DNA of 64,000 bases from Arcobacteraceae bacterium (GTDB lineage Bacteria > Campylobacterota > Campylobacteria > Campylobacterales > Arcobacteraceae): the NCBI GenBank assembly GCA_963662945.1, contig OY759974.1, positions 800,001 to 864,000 on the forward strand, written 5' to 3'. The notes below the pieces were generated by a model. The model was not told the origin of the DNA, ran no database searches, and worked only from the letters and a program-made list of their open reading frames with translations. The position numbers and the translations under genes are program-made. Of this stretch, positions 1 to 64,000 are shown piece by piece. Numbering within the stretch: the first letter of the stretch is position 1; each line of letters starts with the position of its first letter.

Positions 1-1011
1 CTTCCAATCCTTTCCAACACTCATCAATAAATAAAACTTTATCATTTTCTAAACTATATTCAAGTTCTGGTTCTGGAAGACTTAGTCCATTTAATTTTGC
101 TTTTTCTCTTGTAAATTTAAAATTTGGAGGTGTTGGATCACCAAGTTTTATTTCTAAATTACACTTATCAGCTATCTCTTGTGTATTTGTAATAGCTTCT
201 GGTATATCTGCATAAAGTCTAGCTATCTCTTGTGGTGATTTTACATAAAACTCATGCACACTATGTCTCATACGATTTGGGTCATCATAAAGTTTATTCA
301 TAGCTATACACATAAATGCTTCGTGCGCTTCTGCATCTTTAGGATTTGTATAGTGTGTATCATTTGTAGCAACTATTTTTATACCTGTTTCAAGGCTTAG
401 TTGAATAATTTGTTTATCAATATAATGTGATCAACAATTCCATGTCGCATAATTTCAAGGTAAAAATCATCACCAAACATCTCTTTATATTCTAATGCGA
501 TTCGTTTTGCTTCAGCATATCCTTTTGCACCATTTTTAACATTTCGTTCATTATTTAAATTAAGATGCCAGTTAATCTCTCCTTGTAAACAAGCAGCAGT
601 ACAAACTAATCCTTCACAATTATCTTTTAAAAGTTTTTTGTTAATTCTAGGGTAATAATAAAATCCATGCATATATGCTTGACTTGAAAGAAACATAAGG
701 TTTTTATACCCAATATCATTTTTTGCATATAAACATAAGTGAAATCGTTGTTTAGTGGACTTATCTCCTATATCATCTTGATTATGTAGATACGCTTCCA
801 TACCAATGATAGGTTTAATCCCCTCTTTTCTCATTGTGTTGTAAAAATCAATAGTACCAAACATATTACCATGATCAGTCATAGCAACACTAGTCATTCC
901 TAGCTCTTTTACTTTTGCTGCTAATACTTTTATTTTATTGGCACCATCAAGCATTGAATATTCAGTATGAAGATGTAAATGTGTAAATTGTGGAGTTTCG
1001 TTATTTGACAT
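1..1011 (-). CDS. dnaE: DNA polymerase III alpha subunit, N-terminal part (runs off the window start); 1-nt frameshift near 427/428
   Basis: PHP-domain motifs HLHLHTEYS and TDHG in ORF 397..1011. The DnaE sequence continues in another frame from 427 to 1 (HYIDKQIIQLSLETGIKIVATNDTHY...) without stops. Confidence 0.93.
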
Positions 1012-1064
1012 AATCCTACTTTATTAAAAATTTATATGTGATTATATCCTAATAGTTTTAAAAT

Positions 1065-1096
1065 AAAAAAAGCCAGCAAATAATTGCTGGCTTTTT
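1065..1096 (-). terminator. Rho-independent terminator after rplQ
   Basis: AAAAAAAGCCAGCAA-ATAA-TTGCTGGCTTTTT hairpin flanked by A/T tracts. Confidence 0.85.
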
Positions 1097-1118
1097 AAAA
1101 ATAAATTTATTTTATTTA

Positions 1119-1469
1119 CTATACAAATGAAATGTAAGCCATTTGTGTAGCATCACCTCTTCTGATTCTTGTTTTAACGATTGATGTATATCCACCGTTT
1201 CTCTCAGTATATTTTGGTGCTAATTCTGTTACAAGTTTATTTGTAGCAGCTTTATGTTGAAGTGAAGCAAAAACTAATCTATGTGAATTTAAATCTCCAC
1301 TCGCAGCTTTTGTTACTAATTTTTCCATATATCTTTTTAACTCTTTAGCTTTTGGTAAAGTAGTTTCAATTCTTTCTCTTTCAATCATTGCTATAGCAAG
1401 ATTTGCTAATAATGCTTTTCTATGAGAAGATGTTCTACTAAGCTTTCTATATCCATGCTTATGTCTCAT
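1119..1469 (-). CDS. rplQ: 50S ribosomal protein L17
   Basis: [21 protein letters not shown]...RNGGYT. Confidence 0.99.
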
Positions 1470-1488
1470 TATTCGACCCTTTCTTTTA

Positions 1489-2493
1489 TTAAGCTTTAAT
1501 TTGCTCTAATTTTTTTCTTAAAGCTGATGCTGTATCTTCAGGAAGGCTACTATCTATTGGATAACCTATCTCAGCAAACTTATCAGAAATCTCTTCTAAA
1601 GATTTTTTTCCTAAGTTTTTAATACTTTTTACTTCAACTTCACTCATAAGTGCTAAATCACCAACATATTTAATTCCCGCTCTATCTAGTGAATTAAAAC
1701 TTCGAGCACTTAAATTTAAATCATCTATTTTTACAATTAAATCTTTTAAATCTATTGAACTCTCAGATGCATTTGATTCTACAAGTTTTACCTCTGCTAA
1801 GTCAAATACTTTATTAAATACTGACATTTGAGAATACATAGTACTTACTGCTTCTTTAAATGCATCAATTGGAGAAATTTGTCCATCAGTTTCAACTGTA
1901 AATACAGCTTTTTCATAGTTTGGATTATCTTCTACCAATATTTTTTCTATATCATAAGTTACTTTTTTTACTGGCGTAAAGAAAGCATCAACTGGAATAT
2001 AATCTGCTGGAACTAAATCTCTTAAATCCTCACTTGGAACATATCCAATACCTTTTTGTATAATAACAGAAAAGTTTAATGTACAGTCACTATTAATTGT
2101 AGCTAAATGATGTTCTTTATTTATAACTTCTATATCGTCATTTTCTAAACTTGAAGCTTTTATCTCTTGTGCATTACTAAATGAATATTCTACTTCAACT
2201 TGCTCTTGATCACCTTTAATTTTAAATCTTAACTCTTTTAAGTTAATAATAAAAATAGCGATATCTTCAAGCATACCTCTAATAGAGTCAAATTCATGTT
2301 TTGCACCCTCGATTTTAACAGCAATTGGAGAATATCCAACTGAACTGCTCATTAAAAGTCTTCTTAATGGGTGTGCTAAAGTTATAGCGTACCCACTTTC
2401 AAAAGGAAAAGCACTAATTTTAGCACTAGTTTCAGTAATTTGTTCTATCTCTACCTCTGTTGGTAAAAATGGAGCATCTACAAATTTTTTCAT
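1489..2493 (-). CDS. rpoA: RNA polymerase alpha subunit
   Basis: [16 protein letters not shown]; alpha-[12 protein letters not shown]...KNLGKKS; operon position. Confidence 0.99.
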
Positions 2494-2516
2494 ATATTTT
2501 CCTTTAAATTTTTTTA

Positions 2517-3143
2517 TTATTTAGAATATAACTCTACTATTAGTCTTTCTTCAACTGGAATAACTACTTCTTCTCTATTAGGTATTCTTGTAAAAATTCC
2601 AAAAACTTTATCTTTATCTACATCAACCCATTCAACCATACCAGTTTGATTTGTTAATTCTAAAGATCTAACGATTTGTGCATTAGATTTTGATTTTTCT
2701 TTTACTTCAATTTTTTGACCTGCTTTTACTATACAAGAAGGAATATCAACTTTTTTACCATCTACTAAGATGTGTCCGTGTGTTACGAATTGTCTAGCAT
2801 TTGCTCTAGTTGTTGCAAATCCCATTCTGTAAACTACGTTGTCAAGTCTTGTTTCAATTAATGTAATAAGGTTAGCCCCTGTATTACCTTCTCTTCTTGC
2901 AGCTTCTTTAAAGTATTTTCTGAATTGTTTTTCAGATACACCGTAAATAATTTTTGCTTTTTGCTTTTCTTGAAGTTGCATACCATATTCTGATAATTTT
3001 GCTCTTCTTTGTCCATGTTGTCCAGGAGCAAAAGGTCTTTTTTCTAAAGCAGATTTACCGTTTAGTCTTCTTTCACCTTTAAGTCCAAGGTCAGCATTAA
3101 GTCTTCTTTCTAGTTTTTCAACTGGTCCTCTATATCTTGCCAT
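2517..3143 (-). CDS. rpsD: 30S ribosomal protein S4
   Basis: MARYRGP...PGQHG...[12 protein letters not shown]...VELYSK. Confidence 0.99.
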
Positions 3144-3152
3144 TCCTTATCC

Positions 3153-3545
3153 TTATACTCTTCTTCTTTTTGGAGGTCTACAACCATTATGTGGTAATGG
3201 TGTAACATCTTTAAACCATTTAACTGTAATACCTTCAATAGCACCGATAGCTTTAACTGCTGTATCTCTACCAGAACCTGGTCCTTGAACTTTGATACCA
3301 ACATTTTTAATACCGTGCTCTATCGCTTTTTGTAAAGCATCTTCAACTGCTGCTGTTGCTGCAAATGGAGTAGATTTTTTACTTCCTCTGAAACCTAAGT
3401 TACCAGCACTTGACCAAGAAATTGTGTTTCCTGCGTTATCTGTTACTGTTACCATAGTGTTGTTAAATGTTGCTGCTATATGAACGATACCGTCAGCAAT
3501 ATTCTTTTTTACTATTTTTTTTCTAGTTACTTTTCTTTTTGCCAT
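3153..3545 (-). CDS. rpsK: 30S ribosomal protein S11
   Basis: ATFNNT...KSTPFAA...[15 protein letters not shown]. Confidence 0.99.
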
Positions 3546-3554
3546 TAGTTATCC

Positions 3555-3923
3555 TTATTTAGCCGCTGCGCCAACAGTTTTCTTTTTACCTTTTCTTGTT
3601 CGAGCATTTGTTTTTGTTTTTTGCCCTCTACATGGTAAACCTTTTCTGTGTCTTAAACCTCTGTATGAACCTAAAGCCATAAGTGCTTTAATATCCATTG
3701 CAACTTTCTTTCTTAAATCCCCTTCTACCATGTAGTTTTCTTGGATTTCATTTCTTATTGCAGCAACTTCGTCTTCTGTTAACTCATGAACTCTTTTATC
3801 ATAAGAAATACCTGTAGCATTTAAGATTAATCTTGAAGTGTGTAAACCTATACCGAAAATATAAGTTAAAGCATACTCCATTCTCTTTTTTTGTGGTAAG
3901 TCTGTACCTGCTATCCTAGCCAT
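3555..3923 (-). CDS. rpsM: 30S ribosomal protein S13
   Basis: MARIAG...[26 protein letters not shown]. Confidence 0.99.
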
Positions 3924-3925
3924 GC

Positions 3926-4039
3926 TTATCCTTGTCTTTGTTTATGTTTTTTAGTCTCACAAATTACTCTTGTGATACCTTTTCTTTTGACAATTTTACA
4001 TTTGTCACACATTTTTTTTACTGAAGCTCTTACTTTCAT
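3926..4039 (-). CDS. rpmJ: 50S ribosomal protein L36 (37 aa; absent from the ORF track)
   Basis: Hand translation [45 protein letters not shown] upstream. Confidence 0.98.
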
Positions 4040-4060
4040 ATAAGTGTCCTTATAGTATTT

Positions 4061-4176
4061 TTCCAAGTTCTATCACAGGTATAAAAATCTTTGTTTTATA
4101 CCAACTCTTTATAAAACCTATTTGCAAAGTTTTATAAAAACTTCTCACTGGTTATAGAAAATGGAAGCGAATTATA
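4061..4176 (-). promoter_or_regulatory. Promoter (-10 TATAAT at 4171-4176) and structured 5' leader of the rpmJ-rplQ operon
   Basis: Nested complementary segments 4061-4065/4162-4166, 4068-4073/4154-4159, 4078-4086/4094-4102 and 4108-4117/4129-4138. Confidence 0.6.
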
Positions 4177-4218
4177 TTTAACTTTTGCTTAAATATTTAT
4201 AAATTCTAACTTAATTTC

Positions 4219-5373
4219 TTAATTATATTGTTCAATTGCTTTTTTTACTGTATTGTAAAAGATATGGTGAGGAGCAAAATATATCGCATCATATTTATCT
4301 CCTTGAAAGTGTGAAACAACTCCAACAAAGAAAAAAGCAATATTTTTTTTCTCTTTTGAAACAGTCATTACTACAGGTCCACCTGATGCACCTTTAAAAC
4401 CACTACAATTACTTTTACCATATAAATTATTATAATAATCAATTTTACATTTTGGGTCATAGGTTAAAATACTGCCATAATCTCCTATATCACTTGAAAA
4501 GCCAGCTAATGATGCAAAATGATATTTATATTCTTCTTGTAATTTTTTAAAACTTCTTTTATCTATAATGATTGGCTCAACTTCACTCTTTGATATAGTT
4601 GAACTTAATATTAAAATTGCATAGTCACTTCTTTGTTTTAATTTTGGATCAAATTTACTATCTTTATATATTGTTGCATATTTTTGCATTATTTGATTTT
4701 CTTTTGTTTTTATTATAAATCGTATTGAACCAGCATTTTTATCAAATTGACTTAAACAATGTGATGCTGTAATTATGACACGAGAATTACTAATATTATC
4801 AAAGTTTACCAAGGATGCTGAACATTTTTTTATTTTTGTTTGTGTTCTGTTTTTTTCTATAGTTAGTTTTGTCGGCACTATTAACCGTCCAATTGCATGT
4901 GTCCAACTAGGAGAAGAGGAAGTAACAATTTGTCTTGTATCATTTATTAAACTCTCTTCATGCTCCAAAAGTTTCTGAACTGTCTTTATTTTTTTTTCTA
5001 CACTCTTATTTCCAAGGTTTTTAGATTCCGTATATGAATGCAATGCTAATTTATATTTTTTCCCTTTGTAATACAAGTCAGCTTCTTTCTCATACAATTT
5101 TGATAATTTTGACTTTGCTAATCTTCCACCAAGTTTTATTGCTTCTTGATAATACTTTTTAGCTTCTTCAAAATTGTATATTCTAGAAAAATTATCTCCC
5201 AATCTGGTATAAGTTTGAGCAAGTTTTATATAAAGATATTTATCATCTTCAATTGTGGATTGTTTGTAATATTCTATTGCTTTAATATAGTTGCCATTTT
5301 GAAACTCAATATCACCTTGTTGAGTATTTGCATAGAGTAAACAATATAATAAACAAAACAATACTAATCTCAA
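4219..5373 (-). CDS. Secreted TPR-repeat protein with a C-terminal trypsin-like serine protease domain
   Basis: Signal peptide, TPR-like helices, catalytic-triad motifs TASHC, SDYAIL and GASGGP. Confidence 0.8.
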   Translation of the reverse strand: MRLVLFCLLYCLLYANTQQGDIEFQNGNYIKAIEYYKQSTIEDDKYLYIKLAQTYTRLGDNFSRIYNFEEAKKYYQEAIKLGGRLAKSKLSKLYEKEADLYYKGKKYKLALHSYTESKNLGNKSVEKKIKTVQKLLEHEESLINDTRQIVTSSSPSWTHAIGRLIVPTKLTIEKNRTQTKIKKCSASLVNFDNISNSRVIITASHCLSQFDKNAGSIRFIIKTKENQIMQKYATIYKDSKFDPKLKQRSDYAILILSSTISKSEVEPIIIDKRSFKKLQEEYKYHFASLAGFSSDIGDYGSILTYDPKCKIDYYNNLYGKSNCSGFKGASGGPVVMTVSKEKKNIAFFFVGVVSHFQGDKYDAIYFAPHHIFYNTVKKAIEQYN

Positions 5374-5375
5374 GT

Positions 5376-6083
5376 CTATTTCCTAAAATAAAAAAGCTCT
5401 TCTATATTACCACTCTTGCCAGATAATTGACTTATTTTATTATAAATAAGTTTCCAACCCAATTGTGATACTGTATCTAAAAACTCTTCTTTACATTTTT
5501 CAATTGCAATAGTATCAGTAACAACACCTTTACTATCTCTTTTTACACTTTTTCCAACTTCAAATTGTGGCTTATAAAGAATAATAATTTTATCACTGCA
5601 TAATCTATCTATATCTTCTATTATATTTAAAATACTAATAAAAGAAACATCACAAGTTACCATATTATATTTTTTATTTGGATAAAACTTTCGTATATCT
5701 GTGTTTTCTTGTATTATGATTTTAGGATTATTTTTAAGAGTTTCATGAAGCTGATTCGTTCCAACATCAACACAAGTTACACTTCCTACACTTGAAGCTA
5801 ATAAAATTTGTGTAAATCCGCCTGTAGAAGAACCTATGTCTAAAGCTTCTGTATCTTTTAAATCAATAGGATATTCTTCTAAAAAATATTTTAATTTATA
5901 TGCCGCACGACTTACAAAAAACTCTTCTTGTGCAATAAATACATCCGTACCCTCTTCCACATCAAATGATGGTTTTGTTACTATTTTACCATCAACTAAA
6001 ACTTTTTTTGACTTTATTAATTCATTTGCTTTATTTCTACTTTGAATATTGTTATGCTTTGTTAAGTATATGTCTAATCTCAT
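5376..6083 (-). CDS. tlyA: TlyA-family rRNA 2'-O-methyltransferase
   Basis: S4 domain MRLD, VSRAAYKL, LDIGSSTGGFT, DVSFIS, KPQFE. Confidence 0.93.
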   Translation of the reverse strand: MRLDIYLTKHNNIQSRNKANELIKSKKVLVDGKIVTKPSFDVEEGTDVFIAQEEFFVSRAAYKLKYFLEEYPIDLKDTEALDIGSSTGGFTQILLASSVGSVTCVDVGTNQLHETLKNNPKIIIQENTDIRKFYPNKKYNMVTCDVSFISILNIIEDIDRLCSDKIIILYKPQFEVGKSVKRDSKGVVTDTIAIEKCKEEFLDTVSQLGWKLIYNKISQLSGKSGNIEELFYFRK

Positions 6084-6139
6084 AGAGTGATTGTACTTAA
6101 ATTTTAGTTAGATATAGCAAAATGACTAACTCAATGATT

Positions 6140-6160
6140 TAAGAGTAATTTTATCTTATT
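6140..6160 (+). promoter_or_regulatory. Palindromic operator upstream of tpx, near-identical to the nifS site
   Basis: TAAGA-GTAATTTTA-TCTTATT just upstream of a TAAACT -10-like hexamer. Confidence 0.6.
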
Positions 6161-6205
6161 TGATTAAACTTCTACCACTTAAAACAAAAAAAAGGATTTA
6201 GAAAT

Positions 6206-6757
6206 ATGGCAACAGTAACATTTAAAAATGACACAGTATGTAATTTAGCGGGAAATGAAATCAATGTTGGAGATGCAGCTCCAGTTGTAACAGTTGTAAA
6301 CTGTAACCCAATGCTTCAAAATGAAACAATCGGTGGTGCACAAGATAAAGCTCAACTAGTAATAGTTGTACCTTCATTAGATACTCCAGTATGTGATGCA
6401 GAAACAAGAAAATTCAACACAGAAGCAGCATCTATTAAAGGTGTTACAGTAAAAACTGTATCTATGGATTTACCTTTTGCAGCAGCAAAATTCTGTTCAA
6501 CTGCAGGTATTGAAAATTTAGCAGTATGTTCAGATTTTAGAAACAAAGATTTTGCAAACGCTTATGGTATGCTTTTAGCAGATGGTCCTTTAGCTGGATT
6601 AACTTGTAGAGCAGTATTTGTAATCGATTGTTCTGGAAAAGTAACTTATAAAGAGTTAGTACCTGAAATTACAGCAGAGCCTGATTATGCAGCAGCTATT
6701 GAAGCAGCTAAAGCAGTAGCTGGTTCAACATGTTGTGGTGGTGGACACTGTTCATAA
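6206..6757 (+). CDS. tpx: Thiol peroxidase (atypical 2-Cys peroxiredoxin) with a Cys-rich C-terminal tail
   Basis: PSLDTPVC, SMDLPFA, EPDY motifs. Confidence 0.95.
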   Translation: MATVTFKNDTVCNLAGNEINVGDAAPVVTVVNCNPMLQNETIGGAQDKAQLVIVVPSLDTPVCDAETRKFNTEAASIKGVTVKTVSMDLPFAAAKFCSTAGIENLAVCSDFRNKDFANAYGMLLADGPLAGLTCRAVFVIDCSGKVTYKELVPEITAEPDYAAAIEAAKAVAGSTCCGGGHCS

Positions 6758-6783
6758 TAAATAATTTTTATTATTCAAGTTCG

Positions 6784-6812
6784 AGGGAAGTGTTACTACG
6801 CTTCCCTTTTTT
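6784..6812 (+). terminator. Rho-independent terminator after tpx
   Basis: AGGGAAGTG...CGCTTCCCT hairpin followed by a T-tract. Confidence 0.8.
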
Positions 6813-6900
6813 ATTATATAAAAAAATAATTTTACAAGTATTCATACTTTATTCATTGTTTTCATATATAATACCCACTATTTAATACAATTAGGAAGGA

Positions 6901-9261
6901 ATGTTAATGTACAAAAATATGACAATAAAAATGAAACTTATTAGTTCATTTGTGGTTGTTTCTGTACTTGTTGCAATTTTGGCAATATACAGTATAACAG
7001 CTGTTGGAAAATCTGCTGATGGATTTACAAGTTATAGAGAGATGGCAAAGCATAGTGTACTTGCAGGACGAGTTCAAGCAAATATGCTTATGGTAAGAAT
7101 GAATGTGAAAGATTATCTAAAAACTAAATCACAAAAAGATATTGATGAATTTAATGATTATTATAATAAAACAGAAGGTTTTATAAAGACTGCACTTAAA
7201 GAAATCAAAGATCCATCAAGAAATCCAGCAATTGTAAAAATTAATGAAGATTTAACAACTTATAAAGAAAATTTTTACAAAGTTATTAATTATATGAATC
7301 AAAGAGATGATATTAAGACAAATATTCTTGATAAAAATGGAAAAGAGATAGAACAACTTCTTACATCAGTAATGTATAGTGCTAAAGCAGATAAAGATTA
7401 CACTGCATCTTTAGAAACCTGTGGTTCTCTTAGAAGTTTATTATTAGCAAGACTTTATACAGCAAAATTTCTAGATTCAAATAGTGAAGATGATTTAAAT
7501 AGAGTACATAAAGAATTTGATGATCTTCATTCAATGATAAAAAATTTAAAAAAAGAGATACAAAACCCTAATAGAGTTGCTCAACTCAATAAATCATTTT
7601 CATTAATAAATGGTTATGAAAATGGGGTTAACCAAATTCATCAAATTATTGTAGATAGAAATAAAATCATCAATGAAAAATTAAATGTTTTAGGTCCAAA
7701 CATAGCAAAACTAACCGAAGATATAAAACTTTCAATTAAAAAAGATCAAGATACTATTGGTCCTGAAGTTGCAAGTTTAAATGACAGTATTAAATTTATG
7801 ACAGTTATTATCTCTATTATTATTTTAATTATTTCTATTACTTTATCTATAATTATTCCAAGAGATATTGCTAATCTTATTGAAACATTTCAAAAAGGAT
7901 TATTGGGATTTTTTAGTTACCTAAATAAAGAAACAACAACTGTACAACCAATCAATATTGACTCAAATGATGAAATAGGTGTTATGACAAAAGTTGTAAA
8001 TGAAAATATCACTAAAACAAGAACTTTAATAGACCAGGATACAGCATTACTTGATGATGTAAAAAGAGTAGTTACAGAAGTTGGGCAAGGTAGATTAAAT
8101 CAAAGAATAGAAAAATCAACACAAAGTGAAAACTTAACAGAACTTAAAGAGATATTTAATAATATGCTTGAAGTTACAAGTAAAAATGTGTGTGAAGATA
8201 TAAATAAAATCAATAGAGTTCTGAAAAGTTTCTCTAAATTAGACTTTAGAGACAGAGTAGAAAATGATATTGGTGGTGTTGCTAAAGGATTAAATAATTT
8301 AGCAGAGATAATAAATCAAATGTTAATAGAAAATAAAGCAAACGGTTTAACATTAGATAATAGTAGTGATATATTACTTAAAAATGTAGATATCCTAAAC
8401 CAAAACTCAAATGAAGCAGCAGCAGCTTTAGAAGAAACAGCAGCAGCTTTAGAAGAGATTACAGGTAATATTTCTAGTAATACAGATAATATAATCCAAA
8501 TGTCTAAACTAGCTTCAAATGTAACAGAATCAGCTTCAAGAGGTGAAGCTCTAGCAAATGAAACAACACAAGCTATGAATGAGATAGATAAAGAGGTAAA
8601 TGCTATTAATGAAGCAATTACTGTTATTGATCAAATTGCATTCCAAACAAATATTTTAAGTTTAAATGCAGCAGTTGAAGCTGCAACTGCAGGGGAAGCT
8701 GGAAAAGGATTTGCAGTTGTTGCACAAGAGGTTAGAAACTTAGCTTCAAGAAGTGCTGATGCAGCAAATGAGATTAAAGCTCTAGTACAAAATGCAACAT
8801 CTAAAGCAAATGGTGGAAAGAAAATTGCAGAAGAGATGATAAGTGGGTACACAGCACTTAATGAAAATATCTCTAAAACAATAGATTTAATCAAAGATGT
8901 GGAGATGGCAAGTAAAGAACAACTAACAGGAATTGAACAAATCAATGATGCAGTTAACTCTTTAGACCAACAAACACAACAAAATGCAATGATAGCTTCT
9001 CAAACTCATGATGTTGCATTAGATACAGATAAGATTGCAAAATTAGTTGTAAGTGATGCTAATACAAAAGAGTTTATAGGAAAAAATGATGTAAAAGCTA
9101 AAACTATGGATAAACATCAAACAGCTACTCCAAGTAGCTCACCAAAACCTCAAACTTCAAAACAAGATATACCCAAACCTGTATCTCAATCTAAACCATC
9201 AAAACAAATAGAACCTATTAAAGCTTCTAAGAGTGACGATGATGAGTGGGCAAGCTTTTAG
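6901..9261 (+). CDS. Methyl-accepting chemotaxis protein with a helical (HBM-like) periplasmic sensor
   Basis: Two TM helices; [31 protein letters not shown]-terminal EWASF pentapeptide. Confidence 0.95.
8386..9017 (+). repeat. Copy 1 of a ~630-bp near-identical repeat (MCP signalling domain)
   Basis: Long identical runs shared with 10882..11513. Confidence 0.9.
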
Positions 9262-9414
9262 GCTTGTCTTCTCTATTAAGCACTCTATTTTTACTTTTAT
9301 AGAAATAATTTTTTTAAATATTTTTTATCATTTACTTAGTAATACTTTGGTATAATCGCAAAATTTTTACAAAATGTGACATTTGTGACATTTATAATTT
9401 AGAAAAGGATATTT

Positions 9415-11754
9415 ATGAATCTAAACTCTATAAATAAAAAAATAGGGCTATCAGTAATTGCAATTGCATTAATTGCATTAATTGTTGGTTTTATAGTTTT
9501 AAGGTTTTATGCAAATAAAACAGAACAAAATGTCTACAGTGAAGTATCAACACTACTTAAACAAACAGTAGAACAAAAACTTAACTCAAAAAAAGCAGTT
9601 GGTATTTCAAATGCTGTTAGTATTGCAAATGATGGTAGAATTAAGAAAGCACTTAGAACAAATGATAGAAAATGGGCAATTGTAACATTAGGTTTTATTA
9701 GTGAAAAGATGAAAAAATCTACACCATTTAAAAATATTAAAGTACATGTTCACACAAAGGATAACAAATCATTTGTAAGAAGTTGGAAAACAGATAAACA
9801 TGGCGATGATTTAAGCTCATTTAGAGATAGTGTAGTAAAAGTAAATCAAACAAGTACTGCTGTAAATACTTTTGAAGTTGGAAAAGCTGGATTATCACTA
9901 CGGTCAGTTGCTTGTGTAATAGATGATGATGGAACACACTTAGGTTCTTTAGAGTTTATGCAAGGACTGAACTCTGTTGCCAAAAGTTTTGATAAATCAA
10001 AAGATGGTTTTTTACTTCTTATGGATGATAAGTTTTTAAAAGGTGAAGCAACAAATAGATTTAAAAACTATATAATATCACAAAATTTTATCAATAAAGA
10101 TTTTTTAACAGATGCTAATAGAATCGATATGAATAAACTTTTAAAAGAGAAACAATTTATGACAGATAAATTTTTCTACACTTATGTGGATATCAAAGAT
10201 TTCAATGATAAAAAGTTAGGAATAGCACTTGTTGGTTCACCTATGACAAAAGTTTCTCATGCAATTGAAGCTGCTAAAGAGATGATTAATGTTGCACTTA
10301 CTATTATTATCTTACTTGTCTTATTTATACTTATTGCTTTAATGATACTCTTAAAAAGAATTGTTATCTCTCCATTACATAGCTTAGAAAATGGATTATT
10401 AGGATTCTTTCAATATTTAAATAAAGAGGCAACTTCTGTTCAAGAGCTGCCTATACATTCAAATGATGAAATTGGTGTCATGGCAAATGTTATTAATGAA
10501 AACATTAATAAAACAAAAAATATTATAGACTCTGATAATAAGTTTTTACAAGAAGTTGAAGATATTATTCTTACAATTAAAAGTGGATTTTTAAATAAAA
10601 GACTTGAAAATAAACCAGCATCTGAGAACTTAGAAGAGTTAAGAAATCATATTAATGATATGCTTTTAAATCTTCAACTAAAAGTTTGTACAAATATTAA
10701 TGATTTAAGTGCTGCCCTTGAAAAATACTCTAAACTTGATTTTACACATAGAATTGAAGGTTGTAATAGTGAAGTAACGATGGGATTAAATAACCTTGCA
10801 AATATTATTAATGATATGCTAGTTGAAAATAAAGCTAATGGATTAACCTTAGGTGAAAGCTCAAATATATTATTAAAAAACGTAGATATCCTAAACCAAA
10901 ACTCAAATGAAGCAGCAGCAGCTTTAGAAGAAACAGCAGCAGCTTTAGAAGAGATTACAGGTAATATCTCTAGTAATACATCTAATATTGTACAAATGTC
11001 TAAACTAGCTTCAAATGTAACAGAATCAGCTTCAAGAGGTGAAGCTCTAGCAAATGAAACAACACAAGCTATGAATGAGATAGATAAAGAGGTAAATGCT
11101 ATTAATGAAGCAATTACTGTTATTGATCAAATTGCATTCCAAACAAATATTTTAAGTTTAAATGCAGCAGTTGAAGCTGCAACTGCAGGGGAAGCTGGAA
11201 AAGGATTTGCAGTAGTTGCTCAAGAAGTTAGAAACTTAGCTTCAAGAAGTGCTGAAGCAGCAAATGAGATTAAAGCTCTAGTTCAAAATGCAACAGAAAA
11301 AGCAAACAGTGGTAAAAAAATCTCAGATGAGATGATAAGTGGATATACAGCACTTAATGAAAACATCACTAAAACAATAGATTTAATAAAAGATGTAGAG
11401 ATGGCAAGTAAAGAACAACTTACAGGAATTGAACAAATCAATGATGCAGTTAACTCTTTAGACCAACAAACACAACAAAATGCAATGATAGCTTCTCAAA
11501 CTCATGATGTTGCCCTTGAAACTGATGCAATTGCTAAACTAGTAGTTAAAGATGCTAATAGTAAAAATTTTAGAGGTAAAGATAGTGTAAAAGCGAAAAA
11601 TATGAAAACTAATACTTCTTCTTCAAATACGATCAAAGCACAAGAAGTAAAACAAAAAAACTCAACAACTACAGTAAATACTAATTCAAAAATTCAAAAT
11701 AAAATCAAACCTATTGTATCAACTGACAGTGATGATGAGTGGGCAAGTTTCTAA
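9415..11754 (+). CDS. Methyl-accepting chemotaxis protein with a Cache-type periplasmic sensor
   Basis: Two TM helices; SFVRSW...GDDLSSFR...FEVGKAGL Cache-like region; MCP hairpin; EWASF. Confidence 0.95.
10882..11513 (+). repeat. Copy 2 of the ~630-bp near-identical repeat (MCP signalling domain)
   Basis: Long identical runs shared with 8386..9017. Confidence 0.9.
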
Positions 11755-11765
11755 AACTTGCCACA

Positions 11766-11939
11766 CTATTTGTTGTAAGGAATGAAACTATTTGGCATAT
11801 TAGCATCTACACTATTTTTTATCATTGTGTATCCAAGCCCAATAGCCAATAATCCAGCTATTACTAAATAAACAATTTTTCTTTTTTGTGGAGATTCTTT
11901 TCCATCATAATCTTCAATTTGACTTAATGTTGGTTCCAT
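11766..11939 (-). CDS. Small single-TM membrane protein (57 aa; absent from the ORF track)
   Basis: MEPTLSQIEDYDGKESPQKRKIVYLVIAGLLAIGLGYTMIKNSVDANMPNSFIPYNK; AAGGA RBS; TATAAT at 11971-11976 on the minus strand. Confidence 0.8.
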   Translation of the reverse strand: MEPTLSQIEDYDGKESPQKRKIVYLVIAGLLAIGLGYTMIKNSVDANMPNSFIPYNK

Positions 11940-11970
11940 TTTTATTTCCTTTTTTTAATTATTTATCCAA

Positions 11971-12002
11971 ATTATAAAATTTCTTTGTTAATCAGATGTT
12001 AA
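11971..12002 (-). promoter_or_regulatory. TTAACA direct-repeat promoter, copy A (drives the 57-aa gene)
   Basis: Minus strand TTAACA-TCTGA-TTAACA-N9-TATAAT. Confidence 0.75.
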
Positions 12003-12034
12003 TTAACGATTAATTAACATTCCTATACTACCAT
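12003..12034 (+). promoter_or_regulatory. TTAACA direct-repeat promoter, copy B (OprC-like receptor)
   Basis: TTAACG-ATTAA-TTAACA-N9-TACCAT. Confidence 0.7.
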
Positions 12035-12060
12035 TTTCATAAATTTTGAAAAGGAAAACA

Positions 12061-14073
12061 ATGCGAAAAAAAATAGTTTTATCAATGGCAGCTGCCCTTG
12101 TAATAAGTCTCCAAGCTGAAGATTTAGGTACTATAGAAGTACAAGAAGAAATAAATACAAAGGTTGTTGGTAACATAAGTACTGAGGAAGTTAAAAATGC
12201 AGATTTAGCAGAAGCTTTAGCAAAAAAATCTGCAAGTGTTTCTCTTATAAGAAGAAGTGGTATTGCAAATGATATCGTTCTTAGAGGTCAAAAAAGAGAC
12301 AATATCAAAGTAACTATTGATGATGGAATGGTTTGTGGAGCTTGTCCAAATAGAATGGATCCACCAACATCACATGTAATTACAACTATGGTTGATAGTG
12401 TAGAGATAAAAGAGGGACCATTTGATGTGACAGAATTTGGAACACTTAGTGGTGGAGTAAAAATTAAAACCGTAGAGCCAAAAGAAGGTTTACATGGAGA
12501 AATTGGTACAACTATTGGAAGTTATGGTTATAAAAAAGGTGTTGTAAGTGTATCTGGTGGAAATGATAAAATAAAAGCTTTATTTACATATTCAAAAGAA
12601 GAAAGTGATCAATATGAAGATGGCGATGGACATACATTAGCTGAACAAACTGCCTTAGTACAAAATCCTGCACAATATAATACTATGAATGATAATAGAT
12701 ATCTAGATGCTTATAAAGATATGAAAGCATATGAAAAAAGATCTATTATGGCAAAAGCAATTGCAAATATTACTGATTCACAAGAAGTTGAAATCAGTGC
12801 TACACAAAATCGAAGTGACGATATCCTTTATCCATCAAGTGGTATGGATGCACTTTACGATGATAGTAATCTTTATAATGTAAAATATACTGCTAGAGAC
12901 TTAGGGGATTTTTCAAAAAAATTAGAAATAAAAGCTTATAGAACAGATGTTGACCATCCTATGGCAATAGATTACAGAATAAAAAATAACTATGTGCCAG
13001 CAGGAAGTAAAGGATTGACAAATCACCTTACAACAGATGTTACTGGTGCAAAAATCATCAATACACTTGATGCTTTAAACAGAGAATTTACAATAGGTTT
13101 AGATACTAGTAATAGAAATTGGGATGGAGATTATTATAGTGACATTAATCCTTTTATAAGAAAAAGTATAAATGATACAGATACAATCAACAAGGCAATA
13201 TTTGTAAAATGTAAAAATCAATTAGATAAACTTACTCTAGAATTAGGTGTAAGATATGATAATACAACAGTTGACACAAATGGGGCAGATCAGGATAATA
13301 AATACACTGATTTCAGTGGAAATATTATGGCAACATATAATAGTGATGAAAATACAAAATATTTTATTGGATTAGGACAAGCTAGCCGTGTTCCAGATGC
13401 AAGAGAACTCTATTTTATAGCTTCTAATGGAACTAGTGTAGGTACTGAAACTTTAAATGCAACTACAAATAGAGAATTAGACTTCGGAACAGAGCATCAC
13501 TATAAAGATGGAAAAATAAAAGCAAAATTTTTCTATAGTGATTTACAAGATTATATCTATTATAGAAACACTGGTGCAGCAACAAATAAATTTGAAAATA
13601 TTGATGCTAAAATATATGGACTTGAACTTAGTGGTGCGTATTACATAAATGATCAGTTTACACTAGATGCCGGTTATACTTGGAAAAGAGGGAAAAAAGA
13701 CAACCCTATTGCAGGACAATCAGATAAAGACTTAGCAGATATTACACCACCAAAATTAACATTAGCACTTAATTATGACTATAATAATTATACAAATGCA
13801 ATGATAGAATTTATCAATGTATCATCATGGAAAAATTATGATAGTGACAATGGGGAGCAACATATTAATGGGTATAATGTAGTAAATATTAAAGCACAAA
13901 CAACAATTGCAAAAAACTTTGAAATTACTATAGGTATTGACAACCTTTTTGATAAAACTTATGCTGTTTCAAATACATATAGAGACTTAACTCTTTTAAG
14001 TGATGGTACAGAAGTAATGCTTCTTAACGAACCAGGAAGATATATCTACACAAGTTTAAAATATAAATTCTAA
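12061..14073 (+). CDS. TonB-dependent copper receptor, OprC/NosA-like
   Basis: Signal peptide; plug motif CGACPNRMDPP (CxxxM); barrel GMDA and DHPM (HxM); C-terminal YKF. Start taken at ATG 12061 after an AAGGA RBS. Confidence 0.85.
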   Translation: MRKKIVLSMAAALVISLQAEDLGTIEVQEEINTKVVGNISTEEVKNADLAEALAKKSASVSLIRRSGIANDIVLRGQKRDNIKVTIDDGMVCGACPNRMDPPTSHVITTMVDSVEIKEGPFDVTEFGTLSGGVKIKTVEPKEGLHGEIGTTIGSYGYKKGVVSVSGGNDKIKALFTYSKEESDQYEDGDGHTLAEQTALVQNPAQYNTMNDNRYLDAYKDMKAYEKRSIMAKAIANITDSQEVEISATQNRSDDILYPSSGMDALYDDSNLYNVKYTARDLGDFSKKLEIKAYRTDVDHPMAIDYRIKNNYVPAGSKGLTNHLTTDVTGAKIINTLDALNREFTIGLDTSNRNWDGDYYSDINPFIRKSINDTDTINKAIFVKCKNQLDKLTLELGVRYDNTTVDTNGADQDNKYTDFSGNIMATYNSDENTKYFIGLGQASRVPDARELYFIASNGTSVGTETLNATTNRELDFGTEHHYKDGKIKAKFFYSDLQDYIYYRNTGAATNKFENIDAKIYGLELSGAYYINDQFTLDAGYTWKRGKKDNPIAGQSDKDLADITPPKLTLALNYDYNNYTNAMIEFINVSSWKNYDSDNGEQHINGYNVVNIKAQTTIAKNFEITIGIDNLFDKTYAVSNTYRDLTLLSDGTEVMLLNEPGRYIYTSLKYKF

Positions 14074-14081
14074 TCAATAAC

Positions 14082-14100
14082 AAGAGGGGTTTCCCCTCTT
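14082..14100 (+). terminator. Hairpin/terminator after the receptor gene
   Basis: AAGAGGGG-TTT-CCCCTCTT. Confidence 0.7.
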
Positions 14101-14112
14101 AATAAAACCTCT

Positions 14113-14144
14113 TTAACACTTACTTAACATTTTTTTTGTAACAT
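14113..14144 (+). promoter_or_regulatory. TTAACA direct-repeat promoter, copy C (exbBD)
   Basis: TTAACA-CTTAC-TTAACA-N9-TAACAT. Confidence 0.75.
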
Positions 14145-14167
14145 ATCCAAAAATTTATGGAGAATTT

Positions 14168-14605
14168 ATGAATATAGAGTTATTAAAAGAGATTGTAGAT
14201 TATGGAATTATTGGCCTCTTAGGTTTTATGAGTTTTCTCTCATTTTGGCTTTATATAGAAAGACTTTTATTTTATAAAAATATCAATATCAAAAATTATG
14301 CAAAAAAAGAACAACTCGAAATAGAACTTACAAACAATATCTCAATTATCTCTTCATTTGGTTCAAATGCACCATATATTGGACTTCTTGGAACTGTCTT
14401 TGGTATCATTATCACATTTTACACTATGGGTCAAAGTGGAGATATAGATGTAAAAACTATTATGAGTTCTTTAGGTCTTGCACTTAAAGCTACAGCTATG
14501 GGTCTTCTTGTAGCAATACCAGCAATAATGTTTTATAATCATTTAACAAGAAAAATTGAAGTTAAACTAGCACTTTGGGATATGGAGTTTAAAAGTGCAG
14601 CTTAA
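14168..14605 (+). CDS. exbB: TonB system energizer ExbB
   Basis: NAPYIGLLGTVFGI...ALKATAMGLLVAIPA. Confidence 0.95.
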   Translation: MNIELLKEIVDYGIIGLLGFMSFLSFWLYIERLLFYKNINIKNYAKKEQLEIELTNNISIISSFGSNAPYIGLLGTVFGIIITFYTMGQSGDIDVKTIMSSLGLALKATAMGLLVAIPAIMFYNHLTRKIEVKLALWDMEFKSAA

Positions 14606-14975
14606 AAAGTTTGATTCTATAAATGTTGTACCATTTATAGATATTATGCTTGTACTTTTAGTCATTGTACTTACAACTGCATCTTTTGTAGCACGTGGCA
14701 TAATACCTGTAGACTTAAGTGAAGGAAAAAGTGCTCTAAAATTAACAGAACAAAAGATTATAACTATCACAATTAAAGACTCTGGAGAATTATTTCTAGA
14801 TAAAGAACTTACTACACATAAAAAAATTGAGGAAAAACTTTCACAACTTAAAACTTCAACACCTATTAGCATAAATTGTGATAAAAATGCAAAATTTGAG
14901 AACTTTGTTCAAGTCATTGATATCTTAAAATTAAAAAACTTCACAAATCTAAGTATTATTACAAAACAAGAATAA
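14595..14975 (+). CDS. exbD: TonB system protein ExbD
   Basis: INVVPFIDIMLVLLVI; overlaps the exbB stop. Confidence 0.95.
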   Translation: MQLKKFDSINVVPFIDIMLVLLVIVLTTASFVARGIIPVDLSEGKSALKLTEQKIITITIKDSGELFLDKELTTHKKIEEKLSQLKTSTPISINCDKNAKFENFVQVIDILKLKNFTNLSIITKQE

Positions 14976-14994
14976 TCTTATTTATAACTTAAAA

Positions 14995-15026
14995 TTAACA
15001 TCTAATTAACACTTCTTAGTTATTAT
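14995..15026 (+). promoter_or_regulatory. TTAACA direct-repeat promoter, copy D (receptor-DCCP operon)
   Basis: TTAACA-TCTAA-TTAACA-N9-TATTAT. Confidence 0.8.
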
Positions 15027-15052
15027 TCGCAAAAAATTGGGAATGAAAAAGG

Positions 15053-17185
15053 ATGTTAATGAATAACAAGATATGTATATCACTTATCTGTGCACTTGCA
15101 CTAAGTGGAAATGCAGCAGATTTGGGTACTATAAGTGTTGAATCTTCAACAATTGATGATAAATTTGAAAGTAAAAAAACTGAAGTTTCAAATACAGCAA
15201 TTATAACTTCTGAAGATGTAGAGAAAATTCATGCTACTAATGTTGAAAATATACTTAATACAATACCAGGAATTACAGCTTCAAATGTAGGAAATGATAG
15301 AGTTAAGATACACATAAGAGGTATAGATAACCAAATGTATATGGGTGAAAAACCAGGAGTTGCTGTTGTAATTGATGGTGTACCAGTACAAGAAACAACT
15401 GGTAAAATTAATCTAGACCTCGATAATATTGCTTCAATTAAAGTAATCAAAGGAAGTGCAAGTTACCTTTATGGGAATGATGCAATTGCAGGTGCAATAG
15501 TTATAACAACAAAAAGACCAAAAGGTTTAAGTAGTTCAAAATTAGAAACAGAACTTGGTAGTTTTGGATTTAAAAGAATATTAGCTGGAACAAATCAAAG
15601 TTTAGAAAATGGTGCTTTTCAACTACAAGGTACTATACGAGATAGTGATGGTTATTGGGATGATGCATATTTAAAACATAAATCAATTAATGGTAAATAT
15701 CAACACTATCTAAGCGAAACAAGTGATTTAACATTTGGAGCAGATTATACAAAACGAGAAACAGGAGATGGTTCAAGTGTACATGGAGAAACACAATCTA
15801 TACTTAATCCTAAAAGTGTTACTGAAGTTTCTTATGCTGGTTATTATGATACAACACTGATTAAAACTTTTCTAACCTATTCTAATGATATTGATGAGAA
15901 TTCAAATTTTATGGTAAATGTCTCAAGATATGAAGACGATACTACTAACCTTTCTGGATCGACAGATACTAATGGTGATAATATTAATGATGACCACAAA
16001 ACTATATCTGATGAAAAATGGATTCAAAATACATTTAAAAGTGAATATAGAAGGTCTTTTGAGAAAATTGCAATTATGACTGGTATAGATTTAGCAAGAA
16101 ATGAACAAAAGAATAAAAGTATTGCAAATTTAACTGTTGGTGGTTTTAGTCCTCAAACAAAAGGAGATATTACAGGTGATTCTAATAATAATGAAGATAT
16201 CAATGCCATATATTTTGAAGTACAAAACCAATTAACGAACAATTTAACTTCAACAATAAATTTTAGGCATGATAATATAAAATATGATTATAAAAATAAT
16301 CTTGATATGACTCTAAATACTGCACCATCATATGATGCAAATACCTATAGAGTAGGATTTAATTATAAATTAAGTGACACAGATAATATTTACACAAGTT
16401 ATGCAACAGGATTTAGAGCACCAACAGCAGAGCAAATAAGTGGAAATATTGATAAACTTCAAGCAAATCCAACATTTGATATTCCAACTACTCTTGATAT
16501 AGAAACTACGAAGAATATAGAACTAGGAATTAGAGGAGACATCTCATCATTAAAATATGATGCTTCTATTTATCAACTTGATAGAAAAGACTATTTAGGT
16601 GTAAGAGCTGGTTCTTATATTAGAGCTTCTGATGATAAAGCAGATTTAGCCGTAGATAATCTGGGAGATATGAGAAGTAGAGGATTTGAATTAGCTCTTA
16701 ATAGTGATAGAAAAAAAGCCATCTCATTTTCAACTGCTTATACATATTTAGATGCAAAATTTAAAGAATATTCATTAAAACAATTAGTTCAAGACAATGT
16801 TTTTCCAATAGCCGATGTTTATCAAACAGTTAATTTAGCAGGAAAAAGAGTACCTAGAACATCAAAACATACTTTAAATATCACTGTTGACTTTAGACCA
16901 ATTGATGGGCTTACAATATCGCCAGAACTTATAGCAAAAAGTAGTTACTATGCAGATGAATTAAACAAATTCAAACAACCTGGCTATGAAATTATAAATT
17001 TAAGATCAGAATATAAAATAAATAAATCTCTGGAAATTTTTGCTAAAATAGAAAACCTTTTAGATAAGAACTACAATCAGTTCGTAAATGTAAGCTCAAG
17101 TGATATTGCAAATAATATGGAAGATGCAACAATCCGTGTTGCACCACCTAGAGCATATTATGCTGGACTTAGATACAAGTTTTAA
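15053..17185 (+). CDS. TonB-dependent receptor, substrate unknown
   Basis: Signal peptide, plug IPGI...IRG...IDGVP...IKGSASYLYGNDAIAG, C-terminal RYKF. Confidence 0.93.
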   Translation: MLMNNKICISLICALALSGNAADLGTISVESSTIDDKFESKKTEVSNTAIITSEDVEKIHATNVENILNTIPGITASNVGNDRVKIHIRGIDNQMYMGEKPGVAVVIDGVPVQETTGKINLDLDNIASIKVIKGSASYLYGNDAIAGAIVITTKRPKGLSSSKLETELGSFGFKRILAGTNQSLENGAFQLQGTIRDSDGYWDDAYLKHKSINGKYQHYLSETSDLTFGADYTKRETGDGSSVHGETQSILNPKSVTEVSYAGYYDTTLIKTFLTYSNDIDENSNFMVNVSRYEDDTTNLSGSTDTNGDNINDDHKTISDEKWIQNTFKSEYRRSFEKIAIMTGIDLARNEQKNKSIANLTVGGFSPQTKGDITGDSNNNEDINAIYFEVQNQLTNNLTSTINFRHDNIKYDYKNNLDMTLNTAPSYDANTYRVGFNYKLSDTDNIYTSYATGFRAPTAEQISGNIDKLQANPTFDIPTTLDIETTKNIELGIRGDISSLKYDASIYQLDRKDYLGVRAGSYIRASDDKADLAVDNLGDMRSRGFELALNSDRKKAISFSTAYTYLDAKFKEYSLKQLVQDNVFPIADVYQTVNLAGKRVPRTSKHTLNITVDFRPIDGLTISPELIAKSSYYADELNKFKQPGYEIINLRSEYKINKSLEIFAKIENLLDKNYNQFVNVSSSDIANNMEDATIRVAPPRAYYAGLRYKF

Positions 17186-17199
17186 AAGAGTAAAATAAC

Positions 17200-17859
17200 T
17201 TGGAACTTACCCCATATCTCTCTATATTTCTTATAGGACTTAGTTTTGGAGCAACGGCATGCATGTTTTCATGTATGCCGTTTCTTACTCCAATATTGGT
17301 AAAGAGTTCTAACAATATTAAAGAATCTTTAGGTGTAATGATTCCTTTTAGTTTAGGAAGAATTTTCACTTATACCATGATTGCTATTTTAGCATTTGCA
17401 AGTTCTTTATTCATAAAAGAGCTTTTAAAAAACAATACACTTTTGAGTTATATTTTAGGAACAGTTACTATTATCTTAGGTTTCACAATGCTTTATAATA
17501 GCTATAAAAACAATAAAGGATGCGGTATCCATAAACCTATAGTAAAAGAACAAAGTTTTTCAAAACTAGGTTTTTTTACTATGGGTGCAACTATATCTAT
17601 AAATCTATGTACACCTGTAATTTCACTGATAACAGTTTCAAGTAGCACTACTACAATCTATTCAGCAATCGCTTTTGGAATAGCTTTTGGTGTTGGGGCT
17701 GTTTTATTTACACTGTTATTTTACGGATTTTTTTTCTCTACACTTATTAGAGGATTGCTTGAACAATTTAACCAGTATAAAAAACATGTAGAAGTTATAG
17801 CTTCACTGTTTTTAATACTTGTTGGTATTTTAATAATCAGTGGCAAGTTGTCACTATAA
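17200..17859 (+). CDS. DsbD_2/CcdA-like (TauE/UreH-like) multi-TM protein
   Basis: ACMFSCMP in TM1, LGRIFTY motif, later LCTP; about six TM helices; TTG start. Confidence 0.75.
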   Translation: MELTPYLSIFLIGLSFGATACMFSCMPFLTPILVKSSNNIKESLGVMIPFSLGRIFTYTMIAILAFASSLFIKELLKNNTLLSYILGTVTIILGFTMLYNSYKNNKGCGIHKPIVKEQSFSKLGFFTMGATISINLCTPVISLITVSSSTTTIYSAIAFGIAFGVGAVLFTLLFYGFFFSTLIRGLLEQFNQYKKHVEVIASLFLILVGILIISGKLSL

Positions 17860-17868
17860 AGGAACAAA

Positions 17869-20592
17869 ATGGTTGATTTTATCAAAAGAGATAACAATGA
17901 TATGTTTAAAAACCCTATTTTTAGGTTTTTATTTAAAAATACAAAATTTCTTTTAGTTTTAAGAATAGCAGTTACACTGCTTTTCTTTTATGCTGTTTAT
18001 TTTGGATTTGTACATCCTACTTCTGAAGAGAACATCTTCACAGGTGCAGTATTTTGGGGAATATTCTGGGCACTATTTATGGTAGTGACTCTTTCAACTT
18101 TTGGAAGAATATTTTGTGGTATTTGTCCACATGGATTTTTAGGAAAATATATTACAAAATTTGGTTTGAAAAAAACCATGCCAAACTGGATGCAAAATAG
18201 ATATATTGGTATCACTTTACTAGTAATTGGTTGGTGGGGAATTTATTATACATTTCCTTCATTTTGGAAAACACCAATTGGAACTGCTTCTATGTTTGGA
18301 GGGATGACATTAATTGCTTTTATTTTTTATTTTATCTATAAAGAGATGAGTTATTGTAAATATATTTGTCCTATTGGAACACTTACAAGAGCATATGACA
18401 AATTATCATTTACAAAACTAGAAACTTATACTGACTCTTGTAAGGATTGTAGAACTTTTGAATGTGCTACAGCTTGTCAATACGATTTAAAACCATTTAC
18501 CTTTGCAAAGAAAAATCAAACTGATGATTGTACCTTATGTATGGATTGTGCTGTATCTTGTGAAGCTGTTAAATTTAAACTTACAAAACCAGCAGAACAA
18601 CTAGGAAGTAAACTAAAAATTTTAAGTGCTGAAGTTTGGACGTATATTCTTATCTTTGCTTCTATTCCTGTATCTATGGGATTTGCACATGGTTTAAATA
18701 GAACTAAAATAGCTGATGAGTTTCTATGGAATAAAACGGCTGCTTTTTTTGGTATGAATGAATATGCAGGTGGATTTGCTTTCCTATATGCTGTTATTTT
18801 TAGTGTATTTTTCGCTACATTTGGAATCTATGTAGCATCTAAAATATTAAAAAAAGAATACAGTTCTACCTTTACTAATTTAGGTGTTGCTTTTATTCCA
18901 CTTTTTATCTTTGCATCACTAGGGCATACATTAGAAACTTTTTTTATCAAAGATTATGTAACAATAGTAGATGGATTTGCACAAGGTTTTGGTTTTAATG
19001 TTGAAGTGGAAGCTTTAGCAAAAAGAGGTGATGGATGGCTTCACTATTTTGGATTATTTAAATGGATAGGAATTATCTGGTCATTTATTCTTCTTTACAA
19101 AAGAATGAAAATGATTGATGCTACAAAATTACGAAAAATATTTGGATACTTTTTTGCTTCATTAATGATTCTTTTTTACATAGGATTAAATATCTATACA
19201 GGATATGTATTTTCTAAATATGGGGCAAAATCACGAAGTGGACATTCTCACGGTGGAAATGGAAAAACAATGTTCCAAAGTGTACCTTTTAAACAAGCTA
19301 CACTTTTACAAGTGGGAAAAGATAAAACAAGTGGTGTAGTATGTGGGATGAATCTTCCTATGTTTTATAAAACAAACCATAGTGCGATACTTGATGGACA
19401 GGTGCGACAATATTGTTCAATACATTGTTTAGCTGAAGATTTACGAATAAAAAATTTAGCTTTGGAAAATATTCAAGTTGTAGATGTAACCAGTTTAAAA
19501 TTCATCCCAGTTAAAGATGCTTTTTATGTGGTTGGAAGTAAACAGCTAGGAACTATGAGTAGAACTAGTAAATATGCTTTTGCTACAGAAAAAGATGCTT
19601 TAGAATTTGTTCAAAAATACGGTGGAGAAATTGTAAATTTTAGAAAAGCAGTTTATATTGCAATGCAAGATTTTTCAAAAAAACCTTATGGAACTCATAC
19701 AGAAAAAACTGCTTTAGATTTGACACAACCATTATATCTTACACTTAAAGACCCCTCTGCATCTAAAGAAAAGTCAGGTGGACATATGCACGGTGGTAGT
19801 GGTGGAAAACCTAAACCTGAAGGATATATCCCCACACAAAAAATATATCTTTCTACTTTAAATAATAAAAGTGTATCTCCTAAAAATATAGAGTTTTTTT
19901 ACTATGATATAAAACAAAAGAAAAAAGATATTATCAAAAATAGTTCAAGAGGAAAAGAAACATATAGTTTTGAAGTACCAAACAATGGATACTACAATCT
20001 TTTTGCTGTAGCACAAAGTACAAAAGATGATAAAAGTTTTTATAATGTAGCAAAACTTGAATATCTTCAAGGAAAACATGGTATTGAAGATATTTATGAT
20101 GAAAAACTTAAAAAAAATCTTGAACAAAACCTTACTAAAATTGATTTAATAAGAATAAAAAATGAAGATGAAAATAGCTTTTTTTATAAATTTAAAATGG
20201 GTGAAACTCTAAAGTTTCAAGCAATATTTGATCAAAAACCTTTAGCAAATGCAAAAATACATATCAAACTCCAAAGTGGTTGGGAAAAAACTTCAATTAC
20301 AAATGATAAAGGTGAAGTAGAACTTACAATTATAAGAGATTATTTTCCACCTTGGAATAAATTTGAAAAACGATTTAAACAAGATTTATTAATAACTTTA
20401 GAACATAATATAGAGAATACAAAATATACACTCACCTACCCTGCTTCTTTTTATCCAAACTCTAGTGATTATGAATCGTATGCTTATGCACTGTTACTTA
20501 TAACACTTACACTACTTATATCTGGTATTGTTATTTATAGATTTAGAAAAAATAGAACAAAACCTTTTAGTGAGGTAAACTTTAATGAGTAA
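17869..20592 (+). CDS. Fusion of membrane 4Fe-4S polyferredoxin, NosL-like metal-binding domain and DUF4198-like domain, with a C-terminal TM anchor
   Basis: GRIFCGICPHG, CKYICPIG, CKDCRTFECATAC, CTLCMDCAVSC; His linkers GHSHGG and GHMHGG; VVCGM...RQYCSIHC...VVGS...GTM NosL-like segment; KPLANAKI...TNDKGEV. Confidence 0.8.
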   Translation: MVDFIKRDNNDMFKNPIFRFLFKNTKFLLVLRIAVTLLFFYAVYFGFVHPTSEENIFTGAVFWGIFWALFMVVTLSTFGRIFCGICPHGFLGKYITKFGLKKTMPNWMQNRYIGITLLVIGWWGIYYTFPSFWKTPIGTASMFGGMTLIAFIFYFIYKEMSYCKYICPIGTLTRAYDKLSFTKLETYTDSCKDCRTFECATACQYDLKPFTFAKKNQTDDCTLCMDCAVSCEAVKFKLTKPAEQLGSKLKILSAEVWTYILIFASIPVSMGFAHGLNRTKIADEFLWNKTAAFFGMNEYAGGFAFLYAVIFSVFFATFGIYVASKILKKEYSSTFTNLGVAFIPLFIFASLGHTLETFFIKDYVTIVDGFAQGFGFNVEVEALAKRGDGWLHYFGLFKWIGIIWSFILLYKRMKMIDATKLRKIFGYFFASLMILFYIGLNIYTGYVFSKYGAKSRSGHSHGGNGKTMFQSVPFKQATLLQVGKDKTSGVVCGMNLPMFYKTNHSAILDGQVRQYCSIHCLAEDLRIKNLALENIQVVDVTSLKFIPVKDAFYVVGSKQLGTMSRTSKYAFATEKDALEFVQKYGGEIVNFRKAVYIAMQDFSKKPYGTHTEKTALDLTQPLYLTLKDPSASKEKSGGHMHGGSGGKPKPEGYIPTQKIYLSTLNNKSVSPKNIEFFYYDIKQKKKDIIKNSSRGKETYSFEVPNNGYYNLFAVAQSTKDDKSFYNVAKLEYLQGKHGIEDIYDEKLKKNLEQNLTKIDLIRIKNEDENSFFYKFKMGETLKFQAIFDQKPLANAKIHIKLQSGWEKTSITNDKGEVELTIIRDYFPPWNKFEKRFKQDLLITLEHNIENTKYTLTYPASFYPNSSDYESYAYALLLITLTLLISGIVIYRFRKNRTKPFSEVNFNE

Positions 20593-21601
20593 AATCAAAC
20601 AACTTGTAAATAATATGAATCTTATCAAAGTAAGATTTACTATTCAATTACTGACTTTTATTTTATTTGTTTATGGTGGTTATTTTGCCATTGATTTTGG
20701 TTCAAGACTGCCTATTTTTGCCTGTCCTTATAATAAAGAAGCAGCTGGAGCTTGTTATTTAATTCCATTACAACATCAGTTAGGTATGCCAGCACAAATA
20801 TTACTTGGTGGGGCTGGAATTGCAGTTATTACTGGATTTTTAACATTTCTTTTTTGGTTTATATTTCTAAATAAAGCTTGGTGTGGATATGTATGTCCTT
20901 TTGGAACATTACAAGATTGGCTAACAATGCTTAGAAAAAATATGGGTATACGTTTTTCAACATATACACAAAATCAATTTGAAAAACTTTCAAAAATAAA
21001 ATATATCCTTTTAGCTATTGTTATTTTAGTACCTCTTCTTATGGGTGTTGGCGTTTTTGGAAGAGAATGGTCTGCTGCATTTTGTCAAATCTGTCCAGCA
21101 CGAATCATCTCTCCTATGTTTAGTGGAGATTTCTCTCAATGGACAATAGACTTTTCTACTAAAACAGCCATGGTATTAACTGCTATTGGGATGATATTTG
21201 CTGGATTATTTTTAATTGGTAGTTTTGTAAAAAAAAGATTCTTTTGCTTCTTTTGTCCGATGAGTGCCTTGCATTATATTTTTTCAAAGTTCTCAATTGT
21301 AAGTTTACAAAAAGATGGAAGTAAATGTACACGATGTGGAGATTGTTATGCTGTATGTGATATGCAGATAAAAGATATAGCAGATGATGTTACAAGTACA
21401 AATATCTTAAGAGATGATTGTATTTTATGTTTAAAATGTATAGCTGCATGTCCGGAAGATGATGCACTGCATTTTGATATATTAAAATTCAAAACTTTTA
21501 GCTCTACAAAACAAGGTTTTGAAAAGAGAATGGGAATAGAAAGACCAAAACAAGCTGAGGCGAAGTTTCCTCGAAAAGGATTAAATGATGAGCAACAATG
21601 A
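20585..21601 (+). CDS. NapH/MauN-like membrane 4Fe-4S protein
   Basis: WCGYVCPFG, FCFFCPMS, CTRCGDCYAVC, CILCLKCIAACP; several TM helices. Confidence 0.88.
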   Translation: MSKIKQLVNNMNLIKVRFTIQLLTFILFVYGGYFAIDFGSRLPIFACPYNKEAAGACYLIPLQHQLGMPAQILLGGAGIAVITGFLTFLFWFIFLNKAWCGYVCPFGTLQDWLTMLRKNMGIRFSTYTQNQFEKLSKIKYILLAIVILVPLLMGVGVFGREWSAAFCQICPARIISPMFSGDFSQWTIDFSTKTAMVLTAIGMIFAGLFLIGSFVKKRFFCFFCPMSALHYIFSKFSIVSLQKDGSKCTRCGDCYAVCDMQIKDIADDVTSTNILRDDCILCLKCIAACPEDDALHFDILKFKTFSSTKQGFEKRMGIERPKQAEAKFPRKGLNDEQQ

Positions 21602-22868
21602 GAATCATAAAATAGAAACACCACTTGAAAAACAAAACAGACATAAAGCTATGGAAGCAATTAAGGTAATTAATACTTTAAAAGAAGAGTTTAAATCTCC
21701 TATAAAATCTATGGATTATTTTTATACACTTTTTGAAGATGTATATTGTCATCAAAAATCACTTCATGCTGATAAAGTAAAAGTGGGAACCATGTGTATT
21801 CAAATACCAAGTGAAATTATATATGCACTTGATGGTGTTCCTATTCGACTTTGTAACGGATTTTATACAGATGATGAGCTAGGAAGTGATCTTATGCCTC
21901 AAAAATCTTGTCCACTGGTTAAAGCAAGTGTTGGGCACTTGTCAAGTCAAAATTTAAGTGACAAACCACATATGATTTATAGTCCTACAACTTGTGATCA
22001 AAAAACAAAAGCTGGTGCAACTATTGAAAGTTTTGGATATGAGGTAGTTGATGTAGATTTCCCAAGAACAAAAGAGAGTGAGGTAAGTCGTGAATTTTTT
22101 AGAAGAAGTATCAGAAATTTTGCCATAGATTTATCAAAAAAAACTGGAAAAAAACTCACTAAAAAAAATTTAAAAAGCTCCATTGGAAAAGTTGGTTATG
22201 CACAATCTTTATATCATAGACTATCTGATTTAAGAAAAAATAAAAATGTACCAATATTAGGTGTTGATATGTTTTTAGTTACCAATGCTTTTTTCTTTGA
22301 TAAAATTGACAATTGGATAAAAGCTACAGAAATTTTACTGCATGACTTAGAGTTAAGGGTAAAAGAAAATATTCATGTAGCAGGAAAAATCAGTCCAAGA
22401 ATAGTTTATACAGGTTCACCACCTATTTTCCCAAATTATAAAATACCATTACTTATTGAAGAATCAGATGCAGTTATAGTTGCAGATGAAACTTGCAGTT
22501 CAAATAGAATGTTCAACGATCGAGTTGCAGTGGATGAATGGTTTGTAAATGATATGTTGGATTCTATGGCAGATAAATATCTTAAGGCTTGTACTTGTCC
22601 AATATTTACAAAAAATGATGACCGTATTCGAAGAATTATAGAACTTGTTCGTTCATATGATGCAGATGGTGTTATCTATCAAGCTTTTGCTGGTTGTACT
22701 GTATATGAGTTAGAACAAAGAAGTGTTTTAGAAGCTATGGAAAAAGAGGGGATCTCTATACTTTATTTAGAAAGTGATTATTCACCTAGCCAAAGTGGAC
22801 AGCTAAGTACCAGAGTTGAAGCATTTATAGAATCACTCAAAATGAAAAAAAGAAAAAAAGGAAAATAG
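21585..22868 (+). CDS. 2-hydroxyacyl-CoA dehydratase (HGD-D) family protein, probable double-cubane cluster protein (DCCP)
   Basis: Single 427-aa subunit with C71, C109, C137(xxK140), C304, C338 and C371(xxY374); C-terminal LESDY...TRVEAFIE. Confidence 0.82.
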   Translation: MMSNNENHKIETPLEKQNRHKAMEAIKVINTLKEEFKSPIKSMDYFYTLFEDVYCHQKSLHADKVKVGTMCIQIPSEIIYALDGVPIRLCNGFYTDDELGSDLMPQKSCPLVKASVGHLSSQNLSDKPHMIYSPTTCDQKTKAGATIESFGYEVVDVDFPRTKESEVSREFFRRSIRNFAIDLSKKTGKKLTKKNLKSSIGKVGYAQSLYHRLSDLRKNKNVPILGVDMFLVTNAFFFDKIDNWIKATEILLHDLELRVKENIHVAGKISPRIVYTGSPPIFPNYKIPLLIEESDAVIVADETCSSNRMFNDRVAVDEWFVNDMLDSMADKYLKACTCPIFTKNDDRIRRIIELVRSYDADGVIYQAFAGCTVYELEQRSVLEAMEKEGISILYLESDYSPSQSGQLSTRVEAFIESLKMKKRKKGK

Positions 22869-22869
22869 T

Positions 22870-23673
22870 ATGAAATATTTTGCTGGAATCGATATAGGTT
22901 CAACTGCCATTAAAATCTCAATAGCTGATGAAAATAAAAATCTTGTAGGACACAAAATCAGTGCAAGTGGAAGTATGTTTTATAAATATGCTCATGAAAC
23001 TTTAGATGCACTTGTTTCAGAAATAGGGATAAAAAAAGAAGATATTATATACACTGTAGCAACTGGTTATGGAAGAAAAATATTTAAAGAAGCTGATGAA
23101 AATATTAGTGAAATTACTGCAAATGCGATAGGTGCACGAGCTGCCGCTAAAGAATATGGAGAGATTAAAACTATTATTAATATTGGTGGTCAAGATAGTA
23201 AAGCAATTTCACTAGATGAAGAGGGAAATGTAACAAATTTTGCTATGAATGACAGATGTGCAGCTGGTACTGGAAAATTTCTTGATGCATGTGCTATGAA
23301 TCTTGAAATAACAGTAGAAGAACTTGGAGATAAACATTTTGCCTCAACTGGAACACCATTATCAATCAATAGTACTTGTGCAGTATTTGCAGAGAGTGAA
23401 ATTATAGGACTTTTAGGGAATAGTCATAGTGTCGAAGATATTGTATGTGGTGTACACTATTCTATTGCAAAAAGAATTGTAAAACTTGTAAAAAGAGTTG
23501 GTGTCAAAGAAGGAGTATATTTTGATGGTGGTCCAGCACTTAATACAGGATTAGTCAATGCACTTGAAAATGAACTTAGTTGTAAGATATTTATTCCTCA
23601 ATATCCACAAATCACTACATCTTATGGAGCAGCGATTATTGGAGTAGATTCTTATAATTACGAAAATGAATAA
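22870..23673 (+). CDS. ASKHA-type ATP-dependent [4Fe-4S] activase (HgdC/BcrAD/BadFG family; DCCP reductase-like)
   Basis: GIDIGST, ATGYGR, IGGQDSK, MNDRCAAGTG, STCAVFAESE. Confidence 0.93.
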   Translation: MKYFAGIDIGSTAIKISIADENKNLVGHKISASGSMFYKYAHETLDALVSEIGIKKEDIIYTVATGYGRKIFKEADENISEITANAIGARAAAKEYGEIKTIINIGGQDSKAISLDEEGNVTNFAMNDRCAAGTGKFLDACAMNLEITVEELGDKHFASTGTPLSINSTCAVFAESEIIGLLGNSHSVEDIVCGVHYSIAKRIVKLVKRVGVKEGVYFDGGPALNTGLVNALENELSCKIFIPQYPQITTSYGAAIIGVDSYNYENE

Positions 23674-23677
23674 TTAA

Positions 23678-26600
23678 ATGTTTGACAAAACTATAAAATT
23701 TTTTATTGAAAATTATAAAATAAACTATGCTTTATTTATATTCTTATTTATTGTCGGAATCTATTCTTATACAAAAATTCCTAAAGAAGTACAACCAACT
23801 ATTGAACCTAGCACTATAAGGGTAAGCGGAAATTACAGTGGAGCTTCTGTTGACATTTTAAATAAAATGGCTGTCATACCTTTAGAAAATGAAGTAAAAA
23901 ATATTGTTGGTGTAGATAATATTATTACAAATATCAATCCAGGTAAATTTTCTATCACTTTAGAACTTGATAAATACGAGAAAAAAGAGGATATAAAAGA
24001 AAATGTAAAAGATGCAATTGCAATGATTATCTCTGATTTACCAGCAGATATGGATGAACCTTTGATTAAAGCTGTTGCTCATGCACGTTCATTAATGTAT
24101 GTTTCAGTTCTTTCTACAAAAATCTCTAGAGATGATCTTTTAAAAATTGCAAAAGATTTAAAAACAACTCTTTTAGGCATCCCTTTTATTTCAGATATTA
24201 CAATATTTGGTGAATCAGATGAATATTATGAAATACAAATTGATGAAAAAAAAATAGAAGCTTTTGGACTAGAAAAAAAAGATATCTCTTCAATAATTGC
24301 TGAACTCTCTTATACTTTTCCAGCAGGAAAAATGGAAGGGAAAAAAAATCAATTTTATCTTTCAACTGCAAATGGGAAAAAAAGTGCTGAAAACTTAGCA
24401 AATACACTTTTAAAAATAAATGATAAAACAATCTATTTTAAAGATATAGCTACCATTACAAAACGTTATGAAGATTCTTCAACACTTGCTAGTATGAATG
24501 GGAAAGGCGCTATTACACTTGCTATCTCACAAAATCCAAGAGGTGATGCCATAACATTATCAGAACAAGTGAGAGATGTACTTGATAAATCAAAAAAAGC
24601 AAATATTACTTTTGATATTAAAAGAGATAATTCATTTCAAGTAAAAGAGAGTTTAAATATAGTTTTCTCAAATATCATTTTTGGAATACTATTAATTTGT
24701 TTATTTACTATTGTTCTTATTAATTCCCGTATGGCATTAGTTATTATTATGGGTATACCAACTTCTTTTGTTATAGGTGCAATCTATTTTTATTTTACAG
24801 GATATAGTATTAATGTACAATCACTTGTAGGAGTACTTTTAGCAATTGGTATTATTGTTGATGATGCAATTGTTGTAAGTGAAAATATTCAACAATATAT
24901 TGAACGTGGCTATCCACCAAAAGAAGCTGCATATTTGGGAACAAAAGAGATGGCAAAACCAGTTTTTTGGGCATCTGTAACTACTCTTTTCTCATTTATA
25001 CCATTGTTAATGATTAGTGGTAGAATGGGTGAAATTATTCAGCTTATTCCTATAGCATTTAGTGCACTTATTTTTGCTTCACTTATTGAGTCATTCATCT
25101 TTTTACCTATACATGCTTCCCATATTTTAAATAATAATTCAAAAACCTTATCATGGGAAAAAAGCAAAAATATTTACACTAAAATTTTACATAACTTGAT
25201 GAAATATAAAAAAAGTTTTTTACTGATTTTTATTATCAGCGTTCCATTACTCATATTTTTTAGTGCAAAGCATTCAAAATTTCATATGTTTCAAAAATTT
25301 GATTCATCAAATGTAAACATTACCTTTAAAGGGAATAAAAATATGACACTTGAAGAAACATCTTTAATGGTACGTCAAATAGAACAAGACCTTTTAAAAT
25401 CCAAAGAGAAATTTTTTATAAAAAATGTAAGTTCAACAGCTGGTCATAGAAGAACAGCAACGGGAGAAACAGAAATTTATCCTTATGTTGGGAATATTAC
25501 AGTTGAACTTTATGAAAAAAAACCAAGTAATTTTTTCGAAGCATATATTAGCCCTTTGTTTAGTATTTATTATGAAAAAGAGGGACGAATACGAACCCTT
25601 CCATCTAAAGTTGTATCAAAACAATTGCGAGGTTGGTTAAAAGAACAACATTATAAAAGAAAATATAAATTAGAGCAAATAATGGTTGTTGAAAATAGAA
25701 TGGGAGCAACAAAAGCTGATATTAGAATTGGGTTAGTCAGTAATGATTACCAAAAAGCTTTACAAGGGGTAGATGAACTTCAAAAAGAGATTGAAAATAT
25801 AAAAGGGGTTAAATATAGTGGGAATAATATTAAATTTGGGATTGATGAACTGAAATTTCATATTAATAGCTATGGAGAATCACTTGGTGTAACAGAAAAA
25901 TATCTTGGTAATTTCTTAGCAAATGTCTATATGGATAAAAAAATAGCAACAATTTATGGTACAAATGAATCATTTGAGGTTAAATCAAAATCACTTTATA
26001 GTGATAATTTTGATTACTTTAAAAATATCACTATACCTTTAAAAGATTCAAGAGTAGTACACTTGCACGAGATATGTGATATATCTACCATAAAATCACT
26101 TGAGAAATTAGTCAAAGATAATGGTATTACTACATTTTATGTTTTTGCAAACGTTGATAATGATATCATCACTTCAAGTGAGGTTTTAGAAAAAATACAA
26201 CCAACAATAAAGAAACTAAAACAAAATGGTATAAAATTTATTTTCAAAGGGGAACAAGAGCAAAAGAAAAAACTAGAAATAGAGATGCTTCTATCAATAC
26301 TTTTAGCTCTTAGCTTAATATTTTTATCACTTCTTTATCTTTTTAACTCCATTAAAGAAACTCTTTTAGTGATGTCTGTTATTCCATTTTCTATGCTTGG
26401 GCTTTATATGGGACATTTTATTTTAGGATTACATATAACAGTTCCATCACTTATTGGTGCAATTGGACTTGCTGGTGTTATTGTTAATGATGGAATTATT
26501 ATGATGGACTCTATTAAAAAATCAACAACCCAAAAAGAGTTTTTTCACAATGCTGCTAAAAGATTTAGACCAATTATTTTAACCTCTATTACTACAATTG

Positions 26601-26758
26601 TTGGATTGTTTACACTTATCTTTTTTGCAACTGGTATGGCTGTTAGTTTTCAACCAATGGCTGTAACAATAGGGTTTGGACTTCTTTGGGGGACTATTTT
26701 AAATCTTTTATATTTACCTGTAATGTATGGATATTTTAATAATAAGCATTTAAAGTGA
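23678..26758 (+). CDS. RND-family (AcrB-like) permease
   Basis: 1026 aa; IGIIVDDAIVVSENI; RFRPIILTSITT. Confidence 0.93.
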   Translation: MFDKTIKFFIENYKINYALFIFLFIVGIYSYTKIPKEVQPTIEPSTIRVSGNYSGASVDILNKMAVIPLENEVKNIVGVDNIITNINPGKFSITLELDKYEKKEDIKENVKDAIAMIISDLPADMDEPLIKAVAHARSLMYVSVLSTKISRDDLLKIAKDLKTTLLGIPFISDITIFGESDEYYEIQIDEKKIEAFGLEKKDISSIIAELSYTFPAGKMEGKKNQFYLSTANGKKSAENLANTLLKINDKTIYFKDIATITKRYEDSSTLASMNGKGAITLAISQNPRGDAITLSEQVRDVLDKSKKANITFDIKRDNSFQVKESLNIVFSNIIFGILLICLFTIVLINSRMALVIIMGIPTSFVIGAIYFYFTGYSINVQSLVGVLLAIGIIVDDAIVVSENIQQYIERGYPPKEAAYLGTKEMAKPVFWASVTTLFSFIPLLMISGRMGEIIQLIPIAFSALIFASLIESFIFLPIHASHILNNNSKTLSWEKSKNIYTKILHNLMKYKKSFLLIFIISVPLLIFFSAKHSKFHMFQKFDSSNVNITFKGNKNMTLEETSLMVRQIEQDLLKSKEKFFIKNVSSTAGHRRTATGETEIYPYVGNITVELYEKKPSNFFEAYISPLFSIYYEKEGRIRTLPSKVVSKQLRGWLKEQHYKRKYKLEQIMVVENRMGATKADIRIGLVSNDYQKALQGVDELQKEIENIKGVKYSGNNIKFGIDELKFHINSYGESLGVTEKYLGNFLANVYMDKKIATIYGTNESFEVKSKSLYSDNFDYFKNITIPLKDSRVVHLHEICDISTIKSLEKLVKDNGITTFYVFANVDNDIITSSEVLEKIQPTIKKLKQNGIKFIFKGEQEQKKKLEIEMLLSILLALSLIFLSLLYLFNSIKETLLVMSVIPFSMLGLYMGHFILGLHITVPSLIGAIGLAGVIVNDGIIMMDSIKKSTTQKEFFHNAAKRFRPIILTSITTIVGLFTLIFFATGMAVSFQPMAVTIGFGLLWGTILNLLYLPVMYGYFNNKHLK

Positions 26759-26767
26759 TATTTAAAA

Positions 26768-26810
26768 TTAACACTTAATTAACACTTCTTTTATAAAATG
26801 GAAGTGTTAA
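26768..26810 (+). promoter_or_regulatory. TTAACA direct-repeat promoter, copy E (tonB), with an extra inverted copy downstream
   Basis: TTAACA-CTTAA-TTAACA-N9-TAAAAT, then GAAGTGTTAA (reverse complement of TTAACACTTC). Confidence 0.8.
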
Positions 26811-26831
26811 TATGGGAAAAGGAGAGTAGTT

Positions 26832-27548
26832 TTGAATATAAAAAGATATTTTAATTCGTTTTTTGTAGCTTCTATATTCTATAGTTTCTTAATTATTACT
26901 CTTCTTTATTCATTTGAAGAAGTCAATATTGCACCTTCAAAAACACAACATTCAATCCAAAATGTCAAATTTACCCTTATTAATTTACCAAAAGAAATAG
27001 AAAAACCTGAAGTTGAAAAACAAGAGATTGTTAAAAAAGAACCTCAACCTAAACAAATAGAACCAAAAGTTGTTAAAAAAATTAATCCTAAAAAAATATC
27101 TCCTAAAAAAATTGTTAAAAAAATAGAACCAAAAGTTGAAAAAAAAGAAAAAGAAATTGTTAAAAAAACAGAAAAGATAAAAAAACAAATTGTTGCAAAT
27201 CAAATTAAAAAAAGTGACTCTACTGAAAAAAAAGAAACTGTAAAAACTGATTTAAAACAATTAAAAATGAAACAACATAAATATTATTCTCAAATCAAAC
27301 AAACAATTGATAAAAATAAATCATATCCTCAAGTTGCTGTACGAAGAGGAATTCAAGGTGAAGTAAAAATACAATTTACAATATCAAAAGATGGTGAGTT
27401 ACTTTCATATAAAATATTAGATGGACAAAAAATATTTTTTAAGTCTATCAGTGAAGCTATACAAAATAGTTTCCCTCTTATTCCTCCAAATGATATTTTT
27501 ACATCAAACCTAGATTTAAAATTAACATTACACTATAAGTTGTATTAA
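26832..27548 (+). CDS. tonB: Energy transducer TonB
   Basis: N-terminal TM, K/P/E-rich linker, C-terminal YPQVAVRRGIQGEVKIQFTISKDG. Confidence 0.92.
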   Translation: MNIKRYFNSFFVASIFYSFLIITLLYSFEEVNIAPSKTQHSIQNVKFTLINLPKEIEKPEVEKQEIVKKEPQPKQIEPKVVKKINPKKISPKKIVKKIEPKVEKKEKEIVKKTEKIKKQIVANQIKKSDSTEKKETVKTDLKQLKMKQHKYYSQIKQTIDKNKSYPQVAVRRGIQGEVKIQFTISKDGELLSYKILDGQKIFFKSISEAIQNSFPLIPPNDIFTSNLDLKLTLHYKLY

Positions 27549-27626
27549 TAATTCTTTCAACAACTTATAACACAAATTATAGTATAAAGCATACTACAAA
27601 TCATTTCATTTAAAAGAGAAAAAATT

Positions 27627-29195
27627 ATGAAACAATCACATTCAATCAATGGTGATATTTTTGGTGGAATTACTGCTGCAATTGTTGCATTGCCATTAGG
27701 ATTAGCCTTTGGTGTTGCTAGTGGATTAGGTGCTGCTGCTGGAATATACGGAGCAATAATATTAGGCTTTTTTGCCTCTGCATTTGGTGGAACAAAAACA
27801 CAGATTTCTGGTCCAACTGGTCCTATGACTGTTGTATTAGCCTCTTCTGTTGTTGTGCTGAATGGAGATGTACATGCTATTGCTGCCATGGTTTTACTTG
27901 CAGGAATTTTTCAAATAGTATTTGCTTTTTTTCAAATAGGAAAATATGTAAAATATATACCTTATCCTGTAATATCAGGATTTATGAGTGGAATTGGTGT
28001 CATTATTATACTCTTACAAATCAATCCATTTTTAGGTCTCAAAAGTCAAGCAGATATTATAACTATTTTACAAACTTTACCTACAAATTTATTACATATC
28101 AATTTTGATGCTATGTTATTAGCTACAGCTACACTTCTAATAATGTTATTAACACCATCAAAAATATCTAGAATTATTCCTTCTCCACTAATTGCATTAG
28201 GAATATTAACTTCAGTCAGTGTAATCTTAGGATTACAAGTAGAAACAATTGGGGAAATTCCTTCAACATTGCCTAGTTTTATAATGCCAACTTTCAATTT
28301 TGAAAATTATAAAACCATTATAACTCTTGCTATTACCCTTGCATTATTAGGTTCAATAGATACACTACTTACCTCTTTAGTTGCAGATAACCTTACAAAA
28401 CAAAAACATAATTCAAATAAAGAACTTTTTGGACAAGGTCTTGGAAATAGTTTATGTGCATTAACTGGTTCGCTAGCAGGTGCAGGTGCAACAATGAGAA
28501 CAGTTATAAATATAAAAAGTGGTGGAACAACACAATTTTCTGGAATGATTCACGCTATTGTATTACTTTTAATAGTACTCTTTTTTGCACCTTTAGCATC
28601 ACAAATTCCACTTGCTGTTTTAGCTGGGATTCTTATAAAAGTGGGACTAGATATTTTAGATTATAAGTTTTTAAAAGTTATCAAAAATGCTCCTAAAAAC
28701 GATTTACTTGTAATGATCACTGTATTTTTTGTAACTGTTTTTATTGACCTTATCACTGCTGTTGGTCTTGGAATTGTTTTAGCTTCACTTTTAATTGTAT
28801 ATAGAATTACAAAAGCGACAAAAATAAGTACAACAAATTACAGACCATCAAAATTTGATGAATTGTTTGAAGACGATCCTTATATTCGTGTAGTAAAAAT
28901 AGAAGGTGCATTGTTTTTTGGCTCAACTATTGCTTTTGAAAATGAGATTAACTCTCTTTTAGATACTAAAACACTTATCATAGACTGTTTAGATGTTCCA
29001 TTTATAGATATAACTGCTATCTTTACATTGCAAGAATTAGTATCGCATTTAAACTATCAAAATATAGAAACTATTTTACTTCTAAATCCAGAACATCAGA
29101 AAAAACTTTTAAGTGTAGATGAGGCGAAAATATTTGAAAATACTATTATTACAAATTCTTTAGAAAATATTCCAATTCAATGTAAAATAAACTAA
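27627..29195 (+). CDS. SulP-family inorganic anion transporter with a STAS domain
   Basis: GDIFGGITAAIVALPLGLAFG...SGPTGPM...GATMRT; GALFFGS. Confidence 0.95.
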   Translation: MKQSHSINGDIFGGITAAIVALPLGLAFGVASGLGAAAGIYGAIILGFFASAFGGTKTQISGPTGPMTVVLASSVVVLNGDVHAIAAMVLLAGIFQIVFAFFQIGKYVKYIPYPVISGFMSGIGVIIILLQINPFLGLKSQADIITILQTLPTNLLHINFDAMLLATATLLIMLLTPSKISRIIPSPLIALGILTSVSVILGLQVETIGEIPSTLPSFIMPTFNFENYKTIITLAITLALLGSIDTLLTSLVADNLTKQKHNSNKELFGQGLGNSLCALTGSLAGAGATMRTVINIKSGGTTQFSGMIHAIVLLLIVLFFAPLASQIPLAVLAGILIKVGLDILDYKFLKVIKNAPKNDLLVMITVFFVTVFIDLITAVGLGIVLASLLIVYRITKATKISTTNYRPSKFDELFEDDPYIRVVKIEGALFFGSTIAFENEINSLLDTKTLIIDCLDVPFIDITAIFTLQELVSHLNYQNIETILLLNPEHQKKLLSVDEAKIFENTIITNSLENIPIQCKIN

Positions 29196-29268
29196 AATGA
29201 TTACATTAATTGGTAATTTTCCTAGTATATACTACAATATCAATTAAGATATTCTACGAAGGTAATCA

Positions 29269-30843
29269 ATGAACATAAAAAAGTTGGTAAGATATAGTTT
29301 TGTCGTCATAGCCCTACTGGTGTTTTTTATATTTGGAATTAATAAAATTATTCTTTATCAATTCAAAGAAAATGACATTATCAAAGAGCATATTACCACA
29401 CTTTTATCAACTCAAGAGAATATGAATAAACTTATTAAGAATCTTGATAGAACTTTGACTGTTGAAGAATTAGAAAAGATGAAACAAGATTTTTTTACCT
29501 ATGAAAAAAAATTCGAAAATAGAAAAGAACAACTATTTTCAAAAAAAAATACTGATATTTTAGATTTATTTCTTTTAGAAATGAATGAACAAGAGTTTGT
29601 TAAATCAAACATCTTAAAACTTATTGAAAATGAACACCAAATAGAAATCTATTTTGATACTTTATTTGATATACAATCAAAAAAAATAGAATATCAATTA
29701 TTATTTGATGAACTTTATCCTGAAGAAAATAATATTAGAAAAATTGTAGAAGAGAAAATTCTCCTTAAAAATGATTTTAAACTTTTAAAAGAGTTATCAG
29801 ATATTAAATATTATAGTAAAGAGTTATTATTTCAACATCGAGATAAACTTACGTTTGATAAATGGCAACAAAAAATACACCTACTTATTATAGATTATCC
29901 AATTAATATATTAAAACAATATGAAAAAGTAACAAATGATATTGGAAATGTTGTTTTAAAAATAGAAGCATTAAAAAATGAAGAGATTCAGATTATAAAA
30001 AAAATTTCTCAAACCATCGCTTCTAGCAATGAAATCAATAAAACTATAAAACAAGAGATCGAAAAGTTATCTCTAGAATTTCAAAATATGGTATATACAA
30101 TTAGTAGTATTCTCTTTTTAGTTTTAATTGTATTTATCATTATACTTGCTTATAAAGTCAATAAAAATGTTTCAATGAGTGTTGATGAGATAGAACAGCA
30201 AGTTCATAATGGCTTAGAAGAGATTAATAAATTAAATCAAGAGATTGCAGATACACAAAAAGAAGTTGTATTTACAATGGGTGCTATTGGTGAAAGCAGA
30301 AGTAAAGAAACAGGAAATCATGTAAAAAGAGTTGCTGAATATAGTAAGCTTTTAGCACTATTTTATGGACTAGAAGAAGATGAAGCAGAGATGTTAAAAC
30401 AAGCAAGTCCAATGCACGATATAGGAAAAATCGCTATTCCAGATGCTATTTTAAACAAGCCAGGTCGTTTTGATGAAAATGAGCGACTCATTATGAATAC
30501 CCATGCACATTTGGGATATGATATGTTAAAACATTCCAATAGAGACCTTTTAAAAATGGCAGCAATTGTAGCTTATGAACATCATGAAAAATGGGATGGG
30601 AGCGGTTATCCTAGAGGTTTAAAAGGTGAAGATATTCATATTTATGGAAGAATTACTGCTCTTGCTGATGTATTTGATGCTTTAGGCAGTGATAGATGTT
30701 ATAAAAAAGCTTGGGATGATGAGAAAATATTTCAGCTTTTTATGGAAGAAAAAGGAAAACATTTTGACCCAGCTCTTATTACAATATTTTTTGATAATTT
30801 AAGTGAATTTTTAAAAATTCGAGACACTTTTAAAGATAGTTAA
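29269..30843 (+). CDS. Membrane-anchored HD-GYP phosphodiesterase
   Basis: Two TM helices; ETGNHVKRV, MHDIGK, HHEKWDGSGYP, ADVFDAL. Confidence 0.92.
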   Translation: MNIKKLVRYSFVVIALLVFFIFGINKIILYQFKENDIIKEHITTLLSTQENMNKLIKNLDRTLTVEELEKMKQDFFTYEKKFENRKEQLFSKKNTDILDLFLLEMNEQEFVKSNILKLIENEHQIEIYFDTLFDIQSKKIEYQLLFDELYPEENNIRKIVEEKILLKNDFKLLKELSDIKYYSKELLFQHRDKLTFDKWQQKIHLLIIDYPINILKQYEKVTNDIGNVVLKIEALKNEEIQIIKKISQTIASSNEINKTIKQEIEKLSLEFQNMVYTISSILFLVLIVFIIILAYKVNKNVSMSVDEIEQQVHNGLEEINKLNQEIADTQKEVVFTMGAIGESRSKETGNHVKRVAEYSKLLALFYGLEEDEAEMLKQASPMHDIGKIAIPDAILNKPGRFDENERLIMNTHAHLGYDMLKHSNRDLLKMAAIVAYEHHEKWDGSGYPRGLKGEDIHIYGRITALADVFDALGSDRCYKKAWDDEKIFQLFMEEKGKHFDPALITIFFDNLSEFLKIRDTFKDS

Positions 30844-30848
30844 AAAGA

Positions 30849-32159
30849 ATGATAAAACATATATTCACCAATAGTGCAGGTATTTTAGTTTCTAGAATTT
30901 TAGGCTTTTTGCGAGATTTATTAACTGCTTCAATTTTAGGTGCAAATATTTATAGTGATATATTTTTTGTGGCTTTTAAATTACCAAATCTTTTTAGAAG
31001 AATTTTTGCAGAAGGTGCTTTTACACAAGTGTTTATACCAGCATACGCAAAATCAAATTATAAAGTAAGTTTCAGTTCTGTCATTTTTTTACAATTTTTA
31101 GCTTTTATTATCATATTAAGTTTACTTGTCACTCTTTTTGCAGCACTTGTCACAAAAGTAATTGCTTTTGGATTTGATGCGTACACAATTGATTTAGCAG
31201 CACCTTTAGTAGCTATATGTTTCTATTATCTTCCTTTAATTTTTATTGTTACATTTCTAGCAGCTCTATTACAATATAAAAATCATTTTGCTACTACTGC
31301 ATTTTCAACAGCACTTCTTAATATTGCTCTTATTGTAGCTTTATTAATATCATCAAATATGGATAAATATACTATTACATTTTATCTAAGTTGGGGTGTT
31401 GTTGCTGGTGGTATTTTACAAGTCATCGTCCATCTTATAGCTATCAAAAAACTCAAGATAAAATTTTTCACAACCAATGTAAAAAAGAAAAAAAGAGATA
31501 TCAAACAATCAAAATTTTATAAACAATTTTATCCAGCTGTAGTTGGAAGTAGTGCTTCTCATATAGCTGCTTTTTTAGATACTTGGTTAGCATCACTTCT
31601 TGTAAGCGGAAGTATTAGTTATCTGTATTATGCAAATAGAGTATTTCAACTACCGCTCGCATTGTTTGCAATAGCAACTTCAGTTGCCCTCTTTCCAACT
31701 ATTGCAAAAGCAATTAAAAACAATGATGAACAAAAAGCACTAAGATTTATGAGAAAAGCTACAATTATCCTGTTTGCACTTCTTGGAAGTGCGACCATTG
31801 TTGGGATTGTTTTTGATAACTTTATTGTATGGCTTTTATTTGAAAGAGGTGCTTTTAGTGCTACAGATACAACACAAACTGCTCTTGTTCTTACGATGTA
31901 CCTTATTGGACTTTTACCTTTTGGATTGGCTAAAATTTTTTCTCTTTGGTTGTATGCCCATGAAAAACAAGGAATTGCAGCAAAAATAACGATGCAATCA
32001 CTTATATGGAATATTATTTTTTCTTTAATTTTAATCATACCTTATGGTATTGTTGGATTGGCTTTAGCTAGTAGTTTAAGTGGTTTTATATTATTATTCC
32101 AAACTTTAAAAGAGTTTGGTTATAAAAATATTGTATTATTACTTACCAATAAATTTTAA
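30849..32159 (+). CDS. murJ: Lipid II flippase MurJ
   Basis: SRILGFLRD, PNLFRRIFAEGAF, YANRVFQLP. Confidence 0.97.
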   Translation: MIKHIFTNSAGILVSRILGFLRDLLTASILGANIYSDIFFVAFKLPNLFRRIFAEGAFTQVFIPAYAKSNYKVSFSSVIFLQFLAFIIILSLLVTLFAALVTKVIAFGFDAYTIDLAAPLVAICFYYLPLIFIVTFLAALLQYKNHFATTAFSTALLNIALIVALLISSNMDKYTITFYLSWGVVAGGILQVIVHLIAIKKLKIKFFTTNVKKKKRDIKQSKFYKQFYPAVVGSSASHIAAFLDTWLASLLVSGSISYLYYANRVFQLPLALFAIATSVALFPTIAKAIKNNDEQKALRFMRKATIILFALLGSATIVGIVFDNFIVWLLFERGAFSATDTTQTALVLTMYLIGLLPFGLAKIFSLWLYAHEKQGIAAKITMQSLIWNIIFSLILIIPYGIVGLALASSLSGFILLFQTLKEFGYKNIVLLLTNKF

Positions 32160-32169
32160 ACTATCTTAC

Positions 32170-32257
32170 AGAGAAGTGTCTGAGTGGTCGAAGGTACTTC
32201 GTTGGAAGCGAAGTGTAGGTCAAACTACCGTGGGTTCGAATCCCATCTTCTCTGCCA
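32170..32257 (+). tRNA. tRNA-Ser(GGA)
   Basis: Acceptor AGAGAAG/CTTCTCT, anticodon arm CTTCG-TTGGAAG-CGAAG, long variable arm, GGTTCGAATCC, G73 and encoded CCA. Confidence 0.95.
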
Positions 32258-32461
32258 TTAAATTACTACTTTTATCATAATCACTGTATAAAAAACTTTA
32301 TTGAATTATGATACATCTTCATAAAAAAAGTCTATAACTCTCCTGTAAAATTTAATAAGTCTAAACCATTCCACTATATTAACGACACAATAATAGATAA
32401 ACCATTTCTTTAAAGAAAGATTATATTTATTTATGATATAAATATAGTAAAAATAAAAAAG

Positions 32462-33346
32462 GTGTACATTTTGTATAAAAAAATAATTTTATTTTTAACA
32501 ATAATTTTTTTACTTTCATCATGTTCATCTACAGAAGATCAAAAGCTTAAGATTTCTGCAACAACATGGATTGGTTACTCACCGCTTTATTATGCTAAAG
32601 AAAAAGGGTGGCTTGACTCTCTAAATATAAAGCTCTTACATGTAAGCTCACTAAGTGAAAATATGTACCTATATGATGCTGGTAATTCAGATGCTTATGT
32701 TGGTACGCAATATGAGTATGGTATATTATCAAAAAAAGATTCTTCACTTTTGCCCATAATATTGTTTGATCGCTCCAATGGTGGTGATATTATTATGAGT
32801 AATGTCTCGATACAAAAATTACAAAACACCACAGATAGTATTGATGCTTATTTAGAGATGGATTCTATCAATAATACATTGTTAAAAGATTTTATTCAAA
32901 AATATGGACTTCAAAATAAAAAGATAAACTATATTAATCGCGATCAAGCATATATATCTACGCTCAAAAATACACATAAGACAACTATTATTGTTACATA
33001 TATCCCATATGATATAAAACTTAAAGAAAACGGATTTACAAGCATAGCTTCTACTAGAGATAACTTAGATCTTTTAGTTATTGATGCCTTGTTTACAACA
33101 GAGCAAAAACTACAAAAACATAAAGAGCAGTTTATACAATTAAAAAAGTTAATAGATAAAGCTATCAATAGACTTGAAAAAAATCCACGTGAATTTTATG
33201 ATACTGTAAAACCATATATGAGAGATATAACTTATGATGATTTTTATGCTGATTTGGAAAACATAGTCTGGATAAATAAAGATATATCTCAAGAGTTAAA
33301 AAAGAGCATCAAAGAAACACACTTCCCAAGTGCTGGATTAATGTAA
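32462..33346 (+). CDS. NMT1/SsuA-like substrate-binding lipoprotein
   Basis: Lipobox LSSC; TWIGYSPLYYAKEKG; DRSNGGD. Confidence 0.8.
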   Translation: MYILYKKIILFLTIIFLLSSCSSTEDQKLKISATTWIGYSPLYYAKEKGWLDSLNIKLLHVSSLSENMYLYDAGNSDAYVGTQYEYGILSKKDSSLLPIILFDRSNGGDIIMSNVSIQKLQNTTDSIDAYLEMDSINNTLLKDFIQKYGLQNKKINYINRDQAYISTLKNTHKTTIIVTYIPYDIKLKENGFTSIASTRDNLDLLVIDALFTTEQKLQKHKEQFIQLKKLIDKAINRLEKNPREFYDTVKPYMRDITYDDFYADLENIVWINKDISQELKKSIKETHFPSAGLM

Positions 33347-33347
33347 T

Positions 33348-35339
33348 ATGTTGTTAACAATTCAAAGATTTACACAAATAGCACTTGCTACATTACTTGT
33401 TGTAATCTACTTTATATTTATTAATTATTATTTAGAACAAAAAGAGAAAATGTCTCTCGTTATGATAAAAAGTTTTAAAGATGATATGTCAGAACTTAGT
33501 TATGTACTTTCAAAAAATATAAAAAGTGATATAAGTGTTGATAGTTCTCGTGCAATTTTAGAAAGATATACTGCTAACAATGACTATCTAGCTTCAGTTT
33601 TAGTTGTAGACGGAACAACTGTTTTACTTACTACTAATCCTAGCTATAATGATGTTCCTTATACAACAGATTTATATAGTGATAAAACAATATCACATTA
33701 TGAAGAATTATTTTCAAAAAAAGGTATTGAGGGTGTTGTAAGATTTTATGAAAATGGTATACTTCATAACTTAAGACTTATATTTTTATTTGATCATAAA
33801 GAGATGAATACTCAATTTCATGAAAAAAAGATGTTTTTTATAGTATATTTTGGTTTATTACCTATTGTAATTTTGTTTGTTTCATGGTTAATTATAAGAT
33901 ATATAATTTCAAAACCCTTAGAGAAGTTACGTCAGTATGCATACTATCAAAGTGATGTGCCAAAAGCATTTAAAATCAAAGAGTTAGAAGCTATACGTTC
34001 ATCTATGGTACAGACATTTTCAAGGTTAAATGAAGAGCAAAAAGAACTATATAAAATGGCACGTACAGACCCTTTAAGTGGTCTTGCAAATCGACACTCT
34101 TTAAATGAGTATTTAGAAAGACTTATAGTAGATTCTAAACATGACAATAAAGAGTTTGCTTTCCTTTTTTTAGATATAGATCACTTTAAAAGTGTTAATG
34201 ATGAACTTGGACATAGTCTAGGTGATGAGCTATTAAAGTCTATTTCTTCTAGGATACAAGAGGCTATCCCAGAACACGATTTTGTTGCTCGTGTTGGTGG
34301 TGATGAGTTTGTAGTGATACTGCATCAGTACAGCACATTAACCGAGTTAACAAATATAATAGTTAAAATACAACAATCATTACGTACACAATGGGTAATA
34401 CAAACCCATCCTGTAAATATATCAAGTAGTGTCGGTATCGCTTTATTTGCAAAAGATGGGAAAGATGCACTTTCTTTAATGCAACATGCTAGTATGGCAA
34501 TGTATGAAGCAAAAAAAAATGGACGAGCTCGCTATCATTATTTTACAGAAGAGTTGAATGAAAAAGTAAAAGAGACAATAGCTCTTGATAAAATGATGAG
34601 GAAGGCACTAGAGGATAAAGAATATGAACTATATTATCAACCTAAGACTAGTGTCAAAACTGGTGAAATAATTGGTGCAGAAGCACTAATACGATGGAAT
34701 AGCCCTACAAAGGGTATGATTGCACCTTATAAGTTTATTCCACTCGCAGAAGAAAATGGATTTATAGTAGAACTTGGTAACTGGGTACTAAAAGAAGCTA
34801 TTAAACAACAGGTAGAATGGAGTAAAAAGGGGATCGATATTGTAGTATCAATAAATGTTGCGACAAAACAACTTCTGCAAAGTAGTTTTGAGCATAAACT
34901 AACAAAATTACTTGAAGAAACTGGTGTAAATCCTTCAAAGGTTGATATTGAAATAACAGAGTATCTATTTTTAGAAGAAAATGATAACAACTTATATACA
35001 CTAAATATGATACGTGATAAAGGGCTGACAATCTCACTTGATGATTTTGGTACTGGTTATTCATCACTTTCGTATTTAAAAAAATTTCCTATTGACAACT
35101 TGAAAATAGATAAAATTTTTATGGATGATTATAAAACAAAACAGGGTGCGATATTTATTGATACTATTGTTAACATGGGACAAACTTTAAATATGAATGT
35201 CATTGCAGAGGGAATAGAAGAAAAAGAACAAGTAGAGTACTTACAAAGTATTGATTGTGATTATTATCAAGGTTATTACTGTTCTAAACCATTACCAGTT
35301 GAAGATTTTGAAATTTTTTACAAAGAATACACTACATAA
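33348..35339 (+). CDS. Membrane-bound GGDEF-EAL c-di-GMP enzyme
   Basis: Two TM helices; DPLSGLANR, RVGGDEF, EALIRW, DDFGTGYSSL. Confidence 0.95.
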   Translation: MLLTIQRFTQIALATLLVVIYFIFINYYLEQKEKMSLVMIKSFKDDMSELSYVLSKNIKSDISVDSSRAILERYTANNDYLASVLVVDGTTVLLTTNPSYNDVPYTTDLYSDKTISHYEELFSKKGIEGVVRFYENGILHNLRLIFLFDHKEMNTQFHEKKMFFIVYFGLLPIVILFVSWLIIRYIISKPLEKLRQYAYYQSDVPKAFKIKELEAIRSSMVQTFSRLNEEQKELYKMARTDPLSGLANRHSLNEYLERLIVDSKHDNKEFAFLFLDIDHFKSVNDELGHSLGDELLKSISSRIQEAIPEHDFVARVGGDEFVVILHQYSTLTELTNIIVKIQQSLRTQWVIQTHPVNISSSVGIALFAKDGKDALSLMQHASMAMYEAKKNGRARYHYFTEELNEKVKETIALDKMMRKALEDKEYELYYQPKTSVKTGEIIGAEALIRWNSPTKGMIAPYKFIPLAEENGFIVELGNWVLKEAIKQQVEWSKKGIDIVVSINVATKQLLQSSFEHKLTKLLEETGVNPSKVDIEITEYLFLEENDNNLYTLNMIRDKGLTISLDDFGTGYSSLSYLKKFPIDNLKIDKIFMDDYKTKQGAIFIDTIVNMGQTLNMNVIAEGIEEKEQVEYLQSIDCDYYQGYYCSKPLPVEDFEIFYKEYTT

Positions 35340-35488
35340 AATAATACTTAAAAAAGTAACACTAGCATGAAGCTATATTAAATATATTAGGTAATTAATC
35401 CAAAATAAATAAACCTCTTAACCTTTTAGAAAAGAGGATTTAATAATAAGAGTATTAAATTATTTCAAATTATTTTTTTTCTACCATA

Positions 35489-36427
35489 TTAAAATGAACT
35501 CTTAAAATTCTCAATATCTTCAAAAATCAAATACAAATTTTCTACCTGATTTTCTTGCAAAATTGGATTCATCAATGCCCCTTTTGTATCAATATGCCCT
35601 ACTCCAACAAGATGTAATATTTCATGAGCTAGTATAGTTTTGAGTTGTTCTAAACTATCAAAACCATATATTTCTATCTTTTCCATATAGTTTTGAGTTT
35701 CTTTTGTTCTATACTCTTTTCCATCTTTATAAACTGTTTTTAGAACTGTTTTTGTATATCCTTTAGCAACACCTTTAATCTCTTTCATACTACGCATAAG
35801 TGTTTCTATTTTTCTTTGAAGTCGGTTATATTGGTTAACAAGAAGATTATGTGAAGATACTTTTTGATTGTAACTTTTCAAAAAATTATTATACTTTATC
35901 CTTTTTTGATCATATATGTTGGTTTCTTGTTTTATTTTTTGTTTCTCTTTAGATATATATTGTTTAATCTCATTATATTCTTGTTGTGATGTTATATTCT
36001 TTGTATTCATCTTTTCGATGTAAAGGTTTAACTTATGAATCTTTTGATTGAGATTTTTATTTAAATTTTGAAGCTCTAAAGCTTTCTTTTTTATATCATC
36101 ATCTTTTGATAAGATATACTCTTGAAATGTGTCAATTTTACTTTTTTGTATTTTTAATGTTTTAATTCCAGATTCTACATCTAATTTTTTCTTTGAAAGT
36201 GGCAGATACAATATATCGATTGGTTTGCCATCATTTGAATAATCAAATATATTTATATTAGTTTGTGTCTCAAGGATTTTCTCAATTTCCTCTATAATTG
36301 AACGAAGTTGTTCTTGTGTGATTTTGTCTTGATAATAAGCATCAATTTTTCCAATTTTTACTTTTTCATATTGCCCATTCAAATTAATAACAACAAATAT
36401 AAAAAGAAAAAAAACTTTTAAGAACAT
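35489..36427 (-). CDS. Secreted matrixin-like zinc metalloprotease with an internal coiled coil
   Basis: HEILHLVGVGH zinc motif plus ALMNP Met-turn; signal peptide; GGAG RBS before ATG 36427. Confidence 0.8.
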   Translation of the reverse strand: MFLKVFFLFIFVVINLNGQYEKVKIGKIDAYYQDKITQEQLRSIIEEIEKILETQTNINIFDYSNDGKPIDILYLPLSKKKLDVESGIKTLKIQKSKIDTFQEYILSKDDDIKKKALELQNLNKNLNQKIHKLNLYIEKMNTKNITSQQEYNEIKQYISKEKQKIKQETNIYDQKRIKYNNFLKSYNQKVSSHNLLVNQYNRLQRKIETLMRSMKEIKGVAKGYTKTVLKTVYKDGKEYRTKETQNYMEKIEIYGFDSLEQLKTILAHEILHLVGVGHIDTKGALMNPILQENQVENLYLIFEDIENFKSSF

Positions 36428-36533
36428 TACAACTCCTTTGAAAAATAATATCAAAAGAAATATTCATCTCATATTAAAATATTTTGGATATAATCAACAA
36501 AAATCTAACAATAATCTTACAGGAAAATAGTAA

Positions 36534-37592
36534 ATGATAAATTATGAAACTATAAAAAAGCTAATGTTCAATTTTGATCCAGAAACTGCACATCACATAG
36601 CTTCATTTGGTTTAAAAGCACTTCCATATTGCCGAACAATAAACAACTATATGGTAAATAGAAACTTTATAAATGATGAAATCTTAACTCAAGAGGTATT
36701 AGGGATAAAGTTTCATAATCCAATAGGTCTTGCTGCTGGATTTGATAAAAATGCAGATATGATAAAAGCTATGCCAGCACTTGGATTTGGTTATACAGAA
36801 ATAGGAACTATGACTCCAAAACCACAACCTGGGAATCCAAAGCCAAGACTATTTAGATATCCAGAGCATGAGGCTATACAAAATGCTATGGGATTTAATA
36901 ATGAAGGTGCTTTTGAAGTAATCTCAAATCTTAAAAAAGTATATCCGTTTGCTATTCCTATTGGTGCAAGTATTGGGAAAAATAAAGTAACTCCTGAAAA
37001 TGAAGCACTCAATGATTATGAAATACTTATCAAAGGCTTTAAGGATATTTGTGATTATTTAGTAGTAAATATCTCTTCACCAAACACACCAAATTTAAGA
37101 GACTTACAAAATGAAGAGTTCATAAAAGCTGTATTTGGAATGGCTAAATCAATTACAAATACACCAATTTTATTAAAAATTGCTCCTGATATGGCTACTG
37201 AAACAGCAATTGAATTGTGTAAAACTGCAGTTGAGGCAGGGGCTGATGGTATTATAGCTACAAATACAACGAATGATTATAGTCTACTACCAAATCCACA
37301 AGATTTTGGTGGAATTAGCGGAAAAGTTATGAGTGAAAAATCATATAATCTTTTTAAAGCAATAGCAACTGAACTTCATGATAAAACTACACTTATAAGT
37401 GTTGGTGGAATAAGTGATGCACAAGATGCCTACAGAAGAATAAAAGCTGGTGCAAGTTTGGTACAAATATACAGTGCTTTTATTTTCCAAGGTCCTTCAA
37501 TGTGTAAAAATATCAATGAAGAACTTATCTCATTACTAAAAGCTGATGGATATACAAATATAAGTGAAGCTGTTGGAGCTGATTATAAATAA
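36534..37592 (+). CDS. pyrD: Dihydroorotate dehydrogenase (quinone), class 2
   Basis: GLAAGFDKN, GNPKPRLFR, NISSPNTPNLR, KIAPD. Confidence 0.97.
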   Translation: MINYETIKKLMFNFDPETAHHIASFGLKALPYCRTINNYMVNRNFINDEILTQEVLGIKFHNPIGLAAGFDKNADMIKAMPALGFGYTEIGTMTPKPQPGNPKPRLFRYPEHEAIQNAMGFNNEGAFEVISNLKKVYPFAIPIGASIGKNKVTPENEALNDYEILIKGFKDICDYLVVNISSPNTPNLRDLQNEEFIKAVFGMAKSITNTPILLKIAPDMATETAIELCKTAVEAGADGIIATNTTNDYSLLPNPQDFGGISGKVMSEKSYNLFKAIATELHDKTTLISVGGISDAQDAYRRIKAGASLVQIYSAFIFQGPSMCKNINEELISLLKADGYTNISEAVGADYK

Positions 37593-37601
37593 GGAAAGAA
37601 A

Positions 37602-38912
37602 ATGAAACTATTAGTATTTATTTTTCTAATCCTACAAGGAGTATTGATGGCAAATAGCCTACCAAAATATTATGAAGAGACTTTAGAAAATGGTCTTAAG
37701 ATTGTTGCAATCCCTATGGATAATGATAGTAAAGTTATCACTACTGATATTTTTTACAATGTTGGAAGTAGAGATGAGATTATGGGGAAAAGTGGAATTG
37801 CACATATGCTTGAACACCTTAACTTTAAATCAACAAAAAACTTAAAAGCTGGAGAATTTGATACTATTGTAAAAGGTTTTGGTGGGGTAAATAATGCTTC
37901 AACAGGATTTGACTATACACATTACTACATCAAATCAAGCAATAAAAATCTTGATAAATCTTTAGAATTATATGCTGATTTAATGGAAAACTTAACTTTA
38001 AAAGATGAAGAGTTTCAGCCTGAAAGAGATGTAGTTGCAGAGGAAAGAAGATGGAGAACTGACAACTCTCCTATGGGGTATTTATACTTTAAACTTTTTA
38101 ATAATACTTTTACTTACCATCCTTATCATTGGACACCAATTGGATTTATGTCTGACATCCAAAATTGGAGTATAGAAGATATAAGAGAATTTCACTCTAA
38201 ATTTTATACACCATCAAATGCCATTATAGTTGTTGCAGGAGACATCACAAAAGAAGAAGTTTTTGAAGCTGCAAAAAAACACTTTACACCTATAAAAAAT
38301 ACAAAAAATAGTAAAGAGATTACAAAAACTTTACACACTGTAGAACCAAAGCAAGAGGGTGAAAAAAGAGTTATAGTTCATAAAGATTCTCAAGTAGAGA
38401 TGTTAGCTATTAATTTTCATATACCAAATTTTTTAAATAAAGACCAAGTTGCTCTTTCTGCTTTAAGTGAACTGTTAAGCTCTGGAAAAAGTAGTCGTCT
38501 TAATGAACTACTTATAGATAAAAAACAAATGGTAAATACTATATATGCTTATAATATGGAGTTAAAAGATCCAGGAGTTTATCTCTTTTTAGCTGTTTGT
38601 AATCCTGGTGTAAAAGCTAGTGATGTGGAAAAAGAGATTTGGAAAGAGATTAAAAGAGTACAAATAGGTGATGTAAAAAAATCAGAACTTGCCAAAATAA
38701 AGAAAAATACTAAATCTGATTTTATCTTTTCTCTAGAAAGTTCTAGCAGTGTAGCTTCTTTATATGGAAGCTATCTTATAAGAGGTGATATAACTCCACT
38801 TATGAATTATGAAGAAGATATTAAAAATCTTAAAACAAAAGATATAGTAGAAGTAGCAAATAAATATTTGATAAAAAGTAACTCTACAACAATGATTTTA
38901 AAACAAAATTAA
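37602..38912 (+). CDS. M16 family (pitrilysin-like) zinc peptidase
   Basis: GIAHMLEHLNFK (HxxEH), NASTGFDYT. Confidence 0.93.
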   Translation: MKLLVFIFLILQGVLMANSLPKYYEETLENGLKIVAIPMDNDSKVITTDIFYNVGSRDEIMGKSGIAHMLEHLNFKSTKNLKAGEFDTIVKGFGGVNNASTGFDYTHYYIKSSNKNLDKSLELYADLMENLTLKDEEFQPERDVVAEERRWRTDNSPMGYLYFKLFNNTFTYHPYHWTPIGFMSDIQNWSIEDIREFHSKFYTPSNAIIVVAGDITKEEVFEAAKKHFTPIKNTKNSKEITKTLHTVEPKQEGEKRVIVHKDSQVEMLAINFHIPNFLNKDQVALSALSELLSSGKSSRLNELLIDKKQMVNTIYAYNMELKDPGVYLFLAVCNPGVKASDVEKEIWKEIKRVQIGDVKKSELAKIKKNTKSDFIFSLESSSSVASLYGSYLIRGDITPLMNYEEDIKNLKTKDIVEVANKYLIKSNSTTMILKQN

Positions 38913-38935
38913 AATCAAATTCACTCAACCCAATA

Positions 38936-38965
38936 ATGACCTCTCAATCAGAGGTCATCTTTTTT
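38936..38965. terminator. Terminator between convergent genes
   Basis: ATGACCTCT-CAATC-AGAGGTCAT plus T-tract. Confidence 0.8.
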
Positions 38966-38973
38966 ATCTACAC

Positions 38974-41634
38974 CTACTGCTCTAACTCTTGTTGAGGCGC
39001 GCTAAAATAATACCCTTGAGAATAATCTATACCTAGTTCATTTACAATCTTTAATATTTTCTCATTTTCCACAAACTCTGCAATAGTTTTCATATTCATT
39101 TTTTTAGCAAAATTAACAATAGTTTCTACAACCATTTTCGCATTTTTATCTGTATCAATATTTTTTATCATTGAACCGTCAATTTTAATAAAATCAGCTT
39201 CCAGCTTCATCAAATATTCAAAATTACTATAACCAGTACCAAAATCATCAATAGCAATCTTACAGCCAAATGCTTTGACATTTTTAATAAAACTTACCAC
39301 TTGGGTAAAGTTTTCTATAGATTCTGACTCAACAATTTCAAATACAACTCTTTTCCCTATACCATATTTATTTAAAAGCTCAAAAATATAATCTTGTATC
39401 TCAATATTTAAAATATCATCAATAGTTAAATTAACAGAAAACTCAAAGCCATTATTGTAAAACTTTTTAAAACTTTTTTCTAACATAATCTTTGTGAGTA
39501 TATTATAATATTTCGTTTTCTTTGAAATCTCTAAGAAAAAATATGGAGAAATAACTTTATCATCTTCCAATATTCTTATAAGTGATTCATATTTTTCATA
39601 ACTGTTATTTGCATTATTGACAATTGGTTGGAAATATGGCACTACCCTATCTTCTTCAATTGCTTCTTTAATCTTTTTTGTCCATCTTAAATTATTTTCA
39701 TATTCTTTATTTAAAGAATTATCTTCATTGTAAATCACAATATCAATATTCTTTTTTCTTGCAATTTGAAGTGCCATATCCGCAGTTTGTAAAATCTTAT
39801 CATTTGTTTCAAACGATATTGCACCTGTTAATTTTACAGAAAGTTGTTCAGTATCAACCTCTATATTGTCATTATCAATAAAATTTACAATATTTCGAAT
39901 TCTTTCATAAAAAAGGTCGTTAGAGTGTTGGTGTCCTAAAATGACAAACTCATCACCTTGTAAACGATATAATTGATACTGTTTATGATTTGATATTAAA
40001 CTTGATAATATTTCTGATAACCTTTTAATCAATTTATCCCCAAATACATGACCATAAAAATCATTCACTTGTCTAAAATTATCTACATTTAATATAGCTA
40101 TTGAATTTCTTTTATTTTTATGAAGATCGTTCGTAAGTTTAAATCTATTTCCAAGATTCGTTAAAAGATCTCTATTGACTAAATCATCTAACTTTTCTCT
40201 TTGTTTTACAAGCTCAGTAATTTCATGTCGAACTGCAATATACTCCATAATCTCATTTTTACTATTTAATATTGGTTGAATTACAATATCAACCCAGTAA
40301 GAAGTACCATCTTTTCTTCTATTTTTTAAAACTCCTTTCCAAACATTTTTGGATTGAATTGTTTGCCAAAGATTTTCAAACACACTTTTTGGAGTTTTTG
40401 GATCTCTTACTATACTATGAGGAGAACCTATTGTTTCATTTTTAGAGTATCCACTTACTTTATAAAAGTTATCATTTGCATAAATAATATTACCATTTAA
40501 ATCAGACTTTGTAACAATACTTCCTTCATCCATTACACTTTTATAACTATTTAAAAAAGATATATTATCTTGCAATGTTTTTGATAATTTATTAAAATCT
40601 TTTGTAATACTACTTATCTCATCATATTTATCAATTTTAATCTCTTCATATTTATTGTTTTTAATATTTTTGATACTTGCTTTAAGATTTTCAAGAGGAT
40701 TTACTATTGATTTATTAATAAATTTAAATGAAACAATAAAGGTAATAAAAAGTATCAAAATCCATACAAAAAATATCTCTAAATAAGTGATAGTTAATTG
40801 TTTATTGAGTTCTTTTTTATTAATTATAAAAACAGCTTCTAATCCGTGTGTTGTATTATTTATAAGTGGATAACTAACAAAACTATGCTCAGTTGAACTT
40901 TTAATATTTTCAAACTCTTCTTTATCCATTTTATTAGAATATATATAGTTTTCGTCAGATTTTAAAACTATCTGAGTTCCTAATCTATCATTTAACACAG
41001 TTAAAAACTTACTATCTATATTAAATCCAACTCGAATATATCCAATAAGTTTATTGTCCAACAAAACTTTTTTGGTATATTCGAAAAAATAAATATCTTC
41101 CATATAAAAAACTTCAAAAGTATTTTCACTTATCTCTTTTATATTAGGTAAGTTAGTAGATTTTTTTGTTTCATAATCTATAAAAGTTTTTTGTCCATTT
41201 TCATAAGAGATATAGCCTAACTCTTTTTTATCTTTCAATTTTCTATTTACTAAAATTAATTTCCCATTTTTATCAAAAATACTCAAAGTATAATTATCTG
41301 AATCTTTAATCCATTTTCTTGTATTTTCTATCATACTACTTTTTTCAAAATCGTAAATTTCTTTAAGATAATCCATTGGATTTTCATAGTTTGAAATTAA
41401 ATTTAAAGAATTTATAATATCGTTATCATGGGAGATTTCATCCGAAAATTGTTCAATATTTTTTTTAGTATTTTCTATAATATTATGAATAATCTTTTTA
41501 TCATGATTTATATTTTCTGTTCTTTGTGTGTGAAAAATATTTTCCACTACATTTAAAGTAATATAGCTACTTATCATCAATGCTACTGTTGAAAGTGAAA
41601 TAATAAGTACAAATAATTTATGTTTTAACGACAT
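38974..41634 (-). CDS. Membrane sensor with HAMP, PAS, degenerate GGDEF and EAL domains (c-di-GMP phosphodiesterase)
   Basis: Two TM helices; PAS YANDNF...KNRRKDG..YWV; RLQGDEF; YESLIR; DDFGTGYSNF. Confidence 0.92.
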   Translation of the reverse strand: MSLKHKLFVLIISLSTVALMISSYITLNVVENIFHTQRTENINHDKKIIHNIIENTKKNIEQFSDEISHDNDIINSLNLISNYENPMDYLKEIYDFEKSSMIENTRKWIKDSDNYTLSIFDKNGKLILVNRKLKDKKELGYISYENGQKTFIDYETKKSTNLPNIKEISENTFEVFYMEDIYFFEYTKKVLLDNKLIGYIRVGFNIDSKFLTVLNDRLGTQIVLKSDENYIYSNKMDKEEFENIKSSTEHSFVSYPLINNTTHGLEAVFIINKKELNKQLTITYLEIFFVWILILFITFIVSFKFINKSIVNPLENLKASIKNIKNNKYEEIKIDKYDEISSITKDFNKLSKTLQDNISFLNSYKSVMDEGSIVTKSDLNGNIIYANDNFYKVSGYSKNETIGSPHSIVRDPKTPKSVFENLWQTIQSKNVWKGVLKNRRKDGTSYWVDIVIQPILNSKNEIMEYIAVRHEITELVKQREKLDDLVNRDLLTNLGNRFKLTNDLHKNKRNSIAILNVDNFRQVNDFYGHVFGDKLIKRLSEILSSLISNHKQYQLYRLQGDEFVILGHQHSNDLFYERIRNIVNFIDNDNIEVDTEQLSVKLTGAISFETNDKILQTADMALQIARKKNIDIVIYNEDNSLNKEYENNLRWTKKIKEAIEEDRVVPYFQPIVNNANNSYEKYESLIRILEDDKVISPYFFLEISKKTKYYNILTKIMLEKSFKKFYNNGFEFSVNLTIDDILNIEIQDYIFELLNKYGIGKRVVFEIVESESIENFTQVVSFIKNVKAFGCKIAIDDFGTGYSNFEYLMKLEADFIKIDGSMIKNIDTDKNAKMVVETIVNFAKKMNMKTIAEFVENEKILKIVNELGIDYSQGYYFSAPQQELEQ

Positions 41635-41652
41635 TGTTTCTCTTTTATAAAT

Positions 41653-42546
41653 CTAAAAAATTGGTTCAACTTTATACACATTTTCTTTCGTAACTAATAC
41701 TGTATCCAATGTAATATTCTTTGATACCTTTTTTCCATTAATTATATCCACTACAGCTTGAACACCCTCTTTAGCAGAAGTAGGATATAAAAAACTTCCA
41801 AGTTGTTCACCATCTATAATAGCTTGTCGACTTTGTTTTACATAATCTATACCAACCATTGGTATATGCAAATCTTGTTTAAAACGTTTCATCACTTCTC
41901 TTGCACCAATTAACATACTATCACTATGAGAAAAGATTGCATCAAATTGAATCTTATCATGATATACAGCTTCAACAGCCTTTATAGCATCGTTACGAAG
42001 ATAGTTAGCTCTTTTTGATATAACGTTGATTTTAGGGTATTGATTCATGATACTTAAGAAGCCTTCTTCTCTTTGTATAGTAGAAGAAGCACCTTCTATA
42101 CCTTGTAACATCAGAATATTTCCCTTATAATTTAACTTTTTAACTAAAAGTTTTGCAGCATCTTGGCCAATTTTATAATTGTTTGGGGCAATAAAAACTG
42201 TATAATCATCAGTGGTTATTGTTCTACTGATTAATATAACTTTTATACCTTTATCAATTGCTTTTTTTAATACTAAGGAAGTGATTTTAGCATCTTTTGG
42301 ACTAGTAATTATAAAATCTACACCCTGTTTTATAAACTCTTCTATATCTCTTATTTGTTTTGAAACCTTTGAATTTCCATCTCTTACAATAAGTTTTAAG
42401 TACGGATATTTTTTCACTTCATTTTTTAACTCTTCGGTCTGAGCTAATCGCCAATCATTATTTAAAGTATCTTGAGAAAATCCAATTATATAACTTTTAG
42501 CATACATTGAAGTTATACACAATAATACGAAAAAAAATAATCTCAT
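41653..42546 (-). CDS. RbsB/LacI-type periplasmic sugar-binding protein
   Basis: IGFSQ...NDWR, NYKIG, REEGF, DSMLIGA, VGID. Confidence 0.88.
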   Translation of the reverse strand: MRLFFFVLLCITSMYAKSYIIGFSQDTLNNDWRLAQTEELKNEVKKYPYLKLIVRDGNSKVSKQIRDIEEFIKQGVDFIITSPKDAKITSLVLKKAIDKGIKVILISRTITTDDYTVFIAPNNYKIGQDAAKLLVKKLNYKGNILMLQGIEGASSTIQREEGFLSIMNQYPKINVISKRANYLRNDAIKAVEAVYHDKIQFDAIFSHSDSMLIGAREVMKRFKQDLHIPMVGIDYVKQSRQAIIDGEQLGSFLYPTSAKEGVQAVVDIINGKKVSKNITLDTVLVTKENVYKVEPIF

Positions 42547-42679
42547 ATAGTTCCTTACAATTATATCTTTTCATTATACATAAATTAAAATAAATATTCA
42601 TAATTAACTTAAATAATTTTATTTTCTTAAATCTATCCAAACTATAATTTTATAATAAAAACTTATTAAGGAGTAGACG

Positions 42680-42832
42680 ATGGAACTTATATTTGCATTG
42701 ATTATTGTTGCATTTTTTATAATGCTAAATCAAGTAAGAATTGGTCTTGTAGGTGATGAAAATCCCTCTTCTGAAATTTTAATAGGATTATCTACTATTC
42801 TTTTTGGATTTATTTATTCTTTATTTGTCTAA
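42680..42832 (+). CDS. Small two-TM membrane protein (50 aa; absent from the ORF track)
   Basis: MELIFALIIVAFFIMLNQVRIGLVGDENPSSEILIGLSTILFGFIYSLFV; AAGGAG RBS and TATAAT upstream. Confidence 0.72.
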   Translation: MELIFALIIVAFFIMLNQVRIGLVGDENPSSEILIGLSTILFGFIYSLFV

Positions 42833-42897
42833 TATCATTATTATAAAATCTTTGATATAATCCCCGATAATATTTAAAGATACAATAAGGTAAAAGA

Positions 42898-43788
42898 ATG
42901 ACGATTGTTACAGGAGCTACTACAGCTATAATTACTCCATTTAGAAATGGAAATTTAGATGAAGAAAAATATGCTCAACTAATACAAAGACAAATAGATA
43001 ATGGTATAGATGCAATTTGTCCAGTTGGTACAACTGGGGAAAGTGCAACACTAACGCATGATGAACATAAAAGATGTATTGAAATTGCTGTTGAAGTTAC
43101 AAAAGGTACAAGTGCTAAAGTATTAGCAGGTGCTGGAAGTAACTCAACTGCTGAAGCCGTGGAAATAGCACGACATGCTCAAAAGTGTGGAGTAGATGCA
43201 CTTTTTTCTGTAAGTCCTTATTATAACAAACCTTCTCAAGAGGGATTATACCAACACTATAAAGCTATAGCAAATGCCGTTCCAGAACTTGGGGTAATGC
43301 TTTACAACGTACCTGGAAGAACAGGAGTTGATATAGAAGCAAACACAGTTATAAGACTTTTTGATGATTGTAAAAATATTTACGGTATCAAAGAAGCAAC
43401 AGGAAGTTTAGATAGAACAGTACAACTTCTTTCACAAAGAGCAGACTTAAAAATTTTAAGTGGTGATGATGCTATTGATTTTCCTATTTTAGCAAATGGT
43501 GGAGCTGGTATTACATCAGTAACGGCAAATTTATTACCAGATTTAAAAAGTCAACTTACTCGTGAAGCATTAAATGGAAATTTTTCTGTAGCAAAAGAAT
43601 TAAATAATATGCTATATCCTATCAATAGTGTACTTTTTTGTGAATCAAATCCAATTCCTATAAAAGCTGCTATGTATATAGCTGGACTTATTGATACATT
43701 AGAATACAGACTGCCTCTAACTGCGCCAAGTAGTGAAAACATGAAAAAAATTGAAGCAGTAATGAAAAACTATAATATAGTAAAGTAA
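42898..43788 (+). CDS. dapA: 4-hydroxy-tetrahydrodipicolinate synthase
   Basis: GTTGES, PYYNKPSQEGL, YNVPGRTG, GIKEATG. Confidence 0.98.
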   Translation: MTIVTGATTAIITPFRNGNLDEEKYAQLIQRQIDNGIDAICPVGTTGESATLTHDEHKRCIEIAVEVTKGTSAKVLAGAGSNSTAEAVEIARHAQKCGVDALFSVSPYYNKPSQEGLYQHYKAIANAVPELGVMLYNVPGRTGVDIEANTVIRLFDDCKNIYGIKEATGSLDRTVQLLSQRADLKILSGDDAIDFPILANGGAGITSVTANLLPDLKSQLTREALNGNFSVAKELNNMLYPINSVLFCESNPIPIKAAMYIAGLIDTLEYRLPLTAPSSENMKKIEAVMKNYNIVK

Positions 43789-43796
43789 TCTTTTAT

Positions 43797-44096
43797 ATGT
43801 ATACAATTATAGCTATCTTACTTCTTTTATTGATAGCTATATTTTCTATCCTTTTATATTTTAAATCAAAAAAATCAAGACAAATTCTACTTGATACTGG
43901 AATTTGTCCATCATGTCATAGTGAGCCAAGAAGTTTTAAAGATGAAGCTACAGGCACACTGTTTAAAGTAAATCCAATCAAAAAAACTATTTTAAAAAAT
44001 CATGGATGCAGTGGTATCATTGAATATGAATACAACTGTACAAATTGTGGACTTAAAGAGGTACATACAAGTGTTGGTCAGGGTTGTAGTTTATAA
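43797..44096 (+). CDS. Membrane-anchored zinc-ribbon-like hypothetical protein
   Basis: N-terminal TM; CPSC and CTNC pairs plus two further Cys. Confidence 0.75.
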   Translation: MYTIIAILLLLLIAIFSILLYFKSKKSRQILLDTGICPSCHSEPRSFKDEATGTLFKVNPIKKTILKNHGCSGIIEYEYNCTNCGLKEVHTSVGQGCSL

Positions 44097-44119
44097 ATTT
44101 TACACTTATTTGATAAATT

Positions 44120-44151
44120 AAAAAGCAAGGTATAAAACCTTGCTTTTTTTT
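44120..44151 (+). terminator. Rho-independent terminator
   Basis: AAAAAGCAAGGT-ATAAA-ACCTTGCTTTTTTTT. Confidence 0.85.
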
Positions 44152-44165
44152 ATTTTTGCAATATA

Positions 44166-44195
44166 CTTGACAAAGAGTGACTAAAGTGTTATAAT
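44166..44195 (+). promoter_or_regulatory. clpB sigma70 promoter overlapped by an HspR (HAIR)-like operator
   Basis: TTGACA(44167)-N17-TATAAT(44190); CTTGACA-N7-ACTAAAG versus HAIR consensus CTTGAGT-N7-ACTCAAG. Confidence 0.75.
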
Positions 44196-44199
44196 TTTA

Positions 44200-44226
44200 C
44201 TAGCACTTAAATATTAAGAGTGCTAA
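44200..44226 (+). promoter_or_regulatory. CIRCE element (HrcA operator)
   Basis: CTAGCACTT-N9-GAGTGCTAA versus consensus TTAGCACTC-N9-GAGTGCTAA. Confidence 0.9.
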
Positions 44227-44247
44227 TTTATATAAAAAGGTGTCATA

Positions 44248-46827
44248 ATGAGTAATAATATATTTGAAAAATTAACTAATCAAATGCAAGAAACTATAGA
44301 GTCAGGATTGAGTCTTGCACTTCATAATAAAAACCAAGAAGTAGAAGTTATCCATTTAATTTGGGGACTACTTACAAATACAAGCAGTGTATTAAATCAA
44401 TTATTAAATAAAATGAATTTAGATAAAACTGCCATAGAACTTGAAGCAAAAAGTGTTGCAGGAAAACTTGTAACATCAAGTTCTGTTTCAAAAGAAAATA
44501 TTAAAATAAGTAGAAATGTTGTAGATACACTGAATAATGCAAGTGGATTAATGGCAAGTCAAGGGGATAGTTTCTTGGCTGTTGATACATGGATTATCGC
44601 AAACTTAAACCATCAAGTATTTAAAGATGTTTTAGGAAAATATGTAGATTTAAAAGAGGTAAAAAAAGAACTTGAAACTATAAGAGGTGGTGCAAAAGTT
44701 GATAGTGCTAGTGCTGATGATAATCTTGAAGCATTGAGTAAATACGGTATCGATTTAAATCAAAGAGCCATAGATGGAAAACTAGATCCTGTAATTGGAC
44801 GAGATGAACAACTAACACGTATGATGCAAATTCTTATTAGAAAAACAAAAAATAATCCTATTTTACTAGGGGAACCAGGAACTGGTAAAACTGCAATTGC
44901 AGAAGGACTAGCACAAAGAATTGTAAACAAAGATGTACCAACTTCTTTAGCAAACAAAAGAGTTGTAAGTCTTGATATGTCAGCACTTATAGCTGGGGCT
45001 AAATATAGAGGAGAATTTGAAGATAGATTAAAAGCGGTAATTAAAGAGGTACAAAAAGTTGGAAATATTATCCTTTTTATAGATGAAATTCATACCATCA
45101 TAGGTGCTGGTGCTAGTGAAGGAAGTATGGATGCTGCAAATATCTTAAAACCAGCATTAGCTAGAGGTGAACTTCATACTATTGGAGCAACTACATTAAA
45201 AGAATATAGAAAATATTTTGAAAAAGATGCAGCAATGCAAAGAAGATTTCAACCTATTAATGTAGATGAACCAAGTGTAAATGAAGCATTACAAATTTTA
45301 AGAGGTATTAAAGAAAAACTGGAAACACATCATAATGTAACTATCAATGATTCAGCACTCGTAGCTGCTGCAAAACTAAGTGATAGATACATTACAGACA
45401 GATTTTTACCAGATAAAGCAATCGACTTAATAGATGAAGCAGCAGCTGAATTAAAAATGCAAATTGAGTCTGAACCAACTGCACTTTCAACAACAAAAAG
45501 AGCTATTGGAACTCTTGAAGTTGAAAAAGAAGCTTTAAAGATGGAAAAGGGGAATAAAAATGACTCTAGACTTTCTGAAATAGAAAAAGAATTAAGTGAT
45601 TTAAAAGAGAAACAAAGAAGTTTAGAAACACAATTTGCTAATGAAAAAGAAACTTTTAATGCAGCATCAACCCTAAAAACACAAATAGATGAACTCAAAG
45701 GGAAAGCTGAAAGAGCAAAACGAGAAAGTCAATTTGAACAAGCGGCACAAATAGAATATGGGCAAATTCCAGAATTAGAAAAAAAGATAAAAGAAAATGA
45801 AGAAAAATGGGCAAAAATGCAAGAGCATGGAACACTGCTTCGAAACTTTGTTGATGAAGAAGCAATTGCAAGTATCGTTTCTAGATGGACAGGAATTCCT
45901 GTAAATAAAATGCTTAAAGATGAAAAAGCAAGAATTTTAGAAGTAGAAAATGTTCTTAAACGAGATGTAATTGGACAAGATGAAGCAATAAAAGCAATTA
46001 GTCGTGCAATCAAAAGAAACAAAGCAGGACTTAGTGATGAAACAAGACCTATTGGAAGTTTTCTATTCCTTGGACCTACAGGAGTTGGTAAAACTGAATC
46101 AGCAAAAACATTAGCAAAGTTTTTGTTTGATGATGAAAAATCACTTATACGGTTTGATATGTCTGAATATATGGAAAAACATAGTGCAAGTAGATTAGTA
46201 GGAGCTGCACCAGGTTATGTAGGATATGAAGAAGGTGGACAATTAACAGAAGCTGTAAGAAGAAAACCGTATAGTGTAATACTTTTTGATGAGATTGAAA
46301 AAGCACATCCAGATGTATTTAATATATTACTTCAAGTTCTAGATGATGGAAGACTTACAGATAATAAAGGTGTAACTGTTGATTTTAAAAATACAATTAT
46401 AATTTTAACTTCAAATATAGGAAGTAGAAAAATTATCGAAATAGAAGATAAAGAGCAAAGAAAAGAAGAAGTTCTTGCAGAACTTAAAGGGTATTTTAGA
46501 CCAGAATTTTTAAATAGACTCGATGATATCGTTATATTTGAACAACTTGGACTTGATGCAATTGTCAATATAGTTGATATTATGTTTAATTCGATTGCGA
46601 AAAAAGTTGCAACAAAAGATATAAAATTATCGATGACAACTGAAGCTAAAAAATATATTGCAGAAGCAGGATTTGATCCAGTTTATGGAGCAAGACCATT
46701 AAAACGTGCATTATATGAAATTGTTGAAGATAAACTTGCTGATTTAATACTTGAAGAAAAAGTTGAAGAGGGAAATAGTGTACAATTTGACTTTAAAAAT
46801 GGTGAAATAACTGTAGATATTTCATAA
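44248..46827 (+). CDS. clpB: Chaperone/disaggregase ClpB
   Basis: Two AAA+ modules ([16 protein letters not shown]), long middle coiled coil, YGARPLKR. Confidence 0.97.
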
Positions 46828-46831
46828 AATA

Positions 46832-46860
46832 AAGTTTCCAAGTAGATTACTTGGAAACTT
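46832..46860. terminator. Hairpin terminator between convergent clpB and cytochrome c genes
   Basis: AAGTTTCCAAGTA-GAT-TACTTGGAAACTT. Confidence 0.8.
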
Positions 46861-46879
46861 ATACACTAACTAAAATAAA

Positions 46880-47170
46880 CTATTTTATAGTTTGAACGTG
46901 TGCAGCAACTGCTTCAATATCTGCATCACTTAATTTATTTACTTGTGGTATCATAATCGCTTTCATTGCACCACCATAACTACCGTCTTTATAACCTTTC
47001 ATTGTTTTAACAATTTCATCTTTACTCAACGTTGCTAACACTTTTGACTTTCCAAGTGCTACTTTTTCAGCTTTTGCTCCATGACAAGTTTTACATGCGC
47101 TATTATATATAGCTGCACCATCTGCGAATAAACTCCCACACATAAGAGTAACTAAAAACAATTTTTTCAT
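46880..47170 (-). CDS. Periplasmic monoheme cytochrome c (c553-like)
   Basis: Signal peptide, CKTCH, distal Met in GGAMKAIM; AAGGA RBS before ATG 47170. Confidence 0.93.
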   Translation of the reverse strand: MKKLFLVTLMCGSLFADGAAIYNSACKTCHGAKAEKVALGKSKVLATLSKDEIVKTMKGYKDGSYGGAMKAIMIPQVNKLSDADIEAVAAHVQTIK

Positions 47171-47313
47171 AACTTTCCTTTTATCAATATGATAAAGAAT
47201 TTTACAATATTTTATATTAGAAAGTACCATTTAAATTTAAAACTTAACTAAACTAACCTTAAGTATTTTTTAAATATAATCCCGAACTCAATTTAGAAAA
47301 AAGGAAATTAGGG

Positions 47314-47448
47314 ATGAAAAGAACATATCAACCACATAACACACCGAGAAAAAGAACTCACGGTTTCAGAACAAGAATGGCTACTAAAAATGGTAGAAGA
47401 GTTATCAAAGCTAGAAGAGCTAAAGGTAGAAAAAGATTAGCTGTTTAA
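47314..47448 (+). CDS. rpmH: 50S ribosomal protein L34 (44 aa; absent from the ORF track)
   Basis: [44 protein letters not shown]. Confidence 0.98.
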
Positions 47449-47771
47449 GCAAATCTCACAGAATAAATACTCAAAAAGAGTTTAACTACATATATAAGAG
47501 CAACAAAAAGTGGCACACTAAAAGTTTTGTTGTTTTTTTTCAAAAGGGCGATTATTTAAATGTCGCTTTTGTATCATCAAAAAAAGTTGGCAATGCAGTA
47601 CATAGAAATAGAGCACGTAGAGTTTTACGTGCTTTAGTTTTAGAAAAAGAAAAACAACTACAAAATGGTAAATATATATTTGTAGCAAAAAATGAACTCT
47701 TTGAACGAGATCACAAAACTTTACAAAAAGATTTTGATTTTGCAATGAAAAAATTAGGTTTATATCAATGA
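47436..47771 (+). CDS. rnpA: Ribonuclease P protein component (probable ATT start; absent from the ORF track)
   Basis: [22 protein letters not shown] motif; lies between rpmH and yidD. Confidence 0.92.
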
Positions 47772-48100
47772 ATAAATTAGTGCTTTTACTTATAAAGTTT
47801 TATCAAAAGTACCTAACTATATTATCATTTGGAAGTTGTAGATATTATCCAACTTGCTCATCATATGCAAAAATGCAATTTGAACACAATAATTTTTTTA
47901 AAGCACTTTTATTATCATGCTATAGAATACTAAAATGCAATCCACTTTTTGATGGAGGATTCGATTATGTTAAAACAAATTGCCCTTCAAAAAACAAAAT
48001 AAATCTAGAATTTAAAAAAATTAAGGTAAAATACTGGCTCGTTCCAGTAAATAACAAACAATGCTTAATACTGAAACACAATACAAAATGGGATAAATAG
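47768..48100 (+). CDS. yidD: Membrane protein insertion efficiency factor YidD
   Basis: CRYYPTCSSYA...RILKCNPLFDGGFD. Confidence 0.95.
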   Translation: MNKLVLLLIKFYQKYLTILSFGSCRYYPTCSSYAKMQFEHNNFFKALLLSCYRILKCNPLFDGGFDYVKTNCPSKNKINLEFKKIKVKYWLVPVNNKQCLILKHNTKWDK

Positions 48101-49741
48101 ATGTCAATCAACACAAACAATATGAATAAAGAAAAAACACAAAAAAAGATATTAATTGCAACAGCATTATCATTTGCTTTTTTTATAGCTTATGATTTTT
48201 TATACTTACAACCAAAACAAGCTGCTGTAAATGAATTAAATAAACAAAATCAAGCAGTACAACAACAAACAACAACTACTACACAAAATCAAGCACCAGC
48301 TATAATAAATAATACAACAGCACAAAATAGTGCTCCAAAAACAAACAATATAGTTACAACAGATATCATTTCTACAATTGAAACAAAAAATAATATTATC
48401 AAAATAGATAATTTAGGAAGAGTTGCACAAGTAACACTAAAAGAAGTACAGTATGTTGATGCTGATAATAAACAGATTCATCTTTTCGAGCAAAATCAAT
48501 TAAGACCTTTAGAAGTTAGATTTGCAAACACAGCTACAAACAATGAGGCATTTAAAGTAAATGTTACAGCGTCTGCATCTGAAGTAAATGCAATTACTTC
48601 AACACAACAAATTACATTAACACAAAATCTTACAAATACAACATTGACAAAAGTTTTAACTTTTTACCCTGATGGACATTACGATATTGATGTAAGTTCA
48701 ACAAATAAAGAAGAATTTTTTATAACTCCAGGTTTTAGACCAAATGTATTAGCTGATATGTATGCAGATCATGGAGCATTATTAGCATTAAATGATGGAA
48801 CTCTTAATATCATCGAAGATGAAGATATGGAAAAAAGTGCTGAACTTATTGGTGTAAATGTTGCTTCTGCATTTGATAGATATTACGCAACAGTTTTATA
48901 TAACTATGATGTAAGCATGGCTGTAAGTGTTATGAAAGATATTAATGATTCACCAAATATGTTTATCCAAGCAAAAGACAACATAAAACTTCATGGTTAC
49001 ATGGGACCAAAAGAGTATAAAACATTAACAAATCTTGATCAAAGATTATCATCTGTTATAGAGTACGGTTGGTTTACTTTCATAGCAAAACCAATGTTTA
49101 CTATGCTTCAATATATTCATGACTATGTTGGTAACTGGGGTTGGACAATTGTTATTACAACAATTTTAATTAAACTTATTCTTTTCCCTTTATCACATAA
49201 AGGTATGGTATCTATGAATCGACTTAAAGATTTAGCACCTAAAATCAAAGCTATTCAAGAAAAATATCCAGATAAACAAAAAGCATCTATGCATATGATG
49301 GAATTGTATAAAAAAGAGGGTGCAAACCCTATGGGTGGATGTTTACCAATTATCTTACAAATACCTGTTTTCTTTGCTATTTATAGAGTTTTATTAAATG
49401 CTATTGAACTTAAAGGAAGTGAGTGGATTTTTTGGATTAATGACTTAGCAGAGATGGATCCATATTTTATTCTTCCAATATTAATGGGTGCTACAATGTT
49501 TTTACAACAAAAAATCACACCTAATACTATGACGGATCCATTACAACAAAAAATGTTTCAATTTTTACCTGTAATATTTACATTTTTCTTCTTATGGTTC
49601 CCAGCAGGTCTTACACTTTATTGGTTTATCAATAACTTATTTACAATTGGTCAACAATACTATGTAAATCAAATATTTGAAAAAGCAAGAATTCAAAGAC
49701 ATGAAAAACATATAGAAGAGAAACAACACAATAAAAAATAA
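48101..49741 (+). CDS. yidC: Membrane protein insertase YidC
   Basis: EYGWFTFIAKP, GNWGW, NPMGGCLP, PAGLTLYW. Confidence 0.98.
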   Translation: MSINTNNMNKEKTQKKILIATALSFAFFIAYDFLYLQPKQAAVNELNKQNQAVQQQTTTTTQNQAPAIINNTTAQNSAPKTNNIVTTDIISTIETKNNIIKIDNLGRVAQVTLKEVQYVDADNKQIHLFEQNQLRPLEVRFANTATNNEAFKVNVTASASEVNAITSTQQITLTQNLTNTTLTKVLTFYPDGHYDIDVSSTNKEEFFITPGFRPNVLADMYADHGALLALNDGTLNIIEDEDMEKSAELIGVNVASAFDRYYATVLYNYDVSMAVSVMKDINDSPNMFIQAKDNIKLHGYMGPKEYKTLTNLDQRLSSVIEYGWFTFIAKPMFTMLQYIHDYVGNWGWTIVITTILIKLILFPLSHKGMVSMNRLKDLAPKIKAIQEKYPDKQKASMHMMELYKKEGANPMGGCLPIILQIPVFFAIYRVLLNAIELKGSEWIFWINDLAEMDPYFILPILMGATMFLQQKITPNTMTDPLQQKMFQFLPVIFTFFFLWFPAGLTLYWFINNLFTIGQQYYVNQIFEKARIQRHEKHIEEKQHNKK

Positions 49742-49751
49742 AGGATAAAGT

Positions 49752-50594
49752 ATGGTACAAGAGTTTCAAGGTAAAACTTTAGAAGAAGCTTACGAAAAGG
49801 CTTCAACGTCTTTAAAATGTTCCATAACTGATCTTCAAATAGATATATTACAAGTACCTAGCAAAGGATTTTTAGGATTCTTTGCTAAAGAAGCTATTAT
49901 CAGTGTTACTCTACACAAAGAAAAAAAACATCATAAAAAACATCATCGTGAAACACTCAATGAACAAGAAAATGTAGAAACATTAAGTTCTAAACTCAAT
50001 GCATTAAGAGATGAAGAAAAAACTTCAAAAAGTGCACCAATCAAACAAATAGAAAAAGAAGAAATTTTTAATGACTTTTATGGAAATGAAATACAAAAAC
50101 TTCATAAAACTCCAATTATAAATAAATCACATCAAGAAACTATTCAAGAGATTAAAGAACAAGTTAATCATTTATTCTCAAAATTATGTTATAAAATTGA
50201 TGAAATACAAGTTGATATAATCGATGAAGGGAAAACTGTATATATTGAATTTAATGGGGAAGATAGTGCTTTATTAATAGGGAAAGAGGGATATAGATAT
50301 AAAGCTCTTTCATATATACTTTTTAACTGGATAAATGATAAATATAATATGATGTTACGACTGGAAGTTGCACAATTTTTATCAAATCAAGAACAAGCAA
50401 TACATACATACCTTGAGCCAGTTATTACAACGATTAAAACAGATGGTTTTTATAAAACAAAACCTCTTGATGGAATCTTAATCCATATTGCACTTACAAG
50501 ATTAAGGGAAGAGTTCCCTAATAAATATGTAGCTGTTAAAACAAATATCAAGGGAGATAAGTATATTTTAGTGAACGAATACCGTTCCAACTAA
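49752..50594 (+). CDS. jag: Jag/EloR-family RNA-binding protein
   Basis: Jag_N (GKTLEEA...KGFLGFF), KH-like LLIGKEG; synteny with yidC and mnmE. Confidence 0.85.
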   Translation: MVQEFQGKTLEEAYEKASTSLKCSITDLQIDILQVPSKGFLGFFAKEAIISVTLHKEKKHHKKHHRETLNEQENVETLSSKLNALRDEEKTSKSAPIKQIEKEEIFNDFYGNEIQKLHKTPIINKSHQETIQEIKEQVNHLFSKLCYKIDEIQVDIIDEGKTVYIEFNGEDSALLIGKEGYRYKALSYILFNWINDKYNMMLRLEVAQFLSNQEQAIHTYLEPVITTIKTDGFYKTKPLDGILIHIALTRLREEFPNKYVAVKTNIKGDKYILVNEYRSN

Positions 50595-50611
50595 TATACT
50601 TAATTTTTTAA

Positions 50612-51952
50612 GTGATAAATGAAGATACAATAGTTGCTATTGCAACTGCAAATGGAATTGGTTCTATCTCTATTGTGAGAGTAAGTGGAGTGCAAGCTTT
50701 ACAAATTGCTCAAAAAATATCAAAACAATCTACAATACAACCTAGATATGCAAAACTTTCTAAACTTTATGATATAAAAGATGAACTTATTGATGAAGCT
50801 CTTATATTATACTTCCAAAATCCCTTTTCTTTTACAGGGGAAGATGTTGTAGAGTTTCAATGCCATGGTGGTGTAGCCATATCAAATATTGTTTTAGAAA
50901 CTTGTATAAAATATGGTGCAAGAATAGCAAATCCTGGAGAGTTTTCAAAACGGGCTTACTTAAATAATAAAATTGATCTCTCGCAAGCACAAGCTATATC
51001 AAAAATGATAGAAGCAAGAAGTGAAGATGCAGTAAAACTACTTGCTCGACAATTAAAAGGTGAATTGACAGATTTTGTTAATGAGATACGAAAAGACTTA
51101 CTTTTCATGTTAGCTTACACTGAAGTAAATATAGATTATGCAGAAGAAGATTTACCAGAAGATATTTTTGAGCAAATTAAAGAAAAACTAGAAATTACAC
51201 AAAAGAAACTTAATAGTACTCTTGATGCTAGTAGACGAAGAGAAGGTTTAATCGAAGGTTTTAAAGTAGCAATCGTAGGGAAACCAAATGTTGGAAAATC
51301 AAGTCTTTTAAATAAACTTTTAAATTTCAATCGTGCTATTGTAAGCGATATTGCTGGAACTACAAGAGATACTATTGAAGAGAGTGTTCGTATTGGAACA
51401 CATATAATTAAAATAGTTGATACAGCTGGTATTAGAGAAGCAAGTGATGAAATAGAAAAAATTGGAATCGAAAAATCAAAAGAAGCTATAGAACAATCAG
51501 ATATTGTAGTAGCTTTATTTGATGGAAGTAGAAAATTTGATGATGAAGATCAAAAAATTGTAGATATTTTACATTCTACATCAAAAGAAATAGTAGTTAT
51601 CATAACAAAATCAGATCTTCCACAAAAATTTGACTTAGAACTTCTAGAAACTTCTATAATTTCACTAAATACAAAAGAAGATATCTCTCCGCTTATTTCA
51701 AAACTCGAAGAGATTTTAAATCAAAATACAAATGGAGATGAGATAACATTAATCTCCAAACAACAAATTTTGGAAGTTGAAAACACTCTTTCTAATATAC
51801 AAAAAGCATATGTACCATTAAATAATGGCGAATTAGAATTTTTTGCACACTATATTAATGAAGCAATTGAAAACATTTCAAATATTACAAGACCTTATGA
51901 ACATAGTCAAATGTTAGATATAATGTTTGGTGAGTTTTGTTTAGGAAAATAA
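50612..51952 (+). CDS. mnmE: tRNA modification GTPase MnmE
   Basis: DTIVAIAT, GKPNVGKSS, GTTRD, DTAG, FCLGK. Confidence 0.98.
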   Translation: MINEDTIVAIATANGIGSISIVRVSGVQALQIAQKISKQSTIQPRYAKLSKLYDIKDELIDEALILYFQNPFSFTGEDVVEFQCHGGVAISNIVLETCIKYGARIANPGEFSKRAYLNNKIDLSQAQAISKMIEARSEDAVKLLARQLKGELTDFVNEIRKDLLFMLAYTEVNIDYAEEDLPEDIFEQIKEKLEITQKKLNSTLDASRRREGLIEGFKVAIVGKPNVGKSSLLNKLLNFNRAIVSDIAGTTRDTIEESVRIGTHIIKIVDTAGIREASDEIEKIGIEKSKEAIEQSDIVVALFDGSRKFDDEDQKIVDILHSTSKEIVVIITKSDLPQKFDLELLETSIISLNTKEDISPLISKLEEILNQNTNGDEITLISKQQILEVENTLSNIQKAYVPLNNGELEFFAHYINEAIENISNITRPYEHSQMLDIMFGEFCLGK

Positions 51953-51955
51953 AAA

Positions 51956-52696
51956 ATGTTTAGAAATGCACAAGTATTAGAATTTTTAGAAGAGAATAAA
52001 GATTGTTCTTATTTTGAAAATAAATCTTCAGACATACGATACAGATATATGGAACACTGTTCTGCAGAAGAACAAATGAAAATGCTAGAACGTGGCTGGA
52101 GAAGATTTGGGAATATGCATTTTGTGCCAGAATGTAAAGATTGTCATGAGTGTAAAACTATTCGAATTGATGTTGAAAATTTTCACTTTACTAAAAATCA
52201 TAAGCGTATAATGAAAAAAAACATTGATACACAAGTTTATGTACAAAAGCCAACTGTAACATATGAGCACATTGATCTTTTTAATAAATATCATCATCAT
52301 ATGAAATATAAAAAAGAATGGCAAGAAAATGTTATAGATGTACAAGAATATCACAATTCTTATGTAAATGGTGCTCATGATTTTGGAAAAGAACTTCTCT
52401 ATTTTAGAGGCAATAAATTAATTGCAGTAGCACTTAGCGATATCTTAAGTGAGGGAATTTCTGCTGTTTATTGTTATTATGATCATGATTATGAAGATTT
52501 ATCATTAGGAAAATTTTCAATACTTGCACAAATCAGTATTGCTAAACAAGCGAAGATTCCTTATGTATATTTAGGATATTGGATACAAGACCACTATAGT
52601 ATGGGTTATAAAGAAAAATATAAACCGTTTGAAGTATTAGAAAACAGACCAAAACTTACAGAAGAAACCATATGGAGTTATCATGAGCGAAAATAG
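51956..52696 (+). CDS. Arginyltransferase / Bpt family protein
   Basis: CSYF...GWRRFG...PECKDCHECKTIRI...SLGKFSIL...YLGYWI...MGYK. Confidence 0.88.
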   Translation: MFRNAQVLEFLEENKDCSYFENKSSDIRYRYMEHCSAEEQMKMLERGWRRFGNMHFVPECKDCHECKTIRIDVENFHFTKNHKRIMKKNIDTQVYVQKPTVTYEHIDLFNKYHHHMKYKKEWQENVIDVQEYHNSYVNGAHDFGKELLYFRGNKLIAVALSDILSEGISAVYCYYDHDYEDLSLGKFSILAQISIAKQAKIPYVYLGYWIQDHYSMGYKEKYKPFEVLENRPKLTEETIWSYHERK

Positions 52697-53090
52697 AAAG
52701 ACAATGATTATTGACGAAGAAATTGAAGATTTTGAAAGTAATGTAACAGCCCAAAGAGATGCAATCTTTGAAAAATTTAAATTAGCTCTTTTAAATGAAG
52801 ACCCTACAAGGCTTCTTGGAAAATTTTATCATTATTGCAATGAATATGTAAATTTTGAATTTGATGAAAGTGCTATGAATATGGATGAAGCAGAAGATGT
52901 CTTACGAAAAATAAATATTTTGAGGGATAAACTTATAGAGTCTTTGGAAGAAACATTATCCTATAAATTTGAAAATATAAAAACAAATACAATGCAATTT
53001 CAAATTTCATTTAGAACAACTATAGAAGATATAAAATATACTGTTATTATTGAGGTTTTTCCTGATAGTTTTGATTTAGAGATAATATAA
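52683..53090 (+). CDS. Acidic hypothetical protein
   Basis: 135-aa ORF overlapping the upstream stop and ending 8 nt before trmD. Confidence 0.7.
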
Positions 53091-53098
53091 GTTTTACC

Positions 53099-53776
53099 AT
53101 GAAGTTTACTTTTGTCTCACTTTTCCCTAATCTTATCAAACCTTATTTTGAAGACTCTATCTTAAAAAAAGCAATAGAAAAAGATTTGATAACTATTGAT
53201 TTTTATAACCCTAGAGACTACACTTTGAATAAACACAATAAAGTAGATGACACACTTTGTGGAGGTGGTGCTGGACAACTCATGTTTCCTCAACCACTTT
53301 TTGATCTTCTTGATTCAGTTAAAAAAGAAAATAAAGAAGCCTATATCATCTTTCCTTTAGCTGCCGCAAAGCCTTTTAAACAGCAAGATGCAATCAGATT
53401 AGCCAAAAAAAAACACCTTGTTTTTGTAAGTGGAAGATATGAAGGAATTGATGAAAGAGTTATCGAAACTTATGCAAATGAAGTATTTAGTATTGGTGAT
53501 TATATTTTAACGGGTGGAGAATTGGCCTCAACAGTAATGGCAGATGCTATTAGTAGAAACTGTGATGGTGTCTTAGGAAATGATGAGTCTTTAACAGAAG
53601 AAAGTTATAATACAAATGAAGACAATAAACTTACTTTAGAAGCTCCATCTTTTACAAAACCAATCAATTTTAATAATTTAAGAGTGCCTTCAGAATTATT
53701 AAAGGGAAATCACGCTAAAATTCGCAACTTAAAATCAAAACTGTCTAGGTGCAAAACTAAGTACTTTAGACCATAA
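53099..53776 (+). CDS. trmD: tRNA (guanine-N1)-methyltransferase
   Basis: [32 protein letters not shown]. Confidence 0.97.
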
Positions 53777-53779
53777 AAG

Positions 53780-53810
53780 GCGGCACTGACTAGAATTCTA
53801 GTGTATCCGC
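53780..53810 (+). promoter_or_regulatory. GC-clamped stem-loop ahead of the rplS RBS (candidate leader)
   Basis: GCGG...CCGC enclosing the perfect palindrome ACTAGAATTCTAGT. Confidence 0.5.
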
Positions 53811-53825
53811 GAAAAAGGAAAACAA

Positions 53826-54182
53826 ATGAAAAATAAATACATTGCTGCATTCGAAGCTGCACAAACTGAAGGTAAAGAGATCCCACAATTTAGAGCTGGT
53901 GATACATTAAGACTTGGTGTTGAAATTAAAGAGGGTGAAAAAAAGAGAATCCAGAACTTTGAAGGTATTGTTATTGGTTTAAAAGGTGAAGGTGTATCTA
54001 ATACTTTTACAATCAGAAAAACTGGTGCAAACGGTATCGGTGTAGAGAGAATTTTCCCACTATACTCTGAAAGTTTAAAAACAATTGAAGTATTAAGAAG
54101 AGGTGATGTAAGAAGAGCTAAATTAAATTACCTTAGAAATCTTAAAGGAAAAGCTGCAAAAATTAAAGAGCTTAGAAAATAA
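53826..54182 (+). CDS. rplS: 50S ribosomal protein L19
   Basis: FRAGDT...RIQNFEG...GVERIFP...[10 protein letters not shown]. Confidence 0.99.
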
Positions 54183-54205
54183 TTCAAATTATTTGAATTT
54201 TTTAC

Positions 54206-54238
54206 AAGGTAAGTATCAGATGATACTTACCTTTTTTT
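54206..54238 (+). terminator. Rho-independent terminator after rplS
   Basis: AAGGTAAGTATCA/TGATACTTACCTT hairpin plus T-tract. Confidence 0.88.
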
Positions 54239-54245
54239 ATCTCTT

Positions 54246-55121
54246 ATGAAAACTATAACCTATTCTCCAATAGAACAAATCACTTTTGAAAAACAATCTT
54301 TTTTAATCAAAAGAGATGATTTATTACATAAAGATTTTAGTGGAAATAAAGCACGAAAATTTTACTATTATCTAATCAATGACTTTCCAAATATTAACAC
54401 TATTATCAGCCACGGTTCAAATCAATCAAATGCAATGTATAGTTTATCAGTATTAGCAAAATTAAAAGGCTGGAAATTTATTTATTATGTGGATCATATT
54501 CCATCTTTTTTAAAAGAAAATCCACAAGGAAACTATAAGTATGCCCTTAAAAATGGTATGAATATTATTGAAAATAAAGAGTTTAAAAAAGAAAATTTAA
54601 CAGTTCAAAATAATGAACTTTTTATCAATGAAGGTGGTGCCATAAAAGAAGCACAATTTGGACTTGAACAACTAGCTAAAGAAATCAAAGAATATCAATA
54701 TAATAATCAGATACAAAATTTGAAAGTTTTCCTTCCAAGTGGTACAGGAACAACTGCCCTATTCTTACAAAAATACTTAGAATGTGAGGTTTTAACTTGT
54801 CCTTGTGTTGGAGATAGTGAGTATCTAAAAGAACAATTTTTGGAACTTGAAAAGAATGAAAAACTTCATCCTACTATTATATCCACTGATAAAAAATATC
54901 ATTTTGGAAAACTTTATAAAGAAAATTATCTTTTATGGAAAAAGTTAAAAGAAAAGATAAATATTGAATTTGATTTATTATATGACCCTATTGGAATAAA
55001 AACTTTTTTAGCGCTACAAAAAGAAGAGAATTTCACTTACCTTTATATCCACCAAGGGGGAATTAAAGGAAATGAAACTATGCGTGAGCGATATATTTAT
55101 AAATATAAAGATTTAATTTAA
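54246..55121 (+). CDS. PLP-dependent ACC deaminase / D-cysteine desulfhydrase family protein
   Basis: KRDDL...SGNKARK, GSNQSN, PSGTGTT, HQGG. Confidence 0.88.
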
Positions 55122-56501
55122 ATTAGCTAACCATTTTTGAAAAGCTTCAATTTGTTCTTGCGTTCTAGCTGTACTAGTTCCACCAAAACTTGTTCTTGCA
55201 TTCATAGAATTTCGTAAATTAAGGTATTCTAGAATATCTTCATTTATTGAAGCTACTTCACTATTTGCACCTCGTATCTCTTCAATAGTAAGCTCACTCA
55301 TATCTTTCCCTAATTTATTTGCAACTGCAACCACATCTTTAGTAATATAATATGCAGTTCTAAAAGGAAGATTTGCTTTTTGCACTAAATAATCAGCTAA
55401 ATCTGTAGCACTTAAATGTCCTACCTTACAAGCAGATTCCATAGCATCAACATTGATAATAAGTGTATCCATAACAGAAGTTAATATATCTATAGATATC
55501 TCTGCTGTTGCCACACTATCAAATACACCCTCTTTATCCTCTTGTGTATCTTTATTGTAAGCTAGTGGTAAACCTTTCATAACAGTTAATAAGCCCATAA
55601 GGTTTCCATACACTCGTCCTGTTTTACCTCTTAAAAGTTCAGGTACATCTGGATTTTTCTTTTGTGGCATAATAGAACTTGTTGTTGCATATTCATCACT
55701 CATCTTAACAAAACCAAACTCATAACTTGACCATAAAATCAACTCTTCAGAAATTCTACTTATATGCATCATTGTTGTTGAGATATTAAAAAGTATCTCT
55801 AAAGCAAAATCTCTATTGCTACTTGTATCTAACGCACACGCAGTTGGTGCATCAAATCCTAAAAGTTCAGCTGTTTTAAATCTATCAATATTATGTGGAG
55901 TTCCTGCTAATGCTGCACTTCCTAGTGGCGAATAATTATTTCTCTCATAACTGCTTACAAATCTTTCATAGTCTCTTTTAAACATATTTGCATAAGCCAA
56001 CATATGAAATCCAAAATTTACAGGCTGTGCATGTTGCAAATGTGTCATACCAGGAATTAAAGTCTCTGTATGTTTTGAAGCAATATTTACAAATGTTTTA
56101 ATAAGATTTTCTAACTTCTCTTTTATCACTATAGTTTTATCTTGTACATACAAAGCAAAGTCAGTTGCAACTTGGTCATTTCTACTTCGTGCTGTATGAA
56201 GTCTTCCACCAGCAGAGCCTATATACTCTGTAAGTTTAGACTCAATAGCCATATGAACATCTTCATGCTCTATTTTCCACTCAAACTCCCCCGCTTCTAT
56301 TTCACCCTTTATTCGTAAAAGCCCTGCTTCTATCTTCTCTTGATCTTCTATAGATATAATCCCTTGTAAAGCTAACATTTTACTATGAGCAATACTCCCT
56401 TTTATATCTTGAGCATAAAGCTCTTTATCAAACATAACAGAAGCATTAAATTGATCTAATAGTGCGGCATTTGTATTTTTTAGTATTTGGTCTTTTGACA
56501 T
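55113..56501 (-). CDS. argH: Argininosuccinate lyase
   Basis: [28 protein letters not shown]. Confidence 0.98.
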
Positions 56502-56543
56502 AAGTATCCTAATATTTGTGATTGATTTTTGGAATTATAACAT

Positions 56544-56575
56544 AAAAAAAGGTAGAGTCAAAACTCTACCTTTTT
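56544..56575 (-). terminator. Rho-independent terminator after nifU
   Basis: AAAAAAAGGTAGAGT-CAAA-ACTCTACCTTTTT. Confidence 0.85.
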
Positions 56576-56604
56576 ATCTAACTCAATTAAAGATTACACT
56601 GCCA

Positions 56605-57585
56605 TTAAACAGGCAATACCCTAATGTTTTCATCCACTTTTTGTTTCAATGTAGACTCAATAGCATACAATGTTCCTGTACTTCCTGTTGAACAAGATGA
56701 ACATGCTCCTAGATATCTTATATAGATATCATAGTATGGTGTATTTTCTTTAATATCAATAATTTCCATATCTCCACCATCCATTACTAACATTGGTCTA
56801 ATATATTCTTCTATAATTGCATCTACTGCTTTGATTCTTTGAACTATTGTCATTTTATCAAATGAGTTTTCACCACTTTGTGTTGTATCTGCTGCTGCAC
56901 TTAATTTCTCTTGTTCCATTGATGCTTTTACTTCTGCTAAGATATCTACTAGATATACATCTTTTGCTTCATGTCCACCTGGGCGGATACATGATTTACA
57001 GTAACTTCCTGCTGTTGTTTTCTCAATAATCTCTTCTACTGTTTGAAGGTTATTTTCTCTTATTGCATCTACGATATCTTTTCTTGTTTTTCTTGCACAT
57101 TCACAAACGATATCTTGGTTTTCTATTTCACTTCGCTCAACTCCTTTGTATTGTGCTGCTGCTTCAAGGATTACATCGTATGCCATTACTGAACAATGCA
57201 TCTTTTGAGGTGGAACTGCTGGAGTATTTGGTTCATCTCTTAAAAATGCTTCCACTTCTGTATTTGTAATATGGATTGCATCATCTACTTTTCTACCGAT
57301 ACATAGTTCTGCCATAGCATCACTTGAAGCAATAGCTGTACCACAACCGAAGCTTCTAAATTTTGAATCAAGGATTGTATCTGTTTTTTCATCTACCAAC
57401 CAGTAAAGTCTTACTGCATCACCACAAGACTCTGCACCAAAGTCTGCAACAATTAATCTTGCACCTACTTTATCTGCATCTTCTTGAGTAAATTCACCAA
57501 GTGCTCTTGGGTTATTCATTCTATCTTGTACTTTTCTACTATATTGTTCCCAAACGTTTCCTGTAACTAATTCATCTCTTGCCAT
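56605..57585 (-). CDS. nifU: Fe-S scaffold NifU (three domains)
   Basis: SCGD, FGCG, KMHCS; CECA...CKSC; LGACSSC. Confidence 0.95.
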   Translation of the reverse strand: MARDELVTGNVWEQYSRKVQDRMNNPRALGEFTQEDADKVGARLIVADFGAESCGDAVRLYWLVDEKTDTILDSKFRSFGCGTAIASSDAMAELCIGRKVDDAIHITNTEVEAFLRDEPNTPAVPPQKMHCSVMAYDVILEAAAQYKGVERSEIENQDIVCECARKTRKDIVDAIRENNLQTVEEIIEKTTAGSYCKSCIRPGGHEAKDVYLVDILAEVKASMEQEKLSAAADTTQSGENSFDKMTIVQRIKAVDAIIEEYIRPMLVMDGGDMEIIDIKENTPYYDIYIRYLGACSSCSTGSTGTLYAIESTLKQKVDENIRVLPV

Positions 57586-57619
57586 AATATTTTTCCTTTA
57601 TAATTTATTCTCTATTGTA

Positions 57620-58813
57620 TTAATCGTGTAAGTGTACACTAAAAGCTTGTTGTTTTGCATACGTCATAGATATATTTCTAAGACGAACTACAGTTGACTT
57701 CACTTTCTCAATAACATAATCTATCTCTTCTTCTGTTGTAAATTTACTCAATGCAAACATTACTGTTGCATTTGCTATCTCTGTTTTTTCACCTAATGCT
57801 TCAACTACTGCACTTGATTCTAAATCTTCACTTGAACAGCTTGAACCTGTTGAGATATAGATACCATGTTGATTCATATCCCAAAGCATCGCTTCCCCTT
57901 CAACACCTCTAAAAGAGATTGCTACAAGGTTTTTGAGTCTTTTTACTCTTGGTACATAAGATTTTGTATCTGGTATTTTTAGAAGTTCATCTTCTAGTTT
58001 ATTTCTCAATTTTTGTGTTGTATGATCCATAAAAGAGAGGTTTATATTTGCTAGTTCTACAGCTTTTGCCATTGCTGCAACACCGTTATTATAAAGAGAC
58101 CCACCTCTTTTTCCACCCATTACATTTTTTGCACCATGGATAAGTGTTGTATATGGCGCTCCTGCTTTTATATACATTAAACCTACACCTTTTGGTCCAT
58201 GGAATTTATGTGCTGAACAGGTAAAGTAATCTACACCTAAGTCTCTTACATCTACTTTCATTTTCCCCATTGCTTGGGCACCATCACTATGGAAGTATAC
58301 GTTATGTTTTTTTGCAATTTCACTTATTTTTTTAATATCTTGCACTGCACCTGTTTCATTTGAAGCCATAAGAACAGAGATTAAACATGTTTGAGGAGTA
58401 ATTGCTTTTTCTAGTTCATCTAATTTAACAAGACCATTTACATCTGTTCCTACGTAAGTAACTGCCATACCCATATCTTTACAGAATTTCAGTGGAGATT
58501 TTATACTTGAGTGTTCTGCCACTGTTGAAATGATATGATTTCTACTATCACCTTTTAGGAAGTTATGCAAAAATGTTTTTATTACTGCGTTATTCCCTTC
58601 TGTTGTTGAAGAGGTGATGATAATATCATCTGCATCATCTGCACCTATTCCTTCATACAATGTATCATAGGCATCATTTAACAATTTTCTTGCTTCTATA
58701 CCTTTATTATAGATTACATTTATATTTCCGAACTTCTCTATACTCTCACAGTAAACCTTCTGTACTTTTGGGTCTATTGGGGTTGTTGAGTTATTATCTA
58801 AGTATACTTCCAT
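57620..58813 (-). CDS. nifS: Cysteine desulfurase NifS
   Basis: YLDNN, SAHKFHGPKG, STGSSCSS; directly upstream of nifU. Confidence 0.93.
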   Translation of the reverse strand: MEVYLDNNSTTPIDPKVQKVYCESIEKFGNINVIYNKGIEARKLLNDAYDTLYEGIGADDADDIIITSSTTEGNNAVIKTFLHNFLKGDSRNHIISTVAEHSSIKSPLKFCKDMGMAVTYVGTDVNGLVKLDELEKAITPQTCLISVLMASNETGAVQDIKKISEIAKKHNVYFHSDGAQAMGKMKVDVRDLGVDYFTCSAHKFHGPKGVGLMYIKAGAPYTTLIHGAKNVMGGKRGGSLYNNGVAAMAKAVELANINLSFMDHTTQKLRNKLEDELLKIPDTKSYVPRVKRLKNLVAISFRGVEGEAMLWDMNQHGIYISTGSSCSSEDLESSAVVEALGEKTEIANATVMFALSKFTTEEEIDYVIEKVKSTVVRLRNISMTYAKQQAFSVHLHD

Positions 58814-58853
58814 TATTAGCCACCTAATTATTTATTTGTGTAAGTGTAACTTA

Positions 58854-58876
58854 AATAAGATAAAATTAGTCTTATT
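58854..58876 (-). promoter_or_regulatory. Palindromic operator upstream of nifS
   Basis: Minus strand AATAAGA-CTAATTTTA-TCTTATT, 5 nt before TACACT. Confidence 0.7.
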
Positions 58877-58890
58877 AGAAAAACTTAATT

Positions 58891-60813
58891 TTATTTTCTT
58901 CTATTTTTTATATCTCTTTCAACTCCTCTTCTCTCTTCTCCTTTATAATCTGGGTCTATTATTTTTTTTCTTACTTTAATGTCATCTTTACCACTAAACT
59001 CTTTTCCTGTCGCATCATCAACAATTTTTTGTGCTATTGTACTTGCTTGTTTTGATACTAAATTTGTCTCATCCGCAATTTTTGCATTTTCTTGAACTGA
59101 TTTATCAATATGTGAAATAGTATTATTTATTTGTGATACTTTTTGTTGTTGTATAATTGTTTCTCTAGAAACCAAATCAATTAAAGTAGTAGTAGAACTA
59201 ATATCTTCATTTAATGTTTTATACCCTGTAATCATATCATTGGCAATTGAACTACCAATGTTTGACTGTGCCGTTGCTACTTCTACAAGTTCTTTAATTT
59301 CATTTGCTGCATCTGCACTTCTACTTGCAAGGTTTCGAACCTCTTGTGCAACTACTGCAAATCCTTTTCCAGCTTCACCTGCTGTTGCTGCTTCAACAGC
59401 TGCATTTAAACTTAATATATTTGTTTGAAATGCTATTTGATTTATAATAATTATCGCTTCATTTATAGCATTTACTTTTTCATTTATATTTGATATTGAT
59501 TCAACTGTTTTATTTGCTAAATCTTGCCCTTCTTTAGAAGAAACTCTTACTTTATTTGCTAAATTTTCCATCTCTTGGCTATTTTTTGAAATGTTTGCCA
59601 AATTTTGTGTTACCTCATTTAATGATTCCGAAGCTTCATTAAGAGAACGAGCTTCTTCTTGTGAAGCTTGTGCTAATTTACTTATATTTGTAGACAAAAC
59701 AGCTGATGTTTGTTGTAAAGCTTTTCCATTTTTAAGATTTTGTCCACTTAGTTTTGTTAATGTATCTCCTAAATAATCTACTTGATTAAATAGCTGTTGT
59801 ATTTGTGCAATAGTTTTTCCACTTGATTGTATTCTGTATGAATAATTATCTTGAGAATAATTTTCTAAAGCATCTAAAACTCTTGTTATGTTGTAATTCA
59901 ATGAAGAAATTAAACTATTTACAATAGTTGTAAGATTATTTATTTCTGGATTATTCGCTTTTGTATCTATTTTAACACTTAAATTTCCTAAAGAAACTTC
60001 TTGACATACATTTGAAACTTCTTTTATAGCCTGTGCATCTTTATTTAATCCCTGAATTGTTTTTTCTATATTTTCATTTATAGATATAACCATTTGCCCT
60101 ATTTCATCTTCACTATGTACTTTAAATGGCTCTATAGTTTTTCGCTCATTTGCTAAAAATGAGAAGAATAATTTTAACTCTTCTTGAAGTTCTTTTAATG
60201 GATCTGTTGCTTTTTTTGCTACAAACCAAACTACTCCTAAAGTTAATAAAATAATAAAAATAGATAAAGTTAAATTAGAAAAAATTGTATCTTCAATAGC
60301 AACATCTGCACTATCTAGCGAAAATGTTAAATCAATAACACCAATAACATCTCCCTCTTTTTGATTTGCATGACACATTAAACATTCATTTGAAGCTATC
60401 ATTGGTCTTAAAACTCTTAAAAAATGAGAGTCATGTTTATATTCTTCTAATACTTGTTCTTGCTTTGTACTAAAAGCTCTTAATGTATCTTTATCTGTAG
60501 TAAATTGCGTTTGAGGAGAATACATTTCTATAGTTTCTTTGCTCTTTGCAACAGTTAGTTGTGTCAAACCTTTAATATTTTTTCTACTATCCTCTTCTGC
60601 TTTTTGGATAACTGCTGGGTCTCCTGTATTCATAGCATTACGCAAAGTTAAAAATAAAGAATCTGTTAACATACTTAAAGATTCTTTTGCACTATTTTTT
60701 GCTAGATCATGCATATTGTTTGTTGTAATGTAATTTGTAATAATATTACCTAAAGTTAAAATAATAATGATTGGAAAAATTATTTTTGTTGAAACTCGAA
60801 GTTTTTTAAACAT
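58891..60813 (-). CDS. Methyl-accepting chemotaxis protein with a periplasmic c-type heme motif
   Basis: ECLMCHAN (CxxCH) between the two TM helices; MCP hairpin. Confidence 0.92.
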
Positions 60814-60940
60814 AGAAACCCTTGATTAATCTAAAATATCGCGTCATTATACAACACTAGGACTTTAAGGAGACTTGCAAAAAGCTGATATAAATCTAGA
60901 TATGCTATAATATTATTATAAAATAATTTTTAGGACAGAT

Positions 60941-61669
60941 ATGACAATTTCAAAATATAATGCAAGTGGAAATACTTTTGTAATCTTTCATACAAATGAA
61001 AAAAAGGATTATAGTCAACTTGCAATTGAACTATGCAAACAAGAAAATACAGATGGTATGATAGTTGTTGTGCCTCATCTTGTATATGATTTTGAATGGC
61101 TTTTTTATAATAATGATGGAAGTACAGCTTCAATGTGTGGAAATGGTACGCGAGCTGTTGCACACTACGCTTACTCAAATCAATTGTGTGGTACTTATTT
61201 AAAATTTTTAACAGGTGCCGGAGAAATAACTTGTATAGTGGATGATGATATTGTAAAAACTACAATGCCAAAACCAAAATTTATACAAGAAAATTTTCAA
61301 GAAGAAAATTTCACTTGGTATCTTCTTGATACTGGTGTCCCACATCTTGTTACAATTGTAGAAGATTTAGACCTATTTAACCTTGAACTATGTGCATCAA
61401 TGAGATATAAACATAATGCAAATGTAAATTTTGCAAAAATTGAAAATGAAGTAGTCAAAGTTAGAACCTATGAAAGAGGTGTAGAAAACGAAACTCTTGC
61501 TTGTGGTACAGGAATGACTGCTTCATTTTTAGTAGCCAATAAATTAAATCTCGTTCCAAATAGTGTTAGTGTGTATCCAAAAAGTGGTGAACAATTAATT
61601 TTGTCAAAAGATGCAGATAATTTATACTTTCAAGGGAAAGTTACTCAAGAATATACAAAGAGTATATAA
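60941..61669 (+). CDS. dapF: Diaminopimelate epimerase
   Basis: SMCGNGTR, GVPH, ERGV..ETLACGTG. Confidence 0.96.
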   Translation: MTISKYNASGNTFVIFHTNEKKDYSQLAIELCKQENTDGMIVVVPHLVYDFEWLFYNNDGSTASMCGNGTRAVAHYAYSNQLCGTYLKFLTGAGEITCIVDDDIVKTTMPKPKFIQENFQEENFTWYLLDTGVPHLVTIVEDLDLFNLELCASMRYKHNANVNFAKIENEVVKVRTYERGVENETLACGTGMTASFLVANKLNLVPNSVSVYPKSGEQLILSKDADNLYFQGKVTQEYTKSI

Positions 61670-62458
61670 ATGAAAAAGTATTCTTCTTTCTTTCTAATTT
61701 TAACAGTTCTATTTTTCATGACAGGCTGTGATAAAAAGAATGTGAAAGAAGATGTTAAGCTTGTAAAAAAAAGTTATTTCAAAACTAAACTGGGAACTAT
61801 AGAAAATCAAAAACTTGTCACTGTTTTACCTGAAGCTAAAAAGAAAATAGTTAAAAAGAAAAAAAAACCTCAAGTTAATTCTCTTGTACTGCAAAAAAAA
61901 CAAAAATTTAAAGAAATTTTAGTACCCATTGTCACCGAAGTGTACAACACACTCCAAAGACAATATCTTAATGTAAAATCAGATATAGAACAAGGGAAAA
62001 ATCAAGAATTTATTGAAAAATTGAAAGTAGAATATAAAGCAACAACAAATAAAGAACTTCTTGAAGCTTTAAAGCCACATCCAGTGAGTATAGCCCTAGC
62101 ACAAGCTGCTATTGAGAGTGCATGGCTTACTTCTAGATTTACAATCAAAGCCAACAATATTTTTGGTGTATGGTCATTTAGGGATGATGAACCTAGAATT
62201 GAAGCAAGTTCTACAAGAGGTGAAAAGAAAATTTATCTTAAAAAATATAAAACTTTTAAGGCAGCAGTAACAGACTATTATAAAAATTTAGCAAAAAATT
62301 GGGCCTATGAAAAGTTTAGAGAAGAAAGAACACTCACTAATGACCCGTATCATTTAGTACAGTTTTTAGAATCCTATTCGGAAAAAAAAGAACGATATAC
62401 TAAACTACTTGCTAAAATGATAGAACATAATGATTTTTACAAATATGATATAAAGTAG
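61670..62458 (+). CDS. Lipoprotein with a Bax-like glucosaminidase domain
   Basis: Lipobox MTGC; ALAQAAIESAWLTSRF...NNIFG...YSE. Confidence 0.85.
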   Translation: MKKYSSFFLILTVLFFMTGCDKKNVKEDVKLVKKSYFKTKLGTIENQKLVTVLPEAKKKIVKKKKKPQVNSLVLQKKQKFKEILVPIVTEVYNTLQRQYLNVKSDIEQGKNQEFIEKLKVEYKATTNKELLEALKPHPVSIALAQAAIESAWLTSRFTIKANNIFGVWSFRDDEPRIEASSTRGEKKIYLKKYKTFKAAVTDYYKNLAKNWAYEKFREERTLTNDPYHLVQFLESYSEKKERYTKLLAKMIEHNDFYKYDIK

Positions 62459-62462
62459 GACT

Positions 62463-63503
62463 ATGAAAATACTTGTTTGTGCACTCGAAACCTCTTCTAA
62501 TATTCATTTAAAAGCTCTTAAAAAAGAGTTAAATGACGATGTGGAACTCATCGGAATTTATGATAAAAAATTAGGAGATCCAAACTATGATATTAGTGAT
62601 ATGGCAGTAATGGGCTTTATTGATGCTTTTAAAAAACTTCCATTTTTTCTAAAACTCAATAATCAGATGGTAGAACTTGCTTCACAAGTAGATAAGGTTT
62701 TACTGATGGATTCTTCAGGATTCAATCTTCCTCTTGCTAAAAAAATTAAAAAAAGATATCCAGATAAAGAGATAATCTACTACATCTTACCACAAGCTTG
62801 GGCTTGGAAGAAAAAAAGAATTCCAAAGATTGAAAAGTACTGTGATACCTTATGTTCAATTCTCCCTTTTGAAAAAGATCATTACAATAAAAAAGAGATG
62901 ATTCATTATGTTGGACATCCACTTTTAGATGAAATTAATTACTTTAAAGAGAGTGTTTCTCACAATAATAAAATAGCTTTTATGCCAGGAAGCAGACGAG
63001 GTGAAATAACAAAACTCATGCCTATATACAAAGAGATTGTAAAACATATCAAAGAAGAAGCAATTTTAATTATTCCAGCTCATTTTAATGATGAATATAT
63101 CAAAGCCACTTATGGTGATATTTCTATGTTCACAATATCAAAAGACACTCATAAAACACTTCAAGAAGCTGATTTTGCATTTATTTGTAGTGGTACTGCA
63201 ACACTTGAAGCAGCACTTATTGGTACACCTTTTGTTTTAAACTATATTGCTAAAAAATTAGATTATTTTATTGGAAATAATTTAGTAAAAATTAACTTTA
63301 TAGGACTTGCAAATATCTTTTTTGAAAAAATGGGAAAAGCTCCAATACATAAAGAATATGTTCAAGAACAAGTCACAGTAGAAAATCTATTAGATGAATA
63401 CAATAATCTTGACAGAGAAAAGTTTTTAGAAAATTCTAAAATTTTAAGAGCATATTTACAGAATGGAAGTAGTAAAAATGTTGCTACTTTTATAAATAGC
63501 TAA
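62463..63503 (+). CDS. lpxB: Lipid-A-disaccharide synthase
   Basis: AVMGF, PQAWAWK, VGHPL, PGSR, SGTATLE. Confidence 0.96.
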   Translation: MKILVCALETSSNIHLKALKKELNDDVELIGIYDKKLGDPNYDISDMAVMGFIDAFKKLPFFLKLNNQMVELASQVDKVLLMDSSGFNLPLAKKIKKRYPDKEIIYYILPQAWAWKKKRIPKIEKYCDTLCSILPFEKDHYNKKEMIHYVGHPLLDEINYFKESVSHNNKIAFMPGSRRGEITKLMPIYKEIVKHIKEEAILIIPAHFNDEYIKATYGDISMFTISKDTHKTLQEADFAFICSGTATLEAALIGTPFVLNYIAKKLDYFIGNNLVKINFIGLANIFFEKMGKAPIHKEYVQEQVTVENLLDEYNNLDREKFLENSKILRAYLQNGSSKNVATFINS

Positions 63504-63509
63504 AGGGTT

Positions 63510-64000
63510 TTATATCCCCTCAGCTATCATAGCATCTGCAACTCGCTTAAATCCAGCAATATTTGCACCATCTATATAATTTCCATCAACTCCATAATCT
63601 TTTGCAGTTAAATGAACTCTTTTACAAATACTTCGCATAGTCTGTTCAAGTGTTTTATCCACTTTTTCATAAGACCATTTTGTCATAGAAGCATTTTGTG
63701 CCATCTCAAACTCACTTACAGCAACTCCCCCAGCATTTGCAGCTTTTGCTGGTGCAAATAAAATATCATTGTTCTTAAATACTTCAATTGCTTCTGGAGT
63801 TGATGGCATATTTGCACCTTCACTCACAGAAATACAACCATTCTCTACTAATGTTTCAGCATCTAATTTTGTAAGTTCATTTTGAGTTGCACAAGGAAAT
63901 GCACAATCACATGGTATCTGCCAAACTTCATGTCCACCTGTTGGATAATCTTCTACTTTTGTATAAATAGCATCAGAATGATTCACACAATACTCTTCTA
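63510..64000 (-). CDS. gdhA: Glutamate dehydrogenase, C-terminal part (begins beyond the window)
   Basis: PCATQNEL, EGANMP, KAANAGGVAVS, GANIAGF. Confidence 0.95.
   Translation of the reverse strand, partial: EEYCVNHSDAIYTKVEDYPTGGHEVWQIPCDCAFPCATQNELTKLDAETLVENGCISVSEGANMPSTPEAIEVFKNNDILFAPAKAANAGGVAVSEFEMAQNASMTKWSYEKVDKTLEQTMRSICKRVHLTAKDYGVDGNYIDGANIAGFKRVADAMIAEGI

Follow-up and report, generated by a model that had tools for sequence, protein, structure and literature searches.

A seven-gene run nested between exbBD and tonB

We analyzed a 64,000-nt stretch of DNA from an Arcobacteraceae bacterium (hereafter, the window), for which an earlier reading of the sequence alone (the original prediction) had proposed a TonB uptake operon wired to an ATP-driven double-cubane reductase. 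ORF calling recovered seven closely packed, co-directional + strand ORFs at 15053-26758, at exactly the predicted coordinates, and Pfam and NCBIfam profile matches with curated cut-offs confirmed the named gene content. The features of the locus are:

11986-12019: operator region 5' of the copper receptor, with an exact copy on the - strand at 11986-12002
12003-12019, + strand: one-mismatch operator copy 5' of the copper receptor
12046-14073, + strand: OprC/NosA-type TonB-dependent copper receptor, a co-regulated neighbour outside the seven-gene run
14113-14129, + strand: operator TTAACACTTACTTAACA 5' of exbB
14168-14605, + strand: exbB, 5' of the seven-gene run (TIGR02805 187.5 bits, cut-off 135)
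14595-14975, + strand: exbD, 5' of the seven-gene run (TIGR02804 115.6 bits, below the cut-off of 123)
14995-15011, + strand: operator TTAACATCTAATTAACA 5' of the seven-gene run
15053-17185, + strand: TonB-dependent receptor (Pfam TonB_dep_Rec and Plug)
17200-17859, + strand: CcdA-like DsbD_2 membrane protein (Pfam DsbD_2 57.3 bits, cut-off 24.9)
17869-20592, + strand: polyferredoxin-NosL-DUF4198 fusion (Pfam Fer4_5 twice, NosL, DUF4198)
20585-21601, + strand: NapH-like membrane ferredoxin (Fer4_5 and dicluster ferredoxin)
21585-22868, + strand: double-cubane-cluster-type protein (DCCP), a single HGD-D subunit (HGD-D; NF040772 double_cubane)
22870-23673, + strand: ATP-dependent [4Fe-4S] reductase/activase, or archerase (BcrAD_BadFG / TIGR00241)
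23678-26758, + strand: RND permease, accessory and variable (ACR_tran)
26768-26784, + strand: operator TTAACACTTAATTAACA 5' of tonB
26832-27548, + strand: tonB, 3' of the seven-gene run (TonB_C)

Successive ORFs of the run are spaced by +14, +9, -8, -17, +1 and +4 nt, in keeping with the predicted maximum gap of 14 nt, and the nesting of the run between exbBD (5') and tonB (3') was found as described. A scan returned no terminator-like sites between the seven genes; two weak ones both lie within the fusion ORF. At the locus, domain searches found no nap or nos structural genes, and Pfam searches no ApbE or FMN-binding gene.

We compared 44 loci with full flanks, drawn from Arcobacteraceae, Sulfurimonas, Sulfurovum, Sulfuricurvum and others. 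The DCCP was present in all 44, DsbD_2 in 43, the receptor and a fusion or DUF4198-like protein in 42 each and the activase in 41, while tblastn detected the NapH-like gene in nearly all loci. Gene order was unchanged in a subclade of 57–59% identity (3/3 loci) and also kept in metagenome contigs of ≥9 kb and 40–65% GC (n = 28), where we found NapH and the DCCP 28 times each, the activase and a DUF4198-like gene 27 times each, DsbD_2 24 times and the receptor 21 times. Overall, the core of the cluster consists of the receptor, a DUF4198-like periplasmic module, the NapH-like protein, the DCCP, the activase and DsbD_2, and these data support a conserved functional unit rather than a chance neighbourhood. 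RND and NosL are optional parts, the NosL domain being present in 20 of the 44 full-flank loci and missing from 24. The gene set anticipated by the original prediction is hence conserved, with receptor and ferredoxins linked, but the RND permease drops out of the core, its orthologue occurring in only 10/44 loci and being absent from 34. Other RND pumps (22–25% identity) adjoin the cluster in all three loci of the distant subclade; the RND pumps score best as RND_permease_2, not CusA/CzcA, and no adaptor or outer-membrane gene was found next to the RND permease. Hosts of the cluster range from AT-rich Campylobacterota families to contigs of 65% GC, and are sulfur-cycling bacteria.

A motif scan placed the direct repeat TTAACA-N5-TTAACA at four putative promoters of the window, i.e., those of the OprC-type receptor, exbBD, the seven-gene operon and tonB. 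Exact sites number 4 in the window, versus 0.35 expected, and only 5 in the whole 2.5 Mb genome, so that 4/5 belong to the window. Among 80 related loci, 97 exact sites were counted, and the motif was paired with receptor genes (60), exbB (21), tonB (4) and DsbD_2 (3). As a direct repeat, it belongs to the OmpR type and is the putative operator for a two-component regulator; an OmpR-type regulator and a small kinase adjoin the cluster in 10 of the 44 full-flank loci. To our knowledge, the operator is unlike Fur, Zur and NikR boxes. The motif does precede both the operon and the copper receptor, as originally predicted, but it is not exclusive to them, since exbB and tonB carry it as well. An OprC-type orthologue (≥66% identity) occurs in 8/9 DCCP-positive versus 1/16 DCCP-negative genomes of a genus sample, and this co-occurrence and the motif at the copper receptor both uphold the predicted metal regulon, supporting the seven-gene unit as a probable part of a regulon tied to that receptor.

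The double-cubane protein and its predicted membrane dock

The DCCP carries seven Cys (C71, C90, C109, C137, C304, C338 and C371) instead of the six first reported, all invariant in 29/29 rows of an alignment that takes in two generic DCCPs. The residues between successive Cys number 18, 18, 27, 166, 33 and 32; compared to the printed motif CX19CX18-19CX29CX166-170CX32-34CX32C (PMC7317905), spacings one and three fall short by one to two residues, and all Cys align with those of 6eno/7yyl. At 318.4 bits, the NF040772 double_cubane score is below the cut-off of 350, and from sequence the enzyme is filed as a DCCP-type relative, not an NF040772 equivalog. Its alignment to solved DCCPs begins at residue 41, i.e., it has an N-terminal extension as in the "small-molecule" class. 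After clustering at 50%, just three representatives remained close (65, 54 and 47% identity), the next full-length hits being at ≤39%, and the DCCPs of these loci are, on sequence comparison, a compact clade of their own. The activase scored 221.5 bits against TIGR00241 (cut-off 125) and matched HadI (4eht) with an E value of 4.1e-61, both cluster Cys motifs being aligned.

The Pfam family name HGD-D, and an activase whose closest solved chains are HadI and MbdQ, could speak for an ordinary 2-hydroxyacyl-CoA dehydratase or benzoyl-CoA-reductase-like enzyme adjoining transport genes by chance. Such a reading would have to accommodate a single HGD-D gene at the locus, also the 1 match in the whole genome, with no alpha/beta (B/C) pair; seven invariant DCCP Cys; best solved relatives that are DCCP chains (E about 1e-61), compared with BzdN at about 1e-15 and HadC at 7e-12; and a context kept from AT-rich Campylobacterota to contigs of 65% GC. 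We regard it as practically negligible, in agreement with the DCCP-type enzyme originally proposed.

The NapH-like protein has four TM helices, three C-x2/3-C-P motifs, two loop Cys (C47 and C57) and two 4-Cys ferredoxin motifs, predicted to hold cytoplasmic [4Fe-4S] clusters. It scores below the family cut-offs of NF007013 (88.6 bits, cut-off 234) and TIGR02163 (81.9 bits, cut-off 213), no NapG/NapAB partner genes are present at the locus, and the NapH-like proteins gave no match to a CcoG/FixG family model or FixG_C at E ≤ 0.01. The DCCP gene overlaps the NapH-like gene by 17 nt, and structure prediction of the NapH-like/DCCP complex yielded a score of 0.68, versus 0.16 for the best of 3 controls, a score that expresses model confidence, with cluster distances and transfer direction outside what it gives. 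The mark used for such predictions was reached by 58/80 solved complexes and 2/110 mismatched pairs, counts that apply here only approximately, since the input alignments were our own. Docking runs share ≥83% of contacts, with partner pLDDT ≥79, and bring the NapH ferredoxin Cys loops 245–257 and 284–290 against DCCP residues 311–335. The latter stretch is 86% identical inside the clade and 6% in the two generic DCCPs (rest of the protein, 29%), and forms a conserved, clade-specific surface that is predicted to contact the membrane ferredoxin.

The double-cubane (DC) cluster is reported to be reduced by neither dithionite nor Ti(III) citrate, and the DCCP reductase to dock on the C-terminal helix and N111 of the DCCP (PMC9351452). 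Since the DC cluster resists these reductants, electrons would flow downhill from DCCP to ferredoxin, but not in the opposite direction. The predicted docking points to electrons entering a membrane/periplasm chain at least as much as to a chelate being opened cytoplasmically. DCCP activity described so far, in the available text of PMC7317905, consists of the reduction of small soluble (unsaturated, nitrogenase-type) molecules, with physiological substrates given as unknown, and we count this activity on small soluble molecules against a membrane-coupled reading.

The periplasmic module and the case for copper

At its N-terminus, the fusion protein has a polyferredoxin membrane domain of NapH-like type, to which further TM helices are added; these are followed by a NosL-like domain in the periplasm, a GGHMHGG loop and a DUF4198/Zcp-like domain, and a TM anchor forms the C-terminus. 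The NosL-like domain (Pfam 55.4 bits, cut-off 24) bears the motifs C-G-M ... C-S-x-H-C; its profile matches solved NosL (E 4.6e-10, with CGM and FCS aligned) and its fold matches 7og7 (TMt 0.69). A role of this NosL in serving N2O reductase was rejected, as the genome lacks any NosZ match (0 candidates); NosZ scores above cut-off in 2/9 DCCP-positive genomes and shows no correlation of presence or absence. The DUF4198 match is below the Pfam cut-off (19.7 bits, cut-off 34). Foldseek related the periplasmic model of the fusion (mean pLDDT 75) to Zcp 9mhl, bound to Zn/Co/Cu (E 8.5e-11, TMt 0.56), and to the Ni-bound DUF4198 protein 9gcb (E 1.4e-6). A near-invariant H-M-H (H184, H186; alignment numbering) and an invariant H282, found by sequence alignment, are candidate counterparts of the three-His metal site of Zcp (H29, H31 and H142; PMC12663993). 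Stand-alone DUF4198-like homologues have two Cys-Cys pairs or Met-rich runs instead. Zn is the metal for which DUF4198 proteins are known, with in vitro binding of Co, Ni and Cu also described in the same source.

In the DsbD_2 protein, the invariant residues are C21-x3-C25-M-P, C108 and C137-x-P, and it fits the CcdA/DsbD pattern of redox Cys beside Pro in TM1 (C25) and TM4 (C137) within a six-TM fold. Its sole fold match, CcdA 5vkv, is modest (TM 0.59, E 0.027; model pLDDT 68), and Pfam searches found no gene for a thioredoxin-like periplasmic client at the window locus. Given the extra invariant C21 and C108, the protein may alternatively be a metal permease.

For the OprC-type neighbour, the sole PDB relatives are OprC chains (E 1.6e-30); its ACPNRMD and HPM align with ACPNRMD and HIM of OprC, the CxxxM and HxM copper ligands defined in PMC7558416, and its TIGR01778 score of 187.8 bits is below the cut-off of 472.45. 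An OprC-like neighbour (≥59% identity) is confined to Arcobacteraceae-type loci, most other loci having none. The operon receptor itself has no Cys and no OprC motif, and its nearest solved relatives are weak matches (PqqU 9c4o, E 3e-23; YncD 6v81, E 4e-23). In one GC-rich lineage, represented by 2 near-identical loci, DUF2946/CruR-like ORFs carrying CxxC and RGPP stand at the head of the operon; CruR is reported as a copper-sensing uORF (PMC9426467). Copper appears the best-supported metal for the system because a receptor with the OprC site is co-regulated and co-occurring, and because of the NosL domain, the Met/His or Cys-Cys motifs and the CruR uORF.

Mechanism, alternatives and known systems

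Taken together, the chances are about even that the cluster is a dedicated, separately regulated system for TonB-dependent acquisition of a thiophilic trace metal, most likely copper, in sulfidic or low-oxygen bacteria. We infer an ATP-energised, membrane-coupled reductive metal-acquisition system, its substrate and electron direction included. The receptor would import a metal complex to the periplasm, where the DUF4198/NosL module would hold it, while the activase would spend ATP to charge the predicted [8Fe-9S] cluster of the DCCP with very low-potential electrons. Docked at the NapH-like protein's ferredoxin domain in the cytoplasm, the DCCP would pass these electrons periplasm-ward into a Fe-S/Cys-pair chain of NapH-like proteins and perhaps also the CcdA-like protein. 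The bound complex would be reduced on the periplasmic side and its metal freed as a soft ion, which may then be passed to clients in the periplasm or through the Cys-lined DsbD_2 protein. Where encoded, the RND pump might remove ligand or excess metal. Reduction of Cu(II) to Cu(I) is possible without ATP-energised electrons, which counts against this mechanism. We tentatively put forward that the DCCP is here no soluble small-molecule reductase and may instead form the cytoplasmic end of an ATP-driven electron injector that spans the membrane. Electrons of a potential far below that of the quinone or ferredoxin pool would thereby reach the periplasmic face and reductively free copper or another soft metal from an inert import. 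If true, a physiological function would for the first time be assigned to a DCCP, and a new energised form of metal acquisition would extend from Campylobacterota to GC-rich lineages.

The same genes could instead serve a release in the cytoplasm, as the original prediction had it: the imported chelate (a chalkophore, a siderophore-like ligand or a metallo-tetrapyrrole) would cross the inner membrane, the DCCP would reduce or cleave the ligand, the RND pump would export what is spent, and the NapH-like proteins would only supply the activase with electrons and anchor the enzyme. DCCPs are known to reduce small unsaturated molecules (PMC7317905), the enzyme has the "small-molecule" extension, RND pumps recur near the cluster in non-orthologous forms, and the predicted membrane docking would equally fit substrate channelling. 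In the core, however, neither an inner-membrane importer suited to a large chelate nor ligand biosynthesis genes could be recognised, the RND pump is absent in 34/44 loci, and the universal periplasmic metal-binding module and periplasm-facing Cys motifs argue for periplasmic chemistry. The conserved gene unit of that prediction is supported, and its cytoplasmic chelate opening we consider less probable.

With the same machinery, the metal may differ (Ni, Co, Zn or Fe, sulfide-bound or strongly chelated) and the copper co-regulation be specific to Arcobacteraceae. Relatives sharing the DUF4198 fold accept Zn, Co, Cu and Ni (PMC12663993), and DUF4198 genes occur in iron-responsive clusters with PepSY-like reductases and TonB components (bioRxiv 10.1101/2021.01.07.425746). 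Most non-Arcobacteraceae loci are without an OprC-like neighbour, and the best NCBIfam models for the operon receptor are siderophore, PqqU, heme and B12 receptors, all below cut-offs. Yet the NosL domain, the Met-rich/Cys-Cys motifs and the Cys-lined DsbD_2 suit a soft metal, an unrelated GC-rich lineage has a CruR-type copper-sensing uORF at the head of the cluster, and the operator is an OmpR-type direct repeat not known to resemble Fur, Zur and NikR boxes, which makes another metal unlikely. We see even less room for a copper-sparing or respiratory enzyme, in which the DCCP and NapH/NosL-like parts would replace a cuproenzyme under copper scarcity, e.g., in N-oxide reduction. In its favour, nos clusters typically contain NapH/NosH-like and NosL-like parts, small substrates of nitrogenase type are within the reach of DCCPs (PMC7317905) and the regulon appears copper-linked; but the constant TonB receptor, ExbBD-TonB and periplasmic module would be without a role, an ATP-consuming reduction is poor for respiration, and NosZ, found in 2/9 DCCP-positive genomes, does not correlate. 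This substitution, also part of the original prediction, gained no evidence in its favour and is very improbable.

A literature search found no description of a TonB-DCCP cluster in print, in line with the original claim that no pathway of such composition is described, and by combining outer-membrane metal import with an ATP-powered Fe-S reductase, the cluster suggests a hitherto undescribed, energy-driven route to a scarce copper-like metal. DCCP/DCCP-R of Carboxydothermus hydrogenoformans (6eno, 7yyl) likewise comprises a single HGD-D subunit with seven Cys and an adjoining ASKHA ATPase, and very low-potential electrons energised by ATP are expected in both, whereas the present enzyme is embedded in a TonB uptake operon. 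The SAO locus, as far as described in the available text of Haft and Gwadz (bioRxiv 10.1101/2022.07.06.499078), has an uptake transporter, an efflux pump, and MerB-like and DsrE-like proteins near DCCPs. It follows the same logic of import, Cys-rich soft-metal handling and optional efflux with a DCCP and activase close by, but its importer is an ABC system with selenocysteine, its hosts are strict anaerobes and it correlates with SelD, while the present system has a TonB receptor and no selenoprotein signal. A selenium link was rejected here: unlike the DCCPs of that report, the present DCCP has no tie to SelD, which occurs in only 2/9 DCCP-positive genomes and is missing from the window's genome.

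TonB clusters with a PepSY-like reductase and DUF4198, which serve reductive metal assimilation, share a receptor, a transmembrane electron carrier and a secreted, metal-binding DUF4198 protein (bioRxiv 10.1101/2021.01.07.425746; for Zcp, PMC12663993); their carrier is a heme/flavin PepSY protein instead of the NapH-like Fe-S and CcdA-like proteins found here, and the available parts of that report mention no coupling to a cytoplasmic ATP-driven DCCP, present here. The cupric reductase CcoG (FixG/RdxA), a membrane polyferredoxin acting on copper (PMC7558416), has two [4Fe-4S] clusters and ends in a periplasmic Ig-like domain. Its architecture is coarsely like that of the fusion protein, but the fusion has extra TM helices, NosL and DUF4198 replace the FixG Ig domain, and it lies outside a ccoGHIS context. 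A NosL-type Cu(I) chaperone domain with CGM and FCS and a NapH-type membrane ferredoxin with C-x3-C-P are shared with the NosL, NosH/NapH and NosR parts of nitrous-oxide and nitrate reductase systems, while NosL is here a fused domain, not a lipoprotein as in NosL systems. In Bordetella pertussis, the copper-repressed TonB-dependent transporter operon bp2923-bfrG-bp2921 is headed by a CxxC...RAPP uORF (PMC9426467); such a CruR-type heading is seen only in the GC-rich version of the present cluster, in one lineage, and the window uses the operator instead.

Gene layout and conservation across lineages

The window (29% GC) comes from a complete genome of 2.5 Mb, and its closest named relatives are Arcobacteraceae. 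Every gene between 12046 and 27548 lies on the + strand. Pfam and NCBIfam models upheld all the gene identifications of the original prediction, with one amendment: the HGD-D family enzyme, there described as having six Cys, carries seven invariant Cys instead.

12046-14073, +: OprC-like TonB-dependent receptor, upstream of exbBD
14168-14975, +: exbB and exbD, 5' of the seven-gene run
15053-26758, +: seven-gene run, i.e., TonB receptor, DsbD_2, polyferredoxin-NosL-DUF4198 fusion, NapH-like protein, double-cubane cluster protein (DCCP), activase and RND permease, with spacings of +14, +9, -8, -17, +1 and +4 nt
26832-27548, +: tonB, 3' of the seven-gene run

Between the copper receptor and exbB stands a perfect 9-bp GC-rich hairpin (14081-14101, AAGAGGGGxxxCCCCTCTT), which looks like a bidirectional terminator parting the copper receptor from the exbBD transcript. 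A promoter/terminator scan was uninformative in such AT-rich DNA, returning fewer promoter-like sites in the window (85) than in shuffles (98). Elsewhere in the window, the ORFs 32462-33346, 52683-53090 and 54246-55121 (294, 135 and 291 aa) had no Pfam match at E ≤1e-5.

A search limited to one genome for each species yielded 121 relatives, of which the best 80 (69–96% identity) belong to Arcobacteraceae, Halarcobacter, Sulfurimonas, Sulfurovum, Sulfuricurvum and unclassified Campylobacterota. A cultured carrier exists in Sulfurimonas denitrificans DSM 1251, where the fusion protein is encoded. When the phylum was sampled evenly, 10 of 301 genomes proved to have DCCP relatives with ≥57% identity, and the 57–59% subclade (three loci) retained the order receptor, DsbD_2, polyferredoxin, NapH, DCCP, activase. 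Genes were counted in the 44 loci having full 10 kb flanks and, from a metagenome scan that returned 57 loci with the DCCP cluster representative P0124 as query, in the 28 loci of at least 9 kb (40–65% GC), a GC range that sets these contigs apart from the 29% GC window.

Occurrence of cluster genes in 44 fully flanked loci and, after the semicolon, in 28 metagenome loci
DCCP: 44/44; 28/28
DsbD_2: 43/44; 24/28
Receptor: 42/44; 21/28
Fusion or DUF4198-like: 42/44; 27/28 (DUF4198-like)
Activase: 41/44; 27/28
NapH-like: nearly all by tblastn; 28/28
TonB: 31/44
ExbB: 25/44
ExbD: 23/44
Orthologous RND: 10/44
Fusion, N-terminal polyferredoxin: 33/44
Fusion, NosL part: 20/44
Fusion, DUF4198 part: 36/44

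For the NapH-like gene, rough ORF calling gave 33/44, an undercount because an opposite-strand ORF displaced the gene, and the tblastn count is the better one. Where the fusion is missing, a stand-alone protein of ~318 residues occupies its position; hhalign shows this protein to be remotely homologous to the DUF4198 part (probability 97.6%, E 4.8e-12). From these two sets of counts, the invariant core consists of the receptor, the DUF4198-like module, the NapH-like protein, DCCP, activase and DsbD_2, and it extends beyond Campylobacterota. Small EF-hand proteins recur just 3' of the cluster or of its tonB in several lineages (L033:13749-14156, L141:11867-12544 and protein cluster c30 with 4 loci), one 42% GC metagenome contig included.

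A shared operator and its candidate regulator

The direct repeat TTAACA-N5-TTAACA occurs 4 times in the window vs 0.35 expected, a count reached in 0 of 100 shuffles, and its sites precede the OprC-like receptor, exbB, the operon and tonB. Five exact copies exist genome-wide; the fifth, outside the window (G000:C1:1934200-1934270), falls within a short GTGCTAA-type tandem repeat directly ahead of a gene for an obg-like GTPase and is probably a chance match. Across the 80 related loci we found 97 exact copies, paired with the receptor (60), exbB (21), tonB (4) or DsbD_2 as first gene (3). The 11-bp spacing suits an OmpR-type regulator, and a regulator of this type adjoins the cluster, together with a small two-TM kinase, in 10 of the 44 loci. 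The orthologue of this pair in the window's genome is located elsewhere (C1:2417886-2419405, ~52% identical). The kinase has just two TM helices, with a loop of ten residues, and among NCBIfam models the pair matched no specific family, heavy-metal models falling far under their cut-offs, so that a metal is not indicated.

The motif also accompanies other genes. In an Arcobacteraceae variant (L029:2935-3843, - strand), two genes are transcribed divergently from that of the receptor, one for a separate NosL of 164 aa and one for a 135-aa DsrE-like protein, and TTAACA-N5-TTAACA lies in between. In two Sulfuricurvum-type loci (L051:17779-19173 and L062:8284-9678, both - strand), it precedes the gene of a 464-aa protein that resembles cytochrome bd oxidase subunit I at its N-terminus (5doq_A, E 8e-9) and ends in a cytochrome c domain; on the other side is an ArsC-family gene.

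DCCP, its activase and a predicted membrane partner

The 427-residue DCCP matches the solved chains 7yyl_C and 6eno_A at E ~1e-61, vs ~2e-15 for BzdN and ~7e-12 for HadC. All Cys of the DCCP motif align and are invariant in 29/29 sequences, two generic Campylobacterota DCCPs included, and the NCBI double_cubane model scores 318 bits, slightly below its cut-off of 350. Pfam files the protein under the 2-hydroxyglutaryl-CoA dehydratase D-component family, a routine annotation that calls for correction. DCCP is the only HGD-D gene in the whole genome, which excludes the two-subunit design of a dehydratase or benzoyl-CoA reductase. Of 1.84 billion cluster representatives searched, 2234 matched at E ≤0.001; just three close full-length representatives (65, 54 and 47% identity) preceded a fall to ≤39%, and the protein forms a compact clade of its own. 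The 54% representative, P0124, retains the motif AVDEWMVNDM. The next gene encodes a typical archerase, the ATP-dependent [4Fe-4S] reductase (TIGR00241, 221 bits; HadI, E 4e-61), in which both cluster-binding Cys motifs align with those of HadI. DCCP structures have been characterised and nitrogenase-like reductions shown, while the physiological function is stated in these papers to be unknown (PMC7317905, PMC9351452). A generic DCCP homologue (~31% identical) in one large Campylobacterota genus, g11 (genomes G034, G069, G093, G096 and ~20 more) mostly carries one in-frame TAG, replaced by TAA in a few genomes; this could reflect two genes, a conserved pseudogene or read-through.

The DCCP gene overlaps that of the NapH-like protein by 17 nt, and complex prediction suggests that the two products are in contact. 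Three runs scored 0.68, 0.68 and 0.65 vs 0.16, 0.00 and 0.00 for controls, with at least 83% of contacts common to the runs and partner pLDDT of at least 79; the calibration, in which 58/80 solved complexes and 2/110 mismatched pairs reached the mark, is a rough guide here, where our own alignments were used. To our knowledge, no comparable complex has been solved. On the NapH-like side the predicted interface comprises both ferredoxin Cys loops and the C-terminal tail; on the DCCP side it comprises residues 201-211, 242-245, 311-335 and 346-356. The latter are 86% identical within the clade vs 79% elsewhere in the protein, and only 6% identical vs 29% elsewhere in two generic DCCPs that have no membrane partner. 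The DCCP reductase binds a different surface, namely the C-terminal helix and N111 of DCCP (PMC9351452), so both partners could bind at once. The [8Fe-9S] double-cubane cluster is reported not to be reduced by dithionite or Ti(III) citrate (PMC9351452), from which we infer that transfer from DCCP to a cluster of ferredoxin type would run downhill and the reverse would not.

Periplasmic modules and the metal probably acquired

In the NapH-like protein, with its four TM helices, the first loop is presumably periplasmic and contains two invariant Cys. The protein also carries two 4-Cys ferredoxin motifs and three C-x2/3-C-P motifs, of which hydropathy assigns one to the periplasmic face. The fusion protein (907 residues) begins with a NapH-like membrane polyferredoxin, followed by further TM helices, and ends in a C-terminal TM anchor. 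Its periplasmic region (~415 residues), modelled from a 25-sequence alignment (mean pLDDT 75), matches two DUF4198 proteins, one being Zcp (E 8.5e-11), which was the first of that family to be characterised and was crystallised with Zn, Co and Cu, the other a Ni-bound one (E 1.4e-6). It also matches NosL, a copper chaperone (7og7, TMt 0.69), and a profile built from the region likewise retrieves solved NosL (E 4.6e-10), with CGM and FCS in register. Invariant residues, numbered by the alignment of this region (A1), include C37, M39, C61, H64 and C65 in the NosL-like part, plus a GGHMHGG loop and H282. The fusion is named "nitrous oxide reductase accessory protein NosL" even where N2O reductase was not found, which calls for correction. 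A role of the NosL domain in NosZ maturation was rejected, NosZ being absent from the genome and present in 2/9 DCCP-positive carriers. The DsbD_2 protein keeps C21-x3-C25-M-P, C108 and C137-x-P invariant, and the sole match of its model (pLDDT 68) is the electron transporter CcdA.

Overall, the explanation best supported by these data, although in our judgement about evenly poised between right and wrong, is an ATP-energised, membrane-coupled reductive acquisition of a soft metal, most likely copper. The data establish which genes are present and conserved, the regulon they share, the metal-binding folds and the tie to a copper receptor, whereas the DCCP–NapH contact is a model prediction. 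We infer which way the electrons flow, that reduction takes place in the periplasm and the chemical nature of the imported species; DsbD_2 would serve as a conduit for metal or for reducing power. The main rival, proposed in the original prediction, has an imported chelate reduced in the cytoplasm, and we consider it unlikely.

A further rival, that the same machinery handles another metal, seems to us quite improbable. Several observations favour copper. The OprC-like neighbour retains the copper ligands CxxxM and HxM of OprC (PMC7558416), and its orthologue (≥66% identity) is present in 8/9 DCCP-positive vs 1/16 DCCP-negative genomes of the genus sample, a comparison that is no statistical test since these genomes are kin. 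The NosL-type domain also counts toward copper, as do the HMH, Met-rich runs (MGMAM, MGGM, MSM) or two Cys-Cys pairs of DUF4198-like proteins. In L114 and L120, near-identical loci from one GC-rich lineage, the receptor is preceded by two DUF2946 ORFs that carry CxxC plus RGPP at the C-terminus; DUF2946/CruR is described as a copper-sensing upstream ORF of copper-acquisition operons (PMC9426467). By tblastn and motif over all loci, CruR-like ORFs were restricted to these two, with none in Campylobacterota loci. Against copper, the operon's own receptor is without the OprC motif and resembles PqqU/YncD weakly, the OprC-like neighbours are confined to Arcobacteraceae-type loci, and DUF4198 proteins have so far been linked to zinc and iron responses (PMC12663993).

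That the cluster is an ATP-driven injector of electrons serving metal acquisition, and of a categorically new type, is a tentative idea that we rather doubt. Its parts are of known kinds (CcoG-like polyferredoxin, NosL, CcdA, DCCP with its reductase), and TonB-dependent uptake of metals that combines a transmembrane reductase and a protein of the DUF4198 family has been described (bioRxiv 10.1101/2021.01.07.425746). The combination of DCCP and activase wired to NapH-like membrane ferredoxins within a TonB metal regulon was not found in print; literature searches for double-cubane with TonB, or for 2-hydroxyglutaryl-CoA dehydratase with TonB and Sulfurimonas, found none, supplementary tables aside, and the available excerpts of PMC10045233, PMC4674564 and PMC12013277 held nothing relevant to the cluster. 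The nearest published idea is the SAO locus (Haft and Gwadz, bioRxiv 10.1101/2022.07.06.499078), where DCCPs also stand beside soft-metal import and export, and are accompanied by DsrE-like and MerB/NosL-like proteins, as in the L029 variant. The SAO locus differs, however, in its ABC importer, selenoproteins and SelD link.

Through this cluster, one DCCP clade gains a defined, testable setting: a metal regulon with membrane ferredoxins, a TonB receptor and a metal-binding module in the periplasm. Should the coupling prove real, bacteria of sulfidic waters would spend ATP on a metal that sulfide renders nearly unavailable, and an Fe-S/ATP-driven branch would stand beside the reductive uptake systems already known outside the cytosol, which are based on heme and flavin.

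Three close relatives with an intact DCCP cluster carry an OprC-like orthologue with one internal TAA (G013:C1:369028-371046, G015:C1:217435-219465, G020:C1:2465325-2467334). A selenium link of the kind suggested by the DCCP–SelD correlation of Haft and Gwadz was rejected for this clade, SelD above cut-off being absent from the complete genome and present in 2/9 DCCP-positive genomes of the genus sample. In genomes G006, G008, G009 and several order-level relatives, SelD has one in-frame TGA, as in selenocysteine-type SelD.

What the first reader, a model, noticed from the sequence alone, without database searches (positions are those of the whole stretch)
21585..23673. Probable double-cubane [8Fe-9S] protein and its reductase in a likely microaerophile
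Seen: only one HGD-D subunit, with three Cys in each half (71/109/137 and 304/338/371) plus CxxK and CxxY, followed 1 nt later by the activase. There is no CoA-transferase or second dehydratase subunit. The activase has NIGGQD where DIGGQD is usual. Known (from memory, to be verified): this six-Cys spacing with Lys and Tyr matches DCCP of Carboxydothermus hydrogenoformans, which reduces acetylene, azide and hydrazine in vitro. Inference: this genomic context is a rare clue to the natural role of DCCPs.
Basis: partly seen in the sequence, partly recalled or inferred. Interest (0 to 1): 0.8.

Follow-up and report, generated by a model that had tools for sequence, protein, structure and literature searches.

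The report
Double-cubane reductase inside metal-uptake operon
A lone iron-sulfur "double-cubane"-type reductase and its ATP-driven helper are really encoded here, inside a conserved outer-membrane metal-import operon with copper-type binding parts, which gives this enzyme family of unknown natural job a testable role.

Summary
ORF 21585-22868 (427 aa) is an HGD-D protein whose best solved relatives are the C. hydrogenoformans DCCP entries 7YYL and 6ENO (E 4e-61 and 1e-60). All seven motif Cys align, and its model matches 6ENO over the whole chain. It is the only HGD-D gene in a 2.5-Mb genome. One base downstream lies an archerase ATPase with both cluster Cys and NIGGQD.

It is not a close orthologue. 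It forms a separate clade (34% identity to a 6ENO proxy) and scores 318 bits against a cut-off of 350 for NCBIfam NF040772. Asn is fixed in the clade's ATPase motif (130 of 132 NIGGQD), whereas all five solved archerases have Asp.

The real clue is the operon: TonB receptor, CcdA-like 4-Cys protein, a 907-aa membrane Fe-S/NosL/DUF4198 protein, a NapH-like polyferredoxin, DCCP, DCCP-R, RND pump, TonB. This set is conserved in Campylobacterota and Gallionellaceae-type contigs. A 19-nt operator occurs exactly three times in the genome, all here, and also precedes an OprC-type copper receptor that keeps CxxxM-HxM.

I read the pair as the reductase module of a metal (here probably copper) acquisition system; the substrate is unknown. 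Vitamin B12, selenium and NosZ links were not found here. This scan noted the same operon earlier on other DNA.

The parts
12001..12019 (+). Operator copy 1 (AATTAAC-N3-TAATTAACA), about 45 nt upstream of the OprC-like receptor gene. It overlaps near-copies on the minus strand at 11986 and 11997.
   Evidence: One of 3 exact hits in the whole genome; order-0 expectation is 0.054.
12046..14073 (+). OprC/NosA-type TonB-dependent receptor, 675 aa, with C100xxxM104 and H304xM306.
   Evidence: Best PDB hit is OprC 6FOK, E 1.6e-30, with the four copper ligands aligned; the HxM pair lies in a weak alignment piece. The ligands are as given in PMC8610252. TIGR01778 scores 187.8 bits, below its cut-off of 472.
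14168..14605 (+). ExbB
   Evidence: PF01618, E 2.8e-29.
14595..14975 (+). ExbD
   Evidence: PF02472, E 3.1e-25.
14993..15011 (+). Operator copy 2, 60 nt upstream of the second receptor gene.
   Evidence: Exact hit. The same position is kept in related loci, 19 of 48.
15053..17185 (+). Second TonB-dependent receptor (710 aa), first gene of the long transcription unit.
   Evidence: Plug and barrel domains. Best PDB hits are PqqU and YncD, E 3e-23 and 4e-23. Its substrate is not inferable.
17200..17859 (+). CcdA/DsbD_2-type membrane protein (219 aa) with four invariant Cys (21, 25, 108, 137).
   Evidence: PF13386, E 2.6e-15. CcdA 5VKV, E 1e-3. The four Cys are 99-100% conserved in 98 sequences.
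17869..20592 (+). 907-aa membrane protein. Its parts in order: an N-terminal NapH-like module with Cys clusters, further membrane helices, a periplasmic NosL-type domain, a DUF4198-type domain and a C-terminal anchor helix.
   Evidence: Fer4_5 and NosL (55.4 bits, over cut-off) from Pfam. NosL 7OG7, E 2.6e-5. The C-terminal model has pLDDT 87.4 and best matches Zcp 9MHN, E 1.6e-10. C492, M494, C516, H519, C520 and M563 are kept in 26 of the 26 orthologues that have the domain.
20585..21601 (+). NapH-like membrane polyferredoxin (338 aa): 4 predicted helices, Cys pairs on both faces, and 2x[4Fe-4S] motifs in the K/R-rich C-terminal part.
   Evidence: Fer4_5 and Fer4_10. NapH model scores 88.6 bits, below its cut-off of 234. 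The Cys are invariant in A3. Crude hydropathy and charge count.
21585..22868 (+). DCCP-type protein (427 aa); its start overlaps the upstream gene by 17 nt.
22870..23673 (+). Archerase-type ATPase (DCCP-R equivalent, 267 aa): cluster Cys C129 and C170, N104 in NIGGQD.
   Evidence: HadI 4EHT, E 4e-61; DCCP-R 7YYL_E, E 5e-36. Motif counts.
23678..26758 (+). RND permease (1026 aa) with no adjacent adaptor or outer-membrane factor; an accessory part (25 of 80 related loci).
   Evidence: PF00873, E 5e-131. Cluster count.
26766..26784 (+). Operator copy 3, 66 nt upstream of tonB.
   Evidence: Exact hit.
26832..27548 (+). TonB
   Evidence: PF03544, E 2.2e-10.

Best explanation
The two genes encode a double-cubane-type iron-sulfur reductase and its ATP-hydrolysing electron donor. 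Together they form the cytoplasmic, very-low-potential reductase module of a TonB-dependent transition-metal acquisition system. Three steps are shown. (1) The proteins are DCCP-type and archerase-type. (2) They are internal genes of a unit led by a TonB-dependent receptor. (3) That unit, an OprC-type copper receptor gene and tonB share an operator found nowhere else in the genome. The following steps are inferred. The metal crosses the outer membrane through the receptors. It is held in the periplasm by the Cys/Met/His NosL-type domain and the His-rich DUF4198-type domain of the 907-aa membrane protein. The NapH-like polyferredoxins connect cytoplasmic Fe-S centres with the periplasmic face. 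The CcdA-like 4-Cys protein carries thiol reducing power, or the soft metal itself, across the inner membrane. The ATPase drives an electron onto the [8Fe-9S] cluster of the DCCP. The DCCP then reduces the imported species, or something bound to it, that ordinary reductants cannot reduce, and so frees the metal for use. In this genome the metal is most likely copper. In the wider clade, which lacks the NosL domain, it may differ. The substrate and the direction of electron flow through the membrane proteins are not known.
For: DCCP identity:
- PDB hits 7YYL_C and 6ENO_A at E 4e-61 and 1e-60, with all 7 Cys, K140 and Y374 aligned.
- The six ligand Cys are at least 90% conserved in 91 family members.
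- Fold TM 0.88-0.90 to 6ENO and 7YZM.
- It is the single HGD-D gene in the genome.

ATPase: both cluster Cys are present, and the equivalents of E69 and D94 of DCCP-R are kept.

Operon in the 80 genome loci of Campylobacterota:
- DCCP 80, DCCP-R 77, NapH-like 74, NosL/DUF4198 protein 64, DsbD_2 60, receptor 56, ExbB 46, TonB 41, ExbD 38, RND 25.
- Many of these loci are short contigs.

Operon in the 80 metagenome loci nearest the Gallionellaceae/Gammaproteobacteria cluster: DCCP 68, DCCP-R 55, NapH-like 51, DUF4198-like protein 44, DsbD_2 42, plus receptors and ExbBD/TonB.

Operator:
- 3 exact copies against 0.054 expected, all in this locus.
- In related loci it lies upstream of the OprC-like gene in 6 of 8, exbB in 16 of 40, receptor 2 in 19 of 48 and tonB in 3 of 21.
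- It lies upstream of internal genes in none: 0 of 45, 0 of 64, 0 of 76, 0 of 78 and 0 of 25.

Copper signs:
- The OprC ligands C/M/H/M are kept.
- The NosL-type domain has invariant Cys, Met and His.
- The OprC copies of at least 61% identity lie within about 13 kb of the DCCP gene in 10 genomes.

Metal capture: the DUF4198-type domain matches Zcp and Ni-IsDUF4198. DUF4198 proteins are periplasmic metal binders that work with TonB receptors (PMC12663993 and PMC12537917; passages read).
Against: - No substrate is known for any DCCP, and nothing here names one.
- Cu(II)/Cu(I) chemistry does not by itself need a reductant below dithionite, so the need for ATP-driven reduction in copper uptake is unexplained.
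- The OprC-like gene lies within 10 kb in only 11 of the 80 related loci.
- OprC-like genes are common in the family whether or not the DCCP is present: 23 of 27 genomes with it against 106 of 157 without it.
- The NosL domain is missing in 23 of 49 orthologues of the 907-aa protein and in the non-Campylobacterota relatives.
- The second receptor has no conserved Cys/Met site and resembles PqqU/YncD.
- The RND pump could point to export rather than uptake.
- The protein scores below the NF040772 cut-off.
- The genome lacks SelD, unlike nearly all genomes with high-scoring DCCPs in Haft's survey.
- The HxM alignment to OprC lies in a weakly scoring piece.
Confidence: 0.55

Rival explanations
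1. The architecture is the same, but the metal is nickel, cobalt, zinc or iron rather than copper. The DUF4198-type domain captures a divalent ion and the reductase serves its release or insertion.
For: The universal core outside Campylobacterota has the DUF4198-like protein but no NosL domain. The solved DUF4198 proteins bind Zn (Zcp) and Ni (IsDUF4198), and the family's neighbourhoods include TonB receptors and NikR. H639xH641 (34 and 35 of 49) and H737 (49 of 49) recall Zcp's H29/H31/H142. A PepSY_TM protein, a type seen with ferric reduction, occurs in 4 metagenome loci.
Against: In this genome the co-regulated receptor is OprC-type with the copper ligands kept. The NosL-type domain carries Cys and Met, which suit Cu(I). 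I found no Fur, Zur or NikR-type regulator or box; the operator is a direct repeat of the response-regulator type. The His triad was not superposed on Zcp.
Confidence: 0.2
2. The module is defensive. An imported or membrane-permeant toxic compound or metal species is reduced by the DCCP and expelled by the RND pump.
For: An RND permease follows the ATPase at a 4-nt distance and scores 216.7 bits to the CusA/CzcA heavy-metal model. DCCP_Ch reduces small reactive molecules in vitro.
Against: The RND gene is present in only 25 of 80 related loci and has no adaptor or outer-membrane partner nearby. The constant partners are import parts: receptor, ExbBD and TonB.
Confidence: 0.1
3. The module serves corrinoid (vitamin B12) uptake or processing, as earlier notes of this scan reported for relatives in other phyla.
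For: Earlier notes e1-4071651 and e1-2055288 report B12 riboswitches next to related units. Co(II)/Co(I) reduction is a known ATP-driven low-potential task (table in PMC7317905). The second receptor scores 117 bits to the BtuB model, below its cut-off.
Against: No Rfam family other than tRNA and RNase P reached threshold in the window, in 7 Campylobacterota loci or in 8 metagenome loci. There is no RF00174 match in the whole genome, while the control rang in 7 of 14 genomes.
Confidence: 0.05
4. The DCCP acts on selenium or organometallic compounds, following Haft's link of DCCPs to SelD and the SAO locus.
For: Haft and Gwadz report that 955 of 970 high-scoring DCCPs lie in SelD-containing assemblies, and they propose organometallic substrates (bioRxiv 10.1101/2022.07.06.499078; passages read).
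Against: The best SelD-model match in this complete genome scores 41 bits against a cut-off of 125. P0001 scores 318 bits, below the 400-bit group on which that statistic rests. No SAO-type genes are in the operon.
Confidence: 0.04
5. It is an ordinary 2-hydroxyacyl-CoA dehydratase or benzoyl-CoA reductase subunit with its activator.
For: Public annotations call the orthologues 2-hydroxyacyl-CoA dehydratase or BcrC/BadD/HgdB. The ATPase is closer to HadI (E 4e-61) than to DCCP-R (E 5e-36).
Against: Those enzymes need two paralogous subunits, and the genome has one. Scores to BzdN, MbdN and HadC are 48-60 bits against 209-210 bits to DCCP. The six-Cys double site is present. The N-terminal helices that close the CoA funnel in DCCP_Ch are present in the model and align over 415 of 421 residues.
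Confidence: 0.03

Closest known systems
DCCP / DCCP-R of Carboxydothermus hydrogenoformans (CHY_0487/CHY_0488; PDB 6ENO, 7YYL, 7YZM)
   Same: A single HGD-D chain with the 7-Cys motif plus the aligned Lys and Tyr. The long form with N-terminal helices. The predicted fold matches at TM 0.88-0.90. An adjacent archerase has two cluster Cys and keeps the equivalents of E69 and D94.
   Different: About 34% identity to a 6ENO proxy (P0156). It forms a separate clade and lies below the NF040772 cut-off. There is a 2-residue deletion between the third and fourth Cys. The ATPase is closer to HadI and has Asn where DCCP-R and four other solved archerases have Asp. It is encoded inside a TonB uptake operon of a respiring Campylobacterota bacterium.
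YjiM/YjiL of Escherichia coli (predicted class II DCCP)
   Same: The same 7-Cys family with an adjacent archerase (PMC7317905).
   Different: YjiM is 388 aa and lacks the N-terminal extension. Representatives of that size fall in another clade. YjiM itself was not aligned here.
OprC/NosA copper receptor with NosL copper chaperone
   Same: The first receptor keeps CxxxM-HxM. The 907-aa protein has a NosL-family domain above Pfam's cut-off.
   Different: No NosZ match in the genome. The NosL domain is fused to a membrane Fe-S protein and a DUF4198 domain. The receptor scores below the TIGR01778 cut-off.
DUF4198 periplasmic metal-capture proteins (Zcp of Neisseria gonorrhoeae, 9MHL; IsDUF4198, 9GCB)
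   Same: The fold matches (E 1.6e-10 and 4e-7). It has an HxH motif plus one distal His, and it is associated with TonB receptors.
   Different: Here the domain is tethered by a C-terminal helix and fused to redox modules. Its metal is unknown, and Pfam's score is below the cut-off (19.7 against 34).
NapH/NosH/NosR membrane ferredoxins
   Same: Fer4_5 membrane module, CxxxCP-type motifs and two cytoplasmic 4Fe-4S motifs.
   Different: Scores lie far below the NapH cut-off (88.6 against 234). Extra Cys pairs sit in the predicted periplasmic loops. There are no nap or nos partners.

Membership tests
Double-cubane cluster protein (DCCP) family | The seven-Cys motif CX19CX18-19CX29CX166-170CX32-34CX32C, six of the Cys being cluster ligands (PMC7317905). 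| tested here: met
   C71, C90, C109, C137, C304, C338 and C371 align to Cys of 6ENO/7YYL. The spacing here is X18, X18, X27, X166, X33, X32. The first three Cys align without gaps, and there is a 2-residue deletion before the fourth. The ligand Cys are at least 90% conserved in 91 members.
Double-cubane cluster protein (DCCP) family | Closer to solved DCCP than to dehydratase or benzoyl-CoA reductase subunits. | tested here: met
   209-210 bits (6ENO/7YYL) against 60, 56 and 48 bits. Foldseek E 1e-27 against 2e-18 and 8e-17.
Double-cubane cluster protein (DCCP) family | One kind of catalytic subunit (homodimer), with no paralogous partner subunit. | tested here: met
   One PF06050 match in the whole genome. 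The oligomeric state itself is not testable here.
Double-cubane cluster protein (DCCP) family | An adjacent ASKHA 'archerase' with two Cys for a bridging [4Fe-4S]. | tested here: met
   The gene lies 1 nt downstream. C129 and C170 align with the cluster Cys of HadI, HgdC, MbdQ/P and DCCP-R.
Double-cubane cluster protein (DCCP) family | NCBIfam NF040772 equivalog cut-off (350 bits). | tested here: not met
   318.4 bits. It is still the best-scoring model by far.
Double-cubane cluster protein (DCCP) family | [8Fe-9S] cluster content; ATP-dependent reduction of acetylene, azide or hydrazine. | not testable with these tools
   Needs anaerobic purification, Fe/S analysis, EPR and assays.
2-hydroxyacyl-CoA dehydratase / class I benzoyl-CoA reductase | Two homologous catalytic subunits, each with one 3-Cys [4Fe-4S], and a CoA-ester funnel. 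| tested here: not met
   A single HGD-D gene. Both halves of one chain carry 3 Cys. The N-terminal helices are present as in DCCP_Ch.
OprC/NosA TonB-dependent copper receptor (for ORF 12046-14073) | CxxxM (plug) and HxM (barrel) copper site. | tested here: met
   C100/M104 align to C143/M147 in a strong alignment piece. H304/M306 align to H323/M325 in a weak piece. The residues are as given in PMC8610252.
OprC/NosA TonB-dependent copper receptor (for ORF 12046-14073) | NCBIfam TIGR01778 cut-off (472 bits). | tested here: not met
   187.8 bits.
DUF4198 metal-capture proteins (for residues 621-907 of the 907-aa protein) | The Zcp-type fold. | tested here: met
   The model has pLDDT 87.4. Zcp matches at E 1.6e-10 and TMt 0.58-0.60; 9GCB matches at E 4e-7.
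DUF4198 metal-capture proteins (for residues 621-907 of the 907-aa protein) | A three-His metal site (Zcp H29, H31, H142). | tested here: inconclusive
   H639xH641 (34 and 35 of 49) and H737 (49 of 49) are conserved, but they were not superposed on the Zcp site. Residues 15-25 of the model, which hold the HxH, have pLDDT below 50.
SelD-linked DCCPs / SAO system (Haft and Gwadz) | Co-occurrence with selenophosphate synthetase SelD. | tested here: not met
   The best TIGR00476 match scores 41 bits against a cut-off of 125 in a 99.99%-complete genome.
NapH quinol dehydrogenase (for ORF 20585-21601) | NCBIfam NF007013/TIGR02163 cut-offs and nap partners. | tested here: not met
   88.6 and 81.9 bits against cut-offs of 234 and 213. 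There are no nap genes in the operon. It is therefore only 'NapH-like'.

The most novel reading that the evidence does not exclude
The double-cubane enzyme is the catalytic core of an ATP-powered reductive metal-release machine. A TonB receptor brings in a metal species that is locked in a form inert to normal cellular reductants, such as a sulfide, thiolate or tight chelate complex, which is plausible at oxic-sulfidic interfaces. Tethered periplasmic NosL and DUF4198 domains hold it. The [8Fe-9S] cluster, wired to the membrane by NapH-like polyferredoxins, supplies electrons below the dithionite range to free the metal. That would be the first physiological function for any DCCP, and a new principle of metal acquisition.
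Probability: 0.3. Interest if true: 0.85.

Novelty: new variant of a known kind. Interest (0 to 1): 0.62.

Why it matters
DCCPs carry a nitrogenase-like [8Fe-9S] cluster and can reduce acetylene, azide and hydrazine. The authors of the structures state that their physiological function is unknown (PMC9351452, PMC7317905).

Here a distinct DCCP clade is an internal gene of a TonB-dependent metal-import operon. The operon is conserved across several families of sulfur- and iron-oxidising bacteria. It has its own operator and a candidate two-component regulator.

That turns an open question into ordinary experiments in cultured relatives. One can ask which metal limitation switches the operon on, and what a knockout loses. 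In the held library no paper contains both 'double-cubane' and 'TonB'. This scan has noted the operon before in other genomes.

Tried and rejected
Leads tested and not supported here:
- B12 link: no cobalamin riboswitch in the window, in 15 related loci or in the whole genome.
- Selenium link: no SelD.
- NosZ maturation or activation: TIGR04246 found nothing, and its control gave only sub-threshold rings in 5 genomes. The PF18764 search had no positive control and says nothing. The genome does hold two more stand-alone NosL proteins elsewhere, in an uninformative context.
- Family-wide co-occurrence of OprC-like genes with the DCCP: 23 of 27 against 106 of 157. This is not a meaningful association, and kin are not independent.

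Searches that gave nothing useful:
- The promoter and terminator consensus scan found no more than shuffles: 94 against 107.6 promoter-like sites and 6 against 5.4 terminator-like sites.
- A sequence search of the DUF4198 part against PDB found nothing below E 0.86; the fold search did find it.
- The NapH-like protein has no solved relative beyond its ferredoxin motifs.
- Family scans of the response regulators gave only generic OmpR-type hits.

Calls that failed:
- A predicted complex of the DCCP with the NapH-like protein (alignments A4 and A3) was never accepted. The queue was full, and the tool was declared unavailable. Whether they bind is untested.
- The treekit tree gave no answer; FastTree was used instead (midpoint-rooted, no outgroup, supports not printed).
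- A Markov-simulation control timed out and was replaced by an order-0 expectation.
- The 2018 DCCP paper is not held.

Full report
**1. The observation.** The window has 29% G+C. It is G000:C1:800001-864000 of a single-contig genome of 2,497,315 bases. The nearest public records are Arcobacteraceae MAGs with 95-96% protein identity.

- ORF 21585-22868 encodes 427 aa (P0001). ORF 22870-23673 encodes 267 aa (P0002). One base separates them.
- Pfam gives HGD-D (E 2.5e-87) and BcrAD_BadFG (E 1.2e-50).
So are a seventh Cys at position 90, K140 and Y374.
- The ATPase reads NIGGQD.
- The genome holds no other HGD-D gene.

**2. Is it a DCCP?**

- *Sequence.* The best solved relatives are the C. hydrogenoformans DCCP chains 7YYL_C and 6ENO_A (E 3.8e-61 and 1.1e-60). 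BzdN, MbdN and HadC follow at E 2e-15 to 7e-12. In that alignment all seven Cys, K140 and Y374 face identical residues.
- *Motif.* The review by the DCCP authors defines the family by the 7-Cys motif. It names six Cys as ligands and Cys94 as the seventh.
- *Family model.* NCBIfam's NF040772 is the best model at 318.4 bits, but that is below its 350-bit cut-off.
- *Fold.* A model built on 49 sequences (pLDDT 90.6) matches 7YZM_A and 6ENO at TM 0.88-0.90 and rmsd 2.1 A over 415-416 columns. It therefore includes the N-terminal helices that close the CoA funnel in DCCP_Ch.
- *Wider family.* A search of 1.84 billion cluster representatives gave 142 proteins at E <= 1e-30. Of the 150 listed, I kept the 90 of 370-490 aa and dropped 60 fragments or fusions. 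In the resulting 91-row alignment the six ligand Cys are at least 90% conserved. All 91 rows hit NF040772.
- *Clade.* In a midpoint-rooted FastTree, P0001 sits in a clade with P0126, P0127, P0128, P0129, P0131 and P0132. P0156 lies elsewhere in that tree. It scores 539 bits to 6ENO, so I used it as a proxy for it, and it is 34% identical to P0001.

It is a member of the DCCP family in the broad sense, on a branch of its own.

**3. The ATPase.** P0002 is nearest to HadI (E 4e-61) and less near to DCCP-R (E 5e-36).

- Both cluster Cys align in all five solved archerases.
- The equivalents of DCCP-R E69 and D94, the proposed bases, are kept.
- The first Asp of DxGGQD is Asp in all five solved proteins.
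- It is Asn in 77 of 77 Campylobacterota orthologues. In the metagenome set, 53 of 55 read NIGGQD, one reads NVGGQD and one shows no motif.

The Asn is a fixed trait of the clade. Its effect is unknown.

**4. The surroundings.** From 15053 to 26758 the genes are packed with gaps of at most 15 nt or with overlaps. In order they are:

- a TonB-dependent receptor;
- a DsbD_2/CcdA-like protein;
- a 907-aa protein with Fer4_5, NosL and DUF4198 signals;
- a NapH-like protein;
- the DCCP and the ATPase;
- an RND permease.

TonB follows. Upstream lie ExbB, ExbD and another receptor.

*Conservation in genomes.* Of 121 confirmed relatives in genome contigs, the best 80 loci were kept. All carry Campylobacterota-type neighbours, although a few titles suggest mis-binning. 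Clustering their ORFs gave these locus counts:

| Gene | Loci of 80 |
|---|---|
| DCCP | 80 |
| ATPase | 77 |
| NapH-like | 74 |
| 907-aa type | 64 |
| DsbD_2 | 60 |
| receptor | 56 |
| ExbB | 46 |
| TonB | 41 |
| ExbD | 38 |
| RND | 25 |
| OmpR-type regulator | 15 |
| histidine kinase | 7 |

Many of these loci are short contigs, so the misses are partly truncation.

*Conservation beyond Campylobacterota.* The 54%-identical cluster P0127 carries Gallionellaceae and Gammaproteobacteria names. Eighty metagenome loci near it show the order DUF4198-like protein, NapH-like, DCCP, ATPase, DsbD_2, ExbB/ExbD/TonB, with receptors nearby. They have no NosL domain.

*Distribution.* In the window's own family the orthologue is found in 27 of 184 species genomes and 10 of 22 genera. 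In a class-wide sample of 151 genomes, 24 had a match at E <= 1e-30. Only three of these, G000 included, were above 57% identity; the rest are other DCCP-family members at 30-35%.

**5. Regulation.**

- *The operator.* The 19-nt site AATTAAC-N3-TAATTAACA is a direct repeat with an 11-nt period. It occurs exactly three times in the genome against 0.054 expected. The copies stand at window positions 12001, 14993 and 26766, upstream of the OprC-like receptor, the second receptor and tonB.
- *Related loci.* Copies with at most one mismatch lie within 200 nt upstream of the OprC-like gene in 6 of 8, exbB in 16 of 40, receptor 2 in 19 of 48 and tonB in 3 of 21. They are absent upstream of the 907-aa gene (0 of 45), NapH-like (0 of 64), DCCP (0 of 76), ATPase (0 of 78) and RND (0 of 25). 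The reductase pair is therefore transcribed as an internal part of the receptor-led unit.
- *Candidate regulator.* In L034 an OmpR-type regulator and a short kinase sit directly upstream of the receptor. Their orthologues in this genome (53% and 52% identity) lie 1.6 Mb away at L082:7887-9405. The kinase has two membrane helices and almost no loop, so it gives no hint of the signal.

**6. Which substrate?**

Signs pointing to copper:

- The first receptor's best solved relative is OprC (E 1.6e-30). It keeps C100xxxM104 and, in a weak alignment piece, H304xM306. These match the four ligands given in the OprC paper.
- The NosL-type domain is present in 26 of 49 orthologues of the 907-aa protein. 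All 26 keep C492, M494, C516, H519, C520 and M563.
- The C-terminal 287 residues fold like Zcp and Ni-IsDUF4198. DUF4198 proteins are periplasmic metal binders linked to TonB receptors.
- The DsbD_2 protein has four invariant Cys and weakly resembles CcdA.
- The NapH-like protein has invariant Cys pairs in both sets of loops. Its two 4Fe-4S motifs lie in the K/R-rich tail, which is probably cytoplasmic.

Points against a copper-only reading:

- OprC-like genes are common in the family regardless of the DCCP: 23 of 27 against 106 of 157. However, the copies of at least 61% identity are adjacent to the DCCP gene in 10 genomes.
- The NosL domain is dispensable in the wider clade.
- Copper redox chemistry does not obviously need such a strong reductant.

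Other leads failed here:

- No cobalamin riboswitch in the window, 15 loci or the genome.
- No SelD.
- No NosZ match.

**7. Mechanism.** I commit to this reading. The pair is the ATP-driven low-potential reductase of a TonB-dependent metal acquisition system, and here the metal is probably copper. The periplasmic NosL and DUF4198 domains are the capture sites. The membrane polyferredoxins and the 4-Cys protein link the two compartments.

- *Shown:* the identities of the proteins, the operon structure, the shared operator and the conservation.
- *Inferred:* the substrate, the direction of electron flow and the need for low potential.

The complex prediction that could have told whether the DCCP docks on the NapH-like protein was not available.

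**8. Known or new.** The family, its cluster and its ATPase are known. Their function is not.

- No paper in the held library joins 'double-cubane' with 'TonB'.
- A wider search for hydroxyglutaryl-CoA dehydratase, TonB-dependent and NapH returned only papers whose titles and abstracts concerned unrelated topics among the 12 listed of 222 hits.
- Haft and Gwadz link DCCPs to selenium and an ABC-type locus, not to TonB. Their text has 0 occurrences of TonB, RND or NosL.
- Earlier agents of this scan described the same operon in at least seven other genomes, with copper or B12 readings.

This report adds five points:

- the genome-unique operator and the candidate regulator;
- the intact OprC site in the co-regulated receptor;
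- the Zcp-type fold of the tethered domain;
- the fixed Asn in the ATPase;
- the negative B12, SelD and NosZ tests for this clade.

Noticed in passing
L082:7887-9405 (G000:C1:2417886-2419404): An OmpR-type response regulator and a 291-aa histidine kinase with two membrane helices and almost no periplasmic loop. They are 53% and 52% identical to the pair that sits directly upstream of the receptor in L034. They are the candidate regulator of the operon but lie 1.6 Mb away from it.
   Followed up: partly
L083:4065-7410 (G000:C1:984064 onward): A fourth operator-like site with one mismatch lies 32 nt upstream of a 455-aa membrane protein with a C-terminal cytochrome c domain. A 396-aa protein with no family hit and another OmpR-type regulator follow. 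This may be a further member of the regulon.
   Followed up: partly
window 11766-11939 (-): A 57-codon minus-strand ORF with one hydrophobic stretch. It diverges from the OprC-like receptor gene, with the operator region between the two.
   Followed up: no
L164:6754-8660 (G000:C1:1497753-1499659): Two stand-alone NosL-family proteins (379 aa with two NosL stretches, and 239 aa) in a genome where no NosZ was found. Their neighbours are housekeeping genes.
   Followed up: partly
genomes of genus g7 (e.g. G133, G060, G063): The roughly 388-aa DCCP-family homologues of one genus carry an in-frame stop inside the match in 12 of 14 genomes (11 TAG, 1 TAA). This could be a shared pseudogene, two genes or a read-through.
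   Followed up: no
window 14081-14101: A G+C-rich hairpin just after the OprC-like gene, reported on the minus strand by the terminator scan. It suggests that the receptor gene is transcribed on its own.
   Followed up: no
window 18688-18930 (residues 274 and 353 of the 907-aa protein): H274 and H353, in or next to predicted membrane helices, are kept in 86% and 84% of 49 orthologues. That is about the same ceiling as the Fe-S Cys of the same region. They could ligate a membrane cofactor.
   Followed up: no
L160:4990-6216 and three other metagenome loci: A PepSY_TM protein, a type seen with ferric-siderophore reduction, lies downstream of the unit in 4 of 80 metagenome loci.
   Followed up: no
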